From: an uncultured Rickettsiales bacterium
Lineage (GTDB): Bacteria > Myxococcota_A > UBA796 > UBA9615 > CAYRNR01
Direction of reading: 5' to 3'
DNA: 64,000 nt
NCBI GenBank assembly: GCA_964584075.1
Contig: CAZOYV010000004.1
Coordinates: forward strand, 1,131-65,130
The notes under the pieces were generated by a model, which did no database searches, was not told the origin of the DNA, and was given only the letters and a program-made list of their open reading frames with translations. The position numbers and the translations under genes were made by a program. Within the stretch, counting starts at the first letter, position 1. The number at the start of each line of letters is the position of its first letter. Positions 1 through 64,000 of the stretch are shown piece after piece.

Positions 1-162
1 CAGATCGCCGACCGCCGCGAGGGTCACGACCACCGGCTCCGGGAGCGGCTCGTCCGCCTGACGTGCCGCCTCGGCGGCGGCCTCGAGGTCCCCGGGGGGG
101 ACGAGCCCCCAGGCGGGGGTGGCCGCCAGGGCGAGCGCCAGCAGGAGGAGCAGGACACGCAT
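1..162 (-). CDS. 5' part of a secreted/exported protein (N-terminal signal peptide MRVLLLLLALALAATPAWG...), continues beyond window start
   Basis: ATG at complement 162. Translation MRVLLLLLALALAATPAWGLVPPGDLEAAAEAARQ... shows a classic n-h-c signal peptide. The frame stays open to base 1. Under the 60-aa cutoff, so absent from the ORF track. Confidence 0.4.
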   Translation of the reverse strand, partial: MRVLLLLLALALAATPAWGLVPPGDLEAAAEAARQADEPLPEPVVVTLAAVGDL

Positions 163-222
163 GCCGAGTCGAGATGGTAGCATTCCCCGGAGGCCCCGAC
201 TCCGGTCGAGGGGGGAGGTTCG

Positions 223-1212
223 ATGTCCGACCGCGACAAGGTCCCGCCGCCGCCGTGGGCCACCCCGGCCGAGCGCAACCCCACGCGGGAGCGAGCGCAG
301 CCACCACCGCCCGAGGCAGCGGACGGGGGCGGCGCGCGCTGGCCGTCGGTGGACGATCTGGCGCGCGACGGCGCCGGGCGACCCACGCCGCCCGCGGACG
401 CCGACCCGGAGCCGCCCCCCGCCGCCGAGGAGACCGCTCCCCCCGACCGGGGCGCCCCGGCCGGGGCTGGCGCCGCGCCGTGGGAGCAGCCCCGGGCGGC
501 CGGGCCCGATCCGGAGCCGATCCCGCTGGACACCGGCAGAGCGCCGCAGGGACCGCGCTCGCCCTACGCCGGCGCCGACGACGGCGCGCCCGCGGAGCCT
601 CCGCCGCGGGTCCCCGCGTCCGCGGGCGAGTCCGCGGACGGTGGACCTCCGCCCGGCCGTCCCGCCCCCCGGCCGGCCGGCGCCGCCCGCGGGGCCGCCT
701 CGAGCATCATCCGCACCGAGGCCACGCCGATGTGGCGCATCGTCGTCGTCCGCGTGGTGGTGCCCGTCGCGCTGATCCTGTCGTTCTTCACGCTGTACAA
801 CCACTGGACCACCAAGTCGGCGTTCAAGACCCAGGTCTCCCACGACGCGATCATGGGCTTCGACGCCAACATCCTGTCGACCATCGAGGAGATGGCAGCG
901 AGGGAGGGCTACAAGCTCGGCGACGACGGCGTCCAGGGCTGGATCCTCGGCGCCGAGCGGCGCTGGATCGTCCGGGTCCACGTCCGCAAGCGCGCCCTGG
1001 TCGTGATCCCGTACTACAGCCACTTCGTGTTCGAGGGCGACCTGCCCTACAACATGCACGTCGAGTCCCACCTCGACCACTTCGCCGAGGACACGCGCTG
1101 GTCGTTCGACGAGGCGATCATCCAGACGTTCCAGATGGTCAACCCCAGTCGCCCCAACCTGCGCGCGGAGGTCGAGGCGATGCGGTCTCGCTCGGCGCCG
1201 CCTCCACGCTGA
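223..1212 (+). CDS. hypothetical membrane-anchored protein with Pro-rich disordered N-terminus and one TM helix (MWRIVVVRVVVPVALILSFFTLY)
   Basis: ATG at 223 preceded by GGGGGAGG. The C-terminal 180 aa have a natural, globular-looking composition. The other overlapping frames are low complexity. Confidence 0.55.
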   Translation: MSDRDKVPPPPWATPAERNPTRERAQPPPPEAADGGGARWPSVDDLARDGAGRPTPPADADPEPPPAAEETAPPDRGAPAGAGAAPWEQPRAAGPDPEPIPLDTGRAPQGPRSPYAGADDGAPAEPPPRVPASAGESADGGPPPGRPAPRPAGAARGAASSIIRTEATPMWRIVVVRVVVPVALILSFFTLYNHWTTKSAFKTQVSHDAIMGFDANILSTIEEMAAREGYKLGDDGVQGWILGAERRWIVRVHVRKRALVVIPYYSHFVFEGDLPYNMHVESHLDHFAEDTRWSFDEAIIQTFQMVNPSRPNLRAEVEAMRSRSAPPPR

Positions 1213-2068
1213 GCCCCCGGGCGCGCTCGGCCCCCCGCAGGAACTCGAGCACCCGCGCCCGGTAGCGCGCGCGGTGCTGCGCCCAGGCCAGCACGTGGGG
1301 GCTGCGGGGGAACACCACGCGCTCGCAGGGGCCGCGCAGGACCTGCCGCAGCCGCGCCGTCTCCGAGGGCGGCAGCACGCGGTCGCGCTCCCCGTGGAGG
1401 ATCAGCGCCGGGACCTCCGGCATCCGCTCCGCGGCCGCGATCAGGTCCAGGCGGTAGCGCCACCCGAGGCCGTCGAGGTACAGCCGCCGCGCCGCGATCC
1501 GGCGCAGCTCGGCCGGCTCGTCGGCGAGGCGCACGTCGATCAGGCCCCGGCAGGCGGCGGCGAGGTGGACCACCGGCCCGGAGTCCAGCACCAGGGAGCA
1601 CAGCCCGGGGCACCGCGAGGCCCCGATCAGGACCACCGCGGCGCCCATCGAGAACCCGTAGCCGTGGAACGCGCGGTGCCCCCGCCGGCGCCGCAGCCAG
1701 GTGGCCGCGGCGATGACGTCCTCGGGGCGCTGGGCCAGCGCCAGCCCGAGGGTCTCGCCGCGATCGCTGTGGCCGTGGCTGCGCCCGTCGATCAGCAGCA
1801 CCGGGTGCCCGGCCTCGCGCAGCATCCGGGCCAGCGGCAGGTAGTCGTGGCGCGTGGCGCCGAAGTGGTGGTGCAGGACCACGGGCGCGCGGGGACCGGC
1901 CGGCAGGTACCAGCCGGCGATGCGCAGGCCGTCGGCGGTGGTCAGCGCCACCTCCTCGAGCGGCCCGCCGGCGCGGCGCGTCAGCTGGGCCGGCGCGGCG
2001 CGGGGGGGCACCGGCTCGGCGAGCCGCTCGAGCAGCCCCCGGGCCGCGCGCCAACGGGGGCCCACCAC
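1139..2068 (-). CDS. alpha/beta hydrolase fold protein (GxSxG nucleophile elbow GFSMG; HG oxyanion region VVLHHHFG)
   Basis: Motifs read in the translation. The start is uncertain. I placed it at GTG 2068 (GGGGAG 9 nt upstream) to avoid overlapping the divergent gene at 2206. The ORF is open up to 2257. Confidence 0.6.
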   Translation of the reverse strand: MVGPRWRAARGLLERLAEPVPPRAAPAQLTRRAGGPLEEVALTTADGLRIAGWYLPAGPRAPVVLHHHFGATRHDYLPLARMLREAGHPVLLIDGRSHGHSDRGETLGLALAQRPEDVIAAATWLRRRRGHRAFHGYGFSMGAAVVLIGASRCPGLCSLVLDSGPVVHLAAACRGLIDVRLADEPAELRRIAARRLYLDGLGWRYRLDLIAAAERMPEVPALILHGERDRVLPPSETARLRQVLRGPCERVVFPRSPHVLAWAQHRARYRARVLEFLRGAERARGLSVEAAPSETASPRPPRAGWGDWG

Positions 2069-2205
2069 GGGCAACCGCTCCCCGATCGTTCTGGACCAGC
2101 TCGCCACCGCGGCCGACACCACCAGCTCCCTCCAGGGCTGCGCATCATAGCGCGCGGCACACGACGGTGGACGCGTGCCGGCGATCGGAGTAATCCTCGG
2201 GCGGC

Positions 2206-3117
2206 ATGGCATACGTCGAGACGATCCCCGAGACCGCGGCCACGGGCGAGACCGCACGGATCTACGAGGACATGCGCGCGCGGTTCGGCATGGTCCCCGG
2301 CCTGTTCCGGCTGATGAGCGCCGATCCGACGATCCTGCGCGAGGTCTGGAAGGCCTATCCCTACGCGATGGAGTACGGCAGCCTGGGCCGGGTGGAGCGG
2401 GAGCTGCTCGGGCTCGCGGTCTCGCGCGTCCTGGCCTGCCGCTACTGCGCCGACGGCGCGACGCGGCGGCTGCTCGACATGGGGATGACCCGGCCCCAGA
2501 TCGACGACGTCTTCGCGGCCGCCGCGGCCGAGGAGCCCGAGGGCCCCGACGCGGCGCTGATCTCGCTGGCCGAGAACGCCACCCGCGACCCCTACCGCAG
2601 CCTGCGCCCGTTCGTCCTGCGGGCCCAGGAGGCGGGCTGTGACGCCCAGCAGGTCCGCGAGGCGGCCACCGTGGTGGTCTGGTTCAACCTGCTGACGCGG
2701 CTGGTGGACGGCCTCGGCGTGCCCCACGAGCTCCGCCCCCGGCGCGGGAGCATCCAGTCGCTGCGGATGGTCGCCCAGGGGGTCGCGGCCCGGCTGTGGC
2801 GCTCGGAGAGCCTGCCGGTGGTCGAGGCGGTGCAGGAGAGCGGCGCGGGGGAGACCGCCGTGGTGATCCTGCAGAAGCTGCTCGACTGGCTGGAGCCGAT
2901 GCCCCCGTCGCTGCCGGCGGCGTTCTCCGAGGGCATCCTCTCCAACCCCCGCCAGATCCGCCGCGCGCTGGTGGACCAGATGCGAGAGGGGGGGATGGAC
3001 GACCGCACGATCTTCCGCGCCGCGTTCCTCCTCGCGGGCCGCGAGGCGCTGCTGTACTGGGACGCGATCGTGCTGGAGTGCTCCGACCCGCTGAGCGGAG
3101 AGATGCCGGGGATCTGA
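2206..3117 (+). CDS. carboxymuconolactone decarboxylase / AhpD-like family protein
   Basis: The N-terminal region (TARIYEDMRARFGMVPGLFRLMSADPTILREVWKAY) is typical of the CMD/AhpD peroxidase-related family. The ORF is clean, 303 aa. Confidence 0.7.
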   Translation: MAYVETIPETAATGETARIYEDMRARFGMVPGLFRLMSADPTILREVWKAYPYAMEYGSLGRVERELLGLAVSRVLACRYCADGATRRLLDMGMTRPQIDDVFAAAAAEEPEGPDAALISLAENATRDPYRSLRPFVLRAQEAGCDAQQVREAATVVVWFNLLTRLVDGLGVPHELRPRRGSIQSLRMVAQGVAARLWRSESLPVVEAVQESGAGETAVVILQKLLDWLEPMPPSLPAAFSEGILSNPRQIRRALVDQMREGGMDDRTIFRAAFLLAGREALLYWDAIVLECSDPLSGEMPGI

Positions 3118-3196
3118 CCTTCCGCGCTTGCACCCCGCCCGCCAGAACGCGATCTTGGGAGGACCGGCGTGCCACCGCTGCCGGCCTGGAGCCGAC

Positions 3197-4222
3197 ATGA
3201 CGACCTTCGGCGAACAGTGGCAAGACCTGGGCAAGGCGGGCCTCCTCGGCGTGGGGTTCCCGTCCCGCTTCGGCGGCCAGGGCGGCGGCCCCGCCGAGGT
3301 CTGGCGCACCGCGCGGCGGGTCGGGGAGCGGGCGTTCGATCTCAGCGTCGGGCTGTCCTGGATCTCCCACCAGATCGCCGCGCGATTCCTGCTCGGGCAG
3401 TACGGGTCCGAGGACCAGAAGGCCGCCTGGCTGCCCCGGCTGGCGACCGGCGAGGCCGTCGCGGCGATCGCCGTGGACGAGGCCGAGACCGAGCCCAGCC
3501 GCTGGAACCTGCACGCGCGGTACCGGCCCACCACCGGCGGTCACTTCGTGCTCGAGGGCAAGAAGCTGTCGGTGATCAACGGGCCGGTGGCCGACCTGCT
3601 GCTGTACTTCGCCGTGGCGCGGACCGAGGGCGAGCTCGACGGACTGCAGGCGTTCCTCGTGCACCGCGACACCCCCGGGGTGACGATGGAGGAGCTCGAG
3701 GGCCGCAGCTACTGCCCCTACAGCCCCCAGTCCAACGTGATCCTGCGCGAGTGCTTCATCCCCGAGGCCAGCGCCCTGGGGACGCGGGCGCAGTGCCGCG
3801 ACATGCTCGAGCACATCGGCGAGCAGCACGACGTGCTGGTGCTGCAGGTGATCACCGGGTTCCTCGAGCGGATGGTCCAGGAGCTGCGGCCGCTGCTCCG
3901 CCGCAGCGACCGCGATCGGCTGCTGGCGCTGGGCCTGCGCGGCCGGCTGATGGCCCTCGGCGCCCTCAACCGGGCGATCGCCAAGCGCTGGGCGGATCGC
4001 GCCGAGGACCCCGCCACCTTCGCCGCGGCCCAGATGGCGGCGCGCGAGCTGATCCAGGTCACGCGCCAGGACCTGGGCGATCTGCCCGACCACCCCGCGG
4101 TGCTCGCGGCCCAGCGGGATCTGGAGCTGATCTCCCTGGCCTGGCCGCGGACCAAGGGCCGCTTCATCGCGGCGGTGCGCGCCGAGGAGACCGACGAGCA
4201 CGAGGCGCCGCCCCGCGCTTGA
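3197..4222 (+). CDS. acyl-CoA dehydrogenase-like protein (divergent, short N-terminus)
   Basis: ACAD-like segments LGKAGLLGVGFPSRFGGQG and the middle beta-domain GGHFVLEGKKLSVINGPVADLLLYFA. Start taken at the internal ATG at 3197. Confidence 0.55.
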   Translation: MTTFGEQWQDLGKAGLLGVGFPSRFGGQGGGPAEVWRTARRVGERAFDLSVGLSWISHQIAARFLLGQYGSEDQKAAWLPRLATGEAVAAIAVDEAETEPSRWNLHARYRPTTGGHFVLEGKKLSVINGPVADLLLYFAVARTEGELDGLQAFLVHRDTPGVTMEELEGRSYCPYSPQSNVILRECFIPEASALGTRAQCRDMLEHIGEQHDVLVLQVITGFLERMVQELRPLLRRSDRDRLLALGLRGRLMALGALNRAIAKRWADRAEDPATFAAAQMAARELIQVTRQDLGDLPDHPAVLAAQRDLELISLAWPRTKGRFIAAVRAEETDEHEAPPRA

Positions 4223-4316
4223 CGATCCGTGGGCCCGTGGCTACCCTCTCCCTGTTTCGAAGCGCATGGATCAGCTCCCCGCACACGGGGAGTTCTGAGG
4301 TAGAAGGCGACGCTCG

Positions 4317-4535
4317 ATGAGCAGTGCGGACCAGATCGAGCTCGAAGGCACGATCACCGAGGTGTTCCCCGGCGGGAACTTCAAGGTGGAGACCGATCAA
4401 GGCCACACCGTGTTGGCCCATCTCGGTGGCAAGATGCGGAAGTTCCGCATCCGGGTGCTGCTGGGCGATCGCGTCATCGTCGCCGTCTCGCCCTACGACC
4501 TGAGTCGGGGCCGGATCATCTATCGCCAGCGATAG
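4317..4535 (+). CDS. infA: translation initiation factor IF-1
   Basis: 72 aa with near-identity to the IF-1 consensus (GTITEVFPGGNFKVETDQGHTVLAHLGGKMRKFRIRVLLGDRVIVAVSPYDLSRGRIIYRQR). Confidence 0.95.
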   Translation: MSSADQIELEGTITEVFPGGNFKVETDQGHTVLAHLGGKMRKFRIRVLLGDRVIVAVSPYDLSRGRIIYRQR

Positions 4536-4618
4536 ATCGACGCGGTGCGAGCCCGAGGCCCCGACCCGGCCGACACCGGACAGCTGTGCGTGGAACGGTT
4601 GGCTCTGCAGGAGGCACG

Positions 4619-4933
4619 ATGCACCGGAATGCTCCCCTCGTCTTCACCAGCCCCAGGCTGTTCGTCAACAACCTGCCCTACTCGGCGACCGAGGAGGAGC
4701 TGCGCCTGATCTTCGAGGAGGACGGCTGGACCGTCGTCGACGCGCGGGTGATCTTCGATCGCGCCACCGGGCTGTCCCGGCGCTTCGGCTTCGTCGAGCT
4801 GGCCTCGATCCAGGAGGCGCGGCTGGCCCAGAAGTCGCTCGACGGGTTCGTGATCCGCGACGAGAAGCTGGACATCTACCCCGCCAAGGACGACCCCGAT
4901 CCGCGCAGCGGCTGGAAGGACCGGCGCGGCTAG
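4619..4933 (+). CDS. RNA-binding protein with RRM domain
   Basis: RNP-2-like LFVNNLPY and RNP-1-like RRFGFVEL motifs. GGAGG RBS 6 nt upstream of ATG 4619. Confidence 0.8.
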   Translation: MHRNAPLVFTSPRLFVNNLPYSATEEELRLIFEEDGWTVVDARVIFDRATGLSRRFGFVELASIQEARLAQKSLDGFVIRDEKLDIYPAKDDPDPRSGWKDRRG

Positions 4934-5469
4934 CCGGTCTCGTCGAGCCCGTCCCCGTCCCCCGACCTCGCCACCACGCACGCCCACAGCCGACCACGCC
5001 CGCCGGCGACGCCCACGCCGATCCCGAGGACGCGCTCCAGTAGCTCGTGTGCGGGGTCGCCGGAGACCACCGCGCGCCACAGCGCCGCCGCGGCGGCGTC
5101 CTCGTCCGGGCCCGCCGGCACCAGGCTGACGCGCCACTCCCGCAGCGCACCGCCCAGGGACGGGTGGAGCGAGGTGCGCCGCCCGTCCACGTCGCGGCCC
5201 TGGTCGTCGACCGCGGCCGTCTCGCCGGCGACGGACATCCAGTGCGCGTGGTGGCGAGCCAGCTCGTCGACGCGATCGTCGCGCGGCGGCGGCGGACGGC
5301 CGGCCGACGCACGGGACTCGTCGAGGCGGACCCGCAGCGCGGCCTCGACCCGCGTCGGGTCCGGCCCCAGGTGGGCGGGGCGCGCCCGGCGGGGCCCCGC
5401 TCCGTCCCGGCGCATCCGCACCAGCACCAGCGCCGTGGCCCCCGCCACCGCCGCGATCGCGAGCACCAC
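4930..5469 (-). CDS. hypothetical membrane-anchored protein (N-terminal TM VVLAIAAVAGATALVLV)
   Basis: GTG start 20 nt downstream of the MerR-like gene stop, preceded by GGGGGAGG. Likely co-transcribed with it. Confidence 0.45.
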   Translation of the reverse strand: MVLAIAAVAGATALVLVRMRRDGAGPRRARPAHLGPDPTRVEAALRVRLDESRASAGRPPPPRDDRVDELARHHAHWMSVAGETAAVDDQGRDVDGRRTSLHPSLGGALREWRVSLVPAGPDEDAAAAALWRAVVSGDPAHELLERVLGIGVGVAGGRGRLWACVVARSGDGDGLDETG

Positions 5470-5489
5470 GAGGACCTCCCCCAGCCCGG

Positions 5490-6404
5490 TCACCCGACGT
5501 CCCCCGACCGTCGCAGCAGCGCCCCCGCGTCCGCCGCGTCCGCCGCGAACTGCGCCCCGCGGCCGGTGACGGCGCGGGCGTACGGCTCGACCCCGCGGCC
5601 GACGACGATCAGCGCGCACGAGGGGGGCAGGGCGGTGAGCCAGTGGTCCAGCAGGGCCAGGAAGGCCCCCAGCTCCGGCGCCCGCTCGAAGGTCAGCAGC
5701 ACGCACGACGCCCCGCCGACGCGGACCATCTCCTGGAGCTCCTCGGGGGTGGCGTCACGGCTGGCGAGGATCCCCTGCCAGCCGGCCTCGAGGCAGCGCA
5801 GGAACACCTGTAGCGGGTCGCCCGCGGCGGTCTCGCCCGAACCGGGCGCGACCAGCGCCACCGGGGCCCCTGCCGGCAGGTCGACCCCCAGCGGTCCCGC
5901 GAACCCCCGGACCTCCGCGAGCGCCAGGGCCAGCCCCGAGCTCCGCCGCCGCTGCCGCGCCGCGCGCGCCGAGAGCCGGGCCAGCAGCGGCAGCAGCACC
6001 TCCCCGGCGACCTCCGCGGTGGGCAGCAGCACCAGGGCGCGGCGCAGCGCCCGCCGGAAGCCGAAGACGTCCAGCTCCGAGGCCAGGGTCGCCAGCTGCT
6101 CGACCACCGCGGCGTGCTGCCCCCGCGGGGCCGCGGTGGCCACCGCGTCCGACTGCTCGCGCAGCCGCTCCACCATCCGCTCGAGCTCGGCGGTGTCGTG
6201 CGCCGCGATCTCGCCGATCGACCAGCCACGGGCGGTCAGCACGCGCAGCAGGCGCAGCCGCTCGACGTCCTGCTCGGAGTACTCGCGATAGCCGCCGGGG
6301 GTGCGGCTCGGGTGCACCACGCCGTAGCGCCGCTCCCAGGCCCGCAGGACCTCGGGGCTGAGCCCCGTGACGCGCGCCACGGTCTTGATCCGGAAGCCCT
6401 TCAT
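5490..6404 (-). CDS. MerR-family transcriptional regulator with C-terminal CarH/LitR-like (cobalamin-binding-like) domain
   Basis: N-terminal MerR HTH (MKGFRIKTVARVTGLSPEVLRAWERRYGVV...YREYSEQDVERL). The C-terminus shows a Rossmann-like B12-binding-domain pattern (SxLLT-like ASCVLLTF, VIVGG-like IVVGRG). No canonical DxHxxG was seen. Confidence 0.7.
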   Translation of the reverse strand: MKGFRIKTVARVTGLSPEVLRAWERRYGVVHPSRTPGGYREYSEQDVERLRLLRVLTARGWSIGEIAAHDTAELERMVERLREQSDAVATAAPRGQHAAVVEQLATLASELDVFGFRRALRRALVLLPTAEVAGEVLLPLLARLSARAARQRRRSSGLALALAEVRGFAGPLGVDLPAGAPVALVAPGSGETAAGDPLQVFLRCLEAGWQGILASRDATPEELQEMVRVGGASCVLLTFERAPELGAFLALLDHWLTALPPSCALIVVGRGVEPYARAVTGRGAQFAADAADAGALLRRSGDVG

Positions 6405-6431
6405 CGTGGGGAGAGTCTAAAGCGAGGCTCG

Positions 6432-7604
6432 TCAGTACGCCATCCGCGCCAGCACCCCGCCGCCACGCACGGCGTAGACCAGCCGCACGTCGGGGTCGAC
6501 GGTGATGTCGGTCTGGGGGCCGCCGACGTCCACCGCCGAGGCCAGCCCCGAGGCCACGTCGACCACGACCGCGCTGCGGTCGGTCTGCAGCGCGACGAAC
6601 AGGTAGCCGGCCACCGGATCGATCGCGAGCCCGACCGGCGCGTCGGGCAGCACGATCGTCTCGTGCTCCCCACCGGCGGGGTCGAGGGCGACCACGCTGT
6701 GGGACTCCTGGCACGCGACGTACAGCCGGCCGGTGATCGGGTCCTGGACCATCTCGACGGGGCCGCTCTCGACCAGCAGCGGCTCGGGGTCGCCGCCGTC
6801 GAACGGCAGCCGGTGCACGGTGTCGAGGTGGCGCTGCAGCACGAAGATCGACCCGTCGCCCTCGTCGACCATCACCTGGCCCTCCACCGGGCCCCCGGGG
6901 AAGGTCCACGACAGGATCTCGCCGGCCGAGCCGTAGATCCGCAGCCGGCTGGTGTGCTCGTCCGGGGCGCTGAGCAGCATCGCCGTGCGCTGGTGCGCGG
7001 CGTAGGTCAGGTCCACCGGGATCTCGCCCTCGATCGGCTGGGGACAGATCAGGTTGGTCGTCTCGCCGATCCGCAGGCACTGGAAGTCGATCCCCCACGG
7101 GGTGCGATCGGCGAGCAGCACCTGGCCGGCCTCCTCGCTGGCGAACATCAGCCGCCGGGGCAGCCCGTCGGCCTCCTCGGGGCCGACCAGCCCCGGGTCG
7201 GCGCTCAGCACGTGGTCCGGCTCGCCGCCGACGTGGACCATCACCGGGACGCCGTCGTAGTCCGGCAGCCGGACCATCACCGCGCCCCCGCGCGGCAGGG
7301 GCGTCAGCCCCTCGGGGGGATCGCCGCGCTCGCCGTCGGGCCGCACGTGGGCGTACTGCACCAGGTGGGCGGCGAGGCCGTCGACCACCGCCAGCGAGTC
7401 CAGCTCGTCGCCGGCGACGTAGACCACGTGGGTGGCCGGATCGACCGCCACCATCGAGGCCCCGATCGGCTCGTGCTCGCCGTCGTTGAGCGCGATCGGG
7501 ACGACGTGGAACGCGCCGGCGTCGAGCAGCATCTCGCGGTCGCTGAGGCTGGAGCAGCCCGCCGCGGCGAGCGCCACCAGCGCGATCCACGGCCCGGGCC
7601 TCAT
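6432..7604 (-). CDS. lipoprotein with YVTN-type beta-propeller repeats
   Basis: Signal peptide plus lipobox-like LAAAGCSS. Repeated motifs such as HVVYVAG, RLYVAC and YLFVAL. The start ATG overlaps the upstream stop (ATGA). Confidence 0.65.
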   Translation of the reverse strand: MRPGPWIALVALAAAGCSSLSDREMLLDAGAFHVVPIALNDGEHEPIGASMVAVDPATHVVYVAGDELDSLAVVDGLAAHLVQYAHVRPDGERGDPPEGLTPLPRGGAVMVRLPDYDGVPVMVHVGGEPDHVLSADPGLVGPEEADGLPRRLMFASEEAGQVLLADRTPWGIDFQCLRIGETTNLICPQPIEGEIPVDLTYAAHQRTAMLLSAPDEHTSRLRIYGSAGEILSWTFPGGPVEGQVMVDEGDGSIFVLQRHLDTVHRLPFDGGDPEPLLVESGPVEMVQDPITGRLYVACQESHSVVALDPAGGEHETIVLPDAPVGLAIDPVAGYLFVALQTDRSAVVVDVASGLASAVDVGGPQTDITVDPDVRLVYAVRGGGVLARMAY

Positions 7605-9325
7605 CGCACGCTCCCGAGCAGCCGGAGCTGCGCGCCGATCAGCACGCCGAGGCGCGCCTCGGGGACGCCGTACATGTCCTCCACCGGCGGCGCGTAGAGG
7701 TCGACGAACCCGGCGGCCTGGACGCCGAACCGGCGCGGCCCCCACAGGTCGATCCCGGTGACCAGCCCCGGTGCGGGCATCAGCGCGCTCTGGGGTGCCT
7801 CGGCGACCCCGCCGTCGTCGCGGCGGACCCACACGGCCATCATCTGCAGCCGGGGCCCGATCCAGAAGCTGGCGCGGCGCACGTCGCCGCAGGCCTGGAC
7901 GCCGACCCCGACGCGCACGGCGTCCGCGCGCACCGACAGGCCCTGCGCGGCCTGATAGGCCCCCTGGCCGTGGGCGTAGCCGGCGTCGACGGTGAACCGC
8001 ACGGTCCGCGCCCGGCCGACGAAGCGGTGCCGGTAGGACACGTCCGGGCCCAGCGAGAACGCCGGGTAGTTCTGGGAGAACGGGCCGGCGACCCCGAAGC
8101 CCGCGACGCCGGCGGCGAGGCTGTCCCGCCCCTCGGCGCGGTGCTCGTCGACCAGCGCGTCGACCGACAGGCTCTGCCCCGGCGAGACGCGCACGGTGCG
8201 CTGGACCAGCATCTCCCCGTCGTCGCCGGGGGCGACGACCTCGACGTGGTGCAGCCCGGGCTCCACCGGGATCGCCCGCGGCAGCGCGCCGCGGGGCTGG
8301 CCGTCGACGCGGATGCTGCACTGGGCCAGCAGGCGGCCGTAGCTGGTCAGCAGCCCCTTCTCGGCGGCCCACAGCGAGTCGTCCCCGCCGGAGAGGTAGA
8401 TGTCCTCGCGCCCCACCTCGCGGAACAGCGCGCGCGGGACCTGGGCCCCGCCGGTGTGGGCGATGGTGTGGTCGCGGGCGTACTCGTGGGCCTCGGTCAC
8501 CGAGATCACGCCGTCGCGGTCCAGGTCGGCCTCGTCCATCCGGTCGCCGAGCGCCTGCATCAGGTAGTAGGTGAACACGCCGTGCCCCAGCTCGGGGTCC
8601 TCCAGCGCCGGCTGGTGGAACGCCGCGGCGAACAGGTGCGCCTCGGCCTCTCCGACGCGGGTCAGGATCCGCGGGTCGACCGGGGAGCGGCGGCGGGCCA
8701 GGCGCTCCAGCGTCTCGGCGTCGAGCACGCTCTTGGCCTCGCCGTTGTGGCAGCTGTCGAGGACCATCACCTTGCGGCGGCAGGGCAGCCGCTGGAGGAT
8801 CCGCTGCAGGGTGTCCACCGCGATGGCCGTCGACTGGGGGTGCCGCTGGTCCGCGTCCCGCGGGCAGACGTACAGCGTCGAACCGCCCGACGAATCGGTG
8901 GACAGCGTGCCGTGGCCCGAGAAGTACAGCAGCACCGTGTCGTTGCGCTGCAGCGGGGCGATCAGGTCGTCCAGCGCCGCGAGGATCTCGACCCGGGTGG
9001 TCTGCTCCGGCCCGGTCAGGACCACGACGTCGTCGAACCCCCCGCGCAGCGGGTCGCGCAGCAGCGCGGCGAGCTCCTCGGCGTCGTCGCCGGCGAAGCG
9101 CAGCGCGGGGAACGCGTCGTCGTCGTAGCGGTCGACCCCGACGAGCAGGGCGACCCGGCGGGGCTGGTAGGCCTCGTCGACGAGGGAGGGATCGGCCGGG
9201 GCGTCGGCCAGCCCCCGCGGCTGCACGTCGGCCCGTGCCCCCGACGGCCAGGCCGTCGCGAGCAGCAGACCCGCGCACGCGATCAGCGCGAGGCGTCCTT
9301 GACGGTGGCCTCGACCTCGACCCAA
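7601..9325 (-). CDS. secreted caspase-family (peptidase C14) protein with C-terminal extension
   Basis: Signal peptide LALIACAGLLLATAWPSGARA. Caspase catalytic dyad contexts YFSGHG (His) and VMVLDSCHNG (Cys). The start is TTG at 9325 and overlaps the anti-sigma gene end by about 43 nt. Confidence 0.7.
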   Translation of the reverse strand: MGRGRGHRQGRLALIACAGLLLATAWPSGARADVQPRGLADAPADPSLVDEAYQPRRVALLVGVDRYDDDAFPALRFAGDDAEELAALLRDPLRGGFDDVVVLTGPEQTTRVEILAALDDLIAPLQRNDTVLLYFSGHGTLSTDSSGGSTLYVCPRDADQRHPQSTAIAVDTLQRILQRLPCRRKVMVLDSCHNGEAKSVLDAETLERLARRRSPVDPRILTRVGEAEAHLFAAAFHQPALEDPELGHGVFTYYLMQALGDRMDEADLDRDGVISVTEAHEYARDHTIAHTGGAQVPRALFREVGREDIYLSGGDDSLWAAEKGLLTSYGRLLAQCSIRVDGQPRGALPRAIPVEPGLHHVEVVAPGDDGEMLVQRTVRVSPGQSLSVDALVDEHRAEGRDSLAAGVAGFGVAGPFSQNYPAFSLGPDVSYRHRFVGRARTVRFTVDAGYAHGQGAYQAAQGLSVRADAVRVGVGVQACGDVRRASFWIGPRLQMMAVWVRRDDGGVAEAPQSALMPAPGLVTGIDLWGPRRFGVQAAGFVDLYAPPVEDMYGVPEARLGVLIGAQLRLLGSVR

Positions 9326-9984
9326 GCCACCTCCGCGCCCTCGCCCAGGAGGGTGATGTGGGGGAGCGTCTCTCCCCCGGGTTTCCAGTCCTCTGGCGGA
9401 GCCGCCTGGGAGTACACCGCGGCGAAACGGTGAGGGCCCGCCTCTGTGACATAGAATACCTGCAAGCGGCCATCCCGGCGTAGATCATTCGCGCCGGCGA
9501 CCCCGGGCAGCGTCGTCAGCGGCTCCCACGCCTCGCCCGGAGGCTCCACCAGGAAGGTCAGCATCCCCGCCCGATCGAGCTCGGCGCGCAGGTACACCGC
9601 GTCCCCGACGCGCAGGCGATCGTCGGCCTCGAGGCGCGCGGGCGCCTCGGCGTCGGGGTGCTGCACCAGGAAGTCGAGGTGCACCCCCGCGGGGGCCTCG
9701 TCCCCCGTGCCGCGGGGGGTCAGCCCCGCCGCGCTCTCCGCGGGCGGCTGCACGAACCACATCACGGCCACGGCGGCGGCCGCGGCCCCCAGCGCGGAGA
9801 CCGCCGCCACCAGCGCCGTGCGGCGCCACGACGGCCCGCGGCGTTCGGCGCGCAGGCGACCCTGGATGTCCTGGAGCACCGCGCGGTCCAGGTCTCGCGG
9901 CACCGGCTCCCGCGGGAGCAGCGCCGCCAGCGCCTCGACCGGGGGCTCGGGCCCCTCGATGATCACGTCGTCTCGCTGGCTCAT
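9283..9984 (-). CDS. membrane-spanning anti-sigma factor (cognate to upstream ECF sigma)
   Basis: ATGA overlap with the sigma factor stop. Cytoplasmic N-domain, a single TM (ALVAAVSALGAAAAAVAVMWFV) and a periplasmic domain. Position is immediately downstream of the ECF sigma gene. Confidence 0.6.
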   Translation of the reverse strand: MSQRDDVIIEGPEPPVEALAALLPREPVPRDLDRAVLQDIQGRLRAERRGPSWRRTALVAAVSALGAAAAAVAVMWFVQPPAESAAGLTPRGTGDEAPAGVHLDFLVQHPDAEAPARLEADDRLRVGDAVYLRAELDRAGMLTFLVEPPGEAWEPLTTLPGVAGANDLRRDGRLQVFYVTEAGPHRFAAVYSQAAPPEDWKPGGETLPHITLLGEGAEVAWVEVEATVKDASR

Positions 9985-10568
9985 CCCGTCATCTCCTCCG
10001 CAACCGGATCGGCCGAGAGGATCTCTCGGAGCTGTCGGCGCCCGCGGAAGATCGTCATCTTGGCGGCGGCTGCGGTGCAGTCCATCGTCTCGGAGACCTC
10101 CCGCGCGGTGTAGCCGTACAGATCGTGCAGCAACACCGCGGCCCGCCGACGCTCGGGGAGCTTCTCCAGCGCCGCGCGGAGCACCCGCTGCTTCTCTTCC
10201 CGGTAGGCCTCGTGCTCGGGCCCCGGCCGGTGCTCGGAGGGATCGGGCTGCCGGTCGTCGGGGCGCGAGCGGTTCTCGATGTCCCGCCACCCCTTGGACC
10301 GGCTGAGATCGACGCACAGCCGGTAGACGATGGTGTACAGGAACGTCGAGAACTTGGCCGTCGGTTGGTACCGGTGGCGGGACTTGTGCAGCCGCACGAA
10401 AGCCTCGTGGTACACCTCCTCCACCAGATCCTCCCGCGGGACGAAGCGGCGGATGAAGAAGTACACCCGCTCCTTGTGACGCACGTAGAGCTGCTCGAAG
10501 GCACGCTCGTCCCCCTCGCAGTACGCGAGCATGAGGTGTTCGTCCGTCACCATTCCCTCGTCGTCCAT
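9981..10568 (-). CDS. RNA polymerase ECF-type sigma-70 factor
   Basis: Region 2 (LMLAYCEGDERAFEQLYVRHKERVYFFIRRFV) and region 4 (LPERRRAAVLLHDLYGYTAREVSETMDCT...AKMTIFRGRRQLREIL). Start ambiguous between 10553, 10568 and 10601. Confidence 0.85.
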   Translation of the reverse strand: MDDEGMVTDEHLMLAYCEGDERAFEQLYVRHKERVYFFIRRFVPREDLVEEVYHEAFVRLHKSRHRYQPTAKFSTFLYTIVYRLCVDLSRSKGWRDIENRSRPDDRQPDPSEHRPGPEHEAYREEKQRVLRAALEKLPERRRAAVLLHDLYGYTAREVSETMDCTAAAAKMTIFRGRRQLREILSADPVAEEMTG

Positions 10569-10629
10569 CTCAACGATCCCGCGCCGAGAACGGTTCGCCA
10601 CCGTCTCGCCGTCACCAGTCCTTGACGGG

Positions 10630-10655
10630 ATCTTGACACTCGATCTTCGAAGCTG
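10630..10655 (-). promoter_or_regulatory. candidate ECF-type autoregulatory promoter (minus strand GGGAACC ... GTC)
   Basis: Minus strand reads GGGAACC, then about 18 nt, then GTCAAG, roughly 35-60 nt upstream of the sigma factor start. This resembles the ECF -35 GGAAC / -10 CGTC architecture, but the spacing is slightly long. Confidence 0.25.
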
Positions 10656-10892
10656 GTTCCCGAAAAGTGGCCCGGGGGCCCCCCGGGGGGCGGCGGTCGT
10701 TTGCTCCTTCGCGTGCGCCGCGCCCCCGGGAGGCGGGCCGACCCCGGGCGCCCGGCTCCCCCAACTGTTGCTGGCCGGGACGATCCCCGGGGTCGGGGTC
10801 CGGGCCGCCCCCCCATTCGGGCGGCGCCGGCCCGCGGAGGCGCTTCAAGCTCCGTGCCAGCGTCGCGATCCGCACGCCCACGGGCTCCCCGC

Positions 10893-10951
10893 GTCCGGAC
10901 CGTCCGGGCGGCGTCCGAAATCCGGACGGCGCCGACCGGAATTCGGACGCG
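10893..10951. promoter_or_regulatory. cluster of short GC-rich palindromes (GTCCGGAC; CGTCCG-aaatc-CGGACG; CCGAATTCGG) in divergent intergenic region
   Basis: Read directly from the sequence. Three related palindromic/inverted-repeat elements lie within 60 bp, about 130 bp upstream of the 11080 gene. Confidence 0.3.
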
Positions 10952-11079
10952 CGCACGGTAAGAGCGTGGTAGGAGGGAGCGGGGCGCGGCTCGACTAGGG
11001 TGAATAATGCCCGGGGTTGCCGCGACTATTCACGGTACGGGCAGCCCGGCACGGGACCGGATGTCCGGAGGAGAGGACG

Positions 11080-13167
11080 ATGGCGAGCGGGCTCGGTCGA
11101 TGGCTCAAGACTCTCGTCTCCCGGGGCAGCGGGACCGACCAGGAGCGCTACCTGGCCATCGACGACCTCGAGAACGGGTACTACAACTACCGCCTTATGC
11201 GCTTCCGCTCGGACGGCGATCTGGTCCGCTACCCCGACTACATCTGGAGCAGCGCGGGCTACTGGGCCGCCCGCGGGGGGCTGAGCGTGCACCTCGAGGA
11301 GCTGGCCGAGGCGCTCGAGGGCGCGATCTACTCGGACATCCTGGTCGTGCTCAACCGCGAGGACCGCAAGCGCTGCCTCGAGCGGCTGGTGATGCCCTGG
11401 GACGACCAGCTCGAGGCCCTCGTCGACAAGCAGGTCGAGCGCATGATCGCCGAGCGCGGCTGGCGGCTGGCGACCCCCGGGCGCCCGGTCCGGATGCGCG
11501 TGGTCGGCGACGGCGACGTGGCGATGGGCGGCGAGCCGGTGGGGCTCGAGGAGGGGGAGTTCGCCACGGCGCTGCTGCCGTCGCTGTACCACGGCCCGGT
11601 GGAGAGCTCGAGGCCGCTGGCCGAGGTGTTCGTGCGGGTGCCCAAGGAGGTGGGCGGCAAGGGCGGCTTCCGGTCGGTGGGGACGTTCTACGACGACCAG
11701 CTGGCGTTCACGATCGGGCGGCACTGGCTGGACAACGGGCGGGACCCGCTCCTGCCCGCCTCGGCGCTGTACACCCTGCACCGCTTCCCGGGGCAGACCG
11801 AGATCAACCACCGGCTCAACGCCGACCTGGCCGACCGCTACTCGATGGTCCGCACCAGCTCCAGCCAGGGCGACACGATCACGATCCAGGACACCGCGTC
11901 GTCGCGCCCGGTGCTCGAGGTGATGCTGATCCCCGACGGGGTCGAGCGCACCCGGTCCCCGCAGCGCGATCCGCGCCCCGCCGCGGGAGACCCGCTGGGG
12001 ACGCTGATCCCCGACGGGGAGCCGGCCTTCGGCGGGCTGACGATGATCCCCGAGCCCGAGCCGGTGCCGTCGCTGGTGCTCAGCCGCCGGGCGGTGCTGC
12101 TGCAGCGCGTGCACTTCTCCGGGGTGATGCGCGGGTACCACATGGACGTCACCGCCGACGGCACGATCGTGCCGCAGCACCCGGCCCCGGCGGCCCGCTT
12201 CCGGGTCGAGGACGGCGAGGTCCACTTCGAGCCGCTGCGCCGCGACATCACCCTCGACGGGGTGCCGACCCGCGCGGGCCGGCGCCAGCTGCTGGACAAG
12301 CTGGTCCACACGGTGTGCTTCGGCACCGTCACGCTGGAGTACCGCGCCGCGCCGCGGCGGGACGACCCGCGCTGGCCGTACCTGGCCGAGATCACGGTCC
12401 CCGCCGAGCCCACCGAGCTGGCGGTCGGGGGCACCTACCGGGTCGGGCGCGACCGCCGCAAGTGCGAGATCCCGCTGCCCGATCGCGCGGTGATCGAGAA
12501 CATCCTGTGGCACCCGTCGGTCAACCGGCAGGGGGCGATCCGGACCCGCACCGGCGAGGTCCCGGTGGAGTCGTTCACCACCGACTCGATCATGGTCGCC
12601 GGCCGCCACGCCGAGCTCGACCTGCGCGGCTCCGAGCCCAAGGTCCGGGCGCTGAGCAAGGTCTGCCCGGTGTTCGTCCGCCGCGCCGACAAGTCGGTGC
12701 TGCGCCTGATCGCCCGCGAGGGCAGCACCGCCCAGCCGCTGGCCGCCGGCGACGAGCTGCTGATCGGCAACGCGCTGTTCCGCGTGATCCTGCCCGGTGG
12801 CGCCCAGGGGCTGCTCCACACCACGACCAAGCTGCGGCCGCCCGCCGACCTGACGCCACCGCCGGAGGGCGCCCGCCACGACGACCCGTCGTTCCTCGAT
12901 CCCCCCGAGCCGGAGATCGCCGATCCCGACTCGCTGCACGACCTGACCGACCTGCCCTCGCTGCCCGGAGACGAGTCCGCGCACGAGCGGCAGGTGGTCG
13001 CCGCGGTGCAGGCCGGGGACGAACCCGCCAGCCCTCGCGACCCCGAGCGCGATCCACCGGGGTGGTACGGAGACCTGCCCAAGATGCTGCGCAGCCGCCT
13101 GGCGCTGCCCGAGCTGGGGGTCGACACCATCTCGCTGGACGAGTCGCTCACGGTGGCGGAGGGCTAG
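11080..13167 (+). CDS. hypothetical protein with degenerate C-terminal FHA-like domain
   Basis: GGAGGAGAGG RBS before ATG 11080. Natural composition over about 695 aa. FHA-like segment ...TYRVGRDRRKCEIPLPDRAV...GDELLIGNALFRVIL. First gene of a three-gene plus-strand operon. Confidence 0.6.
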   Translation: MASGLGRWLKTLVSRGSGTDQERYLAIDDLENGYYNYRLMRFRSDGDLVRYPDYIWSSAGYWAARGGLSVHLEELAEALEGAIYSDILVVLNREDRKRCLERLVMPWDDQLEALVDKQVERMIAERGWRLATPGRPVRMRVVGDGDVAMGGEPVGLEEGEFATALLPSLYHGPVESSRPLAEVFVRVPKEVGGKGGFRSVGTFYDDQLAFTIGRHWLDNGRDPLLPASALYTLHRFPGQTEINHRLNADLADRYSMVRTSSSQGDTITIQDTASSRPVLEVMLIPDGVERTRSPQRDPRPAAGDPLGTLIPDGEPAFGGLTMIPEPEPVPSLVLSRRAVLLQRVHFSGVMRGYHMDVTADGTIVPQHPAPAARFRVEDGEVHFEPLRRDITLDGVPTRAGRRQLLDKLVHTVCFGTVTLEYRAAPRRDDPRWPYLAEITVPAEPTELAVGGTYRVGRDRRKCEIPLPDRAVIENILWHPSVNRQGAIRTRTGEVPVESFTTDSIMVAGRHAELDLRGSEPKVRALSKVCPVFVRRADKSVLRLIAREGSTAQPLAAGDELLIGNALFRVILPGGAQGLLHTTTKLRPPADLTPPPEGARHDDPSFLDPPEPEIADPDSLHDLTDLPSLPGDESAHERQVVAAVQAGDEPASPRDPERDPPGWYGDLPKMLRSRLALPELGVDTISLDESLTVAEG

Positions 13168-13177
13168 GAGCCCGCCG

Positions 13178-15766
13178 GTGCCGGCGACGTTCCACCTCGC
13201 CTGGGCCGGCCTGCTGACGCTGCTGCTCGCGATGGCGCTCGGTGCGCCGGCGCGGACGTCCGCGCGCCCCGCGGCGCTGGCCCCCCAGCTCGCCGCCGGG
13301 GTCCTCGTGCTGGCCCTGCTCGCCGCGGCGCTGGGGCCGGCGGGGGGGGAGCGCGGCCCGGCGCTGGAGGCGTGGCGCGTGCGGGTCGGAGCGGGCGACG
13401 GCCCCGCCGTGCTGGGCACCGACGCCCGCTGCGACGTGGTGCTCGCCGACCCCCACGGCGACGCCGTCCACGCCGAGGTGACGTTCCCCGCCGGGGGACC
13501 GGCGATCCACAACCTGTCGGCCGCCCGCCGGGTCGAGCGCGACGGGATCGAGATCCACGACCCGGCGCTGCAGGTCGGGGACCGCCTGCTGCTGGGCGAC
13601 CGGGGCTGGACCGTCGCCCGGATCGGCGAGGCGTGGCCGGGGATCGTGCTGCGCGGCGACGACGGCGCCCGGCTGCGCCTGCGGCCCCCGCTGCGGCGGG
13701 CGCTGGCCGGGGCGTGGCCCGGGTCGGAGCTGGAGACCGCGGTGGCGTGGCTGGACGCCGACCGTGGCGAGTGGGAGACCCGCCGCCCCGAGGTCCCCAC
13801 CGGCCCGGTGGCCGAGCTGGCGCTCCGCGGGCGCTCCGCCCTGCTGCGCTACCCCACCGCCGGCGACCGCGCCGCCCACCCCCTGCGCGCCGAGCTGGGG
13901 GGGGCGCCCGCGCTGCGCCCCGCCGACCGGGCCGCCCCGCTCCACGAGGGCGACGAGCTGACGCTGGGCTACACGCGCTACCGCGTCGCGATCGGCCCCG
14001 ACGGCTCGCTGTCGCTGGAGGTCGTCGGGACGCCTCCGCGGCGGGCGTTCGACCCCGACGACGGCCTGCTCGCGATCGGCCCCGGGGGGGACCTGCCGTG
14101 GTCCACCGGTCGCCCCGTGCACCTCCAGGTGCGGCGCGGCGAGGAGCCCGGCGAGCTGTGGATGATCAGCACGGATCCCGGCTGGGTCCTGGGCCGCCGC
14201 CAGGGCTACCTGTGGCTCCACCCGCGCGGGGGCTCCACCCGCCCGGCCGAGCCGCAGCTGCTGCGTCGCGGGTCGGGGCTGATCGTCAGCGGCCCCCGCC
14301 ACGAGGCCGTCTACCGCTACCGCGCGGCGCCGACCGTCGCGGCCCTGCTCGCCGGCGAGGAGCCGGGGACCCCGGAGGCGCGGTTCTGGCGCGCCGCTGC
14401 CCTCGCGGCGGCCCTGTACCTCGTCCTGATCGTCCTGCTCCACCGCGCGGGGGTCCTGCACCTGCGCAACGCCGCCATGCTGCACGGGGCCGTGCTGCTG
14501 TTCGGCCTCGGCCTGGCGGTGTTGCTCGAGCTGTCCCCGCCGGGCGACCCGCGCCGCGCGGAGCTGGCGGCGCGCCAGGCGTGGTTCGGGGTCCTGGGGC
14601 TCGGCGCCGGGGCGGCCGCCGCGGCGGCGTGGTGGGCGGGCACCCGCTGGCGCGGCCGCGCGGCCCTCCCCGGGCGCTGGCTGCGGTTCCTCGAGGCGCC
14701 GCTGGGGGGGCGCCGCTGGGGCCACCTGCGGCCGCTGTCGCTGTCGCGCGTCAGCCTGCTGTGGGGGCTGGCGGCGGCGGTCCTGGCCCTGCAGCTGCCG
14801 TTCGGCGAGCGCGGCCTGCCGGTCCCGCTGCTGGGCTCGGCCCAGCCGGTGGAGGCGGCCAAGGCGCTGCTGATGGTCTACGCCGCGTTCCTCGCGGTGC
14901 GGGCGCTGGAGGACAAGCGGGCGCGGCGGGCAGGTCCCGAGGGGCTGGTGCGGCGCTGGTCGTACATGCTGCACGCCATCCCGATCGTCGCCATCGCGGC
15001 GCTGTGCTACGGCCTCGAGGACTTCTCCCCGGTGCTGATCGTGGGGCTGTTCCTGTGGACGATGTACCTGCTGTCGCTGCGGACCCCGGCGCGGTCGTTC
15101 TGGCCCCCGCGCCGGTGGCTGCAGAACGTCTACGTCGAGCAGGCGGTCCTGGTCGGGCTGGCCGTGGGTGCGGTGACGCTGGCGGCCTCGCTGGGGCACG
15201 GCACGGTCGCCGATCGCTTCGCCGCGTGGTCCGACCCGTGGCACCGCACCACCACGTCGGGGCAGTTCGTCGCGTCGCTGTGGATGGTGATCGACGGGGG
15301 CGTCCTGGGCCGCGGCTTCGGGAGCCCGCTCCCGCCGCTGCCTCCGGCGGCCCACGACGACTTCGTGCTCTCGGTGCTGGCCAACCGCACCGGGCTGGTC
15401 GGCCTGCTGCTCGTCGCCGCGACGCTGGGCGCGATGGTGGCCGGGGGGTTCGCCGCGATCCGGGCGATCGGCCCCGCGACCCGCCCCGACCTGGCCGGGC
15501 TGGGCTGGCTCGAGCGGGCGCGGATGCTGGGCGTCTCGGCGCTGGTGATGCTCTCGATCCAGAGCGCCGTGGTGTTCGCCTCGGTGACCGGCTGGGCGCC
15601 CGTGATGGGCCAGCCGATGCCGTTCGTCGCCGCCGGCGGCTCGCACCTGCTGCTGCTGGGCGTGCCCGTCGTGGCGCTGCTGCTGGCCTCGACCCGGTAC
15701 CAACCGGCGGCGCGGCGCGTCGCGGCGCCGAGATCGGAGGTGGAGCGTGGCGAGCGGGCGGCCTGA
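13178..15766 (+). CDS. SEDS-family (RodA/FtsW-like) peptidoglycan polymerase with long N-terminal extension containing FHA-like modules
   Basis: C-terminal half carries SEDS signature blocks: QPVEAAKALLMVYAAFL (cf. QPSEFAK), HDDFVLSVLANRTG (cf. DFIFSVI), MPFVAAGGSHLLLLG (cf. LPFVSYGGSS). The N-terminal half has FHA-like LGTDARCDVVLADPHGDAVHAEVTF...GDRLLLG. GTG start at 13178. Confidence 0.75.
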   Translation: MPATFHLAWAGLLTLLLAMALGAPARTSARPAALAPQLAAGVLVLALLAAALGPAGGERGPALEAWRVRVGAGDGPAVLGTDARCDVVLADPHGDAVHAEVTFPAGGPAIHNLSAARRVERDGIEIHDPALQVGDRLLLGDRGWTVARIGEAWPGIVLRGDDGARLRLRPPLRRALAGAWPGSELETAVAWLDADRGEWETRRPEVPTGPVAELALRGRSALLRYPTAGDRAAHPLRAELGGAPALRPADRAAPLHEGDELTLGYTRYRVAIGPDGSLSLEVVGTPPRRAFDPDDGLLAIGPGGDLPWSTGRPVHLQVRRGEEPGELWMISTDPGWVLGRRQGYLWLHPRGGSTRPAEPQLLRRGSGLIVSGPRHEAVYRYRAAPTVAALLAGEEPGTPEARFWRAAALAAALYLVLIVLLHRAGVLHLRNAAMLHGAVLLFGLGLAVLLELSPPGDPRRAELAARQAWFGVLGLGAGAAAAAAWWAGTRWRGRAALPGRWLRFLEAPLGGRRWGHLRPLSLSRVSLLWGLAAAVLALQLPFGERGLPVPLLGSAQPVEAAKALLMVYAAFLAVRALEDKRARRAGPEGLVRRWSYMLHAIPIVAIAALCYGLEDFSPVLIVGLFLWTMYLLSLRTPARSFWPPRRWLQNVYVEQAVLVGLAVGAVTLAASLGHGTVADRFAAWSDPWHRTTTSGQFVASLWMVIDGGVLGRGFGSPLPPLPPAAHDDFVLSVLANRTGLVGLLLVAATLGAMVAGGFAAIRAIGPATRPDLAGLGWLERARMLGVSALVMLSIQSAVVFASVTGWAPVMGQPMPFVAAGGSHLLLLGVPVVALLLASTRYQPAARRVAAPRSEVERGERAA

Positions 15767-18700
15767 GCCGCGGGCGCGGTGGCTGGCGCGAGCCCAGCGG
15801 ATGCTGGTGCTGGCTGGCGTGGTCGCCGTGGCCGCGCTGGGGCTCCGGCTCGGACAGGTGCGGCGGGCCGCCAGCGAGCAGGCCCGGATGGCGCTGGTGG
15901 CCGTCCCCGTCGACGACCTCGGCGGGGGGTTCGTCGTCCGGCCCACCCGCCGCGGGTACCGCCTGCGCCACGGGGAGGGCGGCGCCACGGCGCTGCGCGA
16001 CGGCGACCGGTTCACCGTCGCCGGGACCGAGGTGACGTTCCACGGTCCCGATCGGGGGCGCCCGGGGGACGATCAGGTGTGGTCGGTGGTGCTGTCGACC
16101 CCGCTGCGCGTGCTCGCCGCGCGCGAGACCGACCGGGGGCCCCGCGGCGGGTACCGCCGGATCGACATCGGCGGCGACCCGGCCGGGGCGGCCAGCGGCA
16201 CCCGCGACCGGATCTTCGTCGACCCCGAGGCCGTGGCGGACGCGCTGGACGGTCCGGCGCGGGAGGCGTTCGAGCGGACCCGCGGGGTCGCCCACCTGCT
16301 GCCCGCCGAGGGCGAGGTGTTCCGCCTCGAGCAGCGCTCGTTCCGGGTGGTCGCCGAGATCGAGGGGCTGGAACGGGTCCGCGGCGGCGAGCGGGAGGCG
16401 CTGGCGGTCGGCGCCGCGACCGAGCTGTGGTCCGGCGACCGCGTCGTGGGCCCGGGCCTCGATCTGCGCTTCGACGTCGAGGAGCGCCTCCGCTCCGCCC
16501 CGGTGCGCGACCGCGCCGGCGCGGTCGTGGCCCAGCGCGCGATCGCCGAGCCGGCGCTGGTGGTCCGTGCCCCGGCGCCGGCACCCCGCGACGCCCGGCC
16601 CCGGGCCTACCTGTCCGGCGCGGACCGCGACGGCGAGCCGTTCGTCCTCGCGCTCGCTCCGGATCGCCCGACGCTGCTGTACGGCGCCCGCGACCGGCTG
16701 CGCCCGCTCGACGGCCACGTGATCCCCCGCACCTGGACCGACGAGGCGCGGATCGAGGCGTTCGACGCCGCGGTGGCGGCCCGCGCGATCACGCTGCGGC
16801 GCGGGTTCCTCCACGTCGCCGGCCCCGACGACCCCGCCGCCGCCCACCTCGCGGCCCTCGACCCGACCGTGGTGCGGGCGCTGCGCGACGAGGTCGAGCG
16901 CTACAACCGCGGGCAGGTCCCCGCGACGGTGCAGGTGAGCGGGACCCTGGGCGACGACGCCCTGGACCGCCCCGCCGGCTGGACGATGCGGATCGACGGA
17001 GAGCCCCGCACGCTCGCGGGCCTCTCGCCCGGGGAGCGCGGCCTGCAGCTCCCGCCGCCGGGCGACCTGGACCCCGCCGCGCTGCCGGCCGGGGCGCGGC
17101 GCGAGTGGACGCTGCACCGCGCCGTGGTCGCCGCCGAGCCCGGGGTGGCCCGCGTCGAGGTCGCGTCCGGGCTCCCCGTCGCGGTCACGCTCGACGGCGA
17201 GCTGCTGGGCCACGTCCGGGGCGAGCCCCTGGCGGTCGAGCGCCCGCTGGAGGCCGGCGCCCACGAGCTGATCCTGACGGTCCGGTACCAGGGCCGCCCG
17301 GACGACCACGGGACCGCGGCAGGGGTCCGCGCCGAGCTCGACGGCGCCCGCCTCGTCGACGCCCACGCCGGCCGCACGCGCTTCGCCGGCTGGACCGAGC
17401 GCGCCGACGGGGGCCGGCTGTGGGGTCCCGCGGAGGCCGACGCCAGCGGCGCGCTGTGGCTCGCCGGGGGTGCCCCGCTGGGCCGCGACGACGAGGCCTA
17501 CCTGCAGCTGCGCTTCGACGCCCCCCGCGCGGGCCCCTCGATCCTGCGGCTGGAGACCGCCGGCGAGCTCGCCGATGCCCACCTCAACGGCGCGGCGCTC
17601 CCGGCCGACGCGCTGCCCTTCCTGCCGGGGGAGTCGGCGGCGCTCGCGGTCCCGCTCCGCCGCGGCAGCAACCTGCTGGCGCTACGCGTGCGCCAGCCGA
17701 CCGCGCTGCCCGACGAACCCCGCGGAGGCGTGCGGCTCCGGGCCGTGGACGGCACCCTCGTGGGCCTCGCCCCCGACGCGGGCCACCGCTCGATGGCCGA
17801 CCCCGACCGCGAGGACGGCGGGCCCGCGCTGGTCACCCGGCGCCCGGCGGGCGAGGGCGTCCGCCTGGTCGTGGCCCGGGGGATCCCCGGCCTCCCGGAG
17901 GGCACCGAGTGGTGGGTCGGGCCCGCCGCGGGCGTCCCCGCGGCGCTGCTGCTGGCCCCCGCGGAGGCGCCCGTCGGCGGGGAGGTCCTGGCGCTGGAGG
18001 AGGGGCTGACGGTCCGCTGCGACAGCGCCGGCGACGCCCCGTTCACCGTGGTCAACCGCAGCCCGCACGACGCGGCCCTGTTCCGCCAGCTGGACCCGAT
18101 GCGGCGGCCCTACCAGCCGTTCGGCGGGTTCCTCGTCCGGGCCGGGTGGCGCCAGCCGCTGCGACACGACCGTGACGCGGTGCGGGGCTCGTCCGCCCAG
18201 GCGACCTACCGGGTCGGCGCGCCCACCGCGGTGGCCGCCGCCGTCACGCTGGCCCGCGCGGACGGCCTCCACTGCCTGCGCGTGGACGGGGATTCCCGCC
18301 TGCTGGTCCCCCCCGATCTGGACGCCGCGGACCACCTGCAGCTCGGGCTGCGGGACGGCGCGCCGGTCCTCGAGGCAGCCGCGCCGGGGACCACGGTCTT
18401 CCGCGACGGCGTGGTGCGGCACGAGGTCGGCGGCGCGGGGGACCTCCCGCTGGGGCTGGCCTCCGGCGACGCCCTGTCGCTCCCCGGCACCGGCCTGCTG
18501 CTGGTGGTGGACGACGAGCTCGACGTGGTGACCGCCGGCGCTCCGCTCGAGGCGAGCCTCGGGCCGGTGGCCGGGGCGGCCCGCCGGCTGACCGCCGCCC
18601 ACCGGGCCCGGCGGGACGGTGACCGGGTCGAGCTGACCGTCGAGCCGCTGCTCCAGCTGGCCGCCGAGGACGAGCTCGAGGCCCAGCTCGAGCGGGCCGA

Positions 18701-19934
18701 GCGCACGCTGGACGACGCCGGCCAGACGCTGGCGCCCGGCCCCGAGGGGCTGCAGGGCGCCGTGGTCGCGCTCGACGTGGCCGACGGCGCCGTGCTCGCC
18801 GCCGCCTCGGTGGGGGGGGACGACCGGGCCGCCGGCGCCTGGCGGCTGGCGTTCACCCACCCGGGCTCGACGTTCAAGATCGTGACGATCCTGACGGCGC
18901 TGGGCTCCGCCGACCCCGACGTGGTCGCGATGCTCGACGGCGACCTCCCCGAGGGGCTCCGCGCCGCTCGCCCCGGCACGCTGCAGGGTGCCGAGCTGGC
19001 CCGGCTGACCCCGAGCGGAGGGCGCTGGTCCGGCGACGACGACGAGCCGATCGCGGTGCGCAGCCCGCTGCGCAACTTCCGCGGCCAGCCGCTCCCCGTC
19101 GGCGCCGATCTGCGCAGGGCGACGGTGCTGTCCTCCAACACCTACTTCGGATACCTCGTGCTGATGCTGCACCGCCCGCTGCGCGAGGGCTGGTCGGGCA
19201 CCGCGATCGCCGATCCCGCGGTGCGGGACGAGCTGATGCCGCTGCTCGCCACCGCCGAGGCGCTGGGCTTCGGCGAGGTCGTCGATCTGGTCCCCGAGGG
19301 GCTGTCCGCCGACGCATCGAGGACCCCCCCGGTGGTGGACCGCGACGGCCGCCCGGTGGCCCCCGGGGACGCGCTCCACGGCTGGACCGGGCGCCTCCCC
19401 GACGGCCCGCTGGACGACGTGGCGATGGCCGCCGCGGGCGTCGGGCAGGGCGAGGTCTACGCCACGCCGCTGCAGGTCGCCAGGGTCGCCGCGACGGTGG
19501 CGCGGGGCGGCGTCCCCGCGGACCCGTACGCGGTGTCCGCGGTCGGCGCCCGCACGCGGCGCGCCCCGCGGCCGCGCGACCCGGTCGTGACGCCCGCGAT
19601 CGCCGCCGAGACCCGCGAGCTGCTGAGCGCCGTCGTGCAGGAGGGCACCGCCGCGGTGGCCTTCGAGGACAACCCGTACCGCGATCGCTGCTGGGGCAAG
19701 ACCGGCTCGGCGGAGCGCCCCGGTCCCGACGGCGGGCACGTCACCGACTCGTGGTTCGTCGTCGTGATCGAGCCGGACGAGGCCGACCTCGGCTCCGAGG
19801 ACCGGCGCCACCACCCCGTGGCGGTCGCCTGCGTGATGCCCGGCGCCGGCCTGGGCGGGACCCACGCCGCGGAGGTCGTCGATCGCTGGGTGCGGGTGCT
19901 GGCCCGGACGCGCGGCTGGACCGCGGACGAGTAG
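15747..19934 (+). CDS. giant (1395 aa) membrane protein with C-terminal class-B penicillin-binding-protein transpeptidase domain
   Basis: SxxK (GSTFK), SxN (LSSNTY) and KTG (GKTGSAE) motifs in the last ~400 aa. N-terminal TM then FHA-like end motif (RDGDRFTVAGTEVTF). About 900 aa of unassigned sequence. GTG start with GGAGG 7 nt upstream. Overlaps the previous gene by 20 nt. Confidence 0.75.
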   Translation: MASGRPEPRARWLARAQRMLVLAGVVAVAALGLRLGQVRRAASEQARMALVAVPVDDLGGGFVVRPTRRGYRLRHGEGGATALRDGDRFTVAGTEVTFHGPDRGRPGDDQVWSVVLSTPLRVLAARETDRGPRGGYRRIDIGGDPAGAASGTRDRIFVDPEAVADALDGPAREAFERTRGVAHLLPAEGEVFRLEQRSFRVVAEIEGLERVRGGEREALAVGAATELWSGDRVVGPGLDLRFDVEERLRSAPVRDRAGAVVAQRAIAEPALVVRAPAPAPRDARPRAYLSGADRDGEPFVLALAPDRPTLLYGARDRLRPLDGHVIPRTWTDEARIEAFDAAVAARAITLRRGFLHVAGPDDPAAAHLAALDPTVVRALRDEVERYNRGQVPATVQVSGTLGDDALDRPAGWTMRIDGEPRTLAGLSPGERGLQLPPPGDLDPAALPAGARREWTLHRAVVAAEPGVARVEVASGLPVAVTLDGELLGHVRGEPLAVERPLEAGAHELILTVRYQGRPDDHGTAAGVRAELDGARLVDAHAGRTRFAGWTERADGGRLWGPAEADASGALWLAGGAPLGRDDEAYLQLRFDAPRAGPSILRLETAGELADAHLNGAALPADALPFLPGESAALAVPLRRGSNLLALRVRQPTALPDEPRGGVRLRAVDGTLVGLAPDAGHRSMADPDREDGGPALVTRRPAGEGVRLVVARGIPGLPEGTEWWVGPAAGVPAALLLAPAEAPVGGEVLALEEGLTVRCDSAGDAPFTVVNRSPHDAALFRQLDPMRRPYQPFGGFLVRAGWRQPLRHDRDAVRGSSAQATYRVGAPTAVAAAVTLARADGLHCLRVDGDSRLLVPPDLDAADHLQLGLRDGAPVLEAAAPGTTVFRDGVVRHEVGGAGDLPLGLASGDALSLPGTGLLLVVDDELDVVTAGAPLEASLGPVAGAARRLTAAHRARRDGDRVELTVEPLLQLAAEDELEAQLERAERTLDDAGQTLAPGPEGLQGAVVALDVADGAVLAAASVGGDDRAAGAWRLAFTHPGSTFKIVTILTALGSADPDVVAMLDGDLPEGLRAARPGTLQGAELARLTPSGGRWSGDDDEPIAVRSPLRNFRGQPLPVGADLRRATVLSSNTYFGYLVLMLHRPLREGWSGTAIADPAVRDELMPLLATAEALGFGEVVDLVPEGLSADASRTPPVVDRDGRPVAPGDALHGWTGRLPDGPLDDVAMAAAGVGQGEVYATPLQVARVAATVARGGVPADPYAVSAVGARTRRAPRPRDPVVTPAIAAETRELLSAVVQEGTAAVAFEDNPYRDRCWGKTGSAERPGPDGGHVTDSWFVVVIEPDEADLGSEDRRHHPVAVACVMPGAGLGGTHAAEVVDRWVRVLARTRGWTADE

Positions 19935-19937
19935 CGC

Positions 19938-22325
19938 TCAGCGCCGCTTGCCGCCCCCGCGGCGGGGCGGGGGCGGGAGCTCCTCGAGGACCTCGCCCTC
20001 GGGGATCGGCGTGGCCGCCTCCCGGTCCTCCCCGGCGGCCGGCTCGTCCCGGTCGGCGGCGACCTCGCCGGGGTCGATGCCGTCCGCGGGCTCCTCGGTC
20101 TGCTTGAACTTGCCCCGCGGGGTGTCGGCCTCGACCGGTACCCTGAGCGGCGTCGCGACCGGCGCCGGCGTCGGTGGCGGGGGCTCCTCCTCGGTGACCG
20201 TGTCGCCGAGGGAGGGGATCTTCTCCTCGACGAAGCGCGGCAGCTCCGGACGATCCTGGAACGAGCGGAACGGCGTGATCTCGTACTCGGGCTCCCACAT
20301 CCGCGGCGCACCGGGGCGCCGCGAGAGCAGCCCGCTGCGGGCGCCGGCCCGGTCCCGCGCCTCGCGGCTGCCGACCCGGCCGCGGTGGTCCTCGAAGCCG
20401 TGGTCGATCACCACGCCGGGGCTGGGCGTCGGGGCCTCGGCCAGTGGCCCGGCCCCTCCCTCGGGGGGCGGCCCCGCGCCCCCGTCGTCCGCGGTCGCGA
20501 CCGGCGTGCCGCGGTCCGGCGGCGCGCCGTCGGCCGCGGCCGGCGTACCACCCCCGTCACCCCCGCGGGTCCCGGCGGACCCGTCTGGCTCGACGGCGTC
20601 CTCCGCCACACCATCCGGTCCGGCGGCACCGTCCGGACCGTCGCCGCCGTCCGGCCCGTCGCCCCCGAGCAGCCCGCCGATCCCGTCCGTCAGCGCCACC
20701 CGCGGCCCGGGGGAGGCCAGCACCAGCGCCGCTCCGCCGGCGACCAGGAGCAGCGCCGCGGCCCACAGCCCGGCGCTGCTGCGCCGCCGGGGGAACGGCT
20801 CGTCGTCGCGCTCGGCGAGGGGCACGATCACCGGCTCGCGGGAGGGCGTCGCGCCCGCGTCCACCGGGGCCGCGGTCGTCGGGGCCGCCTCCGGGGTCGA
20901 CGCGAGCGGCTCCGGAGCGGCCGCCGGCGCGGTGCCCGCGGCGCCGCCGAGGACCTCCACCGCGGCGATGCTCATCATCTCCTCGGGCACCGCCGTCGGG
21001 TTGGCGACGCCCTCGTCCTCGCCGCGCGGCCACGGCACCTCCGGCGCGCCCCGGTCCGGGGGGGCGATCGGAGCCGCGTCCGGCAGCGCCTGCGCGGCCG
21101 CGGGGTCGTGGGGCGTCGGATCGACGATCGACCGCGGGTCCGCCATCTCCAGCGTGTCCGGGGCCGGTGGCTCCTCGCCGGTGGGATCGCTGAGCCGCAG
21201 CGGTGCCGGGCGCTCGTCGTCCGGCGGCAGCAGCAGCTCGTCCTTCTTGCCGGGCCGCTCGAACGCCGCTGCCGGCGCCAGCGCGGGCAGCGGCGGCAGG
21301 GGCTGGCCCTTCTTGGGCGCCGAGTCCCCGGCCTCGATCAGCTCCTCGCAGTACGCGGCCACGGTCTCCGCGTCGGGGCGCGCCTCGGGCGAGCGCGTGA
21401 TCAGCTGATCGACCAGCTCGTCCAGCAGCGGCAGGTGGGGCTCGTACCCCTCCCCGGCGCTGAGCGGGACCCGCTCGTAGCGCGTCGCGCCCGAGCGCAG
21501 CGCCTGGAAGTCGACCGCGCCGCGCGCCACCAGATCGCGCACCGGCTGGCCGCCGGCGAGGGTGTGCATCAGCACGCCGAGCCCGAAGATGTCGGTGGGC
21601 GGGCCGACCGTCGCCTCGCCGCGGAGCTGCTCCGGGGAGGCGAACTCGGGCGTCCCGACGAACCCGCCCTGGATCGTGACGTGGCGGCGGGGGATGAACT
21701 CGGGCTGGGCGCGCGCGATGCCCCAGTCGGCGACCCGGATCCGGATCGGGAACTCCTCGGGGTTGCGCACCAGGATGTTGGACGGCTTCAGATCGCGGTG
21801 GGTCACGCCGATGGCGTGCGCCGCGGCCAGCGCGCGGGCGATCTGGGTTCCGACCTGCAGCACCGTGCGCGACGCCAGCCGCCCGTGCTTGCGCAGCAGC
21901 TCGTCGAGCCCCCCGCCCGGGACGAACTCCGTGGCCAGGAAGTAGGGCTCCTCGCCGTCGACCTTGAGCTCGCGGAACGGCACGACGTTGGGGTGCTCGA
22001 GGCGGCGCAGCACCTCGCCCTCGAGCCGCAGCCGGTCCTGGAGCATCCCCTGGCCGCGGTCGAGGTGCAGGATCTTGATCGCCACGTCGCGGTGCTCGGG
22101 ATCGTCGGCGGCCAGATCGATGGCGCGGTAGGTGACCCCGGCCCCGCCGGCGCCCAGCCGCTGGCGGATGCGGAAGCGCCCGTCGATGTTCTCGCCGGCC
22201 TCGTAGAAGAACGGCCAGCCGCTGGTGGGCCGGGACTTGCCGCACGACAGCCGCGGACAGAGATCCGCGTCCGACTCGATGTAGCGCAGGCAGTAGCTGC
22301 AGTAGTGCTGTCGCGGTCCGGGCAC
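19938..22325 (-). CDS. Ser/Thr protein kinase with N-terminal zinc-ribbon, Pro-rich linker, one TM and acidic C-terminal region
   Basis: Hanks kinase motifs GAGGAGVTYRA, VAIK, HRDLKPSNIL, DWG, SPE. CxxC...CxxC at the N-terminus. GTG start with GGAGG 12 nt upstream. Convergent with the PBP-like gene (3-nt gap). Confidence 0.85.
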   Translation of the reverse strand: MPGPRQHYCSYCLRYIESDADLCPRLSCGKSRPTSGWPFFYEAGENIDGRFRIRQRLGAGGAGVTYRAIDLAADDPEHRDVAIKILHLDRGQGMLQDRLRLEGEVLRRLEHPNVVPFRELKVDGEEPYFLATEFVPGGGLDELLRKHGRLASRTVLQVGTQIARALAAAHAIGVTHRDLKPSNILVRNPEEFPIRIRVADWGIARAQPEFIPRRHVTIQGGFVGTPEFASPEQLRGEATVGPPTDIFGLGVLMHTLAGGQPVRDLVARGAVDFQALRSGATRYERVPLSAGEGYEPHLPLLDELVDQLITRSPEARPDAETVAAYCEELIEAGDSAPKKGQPLPPLPALAPAAAFERPGKKDELLLPPDDERPAPLRLSDPTGEEPPAPDTLEMADPRSIVDPTPHDPAAAQALPDAAPIAPPDRGAPEVPWPRGEDEGVANPTAVPEEMMSIAAVEVLGGAAGTAPAAAPEPLASTPEAAPTTAAPVDAGATPSREPVIVPLAERDDEPFPRRRSSAGLWAAALLLVAGGAALVLASPGPRVALTDGIGGLLGGDGPDGGDGPDGAAGPDGVAEDAVEPDGSAGTRGGDGGGTPAAADGAPPDRGTPVATADDGGAGPPPEGGAGPLAEAPTPSPGVVIDHGFEDHRGRVGSREARDRAGARSGLLSRRPGAPRMWEPEYEITPFRSFQDRPELPRFVEEKIPSLGDTVTEEEPPPPTPAPVATPLRVPVEADTPRGKFKQTEEPADGIDPGEVAADRDEPAAGEDREAATPIPEGEVLEELPPPPRRGGGKRR

Positions 22326-22453
22326 CGGTCCGGCCTCCGCAGAGCGACACCGCCCCCCGTGGGCGGGCCCACCCCGCTGACCTGCAAGACGCCCCGGGGC
22401 GTCGAACTATTCGATCAGACCAGATTCCGGAGCAGAAGGGGAGTTCGGGTGGA

Positions 22454-22633
22454 CTACTCGCCGCCCTTGCGCTGCTCGAGCTCCCGCAGGAACGCGGTGG
22501 TGGTGCCCTCGTACTTGCGCAGCTCGCGGCGCTCCTTGAGGGTCAGCTCGGCGAGCCGCGTCTTCATCGCGCGGCGGGCCTCGCGCTTGGCGGCCTTGCG
22601 GCCCGGACGGTCCAGGTTCTTGGTGTTGGCCAT
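22454..22633 (-). CDS. small basic protein (59 aa, MANTKNLDRPGRKAAKREARRAMKTRLAELTLKERRELRKYEGTTTAFLRELEQRKGGE)
   Basis: Not in the ORF track (<60 aa). ATG with GGAGA 9 nt upstream. Lys/Arg-rich helical composition unlike the surrounding shadow frames. No family assigned. Confidence 0.4.
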   Translation of the reverse strand: MANTKNLDRPGRKAAKREARRAMKTRLAELTLKERRELRKYEGTTTAFLRELEQRKGGE

Positions 22634-22814
22634 GGTCCCAGGTCTCCAGCTCCGGCGGCGTCGGCGGTACCGGTCGCGCCTCTGCCGCGGGGCCGACGGA
22701 TGGTAGGAGCGCGCGCCACGACTGTCAAGGCTCGCGGTGGTCGCGGTGGATGCGGCGCTTGGCGGGGCGGGGCCATCATTGGTATTTTCAGGGAGATCAC
22801 GTCAGGGAGCGACC

Positions 22815-23936
22815 GTGGCGAAGAAGCCCCGAACCGGAGGGGGGGGGGATTCGAGCAACGCTCCGGGCAAGCCCTCGTCCCGCCGTGCCCCCGAGGCGAA
22901 GGCGCGGAGACAGGCGCCTGCGCCCCCGCCGATCCGCGATCTCGATCAGCTCGAGATCGAGGAGGCCCACGCCAGCGGGGAGCACCTCACCGACCTCGTG
23001 CTCGACCCCGACGACGAGCTGACCCAGTGGCAGAACGACCCCAGGCTGGCCCCGGTGCACAAGGTCGAGGAGCCCGACGACTCGCTGTCCGACAACGGCG
23101 AGGACTCCCTCGAGCTCGAGGACGGCGGCGCGATCGACATCGCGGGCGACGCGTTCCCGGCCGCGCCCGAGCGGCCCGAGTGGTCCGAGGAGCACGACGC
23201 CCCCCCCGGACCGCCCGCCGGCGGGATGCCCCAGCTGCCGCTGGTCAATCCGTTCACCTCGAGCACGGCCCGCGATCAGGCGCAGGGCTCCTCCGGCGAC
23301 ACCCTCTCGTCCGACGACGACGATCCGGACGGGCGCCCGGCGTCGTCGCTGGTCACCACCGACGACGATCTCGACCTCGACGGCGAGGACGAGCTCGCCC
23401 TGCCCCGCGCCGAGCTCGACCCGGACGACCGGGCGACGCCGATGGACCTGGTCCACGTCTCGATCGACCCGGACGCCGCGGACGGGGTCTCCCTCGACGA
23501 GGAGATGGAGACCGACGTCCTGGAGCTGACCCCGATGGGGGGCAGCTTCGACGAGCTCGAGCGCCTCGAGGCCGAGGTCGAGCGGCTGGAGGAGGAGGAC
23601 CGCCTCGACGAGGCGCTGTCCGCGCTGCGCCGGCTCCAGAACCTGCTGCCCGACGACGGCGATCTGGCCTACCGCTACGAGGACCTCCAGGATCGCGTGA
23701 TCCAGTCCTACTTCCCGGGCAAGGACCGCAACTCGGTGGTCATCCTGGCCGTGACCCCGGCCGAGCTGCCGGAGCTGGTCAAGGACGCCGAGGCCGAGCT
23801 CGGGGCGATCCTCGGCCGGATGGACGGGGCCACGTCACTCGGGGAGATCGACGCCGCCCTCGGCGACCTGGAGCCGGGCACGCTCTACCGGCTGCTGTCG
23901 CGGGCCAAGGGCAAGGGCCTGATCCGCCTCGAGTAG
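22815..23936 (+). CDS. acidic hypothetical protein (Asp/Glu-rich middle, ordered C-terminal domain)
   Basis: GTG 22815 preceded by AGGGAG. The last ~120 aa look globular (SVVILAVTPAELPELVKDAEAELGAILGRMDG...LYRLLSRAKGKGLIRLE). Confidence 0.5.
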   Translation: MAKKPRTGGGGDSSNAPGKPSSRRAPEAKARRQAPAPPPIRDLDQLEIEEAHASGEHLTDLVLDPDDELTQWQNDPRLAPVHKVEEPDDSLSDNGEDSLELEDGGAIDIAGDAFPAAPERPEWSEEHDAPPGPPAGGMPQLPLVNPFTSSTARDQAQGSSGDTLSSDDDDPDGRPASSLVTTDDDLDLDGEDELALPRAELDPDDRATPMDLVHVSIDPDAADGVSLDEEMETDVLELTPMGGSFDELERLEAEVERLEEEDRLDEALSALRRLQNLLPDDGDLAYRYEDLQDRVIQSYFPGKDRNSVVILAVTPAELPELVKDAEAELGAILGRMDGATSLGEIDAALGDLEPGTLYRLLSRAKGKGLIRLE

Positions 23937-23942
23937 CGGCCG

Positions 23943-25616
23943 TCACGGGCAGCTCGTCAGCTCCCCCGGCGTGCCGCGATCGACGTGGCCCTGCAGCGTG
24001 CAGCTCCAGCCGTCGGGCGGCGCCGCGCACCAGCGCGACGGGTCGTCGTTGCCGTCGGCGTCGACGGCGCCGGCGTCCAGTCCCAGCGACCAGCCCTTGT
24101 CCAGGTCCCAGCCGGTCCAGTCGAACCACACCTCGTCCACGGTGACCCAGCCCTCCGCCGCGGGGCACACCAGCGCGCAGCGGTCGGGCTCCCCGTTGTT
24201 GAACGTCACCGAGCCGCCGTACTGGCCGTGGACCTCGATCGCGCAGCTCGGATCGAACGAGCCGCGGGACAGCACCGCGATCCCGCCGGGGAGCAGCGGG
24301 CCCTCCGCCGTCAGCGCCGCGGCGTGTCCGTCGTCCTCGATCCGGCAGCCGTCCAGCGACAGCTCGCGCGGGGAGACGTTGACCACCTCGAGCCACTCGG
24401 GGAACAGCGTCCCCTGGGACGGCGCGATCATCAGCTCGCTGATCACCAGCTCGCCGGCGGCCGGCGCGTCGGCGGCCGGCTCGCCGGCGCCGCACGGGGG
24501 GTTGGGCCACCCCGGGGTCCCGAACTCCACCACCTCGCCGTCCTCGAAGAACGGCTCCTCGGCCAGGCACCACCCCCCGTCGCCGCCCGGGTCCCGGGAC
24601 AGCGCCCGGCCCCGCTCGCCGCCGCTGGCGGCCCAGTCGTAGGCGACGCGCTCGATCTCCTGATCCCCGCACGAGAGCCACAGCTCCTCGGCGACGTCGT
24701 TGTTGAACGTCAGGCTCGAGTAGGCGTAGTCGGCCACCACGCCCCCCGGGGTCAGCTCGGGCGAGGACGCCGCGAGCAGCAGCGTCGCGCCGGGATCGAG
24801 CACCGTGCCCCCGCGCGCCGGATCGAGGACGTGCTCGTGGGGCGCGCCGTCCCCGCCCTCGGCCAGCGTGCAGCCCGCGAGATCGAGCACCACGCCGGCC
24901 TCGCTGGTCAGCTCCAGCCACTCGCGTCCGACCCACGGCGCGACCATGAGCTCGGTGATCCGCAGGTCGCCCGGGCGGGGCACCTCGCCGGCGGCCTCGG
25001 GGCAGGCGTTGGCCTCCCCCGGCGTCCCGTACTGGGGTTCCTCGCCGAACGGCGCGTCGATCCCGGCGACGCACCAGCGCGCGGGATCGTCGTCCAGCGC
25101 GCCACCGAGCGGCTGCGCCAGCATCCACGAGTGGCCCCGCGGGGCCGGGGCGAGCGCGCCGATCACGACGTCGTCGACGAGCTGCAGCGCGCCGTCCTCC
25201 CCGGGGCAGTGGACGCGGAGCACCTCGTCCGGGTCGTCCTCGGCCAGCACCAGCGCGTCCTCGCCGAGCTCCACGAGCGCCGGCAGCGAGAGCCCCAGCG
25301 CCGCCTCGGCGACGACGAGCCGCTCCCCGGGCTGCAGCCAGGTCTCGGGGGGCAGGTAGGCCACGTGCCCGGCGGTCCCGCCGTCGGACAGGGTGCAGCC
25401 GGCGAGCGCCAGCCGGCCCTCGCCGAGGTGGGCCAGCTCGACCCACTCCGGCTGGCCCGGGAGCGGATCGGCCATCACCTCGACGACGGCGACCTCGCCG
25501 GGGCCCGGCGGCCGGGCCGGGGCGTCGACCTGGACGCCGGAGCAGGCCGGGGCCCGCAGCAGCAGGAACGCGAGGGCGAGGCCCACGCAGTAGGCGGAGA
25601 ACAGGAGCTTGCGCAT
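23943..25616 (-). CDS. lipoprotein with three lamin-tail-domain (LTD) repeats
   Basis: Signal peptide MRKLLFSAYCVGLALAFLLLRAPACSG. Three repeats of the LTD pattern (ELM/VMA-P..G..EW(V/L)E(L/V)...L.L.GC.L.D). Confidence 0.7.
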   Translation of the reverse strand: MRKLLFSAYCVGLALAFLLLRAPACSGVQVDAPARPPGPGEVAVVEVMADPLPGQPEWVELAHLGEGRLALAGCTLSDGGTAGHVAYLPPETWLQPGERLVVAEAALGLSLPALVELGEDALVLAEDDPDEVLRVHCPGEDGALQLVDDVVIGALAPAPRGHSWMLAQPLGGALDDDPARWCVAGIDAPFGEEPQYGTPGEANACPEAAGEVPRPGDLRITELMVAPWVGREWLELTSEAGVVLDLAGCTLAEGGDGAPHEHVLDPARGGTVLDPGATLLLAASSPELTPGGVVADYAYSSLTFNNDVAEELWLSCGDQEIERVAYDWAASGGERGRALSRDPGGDGGWCLAEEPFFEDGEVVEFGTPGWPNPPCGAGEPAADAPAAGELVISELMIAPSQGTLFPEWLEVVNVSPRELSLDGCRIEDDGHAAALTAEGPLLPGGIAVLSRGSFDPSCAIEVHGQYGGSVTFNNGEPDRCALVCPAAEGWVTVDEVWFDWTGWDLDKGWSLGLDAGAVDADGNDDPSRWCAAPPDGWSCTLQGHVDRGTPGELTSCP

Positions 25617-25763
25617 CGAAGGGAGCCGTTCCGGGGGGAGCCAGGCGCCGGCCCCGTACCGATAGTCATCCCTCGCCCGCTGGCAACCCCGACGCCCGTT
25701 GGCGGTTGACACCCCGGGGCGCCTCGGGTATCGATCCCCCGCTTCGCAGCCCGGTTCTTTCTC

Positions 25764-26264
25764 ATGACGAACCGCGACGACCAGCGCTGGATGCTCGAGG
25801 CCCTCGCCGAGGCGCGGGCGGCCGGGGCCGACGGCGAGGTCCCGGTGGGCGCCGTGCTCGTGGCCGACGGCCGCGTGGTGTCCCGGGGCCGCAACCGCCG
25901 CGAGCGCACGGGGGATCCGACGGCGCACGCCGAGATGGAGGCCCTGCGCGGGGCGGTGGACCCGGCCTCGCCGGGGCGCTGGCGCCAGCTGGGGGCGACG
26001 ATGTACGTCACCCTCGAGCCGTGCGCGATGTGCATGGGCGCGCTGATCCTGGCGCGCGTGGAGCGGCTGGTCTACGGCTGCCCGGACCCCAAGGGGGGCG
26101 CCGCCGAGACGCTGTACCGGCTCGGCGACGACGAGCGCCTGAACCACCGCGTCGCGGTCACGGGAGGAGTCCTGGCGGAGGAGTCGGCGGACCTGCTACG
26201 CTCCTTCTTCAAGCGACTCCGGGCGCGCCGCGGCGGCGGCGGACCCGGGGCCCAGGGCAGCTGA
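25764..26264 (+). CDS. tadA: tRNA-specific adenosine deaminase
   Basis: CDA zinc motifs HAEMEAL and TLEPCAMC. Size and layout typical of TadA. Confidence 0.9.
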   Translation: MTNRDDQRWMLEALAEARAAGADGEVPVGAVLVADGRVVSRGRNRRERTGDPTAHAEMEALRGAVDPASPGRWRQLGATMYVTLEPCAMCMGALILARVERLVYGCPDPKGGAAETLYRLGDDERLNHRVAVTGGVLAEESADLLRSFFKRLRARRGGGGPGAQGS

Positions 26265-26273
26265 AGCAAGCGC

Positions 26274-26363
<90 letters not shown>

Positions 26364-26413
26364 TTGACAATTCGCGATCGCGAGGGGACAGTCCGCAAGG
26401 CGTCCGCGCCCCT

Positions 26414-26501
<88 letters not shown>

Positions 26502-26522
26502 CGATCCCCCCCCGCGGGTAGG

Positions 26523-26628
26523 CGGGATGGCTGGGTCCCGGGAGACCGGAGCCGGTGAACTCCGCCAGGTCCGGAAGGAAGCAACGGTAGCTGGTCCTCC
26601 GGGGCTTCCGGTCCAACCCAGCCATCCC
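26523..26628 (+). ncRNA. ffs: signal recognition particle RNA (4.5S / small SRP RNA)
   Basis: Long hairpin whose ends pair (GGATGGCTGGGT...ACCCAGCCATCC). It contains the conserved SRP domain IV motif CCAGGTCCGGAAGGAAGCA. Sits immediately upstream of dnaX, as in many bacteria. Confidence 0.7.
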
Positions 26629-26648
26629 TCGTACCCACGGGTGCTCCG

Positions 26649-28508
<1,860 letters not shown>

Positions 28509-31202
28509 TCAGTAGACCACCCACCGCGCCCAGCGCGACACGGGCTCGCCCGCGGCGATCCGTGCCTGCTGGGCCTTGCGCAGCGCCCCCCCCACGCCGA
28601 GCCGCTCCGCGCCCTCGAGGATCTCGGCGGGCAGCGCATCCTGTTCGTCCCCTGGCGGCGCGTCCCACAGCGGCACCAGCACCGCGCCGGCGCCGGCACC
28701 GCGCAGCGCCACCGCGACCGCGGGGGGGGCCGGGGAGCTCCACACCACGACCTGCGCCCCGGCGGCCCACTCCGCGAGCGCCCCGGTCTCGAGCCAGGCC
28801 TCGCCCCCGTTGGCCGCGGCGACCCCGATCCGGGCGCGCCCCGCGGTCCCGGCGTGGCGCTCCGTCGGCAGCGCCACCAGCACCACGTCGGCCCCCGCGA
28901 GGACGTCTCGCAGGGCCTCGGCGCGGGCGTCCCCGCCGTCTCGCACGACGGGGTGGCGGACCCTCCGCCCGAGCATCCCGAGCAGGGCCGCGCCGTCCCC
29001 CGGGCCCCGCGCCACGGCGGCCGCGCGGCGGAGCCTGGCGCGGGCCCCGAGGCGGTGCGGCGGCGCCCCCCCGGGCGCCAGCTGGACGACGGCGACGCGC
29101 TCCACCAGGTACCCACCCTCGCCCCGCAGCGCCGCCCAGGGGAGCGCGTCGAGCGGGGGAGCCGCCGAGATCGCCACGACCGAGGCTCCGTCCGGGCCGC
29201 CCAGCCGGTCCTCGAAGGGCCCGACGAGCTCCCGGTACAGGGTCCGGGCAGCCTCGTCCGCGTCCCGCGCCCCGCCCTCCGGGGGTGACGCGAGCACGCC
29301 GGCCAGCCGGTCGAGCTCACCGCGCTCGAGGGGGATCGCGCGGAACGCGACCGCGCCGTCCTCGACCCACCACGCCAGCGTCTGATCCTCGTGGCTGGCC
29401 ACGAACAGCCCCGCTGCCCCCCCGGGGACCGCGTCCCGCGCCGGGGTCGGGTCCGCGACGCCGTGCCGCCGCGCCCGCTCCCGCCAGTGGGCCTCGAGGG
29501 CCTCCTCGGGCTCGCCGGTCGCGGCCTTCCACGCGACCCACGCCTCGTGCGGAGCGCTGCGCTCGTCGGCCAGCGGCAGCGGTGGCTCCAGCACCTCCCG
29601 CGGCGCCAGGGTCTCCACCCCCTCGAGCGCGGCGCGCAGGTGGGCCTCGACGCCGGCGTCGTCCCCGAGCCGCCGGGCGACGCGGGCCAGCCCGAGGTGC
29701 AGGGCCCAGCCCGGACAGCCGTCCGCCGCGGCCTCGCCCAGGGCCGCCTCCAGCGCCGCCTCCGCGGCGTCGGCCTCGCCCGCCTCCAGCGATAGCCCGG
29801 CGCGGGCCGCGGTGGCCGCCGCCCAGGCCTCGCAGTGCCCGGCCTCGCGGGCCAGCGCCGCGACCCGGTCCAGCTCGGCGCGGGCCTCGTCGGTCCGGCC
29901 CACGTGCCGCGCCACGGCGGCGAGCACCGCCACCGCGAGCAGCGCGTCCTGCTCGGAACGATAGGCGGTGATCGCCCCCGGCGCGGCGAACGGGTCCCGG
30001 TTGTCCGCCAGCGAGCGCTGGGCCTGGCGCCGCGCCTCGTCCCAGCGCCCCGCGCGCAGCAGCGCCCCGGCCCAGCGCGCCCGCGCCTCGACCTCGCCAG
30101 CGGTGTCCCCGGCCTCGGCGTAGCGCGCCACGGCCTGCTCGAAGCCCTTGCGCGCCGCCTCGAGCTCGCCGCGGTGCGAGGCCAGGGCCGCCCGCCGGGA
30201 CCGCAGGTAGCCCTCGTCCCCGGCGTCCCCGCGGTCCCGCGCCTCTCGCTCGGCCTCCTCGAACCAGCGGTCGGCCTCCGCGACCCAGCCCTCCATCGCC
30301 GCGATCTCCCCCAGCCCGGTGCGCGCCGCCACCGAGCGCGGCCCCCCGACGCACGCCACGAACGCCTCGCGCGCCCGCTCGATCCGTCCCGCCTGCAGCG
30401 CCGCGAAGCCGGCCCCGAAGCGGTAGTCCGCCTCGACGCCGGAGGCCCCCGTGACGGCGGCGATCCGCGCCGCGTCGTCCATCGCCCGCCACGCCCCGTC
30501 CGCGTCCCCCGCGGCGAGCCGGTCCGCCCCCAGCGCGTAGATCGCCTCGGCGAGCTGGTCGAGGCCGGCGTAGCCGCTCAGCCCGGCCAGCCGCTCGTCG
30601 AGGTACGCCAGGGCCGCGCGGACCCCGTCGTCGCCGTCGTCGACCGAGCGGCTGAGCGACAGCGAGGTGTGCCCCGCCAGGCCGATCAGCGCCACGTCCC
30701 CCGAGGCGACGGTGGCCAGGACCGCGGCGTCGGCCCAGGCCAGCGCCTCGCCGAGCCGGCCGGCCTCGGCGTGGGCCTCGCACAGCCGCACGCGCACGAC
30801 CACCGGCGCCGCCCGGTCGGCTCCGGCGTCCGCCAGCGGCAGCGCCTCCTCGAGGGATGCCACCGCGTCCTCGCTGCGATCCCGCTGCTGGAACCAGGCC
30901 GCGAGCTCGAGCAGCACCGCCCGCTGCAGGGCGGTGTCCTCCGCTGCCCGGGCTGCCTCGATCGCGTCCCGGTACGCTCGCTCGGCCTCCGCGGCGGCGC
31001 CCTCCGCCGCCAGGCGGCGGGCCGCGGCGAGGCGTGCCGAGGGGTCCTCCGCGGCGCCGTCCGGTGGGCCGTCCCCGGGGGCCGCAGGCGGCTCCTCCGG
31101 CGGGCCCAGCGGGGCCGCCGAGGCCGACGGCTCGGGGCCCGCGAGGGCCCACGCCAGCGTCGCGATCGCGAGGGCAGCCCTCGAGCGGAATCCCAGCGGC
31201 AT
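28509..31202 (-). CDS. secreted TPR-repeat protein with C-terminal CHAT-like domain
   Basis: ATG 31202 with GAGAGGGGG RBS. Signal peptide MPLGFRSRAALAIATLAWALAGPEPSASA. Long Ala/Glu-rich TPR-like helical repeats. The C-terminus has CHAT-like blocks (PLDALPWAAL; ADVVLVALPTERHAG; VVVWSSPAPP; ...WARWVVY). Confidence 0.6.
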   Translation of the reverse strand: MPLGFRSRAALAIATLAWALAGPEPSASAAPLGPPEEPPAAPGDGPPDGAAEDPSARLAAARRLAAEGAAAEAERAYRDAIEAARAAEDTALQRAVLLELAAWFQQRDRSEDAVASLEEALPLADAGADRAAPVVVRVRLCEAHAEAGRLGEALAWADAAVLATVASGDVALIGLAGHTSLSLSRSVDDGDDGVRAALAYLDERLAGLSGYAGLDQLAEAIYALGADRLAAGDADGAWRAMDDAARIAAVTGASGVEADYRFGAGFAALQAGRIERAREAFVACVGGPRSVAARTGLGEIAAMEGWVAEADRWFEEAEREARDRGDAGDEGYLRSRRAALASHRGELEAARKGFEQAVARYAEAGDTAGEVEARARWAGALLRAGRWDEARRQAQRSLADNRDPFAAPGAITAYRSEQDALLAVAVLAAVARHVGRTDEARAELDRVAALAREAGHCEAWAAATAARAGLSLEAGEADAAEAALEAALGEAAADGCPGWALHLGLARVARRLGDDAGVEAHLRAALEGVETLAPREVLEPPLPLADERSAPHEAWVAWKAATGEPEEALEAHWRERARRHGVADPTPARDAVPGGAAGLFVASHEDQTLAWWVEDGAVAFRAIPLERGELDRLAGVLASPPEGGARDADEAARTLYRELVGPFEDRLGGPDGASVVAISAAPPLDALPWAALRGEGGYLVERVAVVQLAPGGAPPHRLGARARLRRAAAVARGPGDGAALLGMLGRRVRHPVVRDGGDARAEALRDVLAGADVVLVALPTERHAGTAGRARIGVAAANGGEAWLETGALAEWAAGAQVVVWSSPAPPAVAVALRGAGAGAVLVPLWDAPPGDEQDALPAEILEGAERLGVGGALRKAQQARIAAGEPVSRWARWVVY

Positions 31203-31502
31203 CGAACCCCCTCTCGGCGGACCTCCCCGGAGCGCCATGGTTGGCGCGATGATACCATCCGCAGATCCCGCTGTGACGGGCGTTTCCAAGGGCTCCCGGT
31301 CACGTTGACACTGGCAAAAACAGCATGGTAGCGTGACTCGATTCCGGCGTGTTCGCTGGACACCGAAAGGGGACTCTGACTCCTCGTTTCCCAGGTCCCC
31401 ACGGATGGGGGTTCGCCCGGGGAACTGGATAGAGCGGGATCCAGAGACCAGACCCACTTCAACCCAACTCCGCCCGACTCGATATTGCGAAGGAGAGTTG
31501 CC

Positions 31503-32048
31503 ATGGCCGACGCTACTCAGAGTGACCAGCGCCTCGTCGAGATCAACAACGAGCTCAACAAGATCCTCGAGGACCGCATCACCTTCTTGACCACGACGGT
31601 CAAGACCACCGAACGCCTGACCCAGCAGATCGCGTCCAACGAGCTGGACATCAAGCGGAACACCGAGATGCAGGGCAAGCTCGAGGACGAGATGAAGGGC
31701 ATCTCCAAGGAGCTCGACGCGCTCACGGAGACCACCGAGAGCCTGTCCTCCGAGCGCGACGCCAAGCAGAAGGAGAAGTACGCCAAGGAGAAGGAGATCC
31801 AGCGGATCGAGTGGGAGATCTCCGACAAGACCAAGTCCATCGAGAAGGACGAGGAGCGGATCAAGGACCTCGAGAAGGAGCTCGACAAGCTCGAGCGCGA
31901 GAACAAGAAGCTCAAGAACCGGGTCAAGGTCCTCGAGGAGGGCGTCGCCCGGATGACCAAGGTCAAGCAGGAGTACATGAAGCAGATCCAGGGCCTGAAC
32001 CAGGAGATGAGCAGCCTGGCTGGCCCCGGCGACGACGCCGGGGAGTAG
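31503..32048 (+). CDS. Lys/Glu-rich coiled-coil protein
   Basis: AAGGAGAG RBS 5 nt before ATG 31503. Heptad-like KE-rich sequence throughout. Preceded by a ~200-nt leader. Confidence 0.6.
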   Translation: MADATQSDQRLVEINNELNKILEDRITFLTTTVKTTERLTQQIASNELDIKRNTEMQGKLEDEMKGISKELDALTETTESLSSERDAKQKEKYAKEKEIQRIEWEISDKTKSIEKDEERIKDLEKELDKLERENKKLKNRVKVLEEGVARMTKVKQEYMKQIQGLNQEMSSLAGPGDDAGE

Positions 32049-32134
32049 GGTCCCGCTCACCCCTCGTGGGGGAGGCGAGCGACCCCGTCCTTCAACCGGT
32101 CCGATCCGTCGGACACAACGAGCTGGGATGAGCC

Positions 32135-33670
32135 ATGGCCAAGGACAAGAAAGAACCCGCGGAGAACGCGGAGCAGGAGCAGGCCGAGGAGGCCGCCGAG
32201 CAGGGCGGTGAGGCCAAGCAGCCCGCGCCGGGCGGGCAGTACGACAGCAACAAGGCGATCAAGGCCTGCCACGGCATCCTCGCCGGCATCCAGTCGGCCA
32301 ACGAGGAGCTGAACGAGGCGATCGTGGGACGGTTCGGGTACGCCGCTCGTCAGCGCGTGCTCGCCGCCGGGCTGCAGGCCGCCTCCAAGAGCGTCGAGGT
32401 TCCCTGGGAGCTCCAGCGCCAGACGATCATCCGCGGTGGCGCGGTGGCGGCGGGTGGTGGTGGCGCCGCCGGCGGAGACGACGTCGTCCGCCGCGACGAG
32501 CTCGAGACGATGGTCGATCACAAGATCGGGATGGCCGTCGACCAGGCGTTCGGCAAGCTGCGCGGCCAATCGGGCGAGCTGCGCATGATGATCGACGAGG
32601 CGGTCAACTCGTCGGCCGGCAACCTCGAGAGCCGGCTGCTCAGCGTGATGCGCGAGAACCTGACGGACTCGCTGCGGACGCTGGAGTCCTCGCTCGAGGA
32701 TCGGATGCGGGACTACCTGTCGTCGCAGTCGATCGACGAGGAGGTCCGGGTCCGGGAGGCCCTCCAGGACGTGCGCAAGGCCGCCGAGGAGGGCATCAAG
32801 GCCGCGGGCGGGGACGACGCCCTGATGGAGGAGATCGAGGACGTCCGCGACGTCGAGATGGACGTGGCGGACTACGACGTCGGCGACATCGAGGAGGTCC
32901 AGGCGTCGATGGAGGGCCTCGACGAGGAGGACCTCGACGACGACGCGATCGACGAGGACTTCGACGAGGAGATCCTCGCGGACGAGGCCAGCCCCAGCGC
33001 GGAGCTCGAGGCGGTCCAGGCCGACGAGCCGGTCGTCTCCGCCGCCGAGGAGGAGTTGATCGAGGCCTCCGAGGAGGAGATCGAGGCCGCGGAGGAGGAG
33101 TCCGCCGGCGGGGGCGAGGACGTCGCCATCGACGACGACTCCCTCGCCGAGGCGATGGCGGCGGCGACCGCCGAGGACGAGTCGGACCCCGAGGCGATCA
33201 ACCGCTACCTCGAGCTGGCCAGCAAGCTCCGCGGCCGCAAGAACTTCCCGGCCGCGCAGGAGCTGTACCAGAAGGTGATCGAGATCGACGACACCAACTT
33301 CGAGGCGCGCATCGGCCTCGGCGCGGTGCACCTGCAGACCCCGGACTACGACGCCGCCGCCGAGGAGTTCGAGCTGGCGATGACGGTCGATCCCGACAGC
33401 CCGGCGGGCTACCTCGGGATGGGCGAGGTGCACTTCCTGCAGAAGGAGTACCCCAAGGCGATCAAGCAGTACACCCAGTGCCTCAAGCTCGACGACAACC
33501 TGGCGCAGGCGTACTGCAACCGAGGGCTGAGCTACTACTACCAGAAGAACCACAAGAAGGCGTTCCTCGATCTCCAGAAGGCCTACAAGCTCGACCCCGA
33601 GATCCCGAACATCAAGAAGTACCTGCAGATGGTCATGAAGCAGCTCAAGAAGCGCGAGGGGAAGAAGTAG
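32135..33670 (+). CDS. acidic protein with C-terminal TPR repeats
   Basis: TPR consensus in the last ~150 aa (AAQELYQKVIEIDDTNFEARIGLGAVHLQ...AIKQYTQCLKLDDNLAQAYCNRGLSYY). Confidence 0.6.
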   Translation: MAKDKKEPAENAEQEQAEEAAEQGGEAKQPAPGGQYDSNKAIKACHGILAGIQSANEELNEAIVGRFGYAARQRVLAAGLQAASKSVEVPWELQRQTIIRGGAVAAGGGGAAGGDDVVRRDELETMVDHKIGMAVDQAFGKLRGQSGELRMMIDEAVNSSAGNLESRLLSVMRENLTDSLRTLESSLEDRMRDYLSSQSIDEEVRVREALQDVRKAAEEGIKAAGGDDALMEEIEDVRDVEMDVADYDVGDIEEVQASMEGLDEEDLDDDAIDEDFDEEILADEASPSAELEAVQADEPVVSAAEEELIEASEEEIEAAEEESAGGGEDVAIDDDSLAEAMAAATAEDESDPEAINRYLELASKLRGRKNFPAAQELYQKVIEIDDTNFEARIGLGAVHLQTPDYDAAAEEFELAMTVDPDSPAGYLGMGEVHFLQKEYPKAIKQYTQCLKLDDNLAQAYCNRGLSYYYQKNHKKAFLDLQKAYKLDPEIPNIKKYLQMVMKQLKKREGKK

Positions 33671-33886
33671 CGACCCCGCCCGCGACCGCGTAGCGCACTA
33701 CGCGCCCGACCCCCGACCCGCGAATTCCACTACGCCATTTTCCCGCTTCTCGCGACCCGCGGGAGCCGGAACGATCCACTCAACACCGTGGAATCGCTCG
33801 ACAATCAAAGTAATCCGAATAGACGTTCGAGGTGGCACGGCGCTTGCTTCTCGACTCCGCAACGCGAACGCGCACGGGAGTTGAAG

Positions 33887-34078
33887 ATGGTGAAGGACGA
33901 GCTCCGGACGATCAAGTACAGCGGTAGCGAGTGGAAGCGGACCCGTGGTGTCATGGCGCGCTCCTTCTACAAGGAGCTGCGGGACAACGGACTGACCAAC
34001 CAGCAGGTCATCGAGCTGTCGACCCAGCTGCTGCAGCTGGTCAGCTCCGACATCGAGTCGGCTCCGACGACCCGCTAG
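33887..34078 (+). CDS. small hypothetical protein (63 aa)
   Basis: GGGAG RBS 7 nt before ATG 33887. Clean helical composition (YKELRDNGLTNQQVIELSTQLLQLV). Confidence 0.4.
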   Translation: MVKDELRTIKYSGSEWKRTRGVMARSFYKELRDNGLTNQQVIELSTQLLQLVSSDIESAPTTR

Positions 34079-34103
34079 ACGACGAGTTCCCGCGCACGCC
34101 CTC

Positions 34104-34135
34104 CCCCGCACCCGTCCGGGTGAGGGGGTCGTTGC
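34104..34135 (+). terminator. candidate intrinsic terminator hairpin between convergent genes
   Basis: CCCCCGCACCCG-TCC-GGGTGAGGGGG: an interrupted ~11-bp stem followed by TCGTTGCGTCT. Confidence 0.3.
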
Positions 34136-34167
34136 GTCTGGTGGTCGGCGAGCCCGGGGACAGGCTG

Positions 34168-35238
34168 CTAGAAGTAGATCAGCACCGAGGCGCCGCCGCC
34201 GACGGGGCTGTAGTGCTGCCACTTGCGGTAGAAGTACGGCGCCCGCGCGGCGATCGTGATCTCGACGTTCTCGCGCGGGAAGATCTTGACCCCGGCCGCC
34301 GCCTCGTAGAAGCCGAAGTACTCGGTGGTGCAGTGCTCGTCCTGGGCGCCCTCGTCCCCGCACTCCTCGCCGGACGGGGCGTCGTAGACCAGCATCTTGC
34401 GGATCGTGTTGTGGCCCGTGGACTCCAGGAAGATGTGGAAGGTGGTGGTCGGCTTGAACGCCAGGTTCAGTCCGGCGTGCAGGTCCCAGTGCCACGGGGT
34501 GAAGCGCATGTCGAACCCCAGCTGGAACTGCAGCGAGACCGGCACCCCGAGCTTGGCGATGCCCACGCCCCAGAACGGGTCGACGCCGAACAGCGCCCCC
34601 GGATCGGCGCCGCCCTTGATCGCCAGCCCCGCGGTCATCAGCCCGCCGGTGCGGGTGTCCTTGACGATCGCGACCTTGGGCCCGGCCACGACGGCGATGC
34701 CGAGGCCGTGCCCGAAGTGGCGGATGTGGCCGAAGACCGAGAAGTTGCGGAAGAACGCCCACTCGAGGCCGAAGTTGTAGTTGAACGTCGACTGGTAGCC
34801 GTACGCGATCTGCAGGTGGACCTTCTTGCGGGTGTTGTTGGTCAGGAACAGGAACGGCTCGACGAACCCCATCTCCTCGTACTTGGCACCCCGCTCGCCA
34901 CCTCCGGCGACGTCGACCCACTCGGGGGCCTCGGCCTCGGCCTCGTCGAGCAGCGCCCCCTCGAGCTCCTTGATGCGCCGGCTGATCTCGCTCTTGTAGG
35001 GCGTGCTGGGGTACGTGTCGAGGTAGCGGTACCAGGCGTCGAGCTCCTCCTCGATGGGCAGCCCGTCGAGCTCCTCCTTGAAGGCCCGGTAGATCTTGAG
35101 GCTGTCGGTGTCCTCCGGCTCCTCGTCATCGATGATCAGCTCGTCCTCCTCGTCGTCCTGGGCCCACGCCGGCACGGCCGGCAGCAGGCTCAGCACCAGG
35201 AGCCACGAGAGGGTCGACCAAGCGCGCCGCGGGTGCAT
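34168..35238 (-). CDS. outer-membrane beta-barrel protein
   Basis: Signal peptide MHPRRAWSTLSWLLVLSLLPAVPAWA. Alternating amphipathic strands. C-terminal ...SVLIYF with a terminal aromatic. GGAGG RBS. Confidence 0.6.
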   Translation of the reverse strand: MHPRRAWSTLSWLLVLSLLPAVPAWAQDDEEDELIIDDEEPEDTDSLKIYRAFKEELDGLPIEEELDAWYRYLDTYPSTPYKSEISRRIKELEGALLDEAEAEAPEWVDVAGGGERGAKYEEMGFVEPFLFLTNNTRKKVHLQIAYGYQSTFNYNFGLEWAFFRNFSVFGHIRHFGHGLGIAVVAGPKVAIVKDTRTGGLMTAGLAIKGGADPGALFGVDPFWGVGIAKLGVPVSLQFQLGFDMRFTPWHWDLHAGLNLAFKPTTTFHIFLESTGHNTIRKMLVYDAPSGEECGDEGAQDEHCTTEYFGFYEAAAGVKIFPRENVEITIAARAPYFYRKWQHYSPVGGGASVLIYF

Positions 35239-35380
35239 ACAACCTCCACAGGGTGCGGCGACGGTGCCGCGGACCGGAAGAGCCGCCCTATCTAAGTACA
35301 AAACAGAGCCCGATTTCAAGCGGCGGGCGTCGGGTTCTCTCCCGCGTGCGCGCCCGGGGGCGTGGTATCGTGACGGACCC

Positions 35381-36022
35381 ATGGAGTTCGAGGGCTACCT
35401 CCGGGAGATCGCGTCGCTGGTCGAGACCCTCGATCCGGGGGCGCGGCTGCTCGACGACATGGACCTGCACGTGGCGGGCGAGTGGTTCGCCGACGGGGTC
35501 CCGCTGGAGACCGCGCTGGCGGGCGTCCGCAAGGGGGCGGTCCGGCTTCGGCGGCTGAAGCGGCCCCCCGACGGCCTCCCGCTGAGGCGGCTCCGCCCGG
35601 ACGTCGCGCGCGAGCGGAAGCGCAGGGCGAGGCGCAGCGCGGCGGCCCCCGCCGCCGCTCCCCCGCCGCACGCGGCCCCGGAGGGCGGCCGCTGGCGGGC
35701 GGTGGTGCGGCGCATCGCCGCCGAGGTCGGGGGCGCACCGCAGACCCCGCTGGAGGCCCTGGCCGACGAGCGCGGGCTGGGCCCCGAGCAGGCGTTCGTG
35801 CGGTTCGCCGAGATCTCCCGGGAGCACTACCGCCGGCAGCTCGACGCGATGGACCCCGCCCGGCGGGCAGCGTGGACCCTCGAGGTGGGCGAGCAGGACG
35901 CCGATCGGCTCGCGGCGATGAGCCCCGAGGCGCGGCAGAAACGGCTGTCGGTGCTTGTGAGGCGCCGCCTGATTGCCGAGAATCCGGTTCTGGATCCGGA
36001 TCGCTTCTGGGACGAGGAGTAG
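35381..36022 (+). CDS. hypothetical protein, upstream partner of DnaC/DnaI-like ATPase
   Basis: ATG 35381. Its stop lies 4 nt before the next gene start, within that gene's GAGGAG RBS. Low-complexity Arg-rich middle. Confidence 0.45.
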   Translation: MEFEGYLREIASLVETLDPGARLLDDMDLHVAGEWFADGVPLETALAGVRKGAVRLRRLKRPPDGLPLRRLRPDVARERKRRARRSAAAPAAAPPPHAAPEGGRWRAVVRRIAAEVGGAPQTPLEALADERGLGPEQAFVRFAEISREHYRRQLDAMDPARRAAWTLEVGEQDADRLAAMSPEARQKRLSVLVRRRLIAENPVLDPDRFWDEE

Positions 36023-36026
36023 CCCG

Positions 36027-36833
36027 ATGATGCGCCGCGCGCCCCCCTCGAAGAGCTACGTCGTGGCGCCGGCCGGGCCGTACGCCGTGGCGCGGCTGAC
36101 CCGCCCCGACGGCTGCCCCGAGTGCGGGGGCCGCGGCGTGGTCGCCGAGACCGACGAGCGGGGCCGCCGGACGATGCGCCCTTGCGGCTGCCGGGCCGAG
36201 CGGCGCCGCGTCGAGCTGTTCAACCGGGCGCGCGTCCCGGCCCACTACGCCGATCGCCCGATCGGCACGTTCAGCCCCAGCGGCCACGAGAGCCAGGGGC
36301 AGGCGTTCCAGGCGGCGCGCACGCTGATCGAGGAGTTCCCGGAGACCCGCGGGCTGGTGCTGAGCGGACCGGTGGGGGTCGGCAAGACCCACCTCGCGGC
36401 CGGCATCGTCCGCGAGCTGACGCTCGAGGCCGGCGTCCCCTGCGCGTTCGTCGACTTCCTGGCGCTGCTGCACGATCTGAAGGCGACCTACGAGCGCCGC
36501 GAGGGCACCGCCGCGCTGATGGAGTCGCTGGCCGAGGTCGACGTGCTGGTGATCGACGACCTGGGCAAGGGCCGCGGCAACGACTGGGAGCTCGAGGTCC
36601 TCGACGAGCTGGTGGGCCGGCGCTACAACGCCGGCTCGACGCTGATCGCGACCACCAACTACCGCGATCAGGTCGCGGGCGAGTCCCACGCGCGGGAGGG
36701 GTTCTCCAGCGAGAGCCTGGCCCAGCGGGTCGGCGATCGGATCTACTCGCGGCTGTGCGGGATGTGCGATCTGATCGAGGTGGAGGGCGCCGACTACCGA
36801 CTCTCGAGAGCAGCGCGGCGGAGGAGACAGTAA
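36027..36833 (+). CDS. DnaC/DnaI-like AAA+ ATPase (helicase-loader family) with N-terminal Cys4 zinc ribbon
   Basis: Walker A GPVGVGKTHLA, Walker B VLVIDDLG, and CPECGG...CGC. Resembles DnaC/IstB-type. Confidence 0.8.
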   Translation: MMRRAPPSKSYVVAPAGPYAVARLTRPDGCPECGGRGVVAETDERGRRTMRPCGCRAERRRVELFNRARVPAHYADRPIGTFSPSGHESQGQAFQAARTLIEEFPETRGLVLSGPVGVGKTHLAAGIVRELTLEAGVPCAFVDFLALLHDLKATYERREGTAALMESLAEVDVLVIDDLGKGRGNDWELEVLDELVGRRYNAGSTLIATTNYRDQVAGESHAREGFSSESLAQRVGDRIYSRLCGMCDLIEVEGADYRLSRAARRRRQ

Positions 36834-36881
36834 GATCGGAGACAGCCGCGGGGCCACCGGGCCCCCGGGAGGAGCGGGCCG

Positions 36882-38690
36882 ATGGGCGACGAGCACAGCG
36901 ACGGGCCGGGCGAGGACAGCCCCCCGAAGCGCACGCGCAAGGGGAAGTCCGAGGCCTCGGACGGCCACGGCAAGCGGCCGCGCCGCCGCACCAAGCCGCG
37001 CGAGGGCGGCGATCGCAGCCGCCGGGCCGCCGAGGAGGCGCTCCGCGAGCCGGGCGCCGCCCGCGCGGGCAGCTCGCTGCTGTCGCGGCTGATCGGGGAC
37101 GGGGATCCGCGCACGCGGCTGATCGCGGTCGGCGGCCTGCTGGCGGTGATCCTGATCGTCGTGCTGTACGGCGTGCTGCACCAGCGCGCCGCGACGAAGC
37201 GCAACCTGGCGCTGATGACCGACGTGGTCGAGACCAGCACCGCCGTGGCGCGCGTGCGGGTCGTGCGCCAGCTCGCGGTCGACGGCCAGCTGGTCACCGA
37301 GCTGCGCTGGGTCGAGCTGGACCCCAGCGGGGCCGAGGGCAACGAGCGGGTCCTGCAGGTCCCCGGCGAGCAGGTCGACGTCGGCGTGAGCCGCGCGACG
37401 GTGCGCCACGGTCGCCTCGAGGCGCCGCTGGACGTGATGTACTTCGACCGCGTGGCCGCCGAGGGCGCCGAGGATCAGGCGCTGGTCCCCGAGGGGGGAC
37501 CGTTCTCGTTCACCTACCGCGGGGACCGCGAGCGCAGCGTGCAGCGCACGGCCCGCAAGCTGTGGGCCGCGATCGAGGGGGACGGGGAGCTGCCCGGCGC
37601 CCTCGAGCTGGAGCACAACGACCTGGCGCCGCTGCAGCTCGACCTGCTGATCGGCGAGGAGTGGGAGCTGGCGCTGGGGCCCACCGGCTCCGTCGACGTC
37701 AAGCGCCTGCGCTCCCCCCGGGAGGCCTTCGAGCGGTTCAGCACGTCGTCCCCGGTGACGACGGAGAACGGCCTCGAGTTCACCGTCGAGGAGGCCGGCC
37801 GGTTCGTCGAGTTCAGCGACCAGATCGATCCCGACCTGATCTTCTGGCGGCTGCAGGTCCGCGTGCACAACAGCACCGCCCGCGAGATCCGCGTCGATCC
37901 CAACCTGTTCCAGCTCCAGGACGACCGCCAGAACGTGTACCACCCGGCCCGCAGCGCTCCGGTGGCGATCGGCGGCGGGCAGGGGCTGACGCTGCGGCTG
38001 CGCTTCCTGGTGCCCCCCACCTCGCGCGCGCTGCGCTTCACGGTGCCCGGCGAGACGGTCGCCGGCAGCGACGGCGCCCAGCCGGTGGTGGTGCTGCTCC
38101 AGCGCGAGGAGGCGTACCTCGGGGACGTGGCGTCGGTGGGCGACTTCCTGGTCACGCTGACCTCCAGCGAGCGCGCCGTCGGCGCCGGTGGCTTCGAGGT
38201 CACCGCCCACTTCGCCCTGGCCAACACGACCTGGGACGTGAGGCGGCTGGAGCCGGGGCAGTTCACGCTCGAGGACCGGTCGTACGAGCGCCAGGACCCG
38301 GTCGAGGCCCGCTCGATCTCGCTGGCCGAGGTCGACCCGTTCCTGCCCGAGCAGCTCGCCGTGACCTTCGAGGCCGGCGGGGAGCTCGAGCGCGCGGACC
38401 TCCGCGTGCGGTTCCGCGACGACCGCCGCAAGGTGGTCCACGAGGAGGCGGTGTTCGTGCTGCTGCCGCTGCCCGACGGCGACGAGCACGCCGAGGTCGG
38501 CCGCGCCTTCGTGCGCCAGATCTGCGGCGCGGAGCAGTACCACAAGTACCTCGAGCTCGCGCCCGGCGAGCGCCGGGGCGTGCTGGGCCTGCTGTCCGAC
38601 CACAAGGCCCGCGAGCGCCAGGCGATGCACCACCTCGGCCTGGCCGAGCGCTACTTCCCCGAGTCGACGGTGATCGCCGGCGCACGCTAG
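36882..38690 (+). CDS. hypothetical membrane-anchored protein (basic N-terminus, one TM)
   Basis: GGAGGAG RBS. TM LIAVGGLLAVILIVVLYGVL. 602 aa with natural composition. Confidence 0.55.
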   Translation: MGDEHSDGPGEDSPPKRTRKGKSEASDGHGKRPRRRTKPREGGDRSRRAAEEALREPGAARAGSSLLSRLIGDGDPRTRLIAVGGLLAVILIVVLYGVLHQRAATKRNLALMTDVVETSTAVARVRVVRQLAVDGQLVTELRWVELDPSGAEGNERVLQVPGEQVDVGVSRATVRHGRLEAPLDVMYFDRVAAEGAEDQALVPEGGPFSFTYRGDRERSVQRTARKLWAAIEGDGELPGALELEHNDLAPLQLDLLIGEEWELALGPTGSVDVKRLRSPREAFERFSTSSPVTTENGLEFTVEEAGRFVEFSDQIDPDLIFWRLQVRVHNSTAREIRVDPNLFQLQDDRQNVYHPARSAPVAIGGGQGLTLRLRFLVPPTSRALRFTVPGETVAGSDGAQPVVVLLQREEAYLGDVASVGDFLVTLTSSERAVGAGGFEVTAHFALANTTWDVRRLEPGQFTLEDRSYERQDPVEARSISLAEVDPFLPEQLAVTFEAGGELERADLRVRFRDDRRKVVHEEAVFVLLPLPDGDEHAEVGRAFVRQICGAEQYHKYLELAPGERRGVLGLLSDHKARERQAMHHLGLAERYFPESTVIAGAR

Positions 38691-38758
38691 CCCGTCGCGG
38701 CCCCGCGCGCCCCTATCCCCCGCGGTGGCGACGCGATAGGCTACGCGCGGGGAGACCC

Positions 38759-40660
38759 GTGCGCGACGCAGACCGGCCCGGCCTCGACCACCCCGCCGCG
38801 GAGCTCCCGCAGCTCCCCGCGGGATATCAGTACGCCTCGCAGGCCACCCGCGAGCTGTCCCCCGCCGCGGTCCCGGTCGCGGCGCTGCTGACGTCGCTGA
38901 GCCGCTGCGCCCGCTCGCTGACGTTCTACAGCCCCAACAACCGCGCGCTGCGGCTGTTCTTCGATCGCCTCGCCGGGGAGATGGCCGCCACCCTCGACCG
39001 CCACGAGGTGCTGACCGTCCAGGTCGAGCCGACCCGCTTCGTGTTCGCCGGCGAGGCCGTGTTCGAGGATCCCGACCGCGAACGCAGCCTGCCGTTCCGG
39101 CTGTACCGCGACGGGATCCGTGGCGTCACGTTCCAGCGAGGCATCCGCCGCGAGGAGCTGCTGACGCTGGCGAGGATCCTCGGCGTGCGCGAGACGGGGC
39201 AGCAGCTCCACGGCGAGGACATCGTCACCCGGCTGTGGCGCGCCGAGCTGCCCCACGTCCGCCACGAGGTGGTCAAGGGCTTCGTGCGGGAGTCCCTGTC
39301 CTCGGACGAGCCCGAGGGGGGCGGCGTGCCGGGCATCATGCGCCGGATCCACGGCGCGCTGGCCTTCGAGGGCGTCGATCCCGGCTCCTCGGTGGAGCTG
39401 TTCGTCGCCGAGGACGACGAGGAGGCGCCGCGCTGGATGGGCGGCGTCTACCCCGGGAACGCGCACCACGAGACGATCGAGCTGCCGGCGCTCGACGAGG
39501 TGCCCTACCCGGAGATCTCCGACGAGGACCTCCGGGCCCTCCGCGCCGAGCTCGACGAGGAGAACCGCGACCTGCTGATCCGGTTCCTCGACTTCCTCCT
39601 CGACGTCTCGATCACCCAGGGCGAGGTGCTGCGCCCCGAGCACTTCCTCGACCTGGTGTTCGACGGCTGGCGCAAGCTGCTCGCCGAGGGGCAGATCGGC
39701 GAGCTGGTGGCGCTGGTGCGCTACCTCGACCGGCTGGCGACCTCGGGGGAGCACGGCGGCGAGACCCCCCGGGTCGCCACGCGGATCCTCCGCCGGCTGG
39801 TCCGCGTCGAGCCGCTGCGGCGCGTGGTGGCGTCGACGCCCCCCGATGGCCTGGGCCCCGACCAGCTCGAGGAGTACCTGCGGGCCCTCGGCCACCGCGT
39901 CGACCGCCAGGCGCTGCTCGAGCTGCTGCGCTTCGACATGCCCGAGCCGCTGCGCGAGACGCTGCAGGCCTTCCTGGCTTGGCGCACCGAGCCCGAGCCG
40001 GGCTGGCTCGCGGCCCAGCTGCAGGGCCCCGATCCGCTGGACGTGCTCACCGCGATCGACACGCTGGCGGCCCACGGCACCCCGGAGGACCGCGGGGCGC
40101 TGGTCCGGGCGATGCACCACCCGCTGGGCAGCGTCCGCCGCCACCTGCTGGCGCGGCTGGCGCAGCTGGAGTACGACGACGACGTGCGCCGTGCGCTGGC
40201 GCGGGCCGTCCGCGACGCCGATCCCCTCGTCCGCGACGGGGCCCTGGAGCAGATCGCCGAGCACGCCGATCCCCGCGCCGCGGGGCCGCTGATCGCCGAG
40301 GCGGAGCGCATGGAGATCCACTCGTGGACCGACGAGCAGCGGGCGCCGATGCTGCGCGCGATCGCCTGCTCGGACCCGCTGCGCCTGATCAGCTGGGTGC
40401 TCAACGCCGTGCAGATGTCCAAGCCCTGGTCGCGGCGCAACGCCCGCGAGCGGGCCTGGGCCGAGATGGCGCTGCAGGCGATGGAGATCCTCGGGGACCC
40501 CGCGGCGCGGGACGTGCTGCGCCAGCTCAAGGACATCGGGGACGACGACTACCGGCGCCGCGTGCTCAAGGCCTACCTGGAGGTCAACCGCCGGCTCAAG
40601 GAGGAGCGCGGGATCTTCGACCCGGAGGGGACGCTCAAGCCGGAGGGGAGCCCGACGTGA
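38759..40660 (+). CDS. hypothetical protein with C-terminal HEAT/PBS-lyase-like repeats
   Basis: GTG start after the previous stop. Repeated ...RRALARAVRDADPLVRDGALEQIAEHADPRAAGPLI... units. The stop overlaps the next gene start (GTGA). Confidence 0.5.
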   Translation: MRDADRPGLDHPAAELPQLPAGYQYASQATRELSPAAVPVAALLTSLSRCARSLTFYSPNNRALRLFFDRLAGEMAATLDRHEVLTVQVEPTRFVFAGEAVFEDPDRERSLPFRLYRDGIRGVTFQRGIRREELLTLARILGVRETGQQLHGEDIVTRLWRAELPHVRHEVVKGFVRESLSSDEPEGGGVPGIMRRIHGALAFEGVDPGSSVELFVAEDDEEAPRWMGGVYPGNAHHETIELPALDEVPYPEISDEDLRALRAELDEENRDLLIRFLDFLLDVSITQGEVLRPEHFLDLVFDGWRKLLAEGQIGELVALVRYLDRLATSGEHGGETPRVATRILRRLVRVEPLRRVVASTPPDGLGPDQLEEYLRALGHRVDRQALLELLRFDMPEPLRETLQAFLAWRTEPEPGWLAAQLQGPDPLDVLTAIDTLAAHGTPEDRGALVRAMHHPLGSVRRHLLARLAQLEYDDDVRRALARAVRDADPLVRDGALEQIAEHADPRAAGPLIAEAERMEIHSWTDEQRAPMLRAIACSDPLRLISWVLNAVQMSKPWSRRNARERAWAEMALQAMEILGDPAARDVLRQLKDIGDDDYRRRVLKAYLEVNRRLKEERGIFDPEGTLKPEGSPT

Positions 40661-42243
40661 GCCTCGACCCGCTGCGCCGCGTCGACATCACCGACCAGCC
40701 GGGGCTGCTCGAGGAGCAGGAGCAGGTCCTGCACCGCATCCGCGAGGGCGGCGCGCAGCTGATCAACGACCTGTACACCGCGACCCGCACGGTGACCTTC
40801 CACGAGGCCGGCAACGAGGCCACGGTCCCCCCGATCCGGCGCCTGGCCCAGACGCTGGCGGGCGTGGTCGACGCGGTCGGCGCGGCCCAGCTGATCGTGG
40901 CCGACGGCGAGGCCTACATCAACGACGTGCGGATCCGCGTCGCGGCCCGCAGCTACGACAACCTGGAGCACGTCCTGGAGCGGTTCGCCCAGCACGGCAT
41001 CGGCGGGATCCGCTTCGCCTATCCGCTCACCGAGGACGAGGTGCGCGCGCTGGTGGTGGGCCTCGCCCGCGCGCCCCATCCCGACGAGCCCTACGAGTGG
41101 GTCCGCGAGTTCTACCGCCGCGAGGGCGTGCCGGTGCAGCTCGACACGCCGTTCGTGCGCGCCGACGAGCTCAGCCTGGCGATGGACCGCGTGGGCGGCG
41201 CGTACGGCACCTTCGCGTACGCCCAGGGGGTGCAGGCGCTCAAGGACTACGCCAACGCCGCGATCGGCGCCGGCTACGCCAACCCGCTGGCCGTGCACCG
41301 CTCGATGCAGGAGCTGGTGGACTTCGGCACCCACCACTTCGGCGAGCTGACCCGCCTGCACCTGATCCGCGACGCGGAGGACCCGTACTTCAACCACGCG
41401 ATCAACGTCGCGACGCTGAGCATCGCCGTGGGGGTCAAGCTCGGGCTGTCCCGCGTCGAGCTGTGGGAGCTGGGGGTCGCGGCGCTGTTCCACGACGTGG
41501 GCTACGCCGGGGTCGGCGACGGCAAGCAGCGCGCCGCACAGCGCGAGCCGCTGCTGCGGGACCGCGGCCTGCACCCGGTCCTCGGGGTGCGCGTGCTGGC
41601 CCAGGAGCGGGGCTACGCGCGGGACAAGGCCCACCGCATGCGGGTCGCGATCGAGCACCACATGCACTTCCAGCGGCCGGGGGGCTACCCTCCGATGCCC
41701 ACCGAGCGGCTGGGGGTCTACACCCGCATCGTGCAGATCTGCGACCACTACGACGCCGCCATCGCCCCGGACGCGCGCAGCGGCCGCCGCGGGACGCTGC
41801 CGACGCAGGCGCTGGGGCAGATCGCGGCCGGCGCCGGGACCCGCTTCGACCCGCTCGCGGTGAGCGCCTTCGTGCAGCTGATGGGGCGCTACCCGGTGGG
41901 CACGCTGGTGCGGCTGAACACCCTCGACGTGGGCCTGGTGACCAGCGGCGGCCGCCACGAGGACGCCTTCGACCGGCCCCTGCTGCGGCTGGTCCAGGGC
42001 GCGATGGGCGAGGAGCTCGACCAGGAGATCGACCTCGCCGAGGTGCCCGTCGACCGGCTGCACGTCACCGCCGTGCTGGACCCCGAGGAGGAGGACGTCG
42101 ATCTCGCCGAGGTGCTGTTCGGGGACCTCGACGCGATCGACGAGCTGACCAGCATGGACGAGCAGTCGTACCACCAGCTGCTGGAGGGCGCGCCGGCGGA
42201 CGAGTCCGCGGAGATCGTGTTCGAGATCGAGGTGGAGGACTAG
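40657..42243 (+). CDS. HD-GYP domain phosphodiesterase
   Basis: HD (ALFHDVGY) and HHMHF..GGYP motifs. GTGA-coupled to the upstream gene. Confidence 0.8.
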   Translation: MSLDPLRRVDITDQPGLLEEQEQVLHRIREGGAQLINDLYTATRTVTFHEAGNEATVPPIRRLAQTLAGVVDAVGAAQLIVADGEAYINDVRIRVAARSYDNLEHVLERFAQHGIGGIRFAYPLTEDEVRALVVGLARAPHPDEPYEWVREFYRREGVPVQLDTPFVRADELSLAMDRVGGAYGTFAYAQGVQALKDYANAAIGAGYANPLAVHRSMQELVDFGTHHFGELTRLHLIRDAEDPYFNHAINVATLSIAVGVKLGLSRVELWELGVAALFHDVGYAGVGDGKQRAAQREPLLRDRGLHPVLGVRVLAQERGYARDKAHRMRVAIEHHMHFQRPGGYPPMPTERLGVYTRIVQICDHYDAAIAPDARSGRRGTLPTQALGQIAAGAGTRFDPLAVSAFVQLMGRYPVGTLVRLNTLDVGLVTSGGRHEDAFDRPLLRLVQGAMGEELDQEIDLAEVPVDRLHVTAVLDPEEEDVDLAEVLFGDLDAIDELTSMDEQSYHQLLEGAPADESAEIVFEIEVED

Positions 42244-42251
42244 CAGGGCTG

Positions 42252-43865
42252 CTAGCGCGCCAGCCGCACGAACCACGCGACGATCCCGATCAGCACCACC
42301 AGCAGGGTGGCGCCGGGGAACGCGATGACCCACACCAGCGCGGTCTCGAGGCGGGTCAGCTCCAGCGGCCGGTCCTCGGCCTCGCTGGCGCGGATCGAGA
42401 TCAGGTCCTTCTCGCGGGCCAGGTACGACAGGCTGTTGAGCACCAGGTCCTGGTTGCCGAACAGCGCCAGGTTGGCGTTGCTCGCCAGGTCGCTGTCGCC
42501 GTAGACGATCACCGTGCCGGGGCGCTCGGACTCCTCCTCGGCGATCTGCTCGAACACGGAGCGGTCGTCCTCGGCGGAGTCGTCGTCGGCCGGCGGCGCC
42601 GGCGCCGCGCCGAGGCGGGGCACGTCGACGATCACCGCCAGCGAGACCGGGCCCAGCTCGTCGACCTCGGGGTCGTACTCCTCGCTGAGCGCCTCCAGAT
42701 CGCGCTTGGCCCACGCCGTGTCCGACGAGCGCAGCAGCTCGCGGGCCTCGGGGCGGGCCTCCGCCGGGGTGACCGTGCGGGCCTGCGAGAGGATCGCGGG
42801 GACCGCCAGATCCTCGGTGATCTCGTGCCAGCCGTAGTCGCCGAACACCGTGGTGCTGTCGCCGATCAGCACGCCGCCCAGGTCGATCATCAGGTCGTCG
42901 CCGACCTCGACGCCCCAGCCGCGCAGCACCGGCTCGAGGCCCGAGCTGCGCTCCGGATCGAGCAGCACCAGCAGCGACCCGCCGCGGCGCTCGACGAAGT
43001 CGCGCAGCAGCGGGACCTCGTTGGGCAGCAGCGGCGTCACCGGGCCGGCGATGACCAGCACCGTGGCGTCGGCGGGGATCACCCCGCTGCGGATCAGCTC
43101 CAGCTCCTCGACCACGAACCCGGTCTGCACCAGGCGCTGCTTGAGCTGCGAGTAGCCCGTCGCCTCGATGTCGGACAGGCTGTGCTCCCCGTGGCCGGTG
43201 AGGAAGTAGATCTTCTTGGTGCCGGTCCGCGTGACCTTGATCAGCGCGTTGGTCAGGTCGTTCTCGTCGGGGGCGATCACCCGCTCCTCGCGGCCGCCGC
43301 AGGACAGGAACACCACCCCGTTCTGGTAGACCCCGTACTCCACCGCCAGCCGCGGCTCGACGTCCGGGTCGATGATCTCGAACTGGATGTACCCCGACCG
43401 GTTCTTGTAGCGCCCGATCAGCTCGCGGAACGTCTCGCGCATGCTGCCGGACTCGCCGGTGGCGTCGTACATCCGGTAGAACGCCTTGACCTGCACCTCG
43501 CGGTCGAGGTTCTCGAGCACCTCGATCGTCTGGGGCGACAGCGAGTGGATCGAGCCCTCGGTGACGTCGTTCTCCCAGTAGTGGTTGGCCGACAGGTAGT
43601 TGACCAGCACCACGATCCCGAGGACCAGCAGCACCATCGCCCACGACCCGGCCTGGCGGCGGGTCCCGCGCCGCCCGGAGACGGCGGCGATGATGTCCCA
43701 GTCGACGTAGATCCACGCCGCGATCATCAGCACCGCGGCGATGCCGAGCCCGACGAACAGGTCGGACGGCGTGCGGGTGATCAGGTAGCGGAACGCCACC
43801 ACCAGGCCCATCAGCAGGCCGGTGGCGCCGAGCCCGCGGCCGATCCAGATCATCTTCGGATCCAT
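42252..43865 (-). CDS. GldG-like ABC-transporter auxiliary component (N- and C-terminal TM anchors)
   Basis: Architecture and position immediately downstream of the ABC-2 permease and ATPase. Family assigned by resemblance (inference). Confidence 0.6.
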   Translation of the reverse strand: MDPKMIWIGRGLGATGLLMGLVVAFRYLITRTPSDLFVGLGIAAVLMIAAWIYVDWDIIAAVSGRRGTRRQAGSWAMVLLVLGIVVLVNYLSANHYWENDVTEGSIHSLSPQTIEVLENLDREVQVKAFYRMYDATGESGSMRETFRELIGRYKNRSGYIQFEIIDPDVEPRLAVEYGVYQNGVVFLSCGGREERVIAPDENDLTNALIKVTRTGTKKIYFLTGHGEHSLSDIEATGYSQLKQRLVQTGFVVEELELIRSGVIPADATVLVIAGPVTPLLPNEVPLLRDFVERRGGSLLVLLDPERSSGLEPVLRGWGVEVGDDLMIDLGGVLIGDSTTVFGDYGWHEITEDLAVPAILSQARTVTPAEARPEARELLRSSDTAWAKRDLEALSEEYDPEVDELGPVSLAVIVDVPRLGAAPAPPADDDSAEDDRSVFEQIAEEESERPGTVIVYGDSDLASNANLALFGNQDLVLNSLSYLAREKDLISIRASEAEDRPLELTRLETALVWVIAFPGATLLVVLIGIVAWFVRLAR

Positions 43866-43875
43866 CGCGACCTCC

Positions 43876-44643
43876 TCAGCGCCACCGCAGCGACTCGAGG
43901 CGCTGCTGGGCGACGAACAGGAAGAAGAACGAGAAGCTGCCCATGTACACCAGGTCCCGGGTGTCGATCAGCCCCGCCGTGAAGTTGTCCAGGTGGCGGA
44001 CCAGCGACGCCATCTCCAGCGTGCTGCTGAGCCACCCGGCGTCGGTGACCACGGCCCCGATCTCGATGACCCAGAACAGCAGCAGCACGACGATCCCGAG
44101 CACCGCCGAGACGATCATGTTCTCGCTCAGCGAGCTGGCCGCGATGCCGACGGAGATGTAGCAGGCGCCGAGGCAGAACACGCCCAGCAGCGTCGTCAGC
44201 ATGATCTTGTCGTCGGGCTGGCCCCACGCGTACATCACGATCGGGACGTAGGCCAGCAGCAGCATCAACACGCCGTACAGCCCCATCGCGCCGAGGAACT
44301 TGCCCAGCACGATCTCCCACGACGAGACCGGCGAGGTCATCAGCAGCTCGATGGAGCGGTGGCGCCGCTCGCCGGCGATCAGGTGCATCGTGAACGCCGG
44401 CATCAGGAAGATCAGGATGATCCCGATCAGCCCGATGTAGGGCGCGACCACGTCGGTGTGCAGGTTGAAGTGCACCGGCCCCATGAAGCCGCCGGTGGGG
44501 CGCTGGCTGACCTCGGCGAACCAGCTGACCTGGCCGGCGAAGAAGAACCCCAGGATCGCCACCGTGGCGGCCAGCACCGCGTAGGTCCAGGGGCTGATCA
44601 GGAACATCTTGAGCTCTCGCCCGGCGATGTGCAGGACGTTCAT
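43876..44643 (-). CDS. ABC-2 family transporter permease (GldF-like)
   Basis: Six predicted TM segments. ATGA overlap with the upstream ATPase. Confidence 0.8.
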   Translation of the reverse strand: MNVLHIAGRELKMFLISPWTYAVLAATVAILGFFFAGQVSWFAEVSQRPTGGFMGPVHFNLHTDVVAPYIGLIGIILIFLMPAFTMHLIAGERRHRSIELLMTSPVSSWEIVLGKFLGAMGLYGVLMLLLAYVPIVMYAWGQPDDKIMLTTLLGVFCLGACYISVGIAASSLSENMIVSAVLGIVVLLLFWVIEIGAVVTDAGWLSSTLEMASLVRHLDNFTAGLIDTRDLVYMGSFSFFFLFVAQQRLESLRWR

Positions 44644-45671
44644 CGCGCGTCCTCCTCTCCGCCGTCTTCCGGGGCCTCGTCGGCGTCCGCCGCGGCCGCT
44701 CCGACGGGGGCCGCCTCGTCGTCGGCGGCCTCGTCGGCGGCCGCCCCGGGGGCGCCGACGCCCTCGAGCAGCTGCAGGTAGATCTGCTCCAGCGAGGCCA
44801 CCTCGGTCTTCATCTCCAGCAGCCCGTAGCCCCCCTCGACCACGGCCTGCGAGATCGCCTCGCGCAGGTCCCGCCCGCCGGTGCGCAGCGTGTAGACCCC
44901 GTCGTCGAGCAGGGCCACCTCGTCGACGCCCTCGATCCCGCCCAGCGACGACAGGCACGCGTCGCCGGGGCGCGCGACCTCGACGTGGACCCGCTGCTCG
45001 CCGGCCACGAGCTGGGCCAGCGAGGCCTCGGAGTCGTCGGCGACGATCTTGCCGCGATCGATGATCACGACCCGGTCGCAGGTCATCGTGACCTCGGGGA
45101 GGATGTGGGTCGAGAGGATCACGGTGTGGTCGCCGCCGAGCCCCTTGATCACGTCGCGGACCTCGGAGATCTGCGCCGGATCGAGCCCGCTGGTCGGCTC
45201 GTCGAGGATCAGCACCTCGGGCTCGTGGACCAGCGCCTGGGCCAGCCCGACCCGCTGGCGGTAGCCCTTGGACAGCTGGCCGATGACCCGCTTGCGGGCC
45301 TTGAGCAGCCCGGTCAGCTCCATCGCGCGGTCGACCTTCTTGGCCCGCTCGTGGCGCAGCACGCCCTTGATCTTGGCGGCGAAGTGCAGGTACGCGTGCA
45401 CCGTCATCGACGTGTACAGCGGGGGGAACTCCGGCATGTAGCCGAGGCGGCGCTTGGCCTCGCGCGGCTTGTCGTGGATCTCGAAGCCCGCGATCTTGGC
45501 CGATCCCTGGGTCGCCCCCTGCGCTCCGGCGAGGATCCGCATGGTGGTCGTCTTCCCCGCGCCGTTGGGGCCGAGGAACCCGAGGATCTGGCCCTTCTCG
45601 ACGTGGAAGTTCACGTCGTCGATGGCCTTCAGCGCGCCGTAGATCTTGGTGAGGCCCTGGACCTCGATCAT
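44640..45671 (-). CDS. ABC transporter ATP-binding protein (GldA-like)
   Basis: Walker A GPNGAGKTT, signature LSKGYRQR, Walker B LILDEPTSGLD. GAGGAG RBS 6 nt upstream. Confidence 0.9.
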   Translation of the reverse strand: MIEVQGLTKIYGALKAIDDVNFHVEKGQILGFLGPNGAGKTTTMRILAGAQGATQGSAKIAGFEIHDKPREAKRRLGYMPEFPPLYTSMTVHAYLHFAAKIKGVLRHERAKKVDRAMELTGLLKARKRVIGQLSKGYRQRVGLAQALVHEPEVLILDEPTSGLDPAQISEVRDVIKGLGGDHTVILSTHILPEVTMTCDRVVIIDRGKIVADDSEASLAQLVAGEQRVHVEVARPGDACLSSLGGIEGVDEVALLDDGVYTLRTGGRDLREAISQAVVEGGYGLLEMKTEVASLEQIYLQLLEGVGAPGAAADEAADDEAAPVGAAAADADEAPEDGGEEDAR

Positions 45672-45812
45672 CGGCATCTCCTCTTGGGTCGTCTGGAAAA
45701 CAGGACAACACCCGACGCGCGGGCGCTCATCCGCGCGCAAGGATTAGGAAGCATCTGGCGGCTGTCAAGCGCGCGCGGGATTCCTAGAATGGGGCCGAGG
45801 GAGGTACCCGCG

Positions 45813-46496
45813 ATGTGTGGCCGCTTCACGCTGACGATCCCCCCGGAGCTGATCGGCGACTTCTTCGACGTTTCGGGGCCGCTGGCGTGGACTCCGCGCT
45901 ACAACATCGCCCCGACGCAGCCGGTGGCGGTGGTCGCCAACCGCCCCGCGCGCGCGCTCGAGGAGTTCCGCTGGGGCCTGATCCCCCGCTGGGCCGAGGA
46001 CGCCGCCATCGGCCACCGGCTGATCAACGCCCGCAGCGAGACCCTCGCCGAGAAGCCCAGCTTCAAGGGTGCCTACCGCCAGCGTCGCTGCCTGGTCCTC
46101 GCCGACGGGTTCTACGAGTGGCGCAAGCAGGGGCGACAGCGCATCCCCCTGCGGTTCGTGCTCCGCAGCCGCGATCCGTTCGCCTTCGCCGGGCTGTGGG
46201 AGCGCTGGGAGCCCGAGGGTGGAGACGCGATCCACAGCTGCACGATCGTGACCACCGAGGCCAACGACGTGGTCCGCCCGGTCCACGATCGGATGCCGGT
46301 GATCCTGCCCCGCGAGGCCCACGACCGCTGGCTCGACCCCGAGCCGGCGGAGCCCGCGACGCTGCAGCCGCTGCTGGCCCCCTATCCCGCCGCGGAGATG
46401 GAGGCCTACGAGGTCTCCCCCGCCGTCAACTCGGTGAAGGTCGACACTCCGGAGTGCATCGCGCCGGTGGGGCAGGGGGATCTGTTCGGGGGTTGA
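45813..46496 (+). CDS. SOS-response-associated peptidase (SRAP/YedK, abasic-site DNA-protein crosslink) family
   Basis: Starts MCGRF with the catalytic Cys2 and has the conserved core. GGGAGG RBS. Confidence 0.85.
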   Translation: MCGRFTLTIPPELIGDFFDVSGPLAWTPRYNIAPTQPVAVVANRPARALEEFRWGLIPRWAEDAAIGHRLINARSETLAEKPSFKGAYRQRRCLVLADGFYEWRKQGRQRIPLRFVLRSRDPFAFAGLWERWEPEGGDAIHSCTIVTTEANDVVRPVHDRMPVILPREAHDRWLDPEPAEPATLQPLLAPYPAAEMEAYEVSPAVNSVKVDTPECIAPVGQGDLFGG

Positions 46497-46621
46497 GGGC
46501 CGACCGCGGCTCGCCGCCGATTGGGGCGTGACCGCAGACGCCCCCCCGCCCGGGGACCGTCGCGCCCCTCGAGCGAAGCCAGGCGGAAGGACCCCGCCCC
46601 CCTCCCGCGCCCGAGTTCCAC

Positions 46622-46710
46622 TTTCTGGCGCGATCTGAGCCATGTTCTGGAAGTCGGGCACTCGAGTTGGATTTTTTGGCGCGATTCGAGCCAAAACGTG
46701 GAAGTCGGGT
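46622..46710 (+). repeat. two ~40-nt direct repeats 50 bp apart (TTTyTGGCGCGATyyGAGCCa...GTGGAAGTCGGG), each with a sigma-54-like -24/-12 element
   Basis: Direct reading. About 75% identity between the copies. The GG ... GC spacing is 10 nt in both. Confidence 0.5.
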
Positions 46711-46762
46711 GGAAGGGGTTGCGGTTGGTGCTGCTGCAGGGGGCCTCGTTGCGGGATAATCG

Positions 46763-49207
46763 GTGGGTGGCCCACGCCGGGCCAAGGGAGGATGGGGTTT
46801 GGGACGGATCGTAGTTCGGCTCGGGGGGGCGTGGCGCGGATTGATCCTTGCGGCGGCGCTGGCGTCGGCGGGCTGCCCGACCGCGGACGACGACGACGCC
46901 ACGCCGGCGGACGACGACGCCGGCGACGACGACGACGACGCCTGCGGCGAGGGCTACGTCGACGACAACGGCGAGTGCGTGCCGGAGCACTGCGGGGTGG
47001 GGACGTGGGGCGACCTGGACGTGGGCCCCGACACGGTCTACGTCGACGCCGCGGCACAGGACGGCGGGGACGGCTCGGAGGGTGCGCCGTACACCACGCT
47101 GCAGGACGGCTTCGACGCCGCCGGTGCCGCGGGTGGCGGCTTCGTCGCGGTGGCGCGCGGGACCTACGCCGAGAACGTGCTGCTCGGCGACGACCACCAG
47201 AACGTGACGCTGGCCGGGCGGTGCCTCGAGCTCGTGACGCTGGACGCCAGCGCCGGCGGCCCCGAGACCCAGGCGGTGTTCGTGCAGGTCGCGCAGATGG
47301 GGTCCGACCCGATCGCGGTCTCGGGGCTGACGATCACCGGGGCGACCGACGTGGGCGTCGCGGTGGTGGGCGGCAAGCTCGAGCTGACCGACGTGCGCGT
47401 GGTGGACAACGCCGCCGTGGGCGTCGGGGCCTACAACCAGCGGGCCAAGGTGTGGCTCGAGCGGGTGGAGATCGTGGGCACCACGCCCGACGCCGACGGC
47501 CACTACGGGCGCGGGATCACGGCGCAGTGGGAGGCCACGGTGACCGCCACCGACAGCTGGATCGTGGACAACCGGCAGTACGGGGTCTACGCCGCCGACC
47601 ACGCCGTGCTGGACTTCACCGACGTGGTCGTGGCGAATACGCAGCCGGACAGCGCCGGCGACTACGGGTGGGGGATCTACGCCCTCGAGGCCAGCGAGCT
47701 GACGATGCAGGGCGGCGATCTGACCGCCAACACCGACGCCGGGCTGTACCTCTCCGGCGACGGCACGCTGGGGCAGCTGACCGCCGTGGCGATCCAGGGC
47801 ACCGGGGTGGACGGGGACGGCGGCGACGGCCACGGCGTGATCGTCGCCCACGGCGCCGAGCTGGCGGCCACGCAGTGCGAGATCCGCGACCACGTCACCG
47901 GCGGGCTGCTGGTCCAGGACGAGGGCAGCCTCGCGACCCTGACGGACTGCGGGATCGGCGAGATCGCGCCCGACGACGGGGGGCTGCACGGCTACGGGGT
48001 CCAGGTGGTCTACGGCGCCACGCTGGTCGCCACCGACTGCGAGATCGACGAGTGCACCGGCCTGGGGGTGCTGGCCGCGATGGAGGGCAGCACGGCGACG
48101 CTGACGCGGGTGGACGTGCTGCGCACCGCCGACTCCCCCTCGCCGCTGACCGGGGCGATGGGGCTGGGCGTCCAGTCCGGCGGCCAGCTGCTGGCCACGG
48201 ACTGCCGGGTGTCGGACTACGCGATCGTCGGCGCCTACGCGCTGGGCGCGGGCTCGCGGCTGGAGCTGGTCGGGACCGACATCGACGGGGGTGCGCCCAC
48301 CGACGACGGCGACCGCGGCGGCGGCATCGGCGCCGGCGACGGGGCCGAGCTGATCGTCACCGACTGCGCGATCGACCAGGTCCCGGTGGACGGGATCCTG
48401 ATCGACGGCGCCGGCACCACCGCGACGCTGACCGACGTGACGGTCTCGAACGTCCAGCGCGCCACCACCGCCGGGGTCGGCATCGGCGTGGCGGTCCAGG
48501 ACCACGCCACCCTCGACGCGCTGCGCCTCGTCGCCGAGGACAACGAGGGCCCCGGGCTGCGCGGGATCGCCACCGCGACCGTGACCTGCACCGAGTGCAC
48601 GCTGCAGCGCAACGGGTTCGCCGGGGTCGTGGCCCAGGACGCCGCCGTGGCGCTGGTGGACTGCACGGTCACCGACAACGGCACCGATCCCAACGTCGGT
48701 GGCGGCGTGGGGATCTACGCCGAGGACCTGCTGGTCGGCCCCGAGCTGTCGGTCTCGGGGGGGACCGTGTCCGGCCACGACTACGCGGGCCTGTGGCTGC
48801 TGGGGCCGAACGGGTCCTACGACCTCGACGGCGTCGTGATCGACGACCACCCCGGGGTCGAGGTCCCCGCCCCCCTGGCGGGGCGGCTGCTGTTCCACGG
48901 CGACGCGCTCTACGCCACCGGCGGGATCCCCCCGTGGGACGGCGCCGCCGGGTTGCGGGTCGCAGGCACCACGATGTCCGGCTGCGGCGGCCCGGCGGTG
49001 TTCCTCGACGGCGCCTCGGCGCTGCTCGACGGCAACACCTACGGCGGCAACGCGCTGGACCTGCTGCAGCAGGACTGCGCCGGGATCGACCCACCGGTGG
49101 GCCACGAGGAGGCCGGCACCGCGGAGCTGTGCCCGCCGTACGACGATCCCGTCCAGGAGTGGACCTTCGACCCGTTCTTCAACGACCTGCCGCCGGCCAC
49201 GCAGTAG
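46763..49207 (+). CDS. lipoprotein with parallel beta-helix (PbH1) repeats and Asp-rich N-terminal linker
   Basis: Lipobox ILAAALASAGC. Repetitive G/D/T-rich beta-helix-like repeats. Start uncertain (GTG 46763 or TTG ~46797). Confidence 0.6.
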   Translation: MGGPRRAKGGWGLGRIVVRLGGAWRGLILAAALASAGCPTADDDDATPADDDAGDDDDDACGEGYVDDNGECVPEHCGVGTWGDLDVGPDTVYVDAAAQDGGDGSEGAPYTTLQDGFDAAGAAGGGFVAVARGTYAENVLLGDDHQNVTLAGRCLELVTLDASAGGPETQAVFVQVAQMGSDPIAVSGLTITGATDVGVAVVGGKLELTDVRVVDNAAVGVGAYNQRAKVWLERVEIVGTTPDADGHYGRGITAQWEATVTATDSWIVDNRQYGVYAADHAVLDFTDVVVANTQPDSAGDYGWGIYALEASELTMQGGDLTANTDAGLYLSGDGTLGQLTAVAIQGTGVDGDGGDGHGVIVAHGAELAATQCEIRDHVTGGLLVQDEGSLATLTDCGIGEIAPDDGGLHGYGVQVVYGATLVATDCEIDECTGLGVLAAMEGSTATLTRVDVLRTADSPSPLTGAMGLGVQSGGQLLATDCRVSDYAIVGAYALGAGSRLELVGTDIDGGAPTDDGDRGGGIGAGDGAELIVTDCAIDQVPVDGILIDGAGTTATLTDVTVSNVQRATTAGVGIGVAVQDHATLDALRLVAEDNEGPGLRGIATATVTCTECTLQRNGFAGVVAQDAAVALVDCTVTDNGTDPNVGGGVGIYAEDLLVGPELSVSGGTVSGHDYAGLWLLGPNGSYDLDGVVIDDHPGVEVPAPLAGRLLFHGDALYATGGIPPWDGAAGLRVAGTTMSGCGGPAVFLDGASALLDGNTYGGNALDLLQQDCAGIDPPVGHEEAGTAELCPPYDDPVQEWTFDPFFNDLPPATQ

Positions 49208-49220
49208 GCGCGGTCGCGCC

Positions 49221-49502
49221 CTACCGCTCGATCCAGAACGTCGGCTCGGTGAGCCGCTCCCCCTTGCACCGCGGGCAGCGCGAGGGCCGCTCGAGCCGGG
49301 CCGTGCGCAGCACGAACCCGCACCCGAGGCACTCCGACGGCGCCATCCGGAACCGCCGCGGGCGCCGCACCGAGCGCTGCACGTGGCGCAGGTCGGTGAC
49401 CACGTCCTCGATCGTCGCCCCCACCTCGGCGGACAGGTCGCGCGCCGAGGCCGGGCCCAGGGCGAGCAGCTCGGCGATCCGCTGTCGGCGGGTGATCCCC
49501 AT
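49221..49502 (-). CDS. small transcriptional regulator, HTH fused to C-terminal zinc ribbon (COG3357-like)
   Basis: 93 aa. N-terminal HTH region. C-terminal CLGCG...CPRC. Confidence 0.6.
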   Translation of the reverse strand: MGITRRQRIAELLALGPASARDLSAEVGATIEDVVTDLRHVQRSVRRPRRFRMAPSECLGCGFVLRTARLERPSRCPRCKGERLTEPTFWIER

Positions 49503-49804
49503 CGTGTTGCTCCGGCGTCCCGGTCGATCATACCGTGGCCGCCGCGCGGCGGATGGTGGGGGACGAGCTGCGGGCGTTCTGGGTCGGGGGTGGATCTCGA
49601 GGCCAGGCAATGCCATCGGGAGGGTGGGCGACGCCCCCCCCCATCACGGGTTCGACTCCCACACGACTCCGCCAATCGCCCGCCACCCCGACTTCCTGCT
49701 GCAGGACGCCGGGCGCGCCGAGCGGTTGCCGTGGGACGCGGGCTACCGCGAGGTGGTGCGGTACGCGGGGCGGCAGCGGCGGGTGGTGCCGCTCTCCGGC
49801 GGCG

Positions 49805-50611
49805 CTACTTGAGGCTCTGCAGCGAGAACTTGGAGTCGGGGACGTCCACGCCGTAGGTGATGTCCGAGTAGATCACCTCGGTGTACTCCTCGGGCTTGTC
49901 CGCGGGGATCATCTTCATCCGCGTCGGGGCCTGGCGGCCGCCCACGTCCTGGACGTCGCTGAACGTCATCGTGCGCTTGAGGTTGCCCTTCTCGTCCCAG
50001 TAGGTGATCTCGGTGGGCAGCTCGGTGTCGCCGGTGATCTCGACCACGACCTTGCCCCACACCACCGGGGCGTCGGGCTTGGGCGTGCAGGTGATGACGT
50101 ACTGGCCCTCGGGATTGTCGGCGGGCCTGCTGGTCATCTCGAAGGTGTAGTCGTCGACCATCCGCGACTCCTTGACCAGGTCGTCGTTGGTGAAGTGGCT
50201 GCCCATCCACGAGCCCGACATCATCGAGGCCGGGACCTTCATCGTGCGGTCGACCTTGGGCAGGTAGTTCCAGATGTTGTCCTCGACCTTCAGCGTCGCC
50301 ATCCCCGCCTCCTTGGGCGGGGACTCGATGATGATCAGGGACTTCTCGGTGCCCTTGGTCCACATCTTCATCGACATGCTGCGCTCCCAGCGGGCGGTCT
50401 TGACGTTCATCTGGACCGTGCCCTCGCTGGACTCGCCGCGGTACAGGTCGTCGGTGGTGTTGAGCAGCTCCTCGATGGTCGGCTCGGCCGCGGACGGGCC
50501 CGGGATCAGCAGGACCAGGGCCAGCAGCGCAGCGGCGGTGGCGGTGGCGGTGGCGGTTCTCACGGGGTGTTCACTCCAGTACTCGGGGGTTGCGAAGAGG
50601 ACGATCATCAC
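49805..50611 (-). CDS. LolA-like outer-membrane lipoprotein-sorting/carrier family protein
   Basis: Signal-peptide-like Thr/Ala-rich N-terminus. Size and composition as in the LolA-like proteins that accompany MacB/FtsX exporters. ATGA-coupled to the ATPase. Alternative GTG start at 50563. Confidence 0.55.
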   Translation of the reverse strand: MMIVLFATPEYWSEHPVRTATATATAAALLALVLLIPGPSAAEPTIEELLNTTDDLYRGESSEGTVQMNVKTARWERSMSMKMWTKGTEKSLIIIESPPKEAGMATLKVEDNIWNYLPKVDRTMKVPASMMSGSWMGSHFTNDDLVKESRMVDDYTFEMTSRPADNPEGQYVITCTPKPDAPVVWGKVVVEITGDTELPTEITYWDEKGNLKRTMTFSDVQDVGGRQAPTRMKMIPADKPEEYTEVIYSDITYGVDVPDSKFSLQSLK

Positions 50612-51309
50612 GCCTCCTGGGCCTTGGTCTCGTCGCGGTCGACCTGGCCGTCGACCAGATGGACGATCCGGCGGGCGTGCTCCATCACCCGCTGGTCGTG
50701 GGTCGAGAAGATGAACGTCACGCCGTGGTCGCGGTTGAGCTTGCCCATGATGTCGAGCAGCTTCTCGGCGGTCTCGCTGTCCACGTTGGCGGTGGGCTCG
50801 TCGGCCAGCACCACCGCCGGGTTGGACGCGATCGCGCGGGCGATCGCGACGCGCTGCTGCTGCCCGCCGCTCATCTCGTGGGGGCGGCGGTCCTCCATCC
50901 CCGCGAGCCCGACCTCCTCGAGCAGCTTCATCACCTTGTGCTTGCGCTCCGACGCCGGGCCGCCCTGCAGCGCCAGCACCGCCTCGGCGTTCTCGTAGGC
51001 GGTGAGCACCGGGATCAGGTTGTAGGCCTGGAACACGAAGCCGATCCGGTCGCGCCGCAGCTGGCTGAGCTGCCGCCGCGACATCTGCGACAGCTCCTTG
51101 CCCTCGACCGTCACCGTGCCCGAAGACGGCTTGTCCAGCGCGCCGATCAGGTTCAGCGCGGTGGTCTTGCCCGAGCCCGACGGCCCGCAGATCGCGACGA
51201 ACTCGCCCGGCTGGACCTGGAGATCGAGGCCGCGCAAGGCGTGGACGTCGATCTTGCCCTGGCGGTAGGTCTTCTCGACGCCCTTCATCTCGACGATCGG
51301 TTTGCTCAT
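50608..51309 (-). CDS. ABC transporter ATP-binding protein (LolD/MacB-type)
   Basis: Walker A GPSGSGKTT, signature LSGGQQQRVAIARA, Walker B VVLADEPT. GGGAG RBS. Confidence 0.9.
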   Translation of the reverse strand: MSKPIVEMKGVEKTYRQGKIDVHALRGLDLQVQPGEFVAICGPSGSGKTTALNLIGALDKPSSGTVTVEGKELSQMSRRQLSQLRRDRIGFVFQAYNLIPVLTAYENAEAVLALQGGPASERKHKVMKLLEEVGLAGMEDRRPHEMSGGQQQRVAIARAIASNPAVVLADEPTANVDSETAEKLLDIMGKLNRDHGVTFIFSTHDQRVMEHARRIVHLVDGQVDRDETKAQEA

Positions 51310-51326
51310 GGTTCGCTCCCTCTCCC

Positions 51327-52583
51327 TCACACCAGGTTGATCGACTCGACGGGCTCGACGCGGCCGGCCTTCCACGCGGGATACAGGCCGGCGAGCATCG
51401 TGGCCAGCACGATGGACAGCGCGATGGCGAGCATGTGCTCGGGGAACACCCCGAACGGCATCACCGGGTCGAAGCCGACGCCGGAGATGTCCATGCTGGT
51501 CATCCCCATCTGCTGGTACGTCGCGGTCATGTCCAGGCCGTTCTTGTTCAGGTACAGGTACAGCGGCGCGGTGAGGGCCACGCTGAGGATCAGCCCCAGC
51601 GCCGCGAAGATGCCGCTCTCGGCCATCACCAGGCCGAAGATCTGCCCCGGCGAGTAGCCCACCGCGACCATGATCCCGAACTCGCGGATGCGCTCCATCA
51701 CGCTCATGAAGATCGTGTTGAAGATCCCCGCGGCGACCAGGATCGCGATCACGATGCTCATCACCAGCCCGCCGCCCTTCTTCATCGCGATGAAGGTCTT
51801 GATCTCGGGCTGCAGCTCGTCCCAGGTCAGCACCGCCACGTTCCCGCTGACCAGCTCCTGGATGCGCTCCCGGGCGGTCAGCGTGCGGCGGCCGTTGTCG
51901 AGGAAGATCGCCACCTGGGTGCTCTCGTCGGGGTCGTAGCCGACCACGTCGCGCACGGTGTCGATCGGCAGCAGCACGATCGCCGCGTCGGTGCTCTCGG
52001 CGCCGGTGGTGACGATCCCCGACAGCCGCTCCATGCCGCTGACGATCTCGCCGCCCTTGTCGGTCAGCGTGAACACCACCTTGTCGCCGAGCTCGGCCTC
52101 GAGGTTCTCGGCGAGGACCTTGCCCAGGATGATCCCGTCGTCGTCGGGCCGGGTGAACAGCTCGCCCTCGATCAGCCCGTCGGTCCACTCCAGGGTGTCC
52201 TCGGACTCCTGGGTCGGGTCGTAGGCGATGAAGAACGCGCCGAACGAGTCGGACGCGGTGGCGAGCATCGCCTGGCCGGTGGTGCGCTCCACGGCGGTCT
52301 CCACCTCCGGATCGGTCTCGACGTTCGCCCGCTTCTCGTCGGTCTCGGTGACGGTGCGCGTCAGCGTCGGCTTGTCCAGGTACTCGGGGTGCTGCAGCGC
52401 GATGTGGCCCGAGCCCATCCGCGCCGTGGTGTCGATGAAGTCGACCCAGGTGTAGTCCTGCATCCCGGTCATCATCACGGCGAAGAACGTGCCGAAGGTG
52501 ATCGAGATCAGGGTCAGGATCGTGCGCCGCTTCTGTCGCCAGAGGTTGCGCCAGGCCATCTTGAGGATCTTGAGTGCGCTCAT
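51327..52583 (-). CDS. ABC transporter permease, FtsX/MacB-like
   Basis: N-terminal TM, large periplasmic domain, three C-terminal TMs. AGGAGG RBS. Confidence 0.8.
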   Translation of the reverse strand: MSALKILKMAWRNLWRQKRRTILTLISITFGTFFAVMMTGMQDYTWVDFIDTTARMGSGHIALQHPEYLDKPTLTRTVTETDEKRANVETDPEVETAVERTTGQAMLATASDSFGAFFIAYDPTQESEDTLEWTDGLIEGELFTRPDDDGIILGKVLAENLEAELGDKVVFTLTDKGGEIVSGMERLSGIVTTGAESTDAAIVLLPIDTVRDVVGYDPDESTQVAIFLDNGRRTLTARERIQELVSGNVAVLTWDELQPEIKTFIAMKKGGGLVMSIVIAILVAAGIFNTIFMSVMERIREFGIMVAVGYSPGQIFGLVMAESGIFAALGLILSVALTAPLYLYLNKNGLDMTATYQQMGMTSMDISGVGFDPVMPFGVFPEHMLAIALSIVLATMLAGLYPAWKAGRVEPVESINLV

Positions 52584-52593
52584 GCTCCACCTC

Positions 52594-53904
52594 CTACTGG
52601 TGCTGCATGGCTTCCACGGGGCTGATCCACGCCGCCTTGAGGGCGGGGTACAGCACCGCGAAGAACACGATGACGAAGAGCAGGAAGATCGGCTGGCCCG
52701 TGGCCTCCACCGAGTAGTACGACTTCCAGATCGCGGGCATCGTCAGGCCCACCAGCTGCATCCCGCCGAGCTTGCCGGCGTCGATCCCGTGCTCGGACAG
52801 GTACCACATGAACGGCGCCGCGACGATGATCCCGACCACGGTGGCGACGACGGCCTGGAAGAACCCCTCGAGCATCATCATCGAGGCGACCTTGACCGGC
52901 CCGTAGCCGATCGCCTTGAGCACGCCGAACTCGCGGATCCGCTCGAACACCGCCATCAGCATCGCGTTGAGGATCAGGATCGCCACGGCCAGGTAGACGA
53001 TCAGGTAGATCACCCCGATGATGCTGTTCACGCCCTCGATGTACTGGGCCAGCATCGGGTTGATCTCCTTCCAGGTCTTGACCGCCACGGCGTAGGTCGG
53101 CACCTCCAGCGGCGGCTCGTCGGGGTTGGTCAGGGCGTGGACCCGGGCCTCGAGCTCGACGGCGTTCTGCTCCGCGGCGGGCGGCAGCCCGACCTTCCCG
53201 CGGACCAGGTCGCCGGCGGCCACCAGGTCCGAGCCGGTGGGCCGGCGGACGATGATCTTGTGGGCCCCGTCGGGCAGCACCATCAGCTCGCGGAAGGTGT
53301 CCTCGGGCACGAAGATCGCGGTGCGGTCCGTGCCCGCGGCGATCGTCATCAGGACGCCCCGGACCGTGAACAGCTCGTTGGCCATGCTGCCGTCGGCGGC
53401 CTGGGACAGCACCACCACCTCGGAGCCGAGGTCCAGGTCGAGGGTCCGCGCCAGGCCCTTGCCGACCACGACCCCGTCGGGGTCCGCGGCGTCGAGCCAG
53501 CTCCCCTTGCCGACGTACTGGCTGATCTCCAGCACCTCGGGATCGCGGACCGGGTCGACCCCCACCAGGCTGACGCCCGCCGAGTAGTCCCCGGACGCCG
53601 CGAGGCCGCCGGCGTACAGCCGCGGTGCGGCGCGGAAGCCCTCGGCCTCGAGCTGGTCGATGATCGCCTCGTGACCCTCGACGACCTCGAAGATCGAGGG
53701 CTTGGTCGAGTACGCCGGCGTGGTGATCTGGATGTCGCCGGTGTCGATCGCGACCGCGTCCTCCTCCATCCCCAGGATCAGGCCGGTGACGAGGCCGGAG
53801 TAGAGCAGCTCGACGACCAGCGCGATGGTCATCGCGACGATGGTGACGGCCGAGCGGCGGTAGTTCCGCCACACGTTGCGCCACGCCATCTTGAGGACCC
53901 TCAT
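52594..53904 (-). CDS. ABC transporter permease, FtsX/MacB-like (second copy)
   Basis: Same architecture as the previous permease. ATGA-coupled to the TetR gene. Confidence 0.8.
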   Translation of the reverse strand: MRVLKMAWRNVWRNYRRSAVTIVAMTIALVVELLYSGLVTGLILGMEEDAVAIDTGDIQITTPAYSTKPSIFEVVEGHEAIIDQLEAEGFRAAPRLYAGGLAASGDYSAGVSLVGVDPVRDPEVLEISQYVGKGSWLDAADPDGVVVGKGLARTLDLDLGSEVVVLSQAADGSMANELFTVRGVLMTIAAGTDRTAIFVPEDTFRELMVLPDGAHKIIVRRPTGSDLVAAGDLVRGKVGLPPAAEQNAVELEARVHALTNPDEPPLEVPTYAVAVKTWKEINPMLAQYIEGVNSIIGVIYLIVYLAVAILILNAMLMAVFERIREFGVLKAIGYGPVKVASMMMLEGFFQAVVATVVGIIVAAPFMWYLSEHGIDAGKLGGMQLVGLTMPAIWKSYYSVEATGQPIFLLFVIVFFAVLYPALKAAWISPVEAMQHQ

Positions 53905-54704
53905 CGCTCACCTCCCGCGTCCCGCGCGGCCGGCGGGGCCGCGATTCCGTCGATCAGCATGTCCGCCAGGATCGAGGCGTAGCGCTCCAGCGGCAGGCCG
54001 CCGGTGATGCGCTCGTCGTCCATGAAGCCCGCGGAGTACATCAGCCCGACCAGGACCTTGGCCCGGTCCTCGATCTCCTCGCGGGCCAGGCGCGTGGGGC
54101 CCACCGCGCGGCGCACCAGGAAGCCGAAGAACGCCGCCTGCAGGTCGATCGCCTTGAGCTGGTTGCCGGCGCCGATGCCCATGTCCTCCATCGCGTTGAT
54201 CAGCTCGGCGTCGCCCTGCATCAGCCGCGACACCAGCGGCATCCGGTTGACCAGGATGAACACCTCGCGGATGTAGGCGCGGAGCTTCTCGCGGCTGGAC
54301 AGGTCCCCCTTGAGCACGTCCATGATCCCGCCGACGAACTGCAGCTTCTCCAGCGCGATGCAGTGCATCAGCAGGTCGGCCTTGTTCTTGAAGTACAGGT
54401 AGACCGTGCCCTTGGCCACGCCGGCGGCCTGGGCCACCTCATCGACGCTGGTCTTGCGGTAGCCCTGCTGGATGAACAGCTCGGTGGCCGCCAGCAGGAT
54501 CCGGCGCCGCTTGATCTCCTTGGGGGTCCTGGGGTCCCTGGCCCCGGCGAAGCGCTCGATCAGCCTGGTGCCCTGCTTGAGGAACAGCTCGCCGGCGGCG
54601 TCCATCATCCGCACGCTGGAGCCCTCGACGTGGAAGATCTTCGTCAGATCGCCGAGGTACTCGTCGAGGATCTGGCCCAGCTCTCGGTGCTGCCATCTGG
54701 TCAT
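53901..54704 (-). CDS. TetR/AcrR-family transcriptional regulator
   Basis: TetR HTH (RRRILLAATELFIQQGYRKTSVDEVAQAAGVAKGTVYLYFKNK). Start uncertain (54704, 54608 or 54605). Confidence 0.8.
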   Translation of the reverse strand: MTRWQHRELGQILDEYLGDLTKIFHVEGSSVRMMDAAGELFLKQGTRLIERFAGARDPRTPKEIKRRRILLAATELFIQQGYRKTSVDEVAQAAGVAKGTVYLYFKNKADLLMHCIALEKLQFVGGIMDVLKGDLSSREKLRAYIREVFILVNRMPLVSRLMQGDAELINAMEDMGIGAGNQLKAIDLQAAFFGFLVRRAVGPTRLAREEIEDRAKVLVGLMYSAGFMDDERITGGLPLERYASILADMLIDGIAAPPAARDAGGER

Positions 54705-54790
54705 ACTGACTGTTTATGCCCATTCGGTCAGTTCGTCAACCTGTTCCGCGAAACAAATCGCAACTATTTGATTTTTCGACGCTATTGAAT
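54705..54790. promoter_or_regulatory. two inverted repeats in AT-richer divergent region (ACTGAC-N16-GTCAGT; TGACTGCAT-N7-ATGTAGTCA)
   Basis: Direct reading. Located between the TetR gene and the divergent kinase gene. Confidence 0.3.
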
Positions 54791-54883
54791 TGACTGCATC
54801 CAAACATGTAGTCAGAACGGGGTCAGGCGCGCGGGTACGCTACAGTACGCACGAGGGAGGGAACCGCCAGCCGGCGCCCCACG

Positions 54884-57800
54884 ATGAGCACCACGCCCCC
54901 GACCCTGATCGCCGAGCCCGGCGAGCGGATCGACGGCCGCTACCGCCTGCGCGAGCGGCTCGGCGGCGGCGGGGTCGGGGTGGTGTTCCGCGCCGAGGAC
55001 GAGGGGGACGGCGGCCAGGACGTGGCGCTGAAGTTCCTGCGCCCCGAGCTCGTCGCCGAGGAGCGCCAGCTGCACCGCTTCCTGCGCGAGTTCCGCGCGG
55101 TGTCGCGGCTGGACCACCCCGGCTGCGTGCAGGTCTTCGCCGAGGGGGTCGACGCCGGGCGGCGGTTCTTCGTGATGGAGTACGCCGGCGGCGGCGACCT
55201 GCACGCGCTGCAGAAGGCCCCCACCGAGGTGCTGGTGCCGGTGCTGGTGCGGATCGCCGCGGCGCTGCAGTACATCCACGGGGCGCGCATCGTGCACCGC
55301 GATCTCAAGCCGGGCAACGTGCTGCTCACCGCCGGCGACCCGCCGGCGCCCAAGCTCGCCGACTTCGGGCTGGCCAAGCTGGTCGAGGCCGGCTCGACGA
55401 TCACCGAGTCCGGCGTGCTGATGGGGACCCCGGCGTACATGGCGCCCGAGCAGGTCACCGGCGACCCGGTGGACCCGCGCACCGACCTGTACGCGCTGGG
55501 CTGCCTGATCCACTTCCTGTTCGCCGGGCTGCCGCCGTTCGTCTCCGAGGGCGGGGCGTTCCCGCTGATGCACGCCCACCTGGAGACCCCGCCCCCGCGG
55601 CTGCGGGTCCGGGCCCCCGACGCCCCGCCGGCGCTGGAGGACCTCACCGCGCGGCTGCTGGCCAAGGACCCGGCGCTGCGCCCCCAGCGCACCGGCGAGG
55701 TGGTCGACGCGCTGCGCGCGCTGCTCGACGACCTCGGTGGGGCCACGCAGGCGGACTCGATCCCGTCGTCGGCGCCCACCGGCCGCACCTTCCTGTACCG
55801 CCCGCCGTTCCTGGGCCGCGACGAGGAGCGCGGCCAGGTCTCGGCCTGGATCGACGAGGCCTTCGTCGGCGAGCGGGGGGCCCCGGAGGTGGTGCTGCTG
55901 CAGGGCCCGGCCGGGGTGGGCAAGACCCGGCTGCTGGACGCCGTGCGCGGCGACCTGGCCCGCCGCGGGGTGGTGCTGCTCGCCGCCAGCGCCCGGGGCC
56001 AGGGCGGCGAGCCGTTCGCCCCGTTCCCCTCGCTGGAGCGCGCCGCGGCGCGCCACACCGAGGACACCGACTCGTACCCCGAGCCGGCGATCACCGAGCA
56101 GCCGACGCTACGCAAGCCGTTCGAGGCGCTGGTGCGGGCCAGGGCCCCCGCGCCGCGGACCGCGGCCAGCCCCGCCGCCGCCGACCCGGCCCAGGCGCGG
56201 CGCGCGCGGGCCCAGACGCTGGCCGAGCAGCTGGTCACGCTGGACGAGCAGACCCCGGTGGCGGCCCTGATCGAGGACCTCCACGACGCGGGCCCCGGCG
56301 CGCTGGACTACCTCGCCGACCTGCTCGCGGCGCTGCGCGACACCCCCGGCCGCCCACCGGTGCTGCTGCTCACCAGCCGCCCCGGCGCGGTGGTCGACGC
56401 GCTGCGCGGGTGGGCTCGCACCGGGCGGAGCCGCGTGGCCACCCTGGAGCTGCAGCCGCTGGGCGACGAGGCGGTGGCGGCGATGGTCCGGATCCAGCTC
56501 GGCGCCCCCGACGACGACAGCCTCGACACGCTGATCGACCTGATCACGCGCGAGTCCGAGGGCAACCCGCTGTTCGTCCAGGCCTACCTCGAGGCGCTGG
56601 TCGACGAGGGCGTGCTCGACCGCGACCACGACCGCTGGGTGGTGTCGCAGGACGGGCGCCCGAGCCAGTCGATGCCGCGCACGATCGACCACATCCTGCG
56701 CGAGCGGCTGGCGTCGCTGGGCGAGGACGCGCGCCGGCTGCTCGAGGTCGCCGCGGTGGTGGGGACGCGCTTCGACTTCGACCTGCTGCGCGCCGTCACC
56801 GGCCAGCCCGTCGGCGCGCTGCTCGACGCCCTCGACGAGGCGCTGCGCGACGGCGTGGTGCGCAGCGTGCGGGGCCCCCGCCACCGGGACGTCTACGCCT
56901 TCGACCACGGCAAGCTCGCCGAGGTGCTGTACGACGACCTGTCCCCCAGCCGCCGGCGCGCCTACCACCACGCGACGGCCGAGGCGCTGGTCGCGCGAGG
57001 CGGCGAGCCCGTGGCCCTGATCGCCTACCACCACGCCCGCGGCGAGGACGCCCGGGCGGCGCTGGCGGCGCTGCGCGAGGCCGGCCGCGAGGCGCTGGCG
57101 GCCCACGACCACGTCCAGGCCGAGGCCCACCTGCGCGAGGCGCTGGCCCGCGTCGACCAGGCCGCAGCGGCGGATCGCGACGCGCTCCACGGGGAGCTCA
57201 CCGCGATGCTCGCCGACGCGCTGCGCGGCCAGGGCCGTCACGCCGACGCGGTGCCGGCGCTGCGCCGGGCCCACCAGGCCGCCCGCGGCACGGTCGCCGA
57301 GGCCCGCAGCCTGCGCAAGCTGGGGCGCAGCCTGTTCCTCGCCGGGGAGACCGAGGCCGGGCTCGACGCGCTGGACCGGGCGCTGCGGGCCCTGGGGGAC
57401 CGCGCTCCGGGCGGACGCGGGGAGGTCCTGGTGCGGTTCGTCGCCGAGCTGGCGGGGCTCGCGCTGGGCTCCGCGCTGGGCTTCCGCCGCGGCGACCCCG
57501 CCGTGCTGCGCGAGCGGGCGCTGGCCCACCGCGACCTGTCGGTGGTCAACCAGTGGCGCAACGTGGAGCGCACCGCGGCCCACCACCTGGCCTACCTGCG
57601 GCTCGCCGAGCGGCTGCGGCAGCCCGAGTTCCTCGTCGACGCCTACGCGACCAACATGCTGGTCTCGTCGGTGTTCGGCCTGGAGAGGCGCGCCAACCGG
57701 CTGCTGGCCCGCGCCTCCGAGCTCGCCGAGCGCGCCGGCGACCAGCTCGGCGAGGTGCGGCTCCACACCTCGGCGGGGATGACCGCCTACCTGCGCGGCG

Positions 57801-58684
57801 ACATGGACAAGGTCCGCCACCACCTGGACCGCAGCGTCGAGCTCGCCGAGCAGGTGGGGGACCGCTTCGAGATCGGCTACGCCCGGGTCCAGCGCGGCTG
57901 GACCAACTTCTACTACGGGCAGTTCGACGACGCGCGGGGGGACTTCGGCCGTGGCCTGGCGGTGGCCGAGGAGCTGGACGATCGCCGCCTGCGGGCCGAT
58001 GCGCTCAAGGGCCAGGCCGCGATCGCGAACCTCGAGGGCCGTCGCGACGAGGCCCGCCGGATGGGCGAGGAGGTGGTGGAGTCCGGCCGCGCGCTGGGGA
58101 TGCCCGCGCTGGAGGGGCTGGGCCTTGAGACGCTGGGCACCACCGCGATGCTCGAGGCCGACTTCGCGGAGTCGCACCGCCGCTACGCCGAGTCGCTCGA
58201 CGTGCTGCTCGGCGCGCGGATGGTCGGGATCTGGTCGGTGATGATCCCCTACGAGCACACCGAGGCCGCGCTGTGCCTGCACGACCTCGGCCGCGCGCTG
58301 TCCCGCGACGAGCTGCTGCGCACGATGCGACAGGACCTGCGGATCGCGTCCAGGAACATCTCGACCTACCCGCTGTTCTCGCGGTTCTACCGCATGCAGC
58401 GCGGCTGCTATGCGTCCCGCCGGGGGCGCGCCGCGGAGGCCCGCGCGGAGCTCGAGCGCGCCGCGGCCGAGTTCCGCGCCTTCGGCAGCCCCTGGATTCG
58501 CGCCGGAGGGCTGCTGCGGATCGCCTACGAGCTGTGGCGGCTGGGGGGCACCCGCGAGGACCTGCTGGCGCGGCTGGCGGAGTCCGGAGAGATGGTCCGC
58601 GGCATCCCCGGCGCCGAGGTGCCGACGATGTTCCACACCCTGCGCGAGCACCTCGAGCAGCACCCCGAGCGGCCGTCGCGCTGA
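54884..58684 (+). CDS. Ser/Thr protein kinase fused to AAA+ (STAND-like) NTPase and TPR/helical repeat region, 1266 aa
   Basis: Kinase motifs (GGGGVGVVFRA, ALK, HRDLKPGNVLL, DFG, APE). Then P-loop GPAGVGKTRLL. Then ~700 aa of helical repeats. Confidence 0.8.
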   Translation: MSTTPPTLIAEPGERIDGRYRLRERLGGGGVGVVFRAEDEGDGGQDVALKFLRPELVAEERQLHRFLREFRAVSRLDHPGCVQVFAEGVDAGRRFFVMEYAGGGDLHALQKAPTEVLVPVLVRIAAALQYIHGARIVHRDLKPGNVLLTAGDPPAPKLADFGLAKLVEAGSTITESGVLMGTPAYMAPEQVTGDPVDPRTDLYALGCLIHFLFAGLPPFVSEGGAFPLMHAHLETPPPRLRVRAPDAPPALEDLTARLLAKDPALRPQRTGEVVDALRALLDDLGGATQADSIPSSAPTGRTFLYRPPFLGRDEERGQVSAWIDEAFVGERGAPEVVLLQGPAGVGKTRLLDAVRGDLARRGVVLLAASARGQGGEPFAPFPSLERAAARHTEDTDSYPEPAITEQPTLRKPFEALVRARAPAPRTAASPAAADPAQARRARAQTLAEQLVTLDEQTPVAALIEDLHDAGPGALDYLADLLAALRDTPGRPPVLLLTSRPGAVVDALRGWARTGRSRVATLELQPLGDEAVAAMVRIQLGAPDDDSLDTLIDLITRESEGNPLFVQAYLEALVDEGVLDRDHDRWVVSQDGRPSQSMPRTIDHILRERLASLGEDARRLLEVAAVVGTRFDFDLLRAVTGQPVGALLDALDEALRDGVVRSVRGPRHRDVYAFDHGKLAEVLYDDLSPSRRRAYHHATAEALVARGGEPVALIAYHHARGEDARAALAALREAGREALAAHDHVQAEAHLREALARVDQAAAADRDALHGELTAMLADALRGQGRHADAVPALRRAHQAARGTVAEARSLRKLGRSLFLAGETEAGLDALDRALRALGDRAPGGRGEVLVRFVAELAGLALGSALGFRRGDPAVLRERALAHRDLSVVNQWRNVERTAAHHLAYLRLAERLRQPEFLVDAYATNMLVSSVFGLERRANRLLARASELAERAGDQLGEVRLHTSAGMTAYLRGDMDKVRHHLDRSVELAEQVGDRFEIGYARVQRGWTNFYYGQFDDARGDFGRGLAVAEELDDRRLRADALKGQAAIANLEGRRDEARRMGEEVVESGRALGMPALEGLGLETLGTTAMLEADFAESHRRYAESLDVLLGARMVGIWSVMIPYEHTEAALCLHDLGRALSRDELLRTMRQDLRIASRNISTYPLFSRFYRMQRGCYASRRGRAAEARAELERAAAEFRAFGSPWIRAGGLLRIAYELWRLGGTREDLLARLAESGEMVRGIPGAEVPTMFHTLREHLEQHPERPSR

Positions 58685-58697
58685 CCCAGAACGGCGA

Positions 58698-58725
58698 CCG
58701 CCGCCGGTGGGGTGGCCGGCGGCGG
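58698..58725. terminator. perfect 10-bp GC hairpin (CCGCCGCCGG-tggggtgg-CCGGCGGCGG) between convergent genes
   Basis: Direct reading. No U-tract. Candidate bidirectional terminator or structural element. Confidence 0.35.
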
Positions 58726-58762
58726 TGCAGAGGGGTCGAGGGGGAACCTGGCCGGGTGTCGC

Positions 58763-60046
58763 TCAGCAGGGGAAGCCGAGGGTGCAGTGCAGCAGTCCGG
58801 TGACCGCGTCGGAGCACTCGGACGCGTCGATGCAGAGGATCAGGTCGATGAAGTTGACCATCGCGCACAGGCCCGTGCCGGCGCAGTCGGCGCAGCCGTA
58901 GAGCATCAGGTCGACCGCGGGCTCGTCCGGGTCGTCGCTGTACACCGTGATGGCGTGGTAGGCGCCGTCCATCCCGTCGAGGCAGCCGCCGTTGCCGAAC
59001 AGGTCGCCGGCGACCCACTCGAAGGTGAAGTACTCGCTCTCGCCGGGCTGCAGCACCGCGTGCTCGTCGCCGGACAGGATCGTGATCTGGCCGCCGGCGA
59101 TGGAGGTCGGGGTGGAGATGCCCTGCAGGGTCAGCGGGTCGATGCCCTGGTTGGTGACCGTGAAGTCGGCCCACGCGATGCCGCCGGTGACGGTGCCGAA
59201 GTCGATGGCGATGTAGTTGAGGTAGATGTCGCCCTGGCAGTGGTTGCCGCAGGTCTCCTCGCCGAGGCCGGCCAGCTCGACGGTCACCACCGGGGTGCTG
59301 GCGTCGCAGCTCTCGATGGTCAGCTCGCCCGTGTGGACGCCGTCGGCGGTCGGGGCGAAGCGGACGTTGAACTCGGTGCTCATCCCGGCGCCGAGCAGCA
59401 TCGCCGGGGCGGGGGCGGCCTTGTCGAAGCCGTCGCCGGCGACCTCGATGGCGAACAGCTCGAGGGGCTCGCTGCCGGTGTTGGTCAGCGAGACGAGCTG
59501 CTCGAGGTGCTGGCCGACGATCACGGTGCCGAAGTCCAGGGGCGTGGTGTCGAGCTCGAGGGTGCCGCAGGTCTCCTCGGGGGGCTCGCTGTCGTCGTCG
59601 TCGCCCACCGGCTCGTCGGCCAGCGCGAAGCCGAACACGTCGACGAGCAGGGTGGTGTAGTCGGGGTGGTCGGTGCCGACGGTCACGATCGCCTCGGCCG
59701 CGCCCTCCTTGAGGGGCTGGAACTCGACGTCGACCGTCTGGGTGTAGCCGGGCTCGATGACCACGCCGCTGGGCGCTCCGGGCAGCCGGAAGTCGCCGCT
59801 GGCCGGGGTGATCTCGATGGCGCCGAGGGTGACCGCCTGCGCGGTGTGGTTGACCACCGTGAACGACTGCACGTCGAGCTCCTGCGGGGCGAGCTCGCCG
59901 AAGTTGATCACGCTGGGCTCGATCGTCAGCGCGCCCTCCTCGACGTCGTCGGTGTCCATCGGCTCCAGCTCGGGATCCGGGCAGCCGGCGACGAGCAGCA
60001 TGGCGAAGACGGCGGCGAAGACCGTGATGATGTGGTTGCGGAACAT
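58763..60046 (-). CDS. lipoprotein with repeated Ig-like (choice-of-anchor-D / ASH-like) domains and Cys-rich C-terminus
   Basis: Signal peptide plus lipobox LLVAGC. Repeats of FG.V.VG.....FT.TN.G...L.I pattern. GGGGG RBS. Confidence 0.6.
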   Translation of the reverse strand: MFRNHIITVFAAVFAMLLVAGCPDPELEPMDTDDVEEGALTIEPSVINFGELAPQELDVQSFTVVNHTAQAVTLGAIEITPASGDFRLPGAPSGVVIEPGYTQTVDVEFQPLKEGAAEAIVTVGTDHPDYTTLLVDVFGFALADEPVGDDDDSEPPEETCGTLELDTTPLDFGTVIVGQHLEQLVSLTNTGSEPLELFAIEVAGDGFDKAAPAPAMLLGAGMSTEFNVRFAPTADGVHTGELTIESCDASTPVVTVELAGLGEETCGNHCQGDIYLNYIAIDFGTVTGGIAWADFTVTNQGIDPLTLQGISTPTSIAGGQITILSGDEHAVLQPGESEYFTFEWVAGDLFGNGGCLDGMDGAYHAITVYSDDPDEPAVDLMLYGCADCAGTGLCAMVNFIDLILCIDASECSDAVTGLLHCTLGFPC

Positions 60047-60189
60047 GTCGACCCCCTAGTCGGTTGTTCGTTGTTCGTGTGACACCCCTCATTCATGCGA
60101 AGCCCGTGCCAGATGAAAAAATATGTTGAAAAAAATCTCATCCACAGAAAACCCACAACGATCTCTTCTATTTACCGAGAACGTGCACG

Positions 60190-60245
60190 CGCGCGATGAC
60201 CTGTGTCATCCCCCTCCACGGGGCGTGACACGGTGTGTCAGATGT
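60190..60245. promoter_or_regulatory. array of GTGTCA/TGACAC half-sites in an AT-rich island upstream of the lipoprotein gene
   Basis: GTGTCAtccccctccacggggcgTGACACggtGTGTCA, plus GTGTGACAC at ~60078. Surrounding 60047-60180 is unusually AT-rich (aaaaaatatgttgaaaaaaatctc). Confidence 0.3.
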
Positions 60246-60303
60246 GTGCCAGGGGTGTGCGGCGGGGTTGGCGCGAGCGGGGAGTCCGCGGTTCGCCGGT
60301 GGC

Positions 60304-61455
60304 TCAGCCGGTGAGCCGCACCAGCCACTCCCACTCCACCGCGCGGCCGATGATGAACAGGGTCCAGGCCGCGTAGATCAGCATCAGCAGCGCCGCCTTG
60401 ACCCGCCCCATCCTGGTGCCGATCAGGAACAGCGCCATCACGAAGACCGTCACCACCAGCAGGGCGACGCGCAGCAGCTGCACGTCGGCCGCCGAGCCGC
60501 TCGTCGAGGCCAGGTGCACGTCACCGTGGACCAGCCCGTAGCACAGCAGCGGGAAGCCCAGCGCCACGGTGATGTCGAAGATGTTGCTGCCCAGCGCGTT
60601 GGACACCGCGTCGTCGTAGCTGCCCTTCATCGCGTCCTTGACCGACAGCACCGTGTCGGGCACCGAGGTGGCGGCGGCGGCCAGGATCACCGTGGTGAAG
60701 TACAGCGGCACGTTCAGCGCGTGGGCCGCCTCGACCACCGCCCAGCTCAGCGCGTAGCAGCCCGCGGCGATGACCGCGACGGACGCCGTCAGCACGACCC
60801 ACGCGCGACCGGTGGACAGCCTGCGGCCGCCGAAGAACAGCTGGTTGAACTCCAGCCGCCACAGCGCACCGAGCACGGTGCTCTCGCCGCCGTCGTCCTC
60901 GTCGTCGTCGTCGCCGTCGTCGTCGAGGTCGATCACGCCGCGCTTGTACTGGAACATCAGGTAGCCGAAGTACAGGACGTACACGCCCATCAGCGCGCCG
61001 CCCATCCACCACCGCATCGTGCTGCCCGACAGCAGCGTGATCAGCAGGATCTCGGCGGCGACGAAGAAGATCCCGTCGCGCACGATCGTGGGCCGCCCGA
61101 CGGTGATCGCCTTGACCCGCTCGATCCCCCCGCCGCGGCGCTTGACGCCGAACCACAGCACCGCGCCGATGCACAGCGCGGGGATGATCACGGCGTTGAA
61201 CACCGCCGACCCGGCGCAGGTCGCGATCCCCCCGGAGTAGCCGTCCTCGTCGAGGAAGAGGAACAGCAGGATGAAGGTGGTCAGCAGCTCGGGCAGCGAG
61301 CTGCCCACGGCGTTGATCGTCGCGCCGCGCACACCGGGCGGCATCTTGCGGCCGAGGTAGTCCGAGGCGTCCTCGAACGAGTCGCAGCCGCGCATGATGA
61401 TCAGCGACGCCGCCGCCACGATCGCCACCGCGACCGCCAGCATGATCCAGTCCAT
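60304..61455 (-). CDS. Ca2+/Na+ (CaCA family) antiporter
   Basis: Alpha-repeat signatures GSSLPEL and GSNIFD. About 10 TMs. GGAGAG RBS. Confidence 0.85.
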   Translation of the reverse strand: MDWIMLAVAVAIVAAASLIIMRGCDSFEDASDYLGRKMPPGVRGATINAVGSSLPELLTTFILLFLFLDEDGYSGGIATCAGSAVFNAVIIPALCIGAVLWFGVKRRGGGIERVKAITVGRPTIVRDGIFFVAAEILLITLLSGSTMRWWMGGALMGVYVLYFGYLMFQYKRGVIDLDDDGDDDDEDDGGESTVLGALWRLEFNQLFFGGRRLSTGRAWVVLTASVAVIAAGCYALSWAVVEAAHALNVPLYFTTVILAAAATSVPDTVLSVKDAMKGSYDDAVSNALGSNIFDITVALGFPLLCYGLVHGDVHLASTSGSAADVQLLRVALLVVTVFVMALFLIGTRMGRVKAALLMLIYAAWTLFIIGRAVEWEWLVRLTG

Positions 61456-61590
61456 CGCGCTCTCCAGGGCGGCGCGCAGCTTACTGGCGCCGGGACCGAG
61501 GCGCAATCGCGCAGCCGCGGCGGAGAGGATCGCCCAGCGCCGTTCTCACCCCCAACCCGGTCTCGGTGAGAAACGCCGGACGGCGCGGCG

Positions 61591-63222
61591 CTACTCGGCC
61601 TCCATGTGCGGGTAGCGGTAGTCCGTGGGCGGCACGAAGGTCTCCTTGATCGTGCGCGGCGAGACCCAGCGCAGCAGGTTGAGCATCGAGCCGGCCTTGT
61701 CGTTGGTCCCGCTCTTGCGGCTGCCGCCGAACGGCTGCTGGCCGACCACCGCCCCGGTGGGCTTGTCGTTGATGTAGAAGTTGCCCGCGGCGTAGCGCAG
61801 CGCCTGGTGGGCGGCGTGCACGGCGAACCGGTCGCGGGAGAAGATCGAGCCGGTCAGCCCGTACGGCGAGGTCTCGTCGCACAGCTGCAGCGTGGCCTGG
61901 AACTCGCGGTCGGGGTAGACGTAGATCGTCAGCACCGGCCCGAAGATCTCCTCCTGCATCAGGCGGTGCTGGGGATCGGTCACCTGCACCACGGTGGGCT
62001 GGATGAAGTACCCGCCGGACTTGTCGGCCTCGCCGCCGGACAGCACCTCGGCGGTGCCCGAGCCCCGGGCCAGGTCGAGGTAGCCGGCGATGTCGTCGAA
62101 CGCGTCCTCGTCGATCACCGCGCCCATGAAGGTCCGGAAGTCGGCGGGATCGCCCACGGCGACGGTCTCGAGCTCGGCCACGAGCCGGTCCCGCACCCCG
62201 GGCCACAGCGTCTCGGGGATGTAGGCGCGGCTGGCCGCGGAGCACTTCTGCCCCTGGTACTCGAAGGCCCCGCGGATCAGCGCGGTGACCAGCGCCTCGG
62301 CGTCCGCCGAGGGGTGGGCGACGATGAAGTCCTTGCCCCCGGTCTCGCCGACCACCCGCGGGTAGCCGCGGTACCGCTCGACGTTCTCGCCGACCGTCCG
62401 CCACAGGGCGTGGAACGTGGACGTCGAGCCGGTGAAGTGGACCCCCGCGAGGTCGGGGTGGCGCATCACGGAGTCGCCGACGACGCGCCCCGGCCCGGGC
62501 AGGAAGTTGATCACGCCCGGGGGGAGCCCCGCCTCCACCAGCAGCTGCATCAGCTGGTGGGCGGTGAACGCCGCGTTGGAGGCCGGCTTCCACAGCACGG
62601 TGTTGCCCATCATCGCCGGGGCCGACGGCAGGTTGCCCATGATCGAGGCGAAGTTGAACGGGGTCACGGCGAAGACGAAGCCCTCCAGCGGGCGCCACTC
62701 GAGGCGGTCCCAGACCCCCACCGTCGACCCCGGCTGCTCCGCGTAGATCCGCCCCGTGTAGTGGGCGTTGAAGCGGAAGAAGTCGATCAGCTCGCAGGCG
62801 GCGTCGATCTCGGCCTGGTGCACGCTCTTGCTGATCCCGAGGATCGCCGCGGCGTTGATCCGCGCCCGCCAGGGTCCCGCCAGCAGCTCCGCGGCGCGGA
62901 GGAACACCGAGACCCGCTCGGGCCACGGCAGCCGAGACCACACCCGGAACGCGGTGGCGCTGGCCTCCACCGCCGCGGCGACCTCGTCGGGGCCGGCCTG
63001 GTGCACGTGGGCCAGCACGTGGCCATGGTCGTGGGGCATCACCGCGGGGACGGTGCGGCCGGTGTGGACCGCGCGGCCGGCGATGATCAGCGGGACCTCG
63101 ATCTCCTCGGACGCCATCTCCTTCAGCGCGGTCTTCAGGGCCCGCCGCTCGGGACTGCCGTCGCGGTAGGACAGCACCGGCTCGTTGGTCGGCTGGGACA
63201 GGTCGAACTGGGCTTCGCTCAT
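61591..63222 (-). CDS. L-glutamate gamma-semialdehyde (1-pyrroline-5-carboxylate) dehydrogenase, RocA/PruA-type aldehyde dehydrogenase
   Basis: ALDH motifs FTGST, ETGGKD and the catalytic Cys [10 protein letters not shown]. The pattern closely follows the standalone P5CDH family. GAGGAG RBS. Confidence 0.8.
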
Positions 63223-63346
63223 CGTCTCGCTCCTCTGCCCCGAGCCTAGGGACGCCGGTGCGCGACCGCAAGCGGACTTGCTACCAATCATAGTCGTACC
63301 TACGTTGGGCCCCGGACTCGACCACACCCCACAGGGAGGGATCGCC

Positions 63347-64000
63347 ATGAGCCACCGCACCGCCGACCTGCTCGGCCCGCTCGCCGAGGATCTGCTCGGC
63401 CACGTCAGCAAGACCGTCTCGAGGGACCAGCTCTACCTGCCCGGCCCCGACTTCGTGGACCGGGTGGTGTCCCAGAGCGACCGCCCGGTGCCGGTCCTCG
63501 GCGCCTTCCAGCGGCTGCTGGACCACGGCCGCCTGGGCGGCACCGGCTACGTCTCGATCCTGCCCGTCGACCAGGGCATCGAGCACACCGGCGGCGCCTC
63601 GTTCGCGCCCAACCCGATCTACTTCGATCCGGAGCGGATCGTGGAGCTCGCGATCGAGGGCGGGACCAACGGCGTGGCCTCGACGCTGGGCGTGCTGGGC
63701 GCCGTGGCCCGCAAGTACGCCCACAAGATCCCGTTCATCCTCAAGCTCAACCACAACGAGCTGATGAGCTACCCCAACAGCTACGACCAGCGGCTGTTCG
63801 CCTCGGTGGACCAGGCGTTCGAGCTCGGCGCGGTGGCCGTCGGCGCGACGATCTACTTCGGGGCCCCCGAGTCCCGCCGCCAGATCGAGGAGATCAGCGC
63901 CGCGTTCCAGCGGGCCCACGAGCTGGGGATGATCACGATCCTGTGGTGCTACCTGCGCAACGAGGCGTTCAAGAAGGACGGCACCGACTACCACGCCGCC
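63347..64000 (+). CDS. class I fructose-bisphosphate aldolase / DhnA-FbaB family protein (3' end outside window)
   Basis: GGGAGGG RBS 6 nt before ATG 63347. DhnA-type blocks ([12 protein letters not shown]; ILKLNHNE; TILWCY). Open to the window end. Confidence 0.55.

Follow-up and report, generated by a model that had tools for sequence, protein, structure and literature searches.

Four ORFs lie on the minus strand at 6432-10601 of the window, the 64-kb stretch of DNA under study. They encode an ECF sigma factor, a single-pass membrane protein, a caspase-family protease and a lipoprotein (Table 1). The initial annotation had described them as coupled genes, and the reading frames bear this out: the ATGA overlaps claimed at 9981-9984 and 7601-7604 are both present in the sequence, and the overlap of about 43 nt between the second and third genes measures 43 nt, provided that the caspase starts at the TTG at 9325, the sole in-frame start codon 5' of its signal-peptide core. 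The comparison covered the 71 related caspase genes for which 1.5 kb or more of upstream sequence was available. In every one of these loci, an ECF sigma gene on the same strand lies 0.5-1.1 kb upstream of the caspase gene, and the order and strand of the sigma, membrane protein and caspase genes are identical. A 4-nt overlap between the start and stop codons of the sigma and anti-sigma genes is usual across related loci.

Table 1. Genes and features of the operon (window coordinates; residue numbers refer to the protein named).
Feature	Position	Strand	Basis
Putative autoregulated ECF promoter, GGAAC-N17-TGTC	10635..10660	-	-35 GGAAC 10660-10656, -10 TGTC 10638-10635
ECF (group 4) sigma factor, 206 aa, GTG start	9981..10601	-	Profile hits
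Single-pass membrane protein, putative anti-sigma factor, 233 aa	9283..9984	-	ATGA overlap with sigma stop codon; position
Transmembrane helix, anti-sigma aa 57-78	9751..9816	-	Hydropathy maximum 2.27; modelled helices 57-63, 68-78
Arg91-Gly92, [RK]-G linker motif, candidate cleavage site	9709..9714	-	Orthologue conservation
Periplasmic Ig-like beta-sandwich, anti-sigma aa 100-228	9301..9687	-	AlphaFold pLDDT about 85-92
Caspase-family (C14) protease precursor, 574 aa, TTG start	7601..9325	-	PF00656, 63.8 bits
Signal peptide, caspase aa 1-32, predicted cleavage ARA/D	9230..9325	-	Read by eye
Caspase/metacaspase catalytic domain, caspase aa 56-302	8420..9160	-	His138 8912-8914, Cys192 8750-8752
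Small Ig/PEGA-like beta domain, caspase aa 324-387	8165..8356	-	AlphaFold strands
C-terminal 8-stranded outer-membrane beta-barrel, caspase aa 401-573	7607..8125	-	AlphaFold, Foldseek
Lipoprotein with YVTN-type beta-propeller, 390 aa	6432..7604	-	ATGA overlap with caspase stop codon

The ECF identity of the first gene product was confirmed by matches to Sigma70_r2 (3.5e-15) and Sigma70_r4_2 (3.9e-14) and by a score of 108 bits against TIGR02937 (cut-off 42.9); no NCBIfam equivalog matched this protein at or above its cut-off. The bipartite promoter motif that had been proposed for the operon, GGAAC-N18-GTC at 10630-10655, does exist, but its true position is 10635-10660, a shift of 5 nt. The GGAAC...TGTC motif has one match in the window, against a chance expectation of 1.1. 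As GGAAC-N16/17-TGTC, it precedes the sigma gene in the window and in 7/7 close relatives (L003-L009), once per locus, and neither its spacer nor its flanks are conserved in these relatives. About 50 distant loci carry a different, equally fixed motif, TGTCACAC-N15-CGTA, likewise once per locus and upstream of the sigma gene. No second promoter copy was found in the 64-kb window or in the 13-kb loci.

The third gene product scores 63.8 bits with the Peptidase_C14 profile (cut-off 21.4) and has about 100 full-length homologues. In a profile search, 2621 cluster representatives scored E <= 1e-30; among the top 150, most cover the full-length profile. The AlphaFold model has a mean pLDDT of 88. 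Both parts of the catalytic dyad, YFSGHG (His138) and DSCHNG (Cys192), are intact as had been claimed, and both residues are invariant in 72 homologues. The best Foldseek matches of the catalytic domain are the MALT1 paracaspase (1.4e-14), GSU0716 (3bij) and metacaspases. In profile alignments, LRfAakDA and SGHG pair with LRGCINDA and SGHG of Yca1, and DtChnG pairs with DSCHSG of GSU0716 (3bij); the metacaspase S1 residues Asp81, Ser136 and Asp190 are kept in these alignments. In metacaspases and orthocaspases, S1 residues of this type confer specificity for Arg or Lys at P1. Since the three residues are retained, the pocket is predicted from sequence to be of the metacaspase type, with cleavage after Arg or Lys. 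In loop 209-219 of the caspase, an R-[GS] pair is conserved (Arg/Lys in 60/72 and Gly/Ser in 61/72 sequences).

By eye, the N-terminus reads as the signal peptide that had been noted before, MGRGRGHRQGR-LALIACAGLLLATAW-PSGARA/D, and AlphaFold models this region as a helix (residues 9-24) with low pLDDT. The free secreted caspase of the initial annotation did not hold up, since the model and Foldseek show an Ig/PEGA-like domain followed by an outer-membrane barrel. PEGA itself matches the former at E = 0.037, under the cut-off, and the best overall structural matches of the whole protein are MALT1 caspase-Ig3 structures. The barrel consists of eight long antiparallel strands (pLDDT about 80-97) and resembles NspA (1p4t; E = 1.2e-6, TM-score 0.77) and the OmpA barrel (9fzd; 1.1e-5); Pfam gave no match to it. 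Many caspase homologues end in ...GLSVGAAF. Outer-membrane proteins typically end in an aromatic residue, which is missing from the barrel of the window's clade. Having both a signal peptide and a C-terminal barrel, the caspase should, according to the model, be periplasmic and fixed by its barrel to the inner face of the outer membrane, with the Ig/PEGA-like domain as spacer. With the profile hits, the intact dyad, the start/stop overlaps, the conserved promoter and the synteny in 71/71 loci, the earlier description, a coupled operon controlled by its own ECF sigma factor, stands.

A caspase invites thoughts of death, development or defence: the sigma factor might trigger lysis or an anti-phage response, by analogy with eukaryotic caspases and with the defence island of DdvS/DdvA, which controls CBASS and CRISPR-Cas defence in M. 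xanthus (PMC11506125). We regard this as very unlikely. In addition to the caspase homology, the generic PADLOC 'caspase' model does match (2.6e-15), yet PADLOC has no match for the other three operon proteins, the NCBIfam caspase_w_EACC1 score is under its cut-off, and neither the window nor the related loci inspected have defence genes next to the operon. Moreover, a periplasmic, outer-membrane-tethered caspase excludes cytoplasmic death substrates. The analysis gave no support to the programmed-death or developmental role suggested in the initial annotation; its alternative label, an envelope module, is fair.

Family-wide, the membrane-protein gene sits between the sigma and caspase genes. 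In the AlphaFold model, its product has a short N-terminal part, assigned to the cytoplasm, and a single transmembrane helix, after which a disordered linker leads to a beta-sandwich on the periplasmic side. The anti-sigma identity given in the initial annotation draws on the gene's context and on the orthologues, but the window protein itself matches no profile, Pfam included, and the profile search revealed no recognisable anti-sigma domain in its N-terminus. The zinc anti-sigma motif HxxxCxxC occurs in the N-terminus of 12/59 positional orthologues. From context and orthologues, we infer that the middle gene encodes the anti-sigma factor. The Ig-like domain has no significant neighbour in the PDB (best E = 3e-3).

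Between clades, the anti-sigma proteins are only 13-30% identical. An [RK]-G pair is nevertheless present in 59/59 orthologues, 10-16 residues past the transmembrane helix and in the context [LM][VT]x[RK]G; conservation in the family alignment reaches 98% for Gly92 and 95% for Arg/Lys91. Outside the folded domain, no other polar motif is conserved in the family, and the pair falls within a segment (residues 79-97) modelled with pLDDT <50. The caspase may cleave the anti-sigma factor at this point, between Arg91 and Gly92.

The fourth gene product is a lipoprotein as had been annotated, with the lipobox LAAAGC and Cys17 at 7554-7556. Its YVTN repeats emerge from a profile of eight orthologues, which matches the 1l0q propeller (5.3e-15) and 5c2v_B (6.9e-10) over residues ~245-385, but not from the single sequence, for which there is no Pfam match and TIGR02276 stays under its cut-off. 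Of the four-gene synteny that had been put forward, the sigma, membrane protein and caspase genes are kept in 71/71 loci, whereas the YVTN lipoprotein gene is clade-specific, being confined to the window and L003-L009. Elsewhere its place is taken by unrelated secreted proteins or lipoproteins; across the related loci, the fourth gene encodes one or the other every time, from three unrelated families. The periplasmic domain of the anti-sigma factor and the caspase are conserved jointly, whereas exchanges affect the cytoplasmic domain of the anti-sigma factor and the fourth gene. This pattern points to the caspase rather than the lipoprotein as the constant periplasmic partner.

Such a partner might act without proteolysis of the anti-sigma factor, its caspase domain binding the anti-sigma periplasmic domain or the lipoprotein as an RseB-like tethered co-sensor or protector, with proteolysis aimed at other substrates or at itself alone. 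The strict co-occurrence with the anti-sigma periplasmic domain would agree with this, as would a possible autoprocessing site at the R-[GS] of loop 209-219. We nevertheless consider it unlikely, because the invariance of the dyad and the S1 pocket across 72 sequences argues for a catalytic role.

The operon appears to be a self-contained, autoregulated envelope signalling unit; its parts are assigned with high confidence, and its mechanism we infer. The best reading, which we put forward tentatively, is that the caspase is a site-1 protease that cuts the anti-sigma factor. A signal would be sensed at the outer membrane or by the variable lipoprotein and would allow the tethered caspase to cut the anti-sigma factor after Arg91 (LTPR/G), in the disordered linker near the inner membrane. 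This site-1 cut would open the anti-sigma factor to intramembrane (RseP-type) and then cytoplasmic proteolysis, and the freed sigma factor would transcribe its own operon from GGAAC-N17-TGTC, giving positive feedback, together with any unlinked targets. Several points speak against this reading. The geometry is tight, as an outer-membrane protease must cross the peptidoglycan to a site ~15 residues from the inner membrane; the N-terminus of the window's anti-sigma factor is without a recognisable anti-sigma domain; the barrel of the window's clade is without the usual terminal aromatic residue; and the conserved [RK]-G could be the site of a different protease or a docking motif.

The caspase gene also lies inside the sigma-driven operon, which has no second promoter, and an output role fits this equally well. 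In the main rival explanation, the anti-sigma factor senses via its Ig-like domain and is inactivated by generic DegS/Prc/RseP-type proteases, and the caspase and lipoprotein are products of sigma activity that, as an envelope protease and its partner, would remodel or break down proteins of the periplasm or outer membrane under stress. We rate it as a serious, if doubtful, possibility. Both genes are later members of the one autoregulated operon, in which start and stop codons overlap, and the promoter motif occurs once per locus and once in the 64-kb window, so that no targets are visible other than the operon's own genes; in many ECF groups, the genes conserved next to the sigma gene are its output. 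What an output role leaves unaccounted for is that [RK]-G, in a disordered linker, is the best-conserved polar feature of the anti-sigma family and matches the predicted specificity of the protease, and that the periplasmic domain of the anti-sigma factor stays with the caspase where another fourth gene has taken over. Given the conserved [RK]-G linker site and the metacaspase-type S1 pocket, we consider the input role of a site-1 protease to be at least as likely as the output role implied by the initial annotation.

Related logic is found in several known systems, of which DdvA and Csx29 are precedents for the proposed site-1 cut. DdvS/DdvA of M. xanthus likewise combines an ECF sigma factor with a single-pass anti-sigma factor, for which a periplasmic caspase-fold His/Cys cut in the membrane-adjacent linker, followed by RseP, has been proposed (PMC6061681, PMC11506125). 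In DdvA, a periplasmic TPR-CHAT domain with the caspase fold is part of the anti-sigma protein and has been proposed as its own site-1 protease, acting ahead of RseP (PMC11506125); the protease role of the CHAT domain is proposed and still unproven (PMC6061681, PMC11506125). The fused TPR-CHAT is proposed to act on the dimer partner, whereas the window encodes a separate outer-membrane-anchored C14 protein. DdvA also possesses a zinc anti-sigma domain, which the window's anti-sigma factor lacks, and DdvS drives a CBASS/CRISPR-Cas defence island, while the window operon is without defence genes. In Craspase (Cas7-11 with Csx29, Csx30 and CASP-sigma), a caspase-fold protease of the CHAT family, Csx29, switches on transcription by cutting Csx30, which inhibits an ECF-like sigma factor; this step has been demonstrated experimentally (PMC10028731). 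Unlike the window operon, Craspase is cytoplasmic, RNA-guided and CRISPR-associated, and both its protease family and its substrate differ (PMC10028731).

The RpoE/RseA/DegS/RseP system of E. coli shares the proposed logic of an envelope signal that causes a site-1 protease to clip the periplasmic side of a single-pass anti-sigma factor, followed by intramembrane cleavage, sigma release and autoregulation (PMC10028731, PMC11506125). DegS, however, is an inner-membrane-anchored serine protease that carries a PDZ domain, is switched on by outer-membrane protein C-termini and is not encoded with rpoE, whereas the candidate protease of the window is a caspase-clan cysteine protease, outer-membrane-tethered and encoded within the operon. 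Cell-surface signalling of the FecI/FecR/FecA type likewise spans the envelope with three parts: an ECF sigma factor, an anti-sigma factor of the inner membrane that has a periplasmic domain, and a barrel protein of the outer membrane, whose N-terminal domain, as in the window, is periplasmic and faces the anti-sigma factor. Yet the window operon lacks a TonB-dependent 22-strand receptor, a FecR domain and any homology to the signalling domain, and its periplasmic domain is a protease. The closest solved structures to the catalytic domain, MALT1 (caspase-Ig3) and GSU0716 (3bij), are only 13-22% identical in sequence and have no membrane barrel. MALT1 shares with the window caspase an Ig-like domain directly after the caspase domain, but is a cytoplasmic eukaryotic scaffold protease.

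ECF sigma/metacaspase operons were tabulated in 2012 by Asplund-Samuelsson et al. for M. xanthus, Haliangium, Anaeromyxobacter and Ralstonia pickettii (PMC3501461), the M. xanthus examples being the MXAN_4950-region, MXAN_6682/6683 and MXAN_7215 operons (PMC3501461, section 13 and supplementary file 3). As in the window, the operons in the table rows compared here comprise an ECF sigma factor, a hypothetical protein and a metacaspase, and two M. xanthus operons also contain a lipoprotein gene (PMC3501461). One N-in/C-out transmembrane helix is listed for the hypothetical protein in two M. xanthus rows and the Haliangium row, and the metacaspases are 510-577 aa long, with an N-terminal C14 domain and about 290 unannotated C-terminal residues (PMC3501461). 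Judged from this length and layout, they probably belong to the same barrel-bearing family as the window caspase. The tabulated entries record co-occurrence only, with no anti-sigma identity, barrel, [RK]-G, promoter or mechanism (PMC3501461). The operon type is thus known since 2012, and, relative to these entries, the anti-sigma identity, the barrel, the [RK]-G motif, the promoter and the proposed mechanism are additions made here.

The four genes of the caspase operon are tightly coupled. We confirmed the ATGA start/stop overlaps that the initial annotation had placed at 9981-9984 and 7601-7604, and the overlap of about 43 nt it had noted between the second and third genes measures 43 nt, given translation of the caspase from TTG 9325, the sole in-frame start codon preceding the core of its signal peptide. 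The product of the first gene matches the Sigma70_r2 (PF04542; 56 bits versus a cut-off of 24) and Sigma70_r4_2 (PF08281; 52.5 bits versus 25.7) profiles and exceeds the cut-off of the ECF superfamily model TIGR02937 (108.4 bits versus 42.9), and it belongs to the ECF (group 4) sigma-70 family. All NCBIfam matches to a named ECF equivalog or subfamily fell far under their cut-offs, the best being PRK12513 (128 bits versus 206).

Features of the caspase operon, its neighbors and selected related loci (positions are those of the window, except in the rows that name related loci L001 and L069)
Feature	Position	Strand	Remark
Gene 1, ECF sigma factor	9981-10601	-	206 aa
Gene 2, putative anti-sigma factor	9283-9984	-	233 aa
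Gene 3, C14 caspase	7601-9325	-	574 aa
Gene 4, lipoprotein	6432-7604	-	390 aa
Putative ECF promoter, GGAAC-N17-TGTC	10635-10660	-	single match in the window
Caspase loop past the catalytic Cys	8675-8707	-	aa 207-217
MerR-family regulator	5490-6404	-	304 aa
Gene divergent from the sigma promoter region	11017-13167	+	716 aa
FtsW/RodA fusion	13178-15766	+
infA (translation initiation factor IF-1)	4317-4535	+
RRM_1 RNA-binding protein	4586-4933	+	115 aa
L069 tandem copies, sigma factor genes	1277-1930 and 4541-5149
L069 tandem copies, caspase genes	1893-4502 and 5276-7459
L001, distant-clade promoter motif	4702-4728
L001, HYDIN/ASH/DUF1573-type lipoprotein	7659-9203

To assess the conservation of this arrangement, we searched 80 related loci, taken from one genome per species, with HMMs on six-frame ORFs, and counted only those caspase genes, 71 in all, whose upstream sequence extends for 1.5 kb or more. 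The sigma factor gene, the middle gene and the caspase gene are kept together in every one of them (71/71); the ECF sigma gene lies on the same strand and ends 515-1111 nt (median 707) upstream of the caspase, and in the related loci its stop codon is usually overlapped by 4 nt by the middle gene. Context look-ups for three relatives with 40-64% identity likewise revealed a sigma factor, a protein of 190-243 aa and a caspase in the same order. The window itself holds no paralogue. Tandem copies of the module are present in loci L069 and L082, and two diverged copies occur in one MAG in three cases (locus pairs L006/L074, L007/L073 and L034/L077), a duplication that parallels the four copies reported for Myxococcus xanthus. 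Many MAG records with this operon (L003-L009, L013-L020, L030, L041 and L043) bear the titles Rickettsiales, Enterobacterales, Klebsiella pneumoniae or Bifidobacterium breve; since their contigs have a G+C content of 63-74%, these taxonomic titles are evidently wrong. The labels of the homologues, together with a G+C content of about 75%, suggest Myxococcota as the origin of the window.

The role of bacterial caspase homologues has long been open, and the usual framing in terms of programmed cell death rests on little evidence. For the operon studied here we consider a death or defence role very unlikely: PADLOC did report the caspase, but only through a generic caspase match, for which reason we set the defence reading aside, and no defence genes were seen in the contexts of the three relatives.

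The synteny expected of all four genes held for the first three only. Nearly all loci carry a same-strand gene after the caspase, usually encoding a lipobox or a signal peptide, and these fourth genes come from three unrelated families: lipoproteins of about 500 aa with HYDIN/ASH/DUF1573 Ig-like domains (49 loci; Pfam), proteins with MopE metal-binding repeats (9 loci; Pfam), and the lipoprotein of about 390 aa found in the window and its seven close relatives (L003-L009). As a single sequence, the window lipoprotein had no Pfam match and scored 15.9 bits against the cut-off of 27.85 of TIGR02276. A profile built from eight orthologous sequences succeeded where the single sequence had fallen short and bore out the YVTN repeats recognized previously, matching the YVTN propeller 1l0q (5.3e-15) in three stretches; this match covers only residues ~245-385, and the same profile also matches hydrazine synthase beta. 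In the 49 loci with HYDIN/ASH/DUF1573-type lipoproteins, a conserved C-[ED]-P-[FLI]-G-P motif directly follows the lipid-modified cysteine.

The third gene product is recognized by the Peptidase_C14 profile of Pfam over residues 56-284 (63.8 bits versus a cut-off of 21.4), and the catalytic dyad is intact as initially read, with His138 in YFSGHG and Cys192 in DSCHNG. NF047832 (EACC1-associated caspase; NCBIfam) at 113.7 bits and the CHAT profile of Pfam at 20 bits stayed under their respective cut-offs of 140 and 24. A database search yielded about 100 relatives that are full-length (520-580 aa) and for the most part carry Myxococcota MAG labels. The architecture is widespread, since an exhaustive search of 1.84 billion cluster representatives returned 2621 matches to the caspase profile at E <= 1e-30, and most of the best 150 of these span the whole 540-position profile. 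Across 72 aligned homologues, His138, Cys192, Asp81 and Asp190 never vary, and Ser136 is nearly invariant (at least 90%); we regard it as unlikely that the caspase serves the operon as a non-catalytic partner.

The AlphaFold2 model of the caspase (mean pLDDT 88) consists of a signal-peptide helix, a catalytic part (residues 56-302; pLDDT ~90-98), a small beta domain (residues 324-387), for which PEGA gave a sub-threshold match only, and a series of strands (residues 401-573). The modelled catalytic part has the caspase/haemoglobinase fold, its closest Foldseek match in the PDB being the MALT1 paracaspase (caspase-Ig3; E = 1.4e-14), followed by Geobacter GSU0716 and metacaspases (1e-9 to 1e-11). 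In profile-to-PDB alignments, LRfAakDA and SGHG correspond to LRGCINDA and SGHG of the yeast metacaspase Yca1, and DtChnG corresponds to DSCHSG of GSU0716. Since Asp81 and Ser136 thereby align to their Yca1 counterparts and Asp190 to the DSCH motif of GSU0716, these residues occupy metacaspase S1 positions, and the alignments indicate an acidic S1 pocket of the metacaspase type. In metacaspases and orthocaspases, these S1 residues give cleavage after Arg or Lys; from this knowledge of the family, we predict a P1 specificity for Arg/Lys. In a loop past the catalytic cysteine, the motif L-x-[LM]-R-[GS]-x-P-P-x-P-R is conserved (Arg/Lys in 60/72 and Gly/Ser in 61/72 homologues; RRRS-PVDPR in the window). 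This motif may mark a site of autoprocessing, similar to the [RK]-G motif of the putative anti-sigma factor described below.

Residues 401-573 of the caspase are modelled as eight long antiparallel strands, for which Foldseek found NspA (1p4t; E = 1.2e-6, target TM-score 0.77) and the OmpA barrel (1.1e-5). On this structural prediction, the C-terminus qualifies as an eight-stranded outer-membrane barrel of the OmpA-N / OmpX / NspA type. No Pfam barrel family matched it, and the amphipathicity of the strands lends moderate support only. An aromatic C-terminal beta-signal is absent from the window caspase, which ends in LRLLGSVR as its clade ends in GSVR; in many more distant homologues the terminus is GLSVGAAF, as is typical of outer-membrane proteins. 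Because a barrel with an even number of strands carries an N-terminal domain, the protease should face the periplasm while tethered to the outer membrane. The description of the caspase as secreted is accordingly imprecise with respect to the predicted tether. We rejected a freely secreted enzyme in view of the eight-stranded barrel, and also a type Va autotransporter, given that the barrel has eight rather than 12 strands and lacks a plugging helix.

The 19 close relatives of the middle protein are built alike, with a short N-terminus, a single transmembrane helix and a domain at the C-terminus. AlphaFold modelled residues 100-228 confidently as a beta-sandwich and residues 79-97 as a disordered linker; Foldseek placed the sandwich as generically Ig-like, with no significant neighbor in the PDB. 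DUF4384, considered for this periplasmic domain, found no support, with no Pfam match and only a generic Ig-like sandwich from Foldseek. The profile search for RskA and zf-HC2 did not back the anti-sigma assignment, as Pfam gave no match for the window protein or for any of the 19 orthologues; NCBIfam returned only a sub-threshold match of the window protein to PRK13920 (16 bits). The window protein has a shortened N-terminus devoid of a Cys/His zinc motif. The family as a whole can nevertheless be assigned as probable anti-sigma factors, because HxxxCxxC, the signature of zinc anti-sigma factors, occurs in the cytoplasmic N-terminus of 12 of 59 positional orthologues from all clades sampled. 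By context and family continuity we call the window protein a putative anti-sigma factor, one that lies outside the definition of the zinc (ZAS, class I) family.

All 59 orthologues possess the motif [LM][VT]x[RK]G 10-16 residues past the transmembrane helix, represented in the window by Arg91-Gly92. In an alignment with 13-30% identity between clades, the best-conserved columns include Gly92 (98%) and Arg/Lys91 (95%), and these two are the only conserved polar columns outside the folded domain. We propose, at close to an even chance, that the tethered caspase is a site-1 protease that cuts the anti-sigma factor. The exchangeable lipoprotein, or the barrel, would supply the input, the caspase would cut at R91|G92, RseP-type and cytoplasmic proteolysis would then free the sigma factor, and the latter would amplify expression of its own operon. 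Cleavage of the anti-sigma factor is favored because the [RK]-G motif fits the predicted specificity of the protease, because the periplasmic domain of the anti-sigma factor and the caspase vary together, other parts being exchanged, and because there are precedents. DdvA of M. xanthus is an anti-sigma factor carrying a fused periplasmic TPR-CHAT domain of caspase fold, and self-cleavage in its linker has been proposed to precede the action of RseP (PMC6061681, PMC11506125); the CHAT protease Csx29 cleaves Csx30, which inhibits an ECF-like sigma factor (PMC10028731); and the ECF54 gene neighborhood contains CHAT and other proteases (PMC8999054). The operon differs from the DdvA type, in which TPR-CHAT and a zinc anti-sigma factor form one polypeptide, in that its anti-sigma factor has an Ig-like domain only and its protease is a separate C14 protein. 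Pfam and NCBIfam detected no parts of the FecIRA type (TonB-dependent transducer, FecR domain) in the four operon proteins.

Against cleavage of the anti-sigma factor stands the tight reach across the periplasm for a tethered caspase. The position of the caspase gene inside the regulated operon would fit equally well with the enzyme being purely a product of sigma regulation, an alternative that we hold to be possible if rather doubtful; the operon would then define an inducible periplasmic caspase acting on envelope substrates. If the caspase does cut the anti-sigma factor, a caspase-clan site-1 protease and a relay from the outer membrane to the cytoplasm would join the known controls of ECF sigma factors. 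More tentatively, and with somewhat less than an even chance, the bacterial metacaspases of this large family might be outer-membrane-tethered site-1 proteases serving a new signalling route across the envelope, in which an outer-membrane barrel and a variable lipoprotein receptor lead to caspase cleavage of the anti-sigma factor at [RK]|G and thereby free the ECF sigma factor. This would be the first concrete physiological function of prokaryotic caspase homologues, and caspase cleavage that switches on a transcription factor would then exist in the bacterial envelope.

In the window and in all seven close loci (7/7), GGAAC-N16/17-TGTC occurs once, just upstream of the sigma factor gene, with spacer and flanks unconserved; by itself, the single match in the window could be due to chance. 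GGAAC...TGTC is absent from the distant loci, about 50 of which instead have TGTCACAC-N15-CGTA once per ~13-kb locus, directly upstream of the sigma gene. This motif, TGTCACAC(C)-N15-CGTA, is very strongly conserved in loci L010-L071. There is thus no single promoter motif common to the family, and the differing motifs of the two clades argue that promoter specificity has diverged within one operon family. The distant-clade motif presumably resembles the ECF41-type TGTCACA-N16-CGTC. Because a motif is found once per locus directly upstream of the sigma gene, the operon looks autoregulated; neither the window nor the ~13-kb loci contain a visible second local promoter target. A simple scan of 4200-11200 turned up neither a sigma-70 promoter nor an intrinsic terminator, and such a scan is uninformative at the G+C content of the window (~75%).

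The operon is a new member of a type that was catalogued in 2012 and has stayed uncharacterised. According to the entries of that catalogue, four of the five metacaspases of M. xanthus DK1622 are encoded in operons with sigma-70-family factors, as are metacaspases of Anaeromyxobacter, Haliangium, Sorangium, Ralstonia and Fibrobacter (Asplund-Samuelsson et al., 2012; PMC3501461). Examples among its table rows for M. xanthus are an ECF sigma factor with MXAN_4950 (one N-in/C-out helix), a metacaspase, a lipoprotein and a PKD-domain protein; an ECF sigma factor with MXAN_6682 (one helix), MXAN_6683 (577 aa; C14 at 17-286) and a lipoprotein; and an ECF sigma factor with MXAN_7215 and a 510-aa "ICE-like protease"; those for Haliangium and Anaeromyxobacter list equivalents of the sigma factor, hypothetical protein and metacaspase (PMC3501461). 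Judged by their catalogue entries, these M. xanthus operons resemble that of the window and may share its barrel and [RK]-G motif. The catalogue offers no mechanism (PMC3501461), and the ECF reclassification paper does not bring up caspases in its main text. Literature searches found no work joining Peptidase_C14 to ECF or anti-sigma factors, or metacaspases to the ECF sigma factors of M. xanthus, no functional work on such operons after 2012, and only passing mentions of two M. xanthus locus tags.

In the literature searched, the outer-membrane anchor, the anti-sigma assignment, the [RK]-G site and the promoter footprints appear to be undescribed; together, these predicted features would mark the operon as a novel form of protease-gated ECF signalling. 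The anchor, the R|G site with its matching pocket, the apparently autoregulated promoter and the exchangeable lipoprotein turn a bare co-occurrence into a specific hypothesis testable by mutation, in an operon family that is large and, per the entries of the 2012 catalogue, present in four copies in the genetically tractable M. xanthus.

The MerR-family gene, whose match to CarH-like regulators is weak and sub-threshold, lies on the same strand as the lipoprotein gene and starts 27 nt past the stop codon of the latter, with no terminator detected in between. A MerR gene likewise follows the operon in the relative with 64% identity, and the MerR gene of the window may be co-transcribed with the operon. 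Of the two plus-strand neighbors on the other side, the 716-aa protein has no Pfam or NCBIfam match, and the next gene product fuses an FHA-like Yop-YscD_cpl match (weak, below cut-off) to FtsW/RodA. Both neighbors are absent from the more distant loci and are retained in one close relative, where they include a 2090-aa product with FTSW_RODA_SPOVE, Transpeptidase and weak Yop-YscD_cpl matches. The infA and RRM_1 genes, which are adjacent to each other, are also found beside the operon in this same relative.

Follow-up and report, generated by a model that had tools for sequence, protein, structure and literature searches.

A rare, kinase-linked SEDS-class-B PBP gene module with a predicted FHA-like platform on the polymerase

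Four adjacent genes in the window, meaning the whole 64-kb stretch of DNA that was analysed, encode a soluble FHA-fold protein (g1), a SEDS polymerase with an N-terminal beta-domain module (g2), a giant class-B penicillin-binding protein (g3) and a membrane-bound Hanks-type Ser/Thr kinase (g4). The order g1-g2-g3 and the linkage to the kinase are conserved in relatives, one subclade of which has g2 and g3 joined in a single polypeptide. Together the four genes probably specify a kinase-associated accessory SEDS-bPBP synthase, a module which is rare and unstudied. They occupy the following positions:

11080-13167, plus strand: g1, 695 aa, GC3 0.97
13178-15766, plus strand: g2, 862 aa; the NCBI call P0001 is the same 862 aa
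15747-19934, plus strand: g3, 1395-aa class-B PBP
19938-22325, minus strand: g4, 795-aa membrane Hanks Ser/Thr kinase

Coding-type composition was found in all four open reading frames (GC3 0.95-0.97, GC2 0.49-0.60), and the positions and spacings given in the first-pass annotation were verified. A gap of 10 nt separates g1 (stop TAG 13165-13167) from g2 (start GTG 13178), g2 and g3 overlap by 20 nt (g3 start GTG 15747; g2 stop TGA 15764-15766), and g3 converges with g4 at a distance of 3 nt (g3 stop 19932-19934; g4 stop codon 19938-19940). A Shine-Dalgarno-like GGAGG motif lies upstream of each plus-strand start, the ATG of g1 at 11080 being preceded by GGAGGAG. NCBI calls g3 as a protein of 1377 aa (P0039) starting at ATG 15801, with which the overlap would vanish. 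The start at 15747 is favoured since it is served by a Shine-Dalgarno sequence at 15736-15745 and since residues 1-18 are conserved in the g2-g3 fusion proteins of relatives. The genes g1, g2 and g3 probably form an operon with translational coupling.

The SEDS polymerase and its giant PBP

The 862-aa product of g2 consists of a transmembrane (TM) hairpin followed by a beta-domain module and the SEDS glycosyltransferase:

13184-13348, plus strand: TM helical hairpin (aa 3-57)
13361-13627, plus strand: FHA-like domain 1, degenerate (aa 62-150)
13643-14047, plus strand: beta domain 2 (aa 156-290), C-terminal half FHA-like, AF2 pLDDT 86-93
14063-14323, plus strand: beta domain 3 (aa 296-382), AF2 strands
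14372-15697, plus strand: SEDS domain (aa ~399-840)

The SEDS assignment of the first-pass annotation holds, with PF01098 matching aa 554-831 well above threshold (80.6 bits vs. a cut-off of 26.4, E 1.5e-22). The catalytic Asp728 (15359-15361) is located within LPPAAHDDF, whose counterpart in the alignment with P. aeruginosa FtsW is LPEAHTDF, HDDF falling on HTDF, and the C-terminal SEDS motif reads PVMGQPMPFVAAGGSH. D727, D728 and the PF..AAGGSH block (PVMGQP.PFVAA.GSH) are invariant in the g2 family. Hydropathy analysis indicated about 10 hydrophobic segments in aa 403-835, some of them merged, and solved SEDS chains were matched with only 24-27 bits. Judged by its sequence, g2 is a divergent SEDS polymerase that has retained the catalytic Asp.

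The N-terminal hairpin was recognized both in the AF2 model (helices 3-21 and 31-57) and by hydropathy (peaks 7-25 and 34-52). As the N-terminus of SEDS TM1 is cytoplasmic, the hairpin would place the beta-domain module in the cytoplasm. The AF2 model of this module is confident (pLDDT 80.5). Within domain 1, aa 77-146 scored below the Pfam FHA threshold (15.8 bits vs. a cut-off of 20.7, E 0.019) and better, though likewise below the cut-off, with Yop-YscD_cpl (19.3 bits vs. 33.2, E 1.4e-3), and four relatives (P0002, P0042, P0044 and P0045) carry a precomputed PF16697 annotation. Foldseek retrieved the FHA domains of Ki67, GarA, YscD and Rv1747 (probability 0.77-0.99, E>=0.017, TM ~0.47), the YscD-type matches being 4a0e and 4d9v. 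The FHA-like segment previously proposed for g2 is thus weakly matched at the level of fold and sub-threshold in the protein itself, but at the homologous position distant FHA-SEDS proteins exceed the Pfam FHA threshold (P0055 with 30.5 bits, P0068 with 25.0), which supports, at the sequence level, a degenerate FHA-like domain homologous to theirs. In the alignment with GarA the residues for phosphothreonine (pThr) binding are exchanged (GR->GT, S->D/A, N->R) and only His98 of S-x-x-H is kept; the same degeneration (GR->GT, Ser lost, Asn->Arg) is found throughout the wider FHA-SEDS class. For domain 2, hhalign matched aa 206-272 to the g1 FHA profile with a probability of 71% (E 3.9e-5). Domain 3 is divergent in the distant clade, and the alignment showed it to be replaced in P0003 and P0004. 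The cytoplasmic module appears to contain one or two degenerate FHA-like domains.

The product of g3 is divided as follows:

15801-15860, plus strand: TM anchor, a single helix (about aa 19-38)
15861-18611, plus strand: periplasmic region of ~920 aa past the TM anchor
18612-19931, plus strand: pedestal remnant and transpeptidase (aa ~956-1395), Ser1041 at 18867-18869

As had been reported from the first reading, g3 ends in a class-B transpeptidase: PF00905 matched with 63.9 bits (cut-off 22.1, E 1.9e-17), and STFK (S1041/K1044), SSN (S1129/N1131) and KTG (K1318-T-G) are invariant in the family. The nearest solved chains are T. thermophilus PBP2 (6pl5) and M. tuberculosis PBPA (3un7). Pfam detected neither a GT51/Transgly domain nor PBP_dimer PF03717 in g3; aa ~956-1025 align with residues 206-272 of T. 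thermophilus PBP2, a short and weak match (i-Evalue 0.5). The SxxK/SxN/KTG motifs, the single TM anchor and the missing GT51 domain identify g3 as a class-B PBP. Its extra ~920 aa are placed in the periplasm by their position beyond the single TM helix. This N-terminal region is conserved across the g3 family and yielded no match in Pfam (300-aa slices and four orthologues) or, with a 13-sequence profile, in the PDB. No homology could be detected between this region and the long PBPs found in Aminicenantes or at locus L030. The FHA module formerly ascribed to g3 was not recovered: besides the empty Pfam and PDB searches, hhalign against the g1 FHA profile returned a terminal hairpin only (probability 15%, 39 columns), and the extension is periplasmic.

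The FHA-fold protein g1, a putative adaptor, and the linked kinase

The product of g1 is a soluble cytoplasmic protein, a putative adaptor, which defines a new FHA-fold family, with the following parts:

11143-11940, plus strand: N-terminal alpha/beta domain (aa 22-287)
11941-12063, plus strand: disordered linker (aa 288-328), pLDDT <50
12067-12369, plus strand: middle beta domain (aa 330-430), all-beta, block-mean pLDDT 80-94
12379-12798, plus strand: FHA-fold domain (aa 434-573), containing an insertion of ~35 aa
12799-13164, plus strand: disordered C-terminal tail (aa 574-695), pLDDT <50

Hydropathy revealed no TM segment in g1, and one of the 33 homologues found is named "FHA domain-containing protein" by NCBI. 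The AF2 model (mean pLDDT 73) and fold comparison demonstrated a C-terminal FHA beta-sandwich, fold matches including EssC of type VII secretion systems (T7SS; 5fwh, 9qks); a profile search against FHA chains of the PDB gave E values of 0.025-0.8. The FHA-like segment noted earlier in g1 is therefore borne out as a fold, but no Pfam or NCBIfam model, FHA PF00498 included, matched at E<=0.1, and the pThr-binding residues are partly lost. Gly456-Arg457 is invariant. Ala507 (at least 90% conserved) stands in place of the canonical Ser and an invariant Cys529 in place of the canonical Asn, and the His of Ser-x-x-His is retained in only part of the family. The middle domain was considered as a second FHA domain and rejected: it gave no PDB or FHA profile signal, and its hhalign match consisted of the overlapping RWPYL residues of two crops.

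The alpha/beta domain carries a set of invariant polar residues (D47, D144, D206-Q207, H215, D218-N219, H244), and the tail contains the conserved short motifs YG.LPR.LR.R and LP.L..... SL[DE]E.LTV. In the linker, two copies of a [ST]-hydrophobic-hydrophobic-P-[DE] motif are present, TLIPD (12001-12015) and TMIPE (12040-12054). Among 26 family members both copies occur in 21 and at least one in 24, spaced by 13-15 aa, and the twin motif is confined to the linker, being found nowhere else in the same proteins. In distant-clade g1 proteins Ser replaces Thr in the second motif. From their sequence the twin motifs are candidate phospho-acceptor or docking sites.

The convergent gene g4 encodes, going by its translation, an intact membrane Hanks kinase, in agreement with the first-pass annotation:

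22239-22301, minus strand: N-terminal Cys4 Zn-ribbon-like motif
21363-22172, minus strand: kinase domain
20718-20774, minus strand: single TM helix (aa 518-536)
19941-20717, minus strand: extracytoplasmic tail, low-complexity, Pro/Gly/Asp-rich

Pkinase PF00069 matched with 125.2 bits (cut-off 31.7, E 4e-36), and VAIK (VAIKIL), HRDLKPSN and DWG are present. Pfam gave no PASTA match; the best NCBIfam match, PknB_PASTA_kin NF033483 (147 vs. a cut-off of 450), covers model positions 2-206, that is, the kinase domain only. The window contains a second kinase at 54812-58684, and the host lineages are rich in kinases.

Conservation of the module and competing explanations

Sixteen other distinct loci, of which 14 come from species-representative MAGs, share the triad g1-g2-g3, with g2 identities of 37-75%. 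In one subclade g2 and g3 are fused into one open reading frame of 2096-2240 codons, as seen at loci L009, L010 and L011 and in the proteins P0042, P0044 and P0045. Only 18 representatives at E<=1e-30 were found among 1.84 billion, which makes the family extremely rare. A word-indexed search returned only 5 matches for g2 and 7 for g3, and an exhaustive HMMER search was needed for the wider class. The proposed association with the kinase is retained in these relatives: an orthologue with the Zn-ribbon motif lies within 3 kb of the triad in 13 of the 14 loci in which both flanks could be read, the exception being L020 with no kinase nearby. Three arrangements were observed, namely convergent and abutting, convergent with an inserted helicase gene, and co-directional with the kinase gene directly upstream. 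The orthologues score 229-259 bits to g4 vs. 101-130 bits to the other kinase of the window, and those of 11 related loci keep the motif YCSxCL...C...C..RP..GWP. These data argue for g4 as a conserved partner of the g1-g2-g3 module. Aminicenantes carry a distant g1-like/SEDS/PBP/kinase module, in which a g1 homologue (hhalign probability 91%, 403 columns) is followed co-directionally by an N-terminally extended SEDS protein, a 1021-aa PBP and a kinase-FGE-sulfatase fusion.

We favour, as somewhat more likely than not, a dedicated SEDS-bPBP synthase that is equipped with an FHA-like platform and the g1 adaptor and has g4 as its partner kinase. The SEDS domain of g2 would polymerise lipid II and the transpeptidase of g3 would cross-link the glycan strands, both acting as one complex; in the sister subclade the two are a single polypeptide. 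The platform of g2, tethered by the TM hairpin, would expose about 320 aa to the cytoplasm as three beta-sandwich domains, of which two are FHA-like, an arrangement unlike RodA/FtsW. The product of g1, the gene of which is always located immediately upstream of g2, would act as the soluble FHA-fold adaptor. Finally, g4 would phosphorylate threonines in the cytoplasmic parts, the best candidates being the twin T-x-x-P-[DE] motifs of the g1 linker, and phosphorylation may alter the association of g1 with the g2 platform and thereby switch the synthase in its activity or its placement.

Several findings count against parts of this model. The second linker motif has Ser in the distant clade, and FHA domains normally discriminate against pSer. 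L020 has no kinase nearby, and the lineage contains other kinases. No PP2C/SpoIIE-type phosphatase was found by Pfam in any substantial open reading frame of the 64-kb window (GC3-supported and gap ORFs), as already noted in the first reading, nor in those loci of relatives that were examined; the scan of the window turned up only an HD-domain protein (39235-42243). The pThr-FHA switch itself may not exist, as the pThr-binding residues are missing in g2 domain 1 and only partly kept in g1. The description of the module as coupled to phospho-signalling, which the first-pass annotation had put forward, was not supported as a mechanism, given the absence of the Arg, Ser and Asn in g2 and the exchanges Ser->Ala and Asn->Cys in g1; g4 also has no PASTA repeats, and a phosphatase is missing. 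The same exchanges in both proteins, the better score of Yop-YscD_cpl on g2 domain 1, the class-wide degeneration, the fold matches to YscD and EssC and the missing phosphatase would all fit a second explanation, which we regard as possible though clearly less probable: the FHA-like domains serve as scaffolds independent of phosphorylation, like those of YscD and EssC, and g1 and the g2 platform assemble constitutively, with the kinase phosphorylating the synthase directly without an FHA read-out or serving another target and being linked by co-regulation only. Against it count the invariant Gly-Arg pair in the g1 FHA domain, a kinase orthologue that stays adjacent through three rearrangements (a kinase is adjacent in Aminicenantes too) and a conserved Thr-containing twin motif in a disordered linker.

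It is unlikely that g2 and g3 represent a strongly diverged and decorated housekeeping pair (RodA-PBP2 or FtsW-FtsI) with the kinase as an incidental neighbour. Such a pair would account for the fully intact catalytic residues of g2 and g3, for the ftsW HMM as best NCBIfam match of g2, for the kinase-rich lineage and for L020, yet the equivalog scores of g2 are about a quarter of the cut-offs or below (ftsW TIGR02614 80.5 vs. 337.5; rodA TIGR02210 43.6 vs. 336.7; spoVE 45.7 vs. 448.8). Furthermore, no dcw or mre (mreBCD) genes are found near g1-g4, the neighbours being an ECF sigma factor, a caspase (7601-9484) and an LTD protein, the family is extremely rare and the kinases belong to a specific orthologue group. 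By sequence this supports the earlier view that g2 and g3 are not the ordinary rodA-mrdA or ftsW-ftsI pair. The caspase, together with the ECF sigma factor and matches of the g4 kinase domain to PADLOC PD-T4-6 and mad6 (E~1e-49) and to the NCBIfam MADS6 and PglW models, could point to g4 as part of an anti-phage or stress system of the PD-T4-6/MADS type, unrelated to the cell-wall genes. This reading was rejected as very improbable: the PADLOC matches concern generic kinase and caspase domains only, the NCBIfam matches likewise cover just the generic kinase domain and fall far below the equivalog cut-offs (127.9 vs. 460), g1, g2 and g3 have no PADLOC matches, and conservation of the caspase and the sigma factor is limited to the close clade, while the kinase accompanies the triad in both clades.

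Returning to the kinase-partnered synthase, we tentatively propose a bolder version, which we hold to be doubtful as a whole. A module shared across phyla, by Myxococcota-like MAGs and Aminicenantes, would carry a pseudo-FHA platform on the polymerase that is read by g1 and gated by the Zn-ribbon kinase via the twin motifs of g1, one subclade having condensed it into a single SEDS-bPBP of more than 2000 aa. It might act as a self-contained, signal-switched synthase that serves a specialised structure instead of ordinary growth, and the ~920-aa arm of the PBP might be a new device for targeting or measuring.

The known activators of SEDS-bPBP synthases are periplasmic or act via divisome or elongasome partners, and in the best-known phospho-regulated case, the mycobacterial operon, the FHA proteins are separate. 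The module bears on the question of how the cytoplasm controls activation and positioning of such synthases. It has predicted regulatory domains attached covalently to the polymerase, an adaptor and a kinase encoded alongside, and natural single-chain SEDS-PBP fusions. It offers a compact, genetically defined system in which control of peptidoglycan polymerisation from cytoplasm to periplasm can be examined in a didermic lineage. The degeneration of the SEDS-fused FHA-like domains also calls for caution in equating the label "FHA" with a phosphothreonine reader.

Comparison with known systems

A close resemblance is seen with an unnamed class of extended SEDS proteins (~800-925 aa; P0055, P0058, P0061, P0068 and those of Aminicenantes L024-L027) with an FHA or Yop-YscD_cpl domain. 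Like g2, they combine a TM segment, an FHA-like domain with the same degenerate residues and a SEDS domain; in some cases the next protein encoded is a very long PBP (1376 aa in L030), and some Aminicenantes loci add a g1 homologue and a kinase. Nevertheless, g2 is only 25-32% identical to the Aminicenantes proteins, other members reach at most 222 bits to g2 compared to at least 390 within its own family, the N-terminal region of g3 has no detectable homology to the PBPs of this class, the Aminicenantes kinase differs from g4 by its FGE-sulfatase fusion, and P0061 has no adjacent PBP. A full-text literature search combining FHA with SEDS, FtsW or RodA found no description of FHA-SEDS fusions and retrieved only the actinobacterial system.

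With RodA-PBP2 (T. thermophilus 6pl5, E. coli MrdB 8tj3) and FtsW-FtsI (P. aeruginosa 25hr/8p1u), g2 and g3 share the SEDS motifs including the catalytic Asp, the TM anchor with SxxK/SxN/KTG and the adjacency of both genes. They differ by the ~400-aa N-terminal extension of g2, by the giant size of g3 without a recognisable PBP_dimer/pedestal Pfam domain, by the in-frame SEDS-PBP fusion in relatives and by the dedicated kinase and adaptor. Domain 1 of g2 resembles the cytoplasmic domains of YscD/EscD (type III secretion system) and the N-terminal domains of EssC (T7SS), which are likewise membrane-tethered, cytoplasmic and devoid of the pThr-binding residues; those belong to secretion machines, whereas that of g2 is fused to a peptidoglycan polymerase. 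Like the PASTA kinases (PknB/Stk1/PrkC), g4 is a membrane-bound Hanks kinase whose gene is linked to genes for peptidoglycan synthesis, but a low-complexity Pro/Gly/Asp-rich tail is found instead of PASTA repeats, and the Zn-ribbon-like motif is present at the N-terminus.

The actinobacterial operon fhaA-fhaB-pstP-rodA-pbpA-pknA-pknB of Mycobacteriales (bioRxiv 10.1101/2024.08.13.607006; PMC3989709), to which the first-pass annotation had likened the locus, is apt as an analogy. In both, FHA-fold proteins and a Hanks kinase accompany a SEDS gene that lies beside its class-B PBP gene. The g3 transpeptidase has M. tuberculosis PBPA among its nearest solved relatives, and g1 shares with FhaA a multidomain layout in which a long disordered linker joins a folded N-terminal domain to a C-terminal FHA domain. 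On the other hand, g1 and FhaA have no detectable homology beyond the FHA fold, the phospho-binding residues of g1 and g2 are degenerate, and the g1-g4 locus lacks a PP2C phosphatase (PstP), has one kinase without PASTA repeats instead of two kinases, and has no separate FhaB, the FHA-like domains being fused together with a TM hairpin to the SEDS protein. The PBP carries ~920 aa of extra periplasmic sequence, and the uncultured host belongs to a high-GC Myxococcota-like lineage. By analogy, the g1-g4 module may be regarded as the Gram-negative equivalent of the operon for cell-wall signalling in mycobacteria.

Gene layout and enzyme identities

With a G+C content of ~75%, the window contains long spurious ORFs in every frame. 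The coding frame of each locus was chosen by codon-position composition: GC3 was 0.95-0.97 and GC2 0.49-0.60 in the plus-strand ORFs with ends at 13167, 15766 and 19934 and in the minus-strand ORF 19938-22406. The four genes are referred to as g1 to g4.

Genes of the module
11080-13167 (+): g1, 695 aa, soluble FHA-fold protein
13178-15766 (+): g2, 862 aa, FHA-like domains and SEDS polymerase
15747-19934 (+): g3, 1395 aa, class-B penicillin-binding protein (bPBP)
19938-22325 (-): g4, 795 aa, Hanks kinase

The layout proposed in the first-pass annotation agreed with the sequence at every junction. The g1 stop codon TAG (13165-13167) is followed by the g2 start GTG at 13178 (gap of 10 nt), the g3 start GTG at 15747 lies upstream of the g2 stop TGA at 15764-15766 (overlap of 20 nt), and the g3 stop TAG (19932-19934) is separated by 3 nt from the reverse-strand stop codon of the kinase gene. 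A GGAGG-type Shine-Dalgarno motif precedes all three plus-strand starts, and g1, g2 and g3 are coupled as an operon. NCBI's own call for g3 (P0039, 1377 aa) begins with ATG 15801; we preferred 15747 because of its Shine-Dalgarno motif and because residues 1-18 are both conserved and read through in the fusion proteins of relatives.

Both synthase enzymes were correctly recognised in the first pass and carry intact active sites. The g2 product matches the SEDS family PF01098 (E 1.5e-22, aa 554-831), and its catalytic-loop motif LPPAAHDDF aligned to LPEAHTDF of P. aeruginosa FtsW. D727 and D728 of this motif and the C-terminal block PVMGQP.PFVAA.GSH are invariant across the family. The transpeptidase match in g3 is confined to the C-terminus, where STFK, SSN and KTG are invariant, and Pfam detected neither a GT51 domain nor PBP_dimer. 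Among solved structures, g3 comes nearest to T. thermophilus PBP2 (RodA-PBP2 complex, entry 6pl5) and M. tuberculosis PBPA. Motifs such as LRRGSNLLALRV lead us to expect carbohydrate-binding or Ig-like domains in the periplasmic arm of g3 (aa 39-955).

The convergent gene g4 encodes the predicted Ser/Thr kinase (Pkinase, E 4e-36) with the motifs VAIK, HRDLKPSN and DWG. It has one TM helix (aa 518-536) and a low-complexity extracytoplasmic tail, and a PASTA domain was absent by Pfam. The window encodes another Hanks kinase at 54812-58684 (+), a 1290-aa protein in which the kinase is joined to an AAA_16/STAND-type ATPase and TPR repeats; the genome is therefore kinase-rich.

FHA-like folds and the question of phosphothreonine recognition

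The first-pass annotation had placed FHA-like segments in each of the three plus-strand genes and described FHA modules fused to both the SEDS and the PBP protein. This held for g1 and, in degenerate form, for g2 but not for g3. Pfam searches with slices of g3 and with its orthologues yielded no FHA domain, a 13-sequence g3 profile had no match in the PDB, and hhalign against the g1 FHA profile gave a probability of 15% over a terminal hairpin. Moreover, the N-terminal region of g3 is periplasmic because it is located past the sole TM anchor, and an FHA domain in g3 was rejected.

In g2, aa 77-146 gave a sub-threshold FHA score (15.8 bits versus 20.7) and a Yop-YscD_cpl match (E 1.4e-3); PF16697 is on record for four relatives. 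The predicted structure of residues 1-420 (pLDDT 80.5) comprises a TM helical hairpin, beta domains at aa 62-150, 156-290 and 296-382, and the first SEDS helix at aa 399. Foldseek retrieved the FHA domains of Ki67, GarA, Rv1747, YscD and EscD with probabilities of 0.77-0.99, at weak E values (>=0.017) and TM scores of ~0.47. By hhalign, aa 206-272 resembled the C-terminal half of the g1 FHA domain (probability 71%), and distant extended SEDS proteins carry a Pfam-positive FHA domain at the homologous position (P0055, 30.5 bits; P0068, 25.0; P0061, 21.9; P0058, 21.2). Taken together, these signals lead to the conclusion that g2 carries degenerate FHA-like domains. They are cytoplasmic by topology, since they lie between the TM hairpin and SEDS TM1, and the latter has its start in the cytoplasm.

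The g1 protein has no Pfam or NCBIfam match and no TM segment. Its predicted structure (mean pLDDT 73) consists of an alpha/beta domain (aa 22-287), a disordered linker (288-328), a beta domain (330-430), a second beta domain (434-573) and a disordered tail, and includes an FHA fold.

Canonical FHA domains (Rad53, GarA and others) bind phosphothreonine via a Gly-Arg pair, a Ser-x-x-His motif and an Asn. Aligned with GarA, the first FHA-like domain of g2 has GT for GR, lacks the Ser while keeping His98, and carries Arg for Asn. The same degeneracy extends throughout the wider class of N-terminally extended FHA-SEDS proteins with one GR exception, P0061. Among the 26 homologues of the g1 alignment, G456-R457 is invariant, Ala507 (at least 90% conserved) replaces the Ser, only part of the family retains the His, and an invariant Cys529 takes the place of the Asn. 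As these residues are degenerate in both proteins, the phospho-signalling-coupled synthase of the first-pass annotation goes beyond the sequence, and we treat it as a working hypothesis. The chief alternative sees the FHA-like domains as phospho-independent scaffolds of the YscD/EssC type, the kinase acting without FHA read-out, or elsewhere.

One finding favours the phospho-signalling reading over such scaffolds. The disordered g1 linker contains a twin motif with the consensus [ST]-hydrophobic-hydrophobic-P-[DE], TLIPD at aa 308 (window 12001-12015) and TMIPE at aa 321 (12040-12054). The copies are spaced by 13-15 residues; of the 26 family members, 21 have both and 24 have one or more, and the motif is absent elsewhere in the same proteins (660-1088 aa). 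In proteins of the distant clade, Ser replaces Thr in the second copy. These motifs are candidate phosphorylation or docking sites.

As the best-supported model, we suggest that the module encodes a dedicated SEDS-bPBP synthase, in which the cytoplasmic FHA-like platform of the polymerase g2 would be served by the soluble FHA-fold adaptor g1 and the cognate membrane kinase g4. The adaptor would form a complex with g2, and the best guess for the kinase targets is the twin Thr motifs of g1. Likewise, we infer the direction of regulation and the accessory status of the synthase.

Two conserved cysteines were observed in the g1 FHA domain: Cys462 (12463-12465; at least 90% conserved) and the invariant Cys529 (12664-12666), which stands where canonical domains have the phospho-binding Asn. 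They may serve in metal binding, in redox chemistry or in the structure.

Conservation, fusions and kinase linkage

A word-indexed search returned five homologues for g2 and seven for g3, and scanning GTDB species representatives yielded 14 MAGs with full-length g2 homologues (37-55% identity). As judged by tblastn and blastp on all fetched loci, the order g1-g2-g3 is identical in every sufficiently long locus, and the g1 stop often adjoins the g2 start. In one subclade, and in the metagenome proteins P0042, P0044 and P0045, g2 and g3 form one continuous in-frame ORF of 2091-2240 codons.

SEDS-PBP fusion ORFs of the subclade
L009: 9965-16255
L010: 9986-16708
L011: 9956-16273

Here the SEDS C-terminus continues straight into the PBP TM anchor, a junction that agrees with the topology of both parts. 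The fusion is strong Rosetta-stone evidence that the two proteins work as one machine.

An exhaustive HMMER search of 1.84 billion cluster representatives recovered only 18 proteins at E<=1e-30, with a second tier of ~800-925-aa SEDS proteins bearing N-terminal extensions; in this tier, P0055 has a 1376-aa PBP encoded after it. In Aminicenantes (L024-L026, e.g. L026:8232-17047), the products of four co-directional genes are, in order, a 522-aa g1 homologue, a 794-aa SEDS protein with an N-terminal extension, a 1021-aa PBP and a 603-aa fusion of a kinase with an FGE-sulfatase-type domain. This g1 homologue aligned over 403 columns (hhalign probability 91%), and the alignment takes in the motifs GRD..C and GD.LIGN.LF. 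Hence the four-part module either predates the high-GC clade or was transferred beyond it.

A g4-like kinase was found within 3 kb of the module in 13 of 17 distinct loci (window counted), with 229-914 bits to g4 in tblastn compared to only 73-130 bits to the window's other kinase where both scored. A Zn-ribbon-like motif (YCSxCL...C...C..RP..GWP) is common to 12 of the 13 kinases in the N-terminal alignment, from which L011 was left out; the L008 assignment is based on this motif.

Kinase arrangement relative to the module
Convergent, abutting: window, L006, L008, L014
Convergent, UvrD-like helicase gene inserted: L009-L011
Upstream, same strand: L003, L012, L015, L017, L018, L021 (immediate except L003)

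In three of the 17 loci the contig ends on one side of the module; in L020, with both flanks visible, a kinase was not found. The first pass had considered that g2 and g3 might be the ordinary elongation or division pair of this genome, lacking kinase association in relatives. The conserved linkage argues against this, as do the g2 scores against the NCBIfam equivalogs of 80 bits for ftsW and 44 for rodA, the cut-offs being ~337.

Related MAGs are titled 'uncultured Rickettsiales', 'Myxococcota bacterium' or 'Proteobacteria bacterium'. Those of L008-L011, L014, L015, L017, L018, L020 and L021 carry the first title, although these loci have a G+C content of 66-75% and Myxococcota-like genes. 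The Rickettsiales label is implausible because the loci have 66-76% G+C, and the taxonomic labels look wrong.

Genomic neighbourhood and known systems

Neighbouring features
5490-10844 (-): MerR regulator, caspase-family (Peptidase_C14) protein and ECF sigma factor, upstream of and divergent from g1
10911-10950: palindrome between the ECF sigma gene and g1
22707-23936 (+): 409-aa protein without family
23943-26195 (-): lamin-tail-domain (LTD) protein, 750 aa, three lamin-tail domains
31380-32048 (+): coiled-coil protein, weak crescentin-rod similarity, no link to the module
35973-36833 (+): IstB/IS21-like AAA ATPase, no link
39235-42243 (+): HD-domain protein, 1002 aa, no link

No dcw or mreBCD genes occur in the module's context. 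As stated in the first pass, no PP2C/SpoIIE phosphatase was present in any substantial ORF of the window, nor in the related loci inspected. The MerR, caspase and sigma genes are limited to the close clade, where L009-L011 share their synteny and L006 has the sigma gene at its truncated end; PADLOC matches were limited to generic kinase and caspase domains. The near-perfect 40-bp palindrome between the two divergent genes may be an operator; its 20-nt arms are 90% complementary, lack a spacer and are made up of GTCCGGA-like half-sites. In L010 a perfect palindrome with 19-nt arms containing GTCCGGAAAT occupies the equivalent place (7755-7795); none was detected in L006 and L009 at the same settings.

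Both clades encode the LTD protein close to the module (L003, L006, L008, L012, L015, L017, L018), accompanied in the close clade (L006, L008) by the 409-aa protein, and the two proteins may be part of the same functional neighbourhood. The true LTD start is probably further downstream, as a deaminase gene (25710-26264) overlaps the ORF at its 5' end.

In the full-text literature, of which coverage was not exhaustive, no description of FHA-SEDS fusions or of the module was found; the architectures are visible in domain databases. The module is of interest chiefly because it offers a compact, naturally occurring system in which to study how SEDS-bPBP synthases are controlled from the cytoplasm, and because of its single-chain SEDS-PBP fusions. 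The proposed likeness to the actinobacterial locus stands in function but not in membership. The module is set apart by the lack of PstP, PASTA domains and a separate FhaB, by its single kinase, by its degenerate FHA residues and by g1, which is not demonstrably homologous to FhaA; nevertheless, the mycobacterial fhaA-fhaB-pstP-rodA-pbpA-pknA-pknB operon is the functionally closest known system (bioRxiv 10.1101/2024.08.13.607006; PMC3989709).

Follow-up and report, generated by a model that had tools for sequence, protein, structure and literature searches.

An exported-looking TPR protein with a CHAT-like domain that appears to have lost its catalytic dyad, encoded beside dnaX

TPR-CHAT proteins have been studied as switchable proteases, with Craspase, DdvA and separase as examples. 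DdvA of Myxococcus xanthus (PDB 8ROT/8RW5) is a transmembrane anti-sigma factor with a periplasmic TPR-CHAT (PMC11506125). The 897-aa protein described here is encoded in a 64-kb stretch of DNA (the whole stretch that was analysed, hereafter the window). It resembles the 991-aa DdvA in having a helical/TPR solenoid, probably also extracytoplasmic, that leads into a compact CHAT domain with 14 beta strands, and the domain-level Foldseek comparison of the two resulted in an E value of 3e-10. In contrast to DdvA, which retains the His862/Cys907 dyad, the window protein is without the dyad. DdvA further comprises a zinc-binding anti-sigma domain at the N-terminus and a transmembrane helix, and it is paired with a cognate ECF sigma, whereas the window protein starts with a signal-peptide-like segment of 20-30 aa and no sigma is encoded adjacent to it. 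The pairwise BLAST comparison with the catalytic segment of DdvA gave no significant similarity.

Csx29 of Craspase (type III-E CRISPR; PDB 7Y8T, 8D9F, 8EEX) combines TPR and CHAT as well and was among the top Foldseek matches of the domain. However, Csx29 is cytoplasmic, bound to Cas7-11 and active as a His-Cys protease, and it has an additional three-helix motif, whereas the window protein has a putative signal peptide and no dyad, and the scans of the 64-kb window gave neither Cas7-11/gRAMP nor a CRISPR array. After the metagenome fragment P0001, which is treated below, ordinary TPR-CHATs (PF12770; P0002, P0005, P0012) are nearest in sequence, and several of them have long TPR N-terminal regions. 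Within the first 110-150 residues of the domain they are 30-39% identical to the window protein, and they share with it the motifs PLxxLPFxAL, YLIER, GAGxVVASLW and WAAF. All of them carry HxAxH and LSAC, whereas the window protein and P0001 have Pro/Pro and a shortened post-Cys loop. Pseudo-variants among bacterial caspase homologues are an established phenomenon: in the pseudo-orthocaspases of cyanobacteria and other bacteria the His-Cys dyad of the caspase fold is replaced, and these proteins are presumed to be non-proteolytic (PMC6426788). Unlike the window protein, they are members of the Peptidase_C14 p20 family, typically have Tyr/Ser instead of Pro/Pro in place of the dyad, and are without the TPR solenoid.

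The open reading frame, its coordinates and the motifs quoted in the initial annotation were all confirmed, the motifs being present in the translation within DALPWAAL, TERHAG, VVVWSSPAPP and the C-terminal SRWARWVVY (Table 1). The GC content of the first, second and third codon positions was 0.87, 0.60 and 0.96, respectively, along all 897 codons, in DNA whose 74% GC and gene content would suggest a Myxococcota-like origin. Because the GC3 of 0.96 is maintained throughout, the frame was judged to be coding, and it is a real gene. In the in-frame extension 5' of the ATG at 31202, the GC3 fell to 0.58. The position of the Shine-Dalgarno-like AGGGGG favoured this ATG over the in-frame ATG at 31238; on account of this run and the GC3, both the latter and the start of a longer frame at 32060 were discarded. 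Long open reading frames in other frames, e.g. 26675..29971 (+) and 29317..31152 (-), have the wrong codon-position GC pattern and were rejected as high-GC artefacts. One promoter-like site was found by the consensus scan, a pattern match only, compared with 0.0 expected in shuffles. The protein contains 25% Ala, a composition driven by mutation bias.

Table 1. Coordinates of the TPR-CHAT gene, its parts and the adjoining dnaX in the window.
Feature	Position	Strand	Basis or remark
dnaX, convergent; stop codon abuts the stop of the TPR-CHAT gene	26649..28508	+	ORF, translation
CDS of the 897-aa TPR + CHAT-like protein	28509..31202	-	translation; stop TGA at 28509-28511
CHAT-like (caspase-fold) domain, aa 597-897, 14 predicted beta strands	28512..29414	-	PF12770, HMM, hhalign, AlphaFold, Foldseek
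Ser822-Ser823-Pro824 (AGC TCC CCG), after strand VVVW	28731..28739	-	hhalign, MAFFT in three modes, BLAST HSP
His783 (CAC) of TERHAG, candidate of the initial annotation	28854..28856	-	4 residues downstream of the His column
Pro779 (CCG), catalytic-His column	28866..28868	-	alignments; L-V-A-L-P versus canonical H-x-A-x-H
Helical-repeat (TPR-like) region, aa 54-580, ~24 helices	29463..31043	-	DSSP run on the whole-protein model
Pro/Ala/Glu/Asp-rich disordered linker, aa 30-53	31044..31115	-	pLDDT <50 for aa 21-50
Signal-peptide-like N-terminus, aa 1-29	31116..31202	-	sequence; MPLGFRSR, then hydrophobic AALAIATLAWALA
Shine-Dalgarno-like AGGGGG, 4 nt before ATG 31202	31207..31212	-	read from sequence
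Sigma-70-like promoter match: GTCACA, 17-nt spacer, TATCAT, TG-extended -10	31249..31277	-	consensus scan

The N-terminus contains two AXA sites, ALA|G after aa 21 and ASA|A after aa 29, and neither a lipobox Cys nor a twin-arginine motif was present in aa 1-29. In the AlphaFold model, a helix at aa 6-20 was followed by disorder at aa 21-53. Judged from these features, the protein is probably exported. When aa 291-580 were scanned alone, TPR_12 was matched with 32.9 bits (cut-off 30.1) and TPR_MalT with an E value of 3.7e-6; the TPR matches of aa 54-300 were weaker. The TPR content of the protein is thus real but weak. The exported-looking architecture of TPR and CHAT-like parts that had been proposed at the outset was borne out by the signal-peptide-like N-terminus, the TPR-like helices and the C-terminal CHAT.

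With the C-terminal 317 aa as the sole query, the Pfam profile PF12770 was matched with 29.6 bits (E 6e-7, cut-off 24), the match spanning only positions 2-86 of the 289 positions of the profile, and the suggested CHAT similarity was in this way upheld. No CHAT hit was obtained from Pfam with the full-length protein as the query. The HMM of canonical CHATs scored 92.9 + 20.1 bits on the domain and added its C-terminal 70 residues; in both family members it aligned at 4-149 and 269-339 and skipped the catalytic middle. The hhalign probability for the domain was 99.96. The fold-determining CHAT motifs PLxxLPWxAL, YLVER, GAGAGAVLVPLWD, ALRKAQ and the C-terminal W-A-x-W are kept. The AlphaFold model of the domain reached a pLDDT of 88.2 and a pTM of 0.88, and it is biased towards the CHAT fold because the alignment fed to AlphaFold consisted mainly of canonical CHATs. 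The Foldseek search with this model resulted in a probability of 1.00, an E value of 2e-11 and a TM of ~0.7, with TPR-CHAT, DdvA and separase at the top. For the full-length model the best PDB match was DdvA (E 3e-14), and separases and the Craspase TPR-CHAT ranked below it. The direct PDB sequence search with the domain gave no match, NCBIfam gave nothing for it, and Peptidase_C14 was not matched in the Pfam scans of either protein or domain, which is of the CHAT type. The CHAT similarity is above chance, and the fold is assigned by sequence together with the predicted structure.

The catalytic positions were mapped by sequence and profile alignments and by the order of secondary-structure elements. 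Three MAFFT modes (L-INS-i, G-INS-i, E-INS-i) and hhalign agreed in placing Pro779 in the column of the catalytic His, in the predicted beta8-beta9 turn where His862 of DdvA is located. The His of the RHAG block, which had been put forward as the catalytic one, is therefore outside this column. His residues occur only at positions 24, 136, 170 and 203 of the 317-aa domain. Ser822 and Ser823 align to the 'S-A' of LSAC, i.e. at -2/-1 from the column of the catalytic Cys, and the column itself is occupied by Pro824 or a gap according to hhalign and the three MAFFT modes. The earlier proposal that a serine stands in for the catalytic Cys does not agree with this register. The same register was seen in the BLAST HSP with the catalytic segment of DdvA, which was non-significant. 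A whole-domain MAFFT register that set LSAC against 'EWAAG' was rejected, since the three alignments of the catalytic half, hhalign and the strand positions give VVVW = LVVL. Compared with canonical CHATs, the post-Cys loop lacks 14-16 residues. There is no cysteine anywhere in the 317-aa domain; the reported absence of a catalytic Cys is hence confirmed, none being placed elsewhere either. Lacking the dyad and any cysteine, the domain cannot work as a His-Cys protease. Pro779, Pro824 or the gap, the shortened loop and the absent cysteine support the loss of the catalytic dyad and, with it, the earlier reading of the domain as a putative pseudo-protease. Since both catalytic residues appear to be lost, a non-cutting binding protein is most likely, not a novel type of protease.

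A single relative, the metagenome fragment P0001, was found among 1.84 billion cluster representatives. It is 38-40% identical to the window protein over ~360 aa and its PF12770 score is 58.7 bits. The dyad is likewise absent from P0001, which has Pro at both catalytic columns, and there is no His in its catalytic half. P0001 reads W-C-V-P at the VVVW-SSP site, with Cys/Val for Ser822/Ser823, and it has Ser for His783. In the catalytic core the two proteins have no conserved Ser, Cys, Thr or His in common; the residues that both family members conserve are fold motifs, not candidate nucleophiles. The gene of P0001 lies on the 1.4-kb metagenome contig L001, Ga0180429_10173664, where the convergent arrangement with dnaX is kept, and dnaX is the synteny anchor common to the window gene and its one orthologue. 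Between the window and L001, the variable C-terminal tails of DnaX show 54.5% identity. Besides P0001, nothing was retrieved by word-indexed searches, whether the query was the full protein, its C-terminal domain or a profile of two sequences. Scans of genome collections gave no relative with either the protein or, for a synteny anchor, the C-terminus of DnaX, and the metagenome scan re-found the contig of P0001 and no other relative. Exact-sequence look-ups with the protein, under two alternative starts, and with DnaX gave no source contig. Going by these searches, it is a very rare lineage of TPR-CHAT proteins. The conservation arguments are thin because the family has two members only.

Such rarity could also be expected of a decaying relic, i.e. 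the gene of a former TPR-CHAT protease that has lost its active site and is drifting without function, its two copies remaining beside dnaX by phylogenetic inertia. The divergence of the catalytic core past HMM recognition and the Ala-rich, bias-driven composition are in line with a relic, and so is the change of the reading frame within the gene on L001, at a GCCGCCGCCCCGG run, which could be a sign of a decaying family but may also be an assembly error. In contrast, the GC3 of 0.96 and the GC2 of 0.60 are uniform across the 897 codons, the predicted fold is confident, and the promoter-like site and the Shine-Dalgarno-like run are present. The fold motifs are conserved, and the two proteins are 38-40% identical, with 54.5% identity in the flanking variable DnaX tail. 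A relic is accordingly considered unlikely.

The neighbours of the TPR-CHAT gene are dnaX, the SRP RNA, tRNA-Ser, tadA, a coiled-coil protein and a TPR protein; two tRNAs and the SRP RNA were the only Rfam matches in the window. In PADLOC-DB the full protein matched only a TPR model at an E value of 0.049, and the CHAT-like domain matched nothing. No defence, sigma or anti-sigma gene adjoins the TPR-CHAT gene, no Cas domain turned up in the scanned ORFs of the 64-kb window and no CRISPR repeat in its sequence, and no partner or operon at the locus indicates a specific ligand. The only ECF sigma found (9981-10601) is located 18 kb away with its own partners: positions 7601-10601 encode this sigma together with a putative anti-sigma and a caspase-domain protein of the C14 type that is exported and has an intact dyad. 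With these neighbours, the distant sigma and no PADLOC match, the link to conflict and signalling systems that had been drawn from TPR-CHAT proteins in general found no support at this locus.

The same surroundings bear on the possibility that the protein is a soluble envelope sensor or regulator in a signalling or defence circuit, for example a free-standing periplasmic module like that of DdvA, which would heteromerise with, and so modulate, a TPR-CHAT anti-sigma factor or an active envelope caspase-like protease, as a cFLIP-like decoy. The closest solved architecture is indeed the periplasmic TPR-CHAT of DdvA, which dimerises via TPR, scaffold and CHAT surfaces, and the operon at 7601-10601 lies in the same window. 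However, unrelated genes separate this operon from the TPR-CHAT gene, its caspase domain is not of the CHAT type, and the conserved neighbour dnaX is a housekeeping gene. The N-terminus is also without an anti-sigma domain or a zinc motif, the first Cys being aa 141. A role in such a circuit is rather doubtful for these reasons.

The second option of the initial annotation, a non-canonical hydrolase whose caspase fold would carry a substitute Ser-His dyad made of Ser822/Ser823 and His783, is hardly credible: the Ser-Ser pair does follow the strand that usually bears the Cys, the His is within 4 residues of the canonical column, and the AGC of Ser822 is one substitution from the TGC (Cys) in the same column of the orthologue, but these residues are off the catalytic columns and are not conserved in the orthologue, whose catalytic half has no His, the post-Cys loop is shortened, and to our knowledge no serine-nucleophile enzyme is known on a clan CD fold.

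The favoured explanation, with a probability of about 0.6, is that the protein is an envelope-targeted TPR solenoid with a CHAT pseudo-protease, which would act by binding or as a scaffold, without catalysis, either in the periplasm or extracellularly. The putative Sec-type signal peptide and the disordered linker would direct the protein to the envelope. The fold and its motifs persist while the active site has been dismantled, the His being replaced by Pro779 and the Cys by Pro824 or deleted. The solenoid and the inactive CHAT cleft may then bind a protein or peptide partner, similarly to the role proposed for the periplasmic TPR-CHAT sensor module of DdvA. Unlike DdvA, the window protein would be free, having neither a membrane anchor nor an anti-sigma domain. 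Any regulatory role, like the export and the ligand binding, is put forward conditionally. A more specific version would be an undescribed, near-orphan clade of exported TPR-CHATs of an undersampled high-GC lineage, with Pro/Pro and a position by dnaX, whose soluble, non-catalytic members regulate envelope caspase-like proteases or TPR-CHAT anti-sigma factors or act as decoys of them; taken as a whole, this version is decidedly improbable. If true, this clade would be the equivalent, in the bacterial periplasm, of cFLIP and similar pseudo-caspases.

What the case contributes is a single rare lineage of probable pseudoenzymes without functional context, and its value lies mainly in annotation: the TPR-CHAT gene is not to be annotated as a protease or a defence gene. 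A natural dyad-less TPR-CHAT that is exported would show that the scaffold can persist in the cell envelope for a task other than proteolysis, and such a protein could be a natural 'inactive' comparator for ligand binding by these modules.

The minus-strand open reading frame running from the ATG at 31202 to the stop at 28509 encodes an 897-aa protein and is a true coding sequence. The GC contents of its codon positions 1, 2 and 3 were 0.87, 0.60 and 0.96, respectively, and were constant across every 100-codon block, while the GC3 of the in-frame extension to 32060 was just 0.58. An AGGGGG run is located 4 nt upstream of the ATG. The many long ORFs overlapping in other frames are artefacts of the 72-80% GC genome.

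The N-terminus, MPLGFRSR-AALAIATLAWALA-GPEPSASA/AP, resembles a Sec signal peptide in its charge, hydrophobic core and AXA sites, and neither a lipobox nor a twin-arginine motif was seen in it on inspection; these features suggest that the protein is exported. The regions of the full-length AlphaFold model (pLDDT 77, pTM 0.69) are listed in the table. The Pfam TPR matches were weak with the full-length query, probably due to the 25% Ala content of the protein, and TPR_12 exceeded the threshold when aa 291-580 were scanned alone (32.9 vs 30.1 bits).

Features of the TPR-CHAT protein and of the surrounding loci
Feature	Position	Strand	Remark
Helix	aa 6-20		full-length AlphaFold model
Disordered Pro/Ala/acidic linker	up to aa 53		full-length AlphaFold model
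About 24 helices	aa 54 to 580		full-length AlphaFold model
Alpha/beta domain	aa 597 to 897		full-length AlphaFold model
Sigma-70-like promoter match	31277..31249	-	TG-extended, pattern match
tadA, tRNA-Ser (CGA), tRNA-Ser (GGA), SRP RNA, dnaX	25764-28508	+	one side of the gene
27-nt tandem repeat	27982-28094	+	within dnaX
Two divergent genes	31485-33670	+	other side
Peptidase_C14 caspase protein	7601-9325	-	signal peptide; intact YFSGHG, VLDSCHNG motifs
Single-pass membrane protein	9283-9984	-	anti-sigma-like topology; ATG overlaps sigma stop
ECF sigma factor	9981-10601	-	Sigma70_r2 + r4_2
Long cell-wall genes	11017-22325
Ser/Thr kinase	19938-22325	-
Probable lipoprotein	23943-25610	-	LTD repeats

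The C-terminal domain is a CHAT domain. The last 317 aa alone matched PF12770 with an E-value of 6e-7 and 29.6 bits (threshold 24), covering only profile positions 2-86 of 289. An HMM of 13 canonical CHAT homologues aligned the N-terminal part of the domain (92.9 bits) and its C-terminal 70 residues (20.1 bits), leaving the middle unaligned. With hhalign, the two-member family of the protein and its single orthologue, P0001, was matched to the canonical homologues with a probability of 99.96. The AlphaFold model of the domain, whose input alignment consisted mostly of canonical CHATs, was confident (pLDDT 88.2, pTM 0.88, 14 strands). Its best PDB match was the Craspase TPR-CHAT protease Csx29 (E 2e-11, TM about 0.7), followed by the periplasmic TPR-CHAT of the Myxococcus xanthus anti-sigma factor DdvA (E 3e-10) and, in third place, separases. 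DdvA was the top match of the full-length model (E 3e-14).

All the motifs quoted in the initial annotation were found in the translation, and the reported loss of the catalytic Cys was confirmed: the domain has no cysteine, so none can be recovered by any alignment. Histidines are present at domain positions 24, 136, 170 and 203. The H-x-A-x-H motif was aligned with L-V-A-L-P by whole-domain MAFFT, by hhalign and by three MAFFT modes applied to the catalytic half together with segments of DdvA and Sb-TPR-CHAT; thus, Pro779 occupies the catalytic-His column. This residue is in the beta8-beta9 turn of the domain model, exactly the turn in which His862 of DdvA was placed (PMC11506125). His783 of TERHAG, the His initially singled out, is four residues downstream of the column. 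In the three core MAFFT alignments and hhalign, VVVW corresponded to LVVL and Ser822-Ser823 to 'S-A', the catalytic-Cys column falling on Pro824 or a gap; a non-significant BLAST HSP with DdvA was in the same register. The post-Cys loop is 14-16 residues shorter than in canonical CHATs. As aligned, Ser822 and Ser823, previously read as the Cys replacement, most likely lie beside the position of the lost Cys rather than substituting for it.

Word-indexed searches of 5.8 billion proteins, genome scans and a metagenome scan resulted in essentially no relative. When 1.84 billion cluster representatives were scanned exhaustively with HMMER, 17 matches were obtained. Of these, 16 were ordinary CHATs (E 3e-8 or weaker) whose similarity lay mainly in the first half of the domain; P0001 alone stood out (E 3e-33, 39% identity across the whole domain). 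It is encoded on a 1.4-kb metagenome contig. Its gene converges on the dnaX 3' end, as in the window, and the DnaX C-termini are 54.5% identical; owing to the shared convergence and the homology, P0001 is a positional orthologue. In tblastn, the homology was seen to reach into the final TPR helices, there in a different frame. The switch occurs at nt 131-140 of the contig (Ga0180429_10173664), in the C/G run GCCGCCGCCCCGG between these helices and the CHAT-like domain, and therefore the public gene call starts at an internal GTG. Given its location in a C/G run, the change reflects an assembly error or else marks a pseudogene.

P0001 has Pro at both catalytic columns, W-C-V-P vs W-S-S-P, Ser at the His783 position and no His in its catalytic half. 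The two proteins share fold motifs and a small number of acidic and basic residues, and within the core they have no Ser, Cys, Thr or His in common.

The genes around the TPR-CHAT gene are ordinary, and PADLOC gave no defence-system match; the suggested link to conflict or signalling systems found no support here. The compact housekeeping cluster ends with dnaX, directly followed by the convergent TPR-CHAT-like gene instead of the usual ybaB/recR. At the protein level, the repeat within dnaX (4.2 copies, 95% matching) gives a 9-aa unit (..GRSGDPAE..) repeated in the DnaX linker, which is rich in Pro and Glu. One of the divergent genes encodes a coiled-coil protein of 187 aa rich in Lys and Glu, the other a protein of 511 aa that combines a long acidic region with C-terminal TPRs; in both, the GC of the second codon position is just 0.30-0.36, against a genome GC of 74%. 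Elsewhere in the window, Ser/Thr kinases, an LTD lipoprotein, ABC transporters, FtsW/PBP genes and similar were found. The lipoprotein (N-terminus ...LLLRAPAC) carries three Lamin Tail Domain repeats (PF00932, E 2e-23). The cell-wall genes beside the kinase are unusually long: the FtsW/RodA domain is confined to aa 554-831 of an 862-aa protein and the transpeptidase domain to aa 1228-1342 of a 1395-aa protein, and a 716-aa ORF without a Pfam match precedes them. The ECF sigma, putative anti-sigma and exported caspase genes form an apparent three-gene operon; the caspase scored 113.7 bits with the NCBIfam 'caspase, EACC1-associated type', under the cut-off of 140.

The initial observation was therefore confirmed in part, for the motifs and the Cys loss but not for the proposed catalytic Ser and His positions. 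Of its two interpretations, an exported TPR-CHAT pseudo-protease with the scaffold kept and the chemistry lost is the best-supported reading. That the protein is a functionless relic is unlikely. That it regulates an envelope signalling circuit as a soluble protein is about equally improbable, as the sigma/anti-sigma/caspase cluster (7.6-10.6 kb) is 18 kb away. The Ser-His hydrolase is a minor rival and very improbable.

For the pseudo-protease, bacterial caspase-fold pseudoenzymes have a precedent in pseudo-orthocaspases (PMC6426788). The closest analogue in structure is the DdvA periplasmic sensor module, in which, unlike in the protein studied here, the dyad (His862/Cys907) is kept. The protein is a rare, dyad-less and probably exported TPR-CHAT, which would most likely serve as a binding or scaffold module of the envelope.
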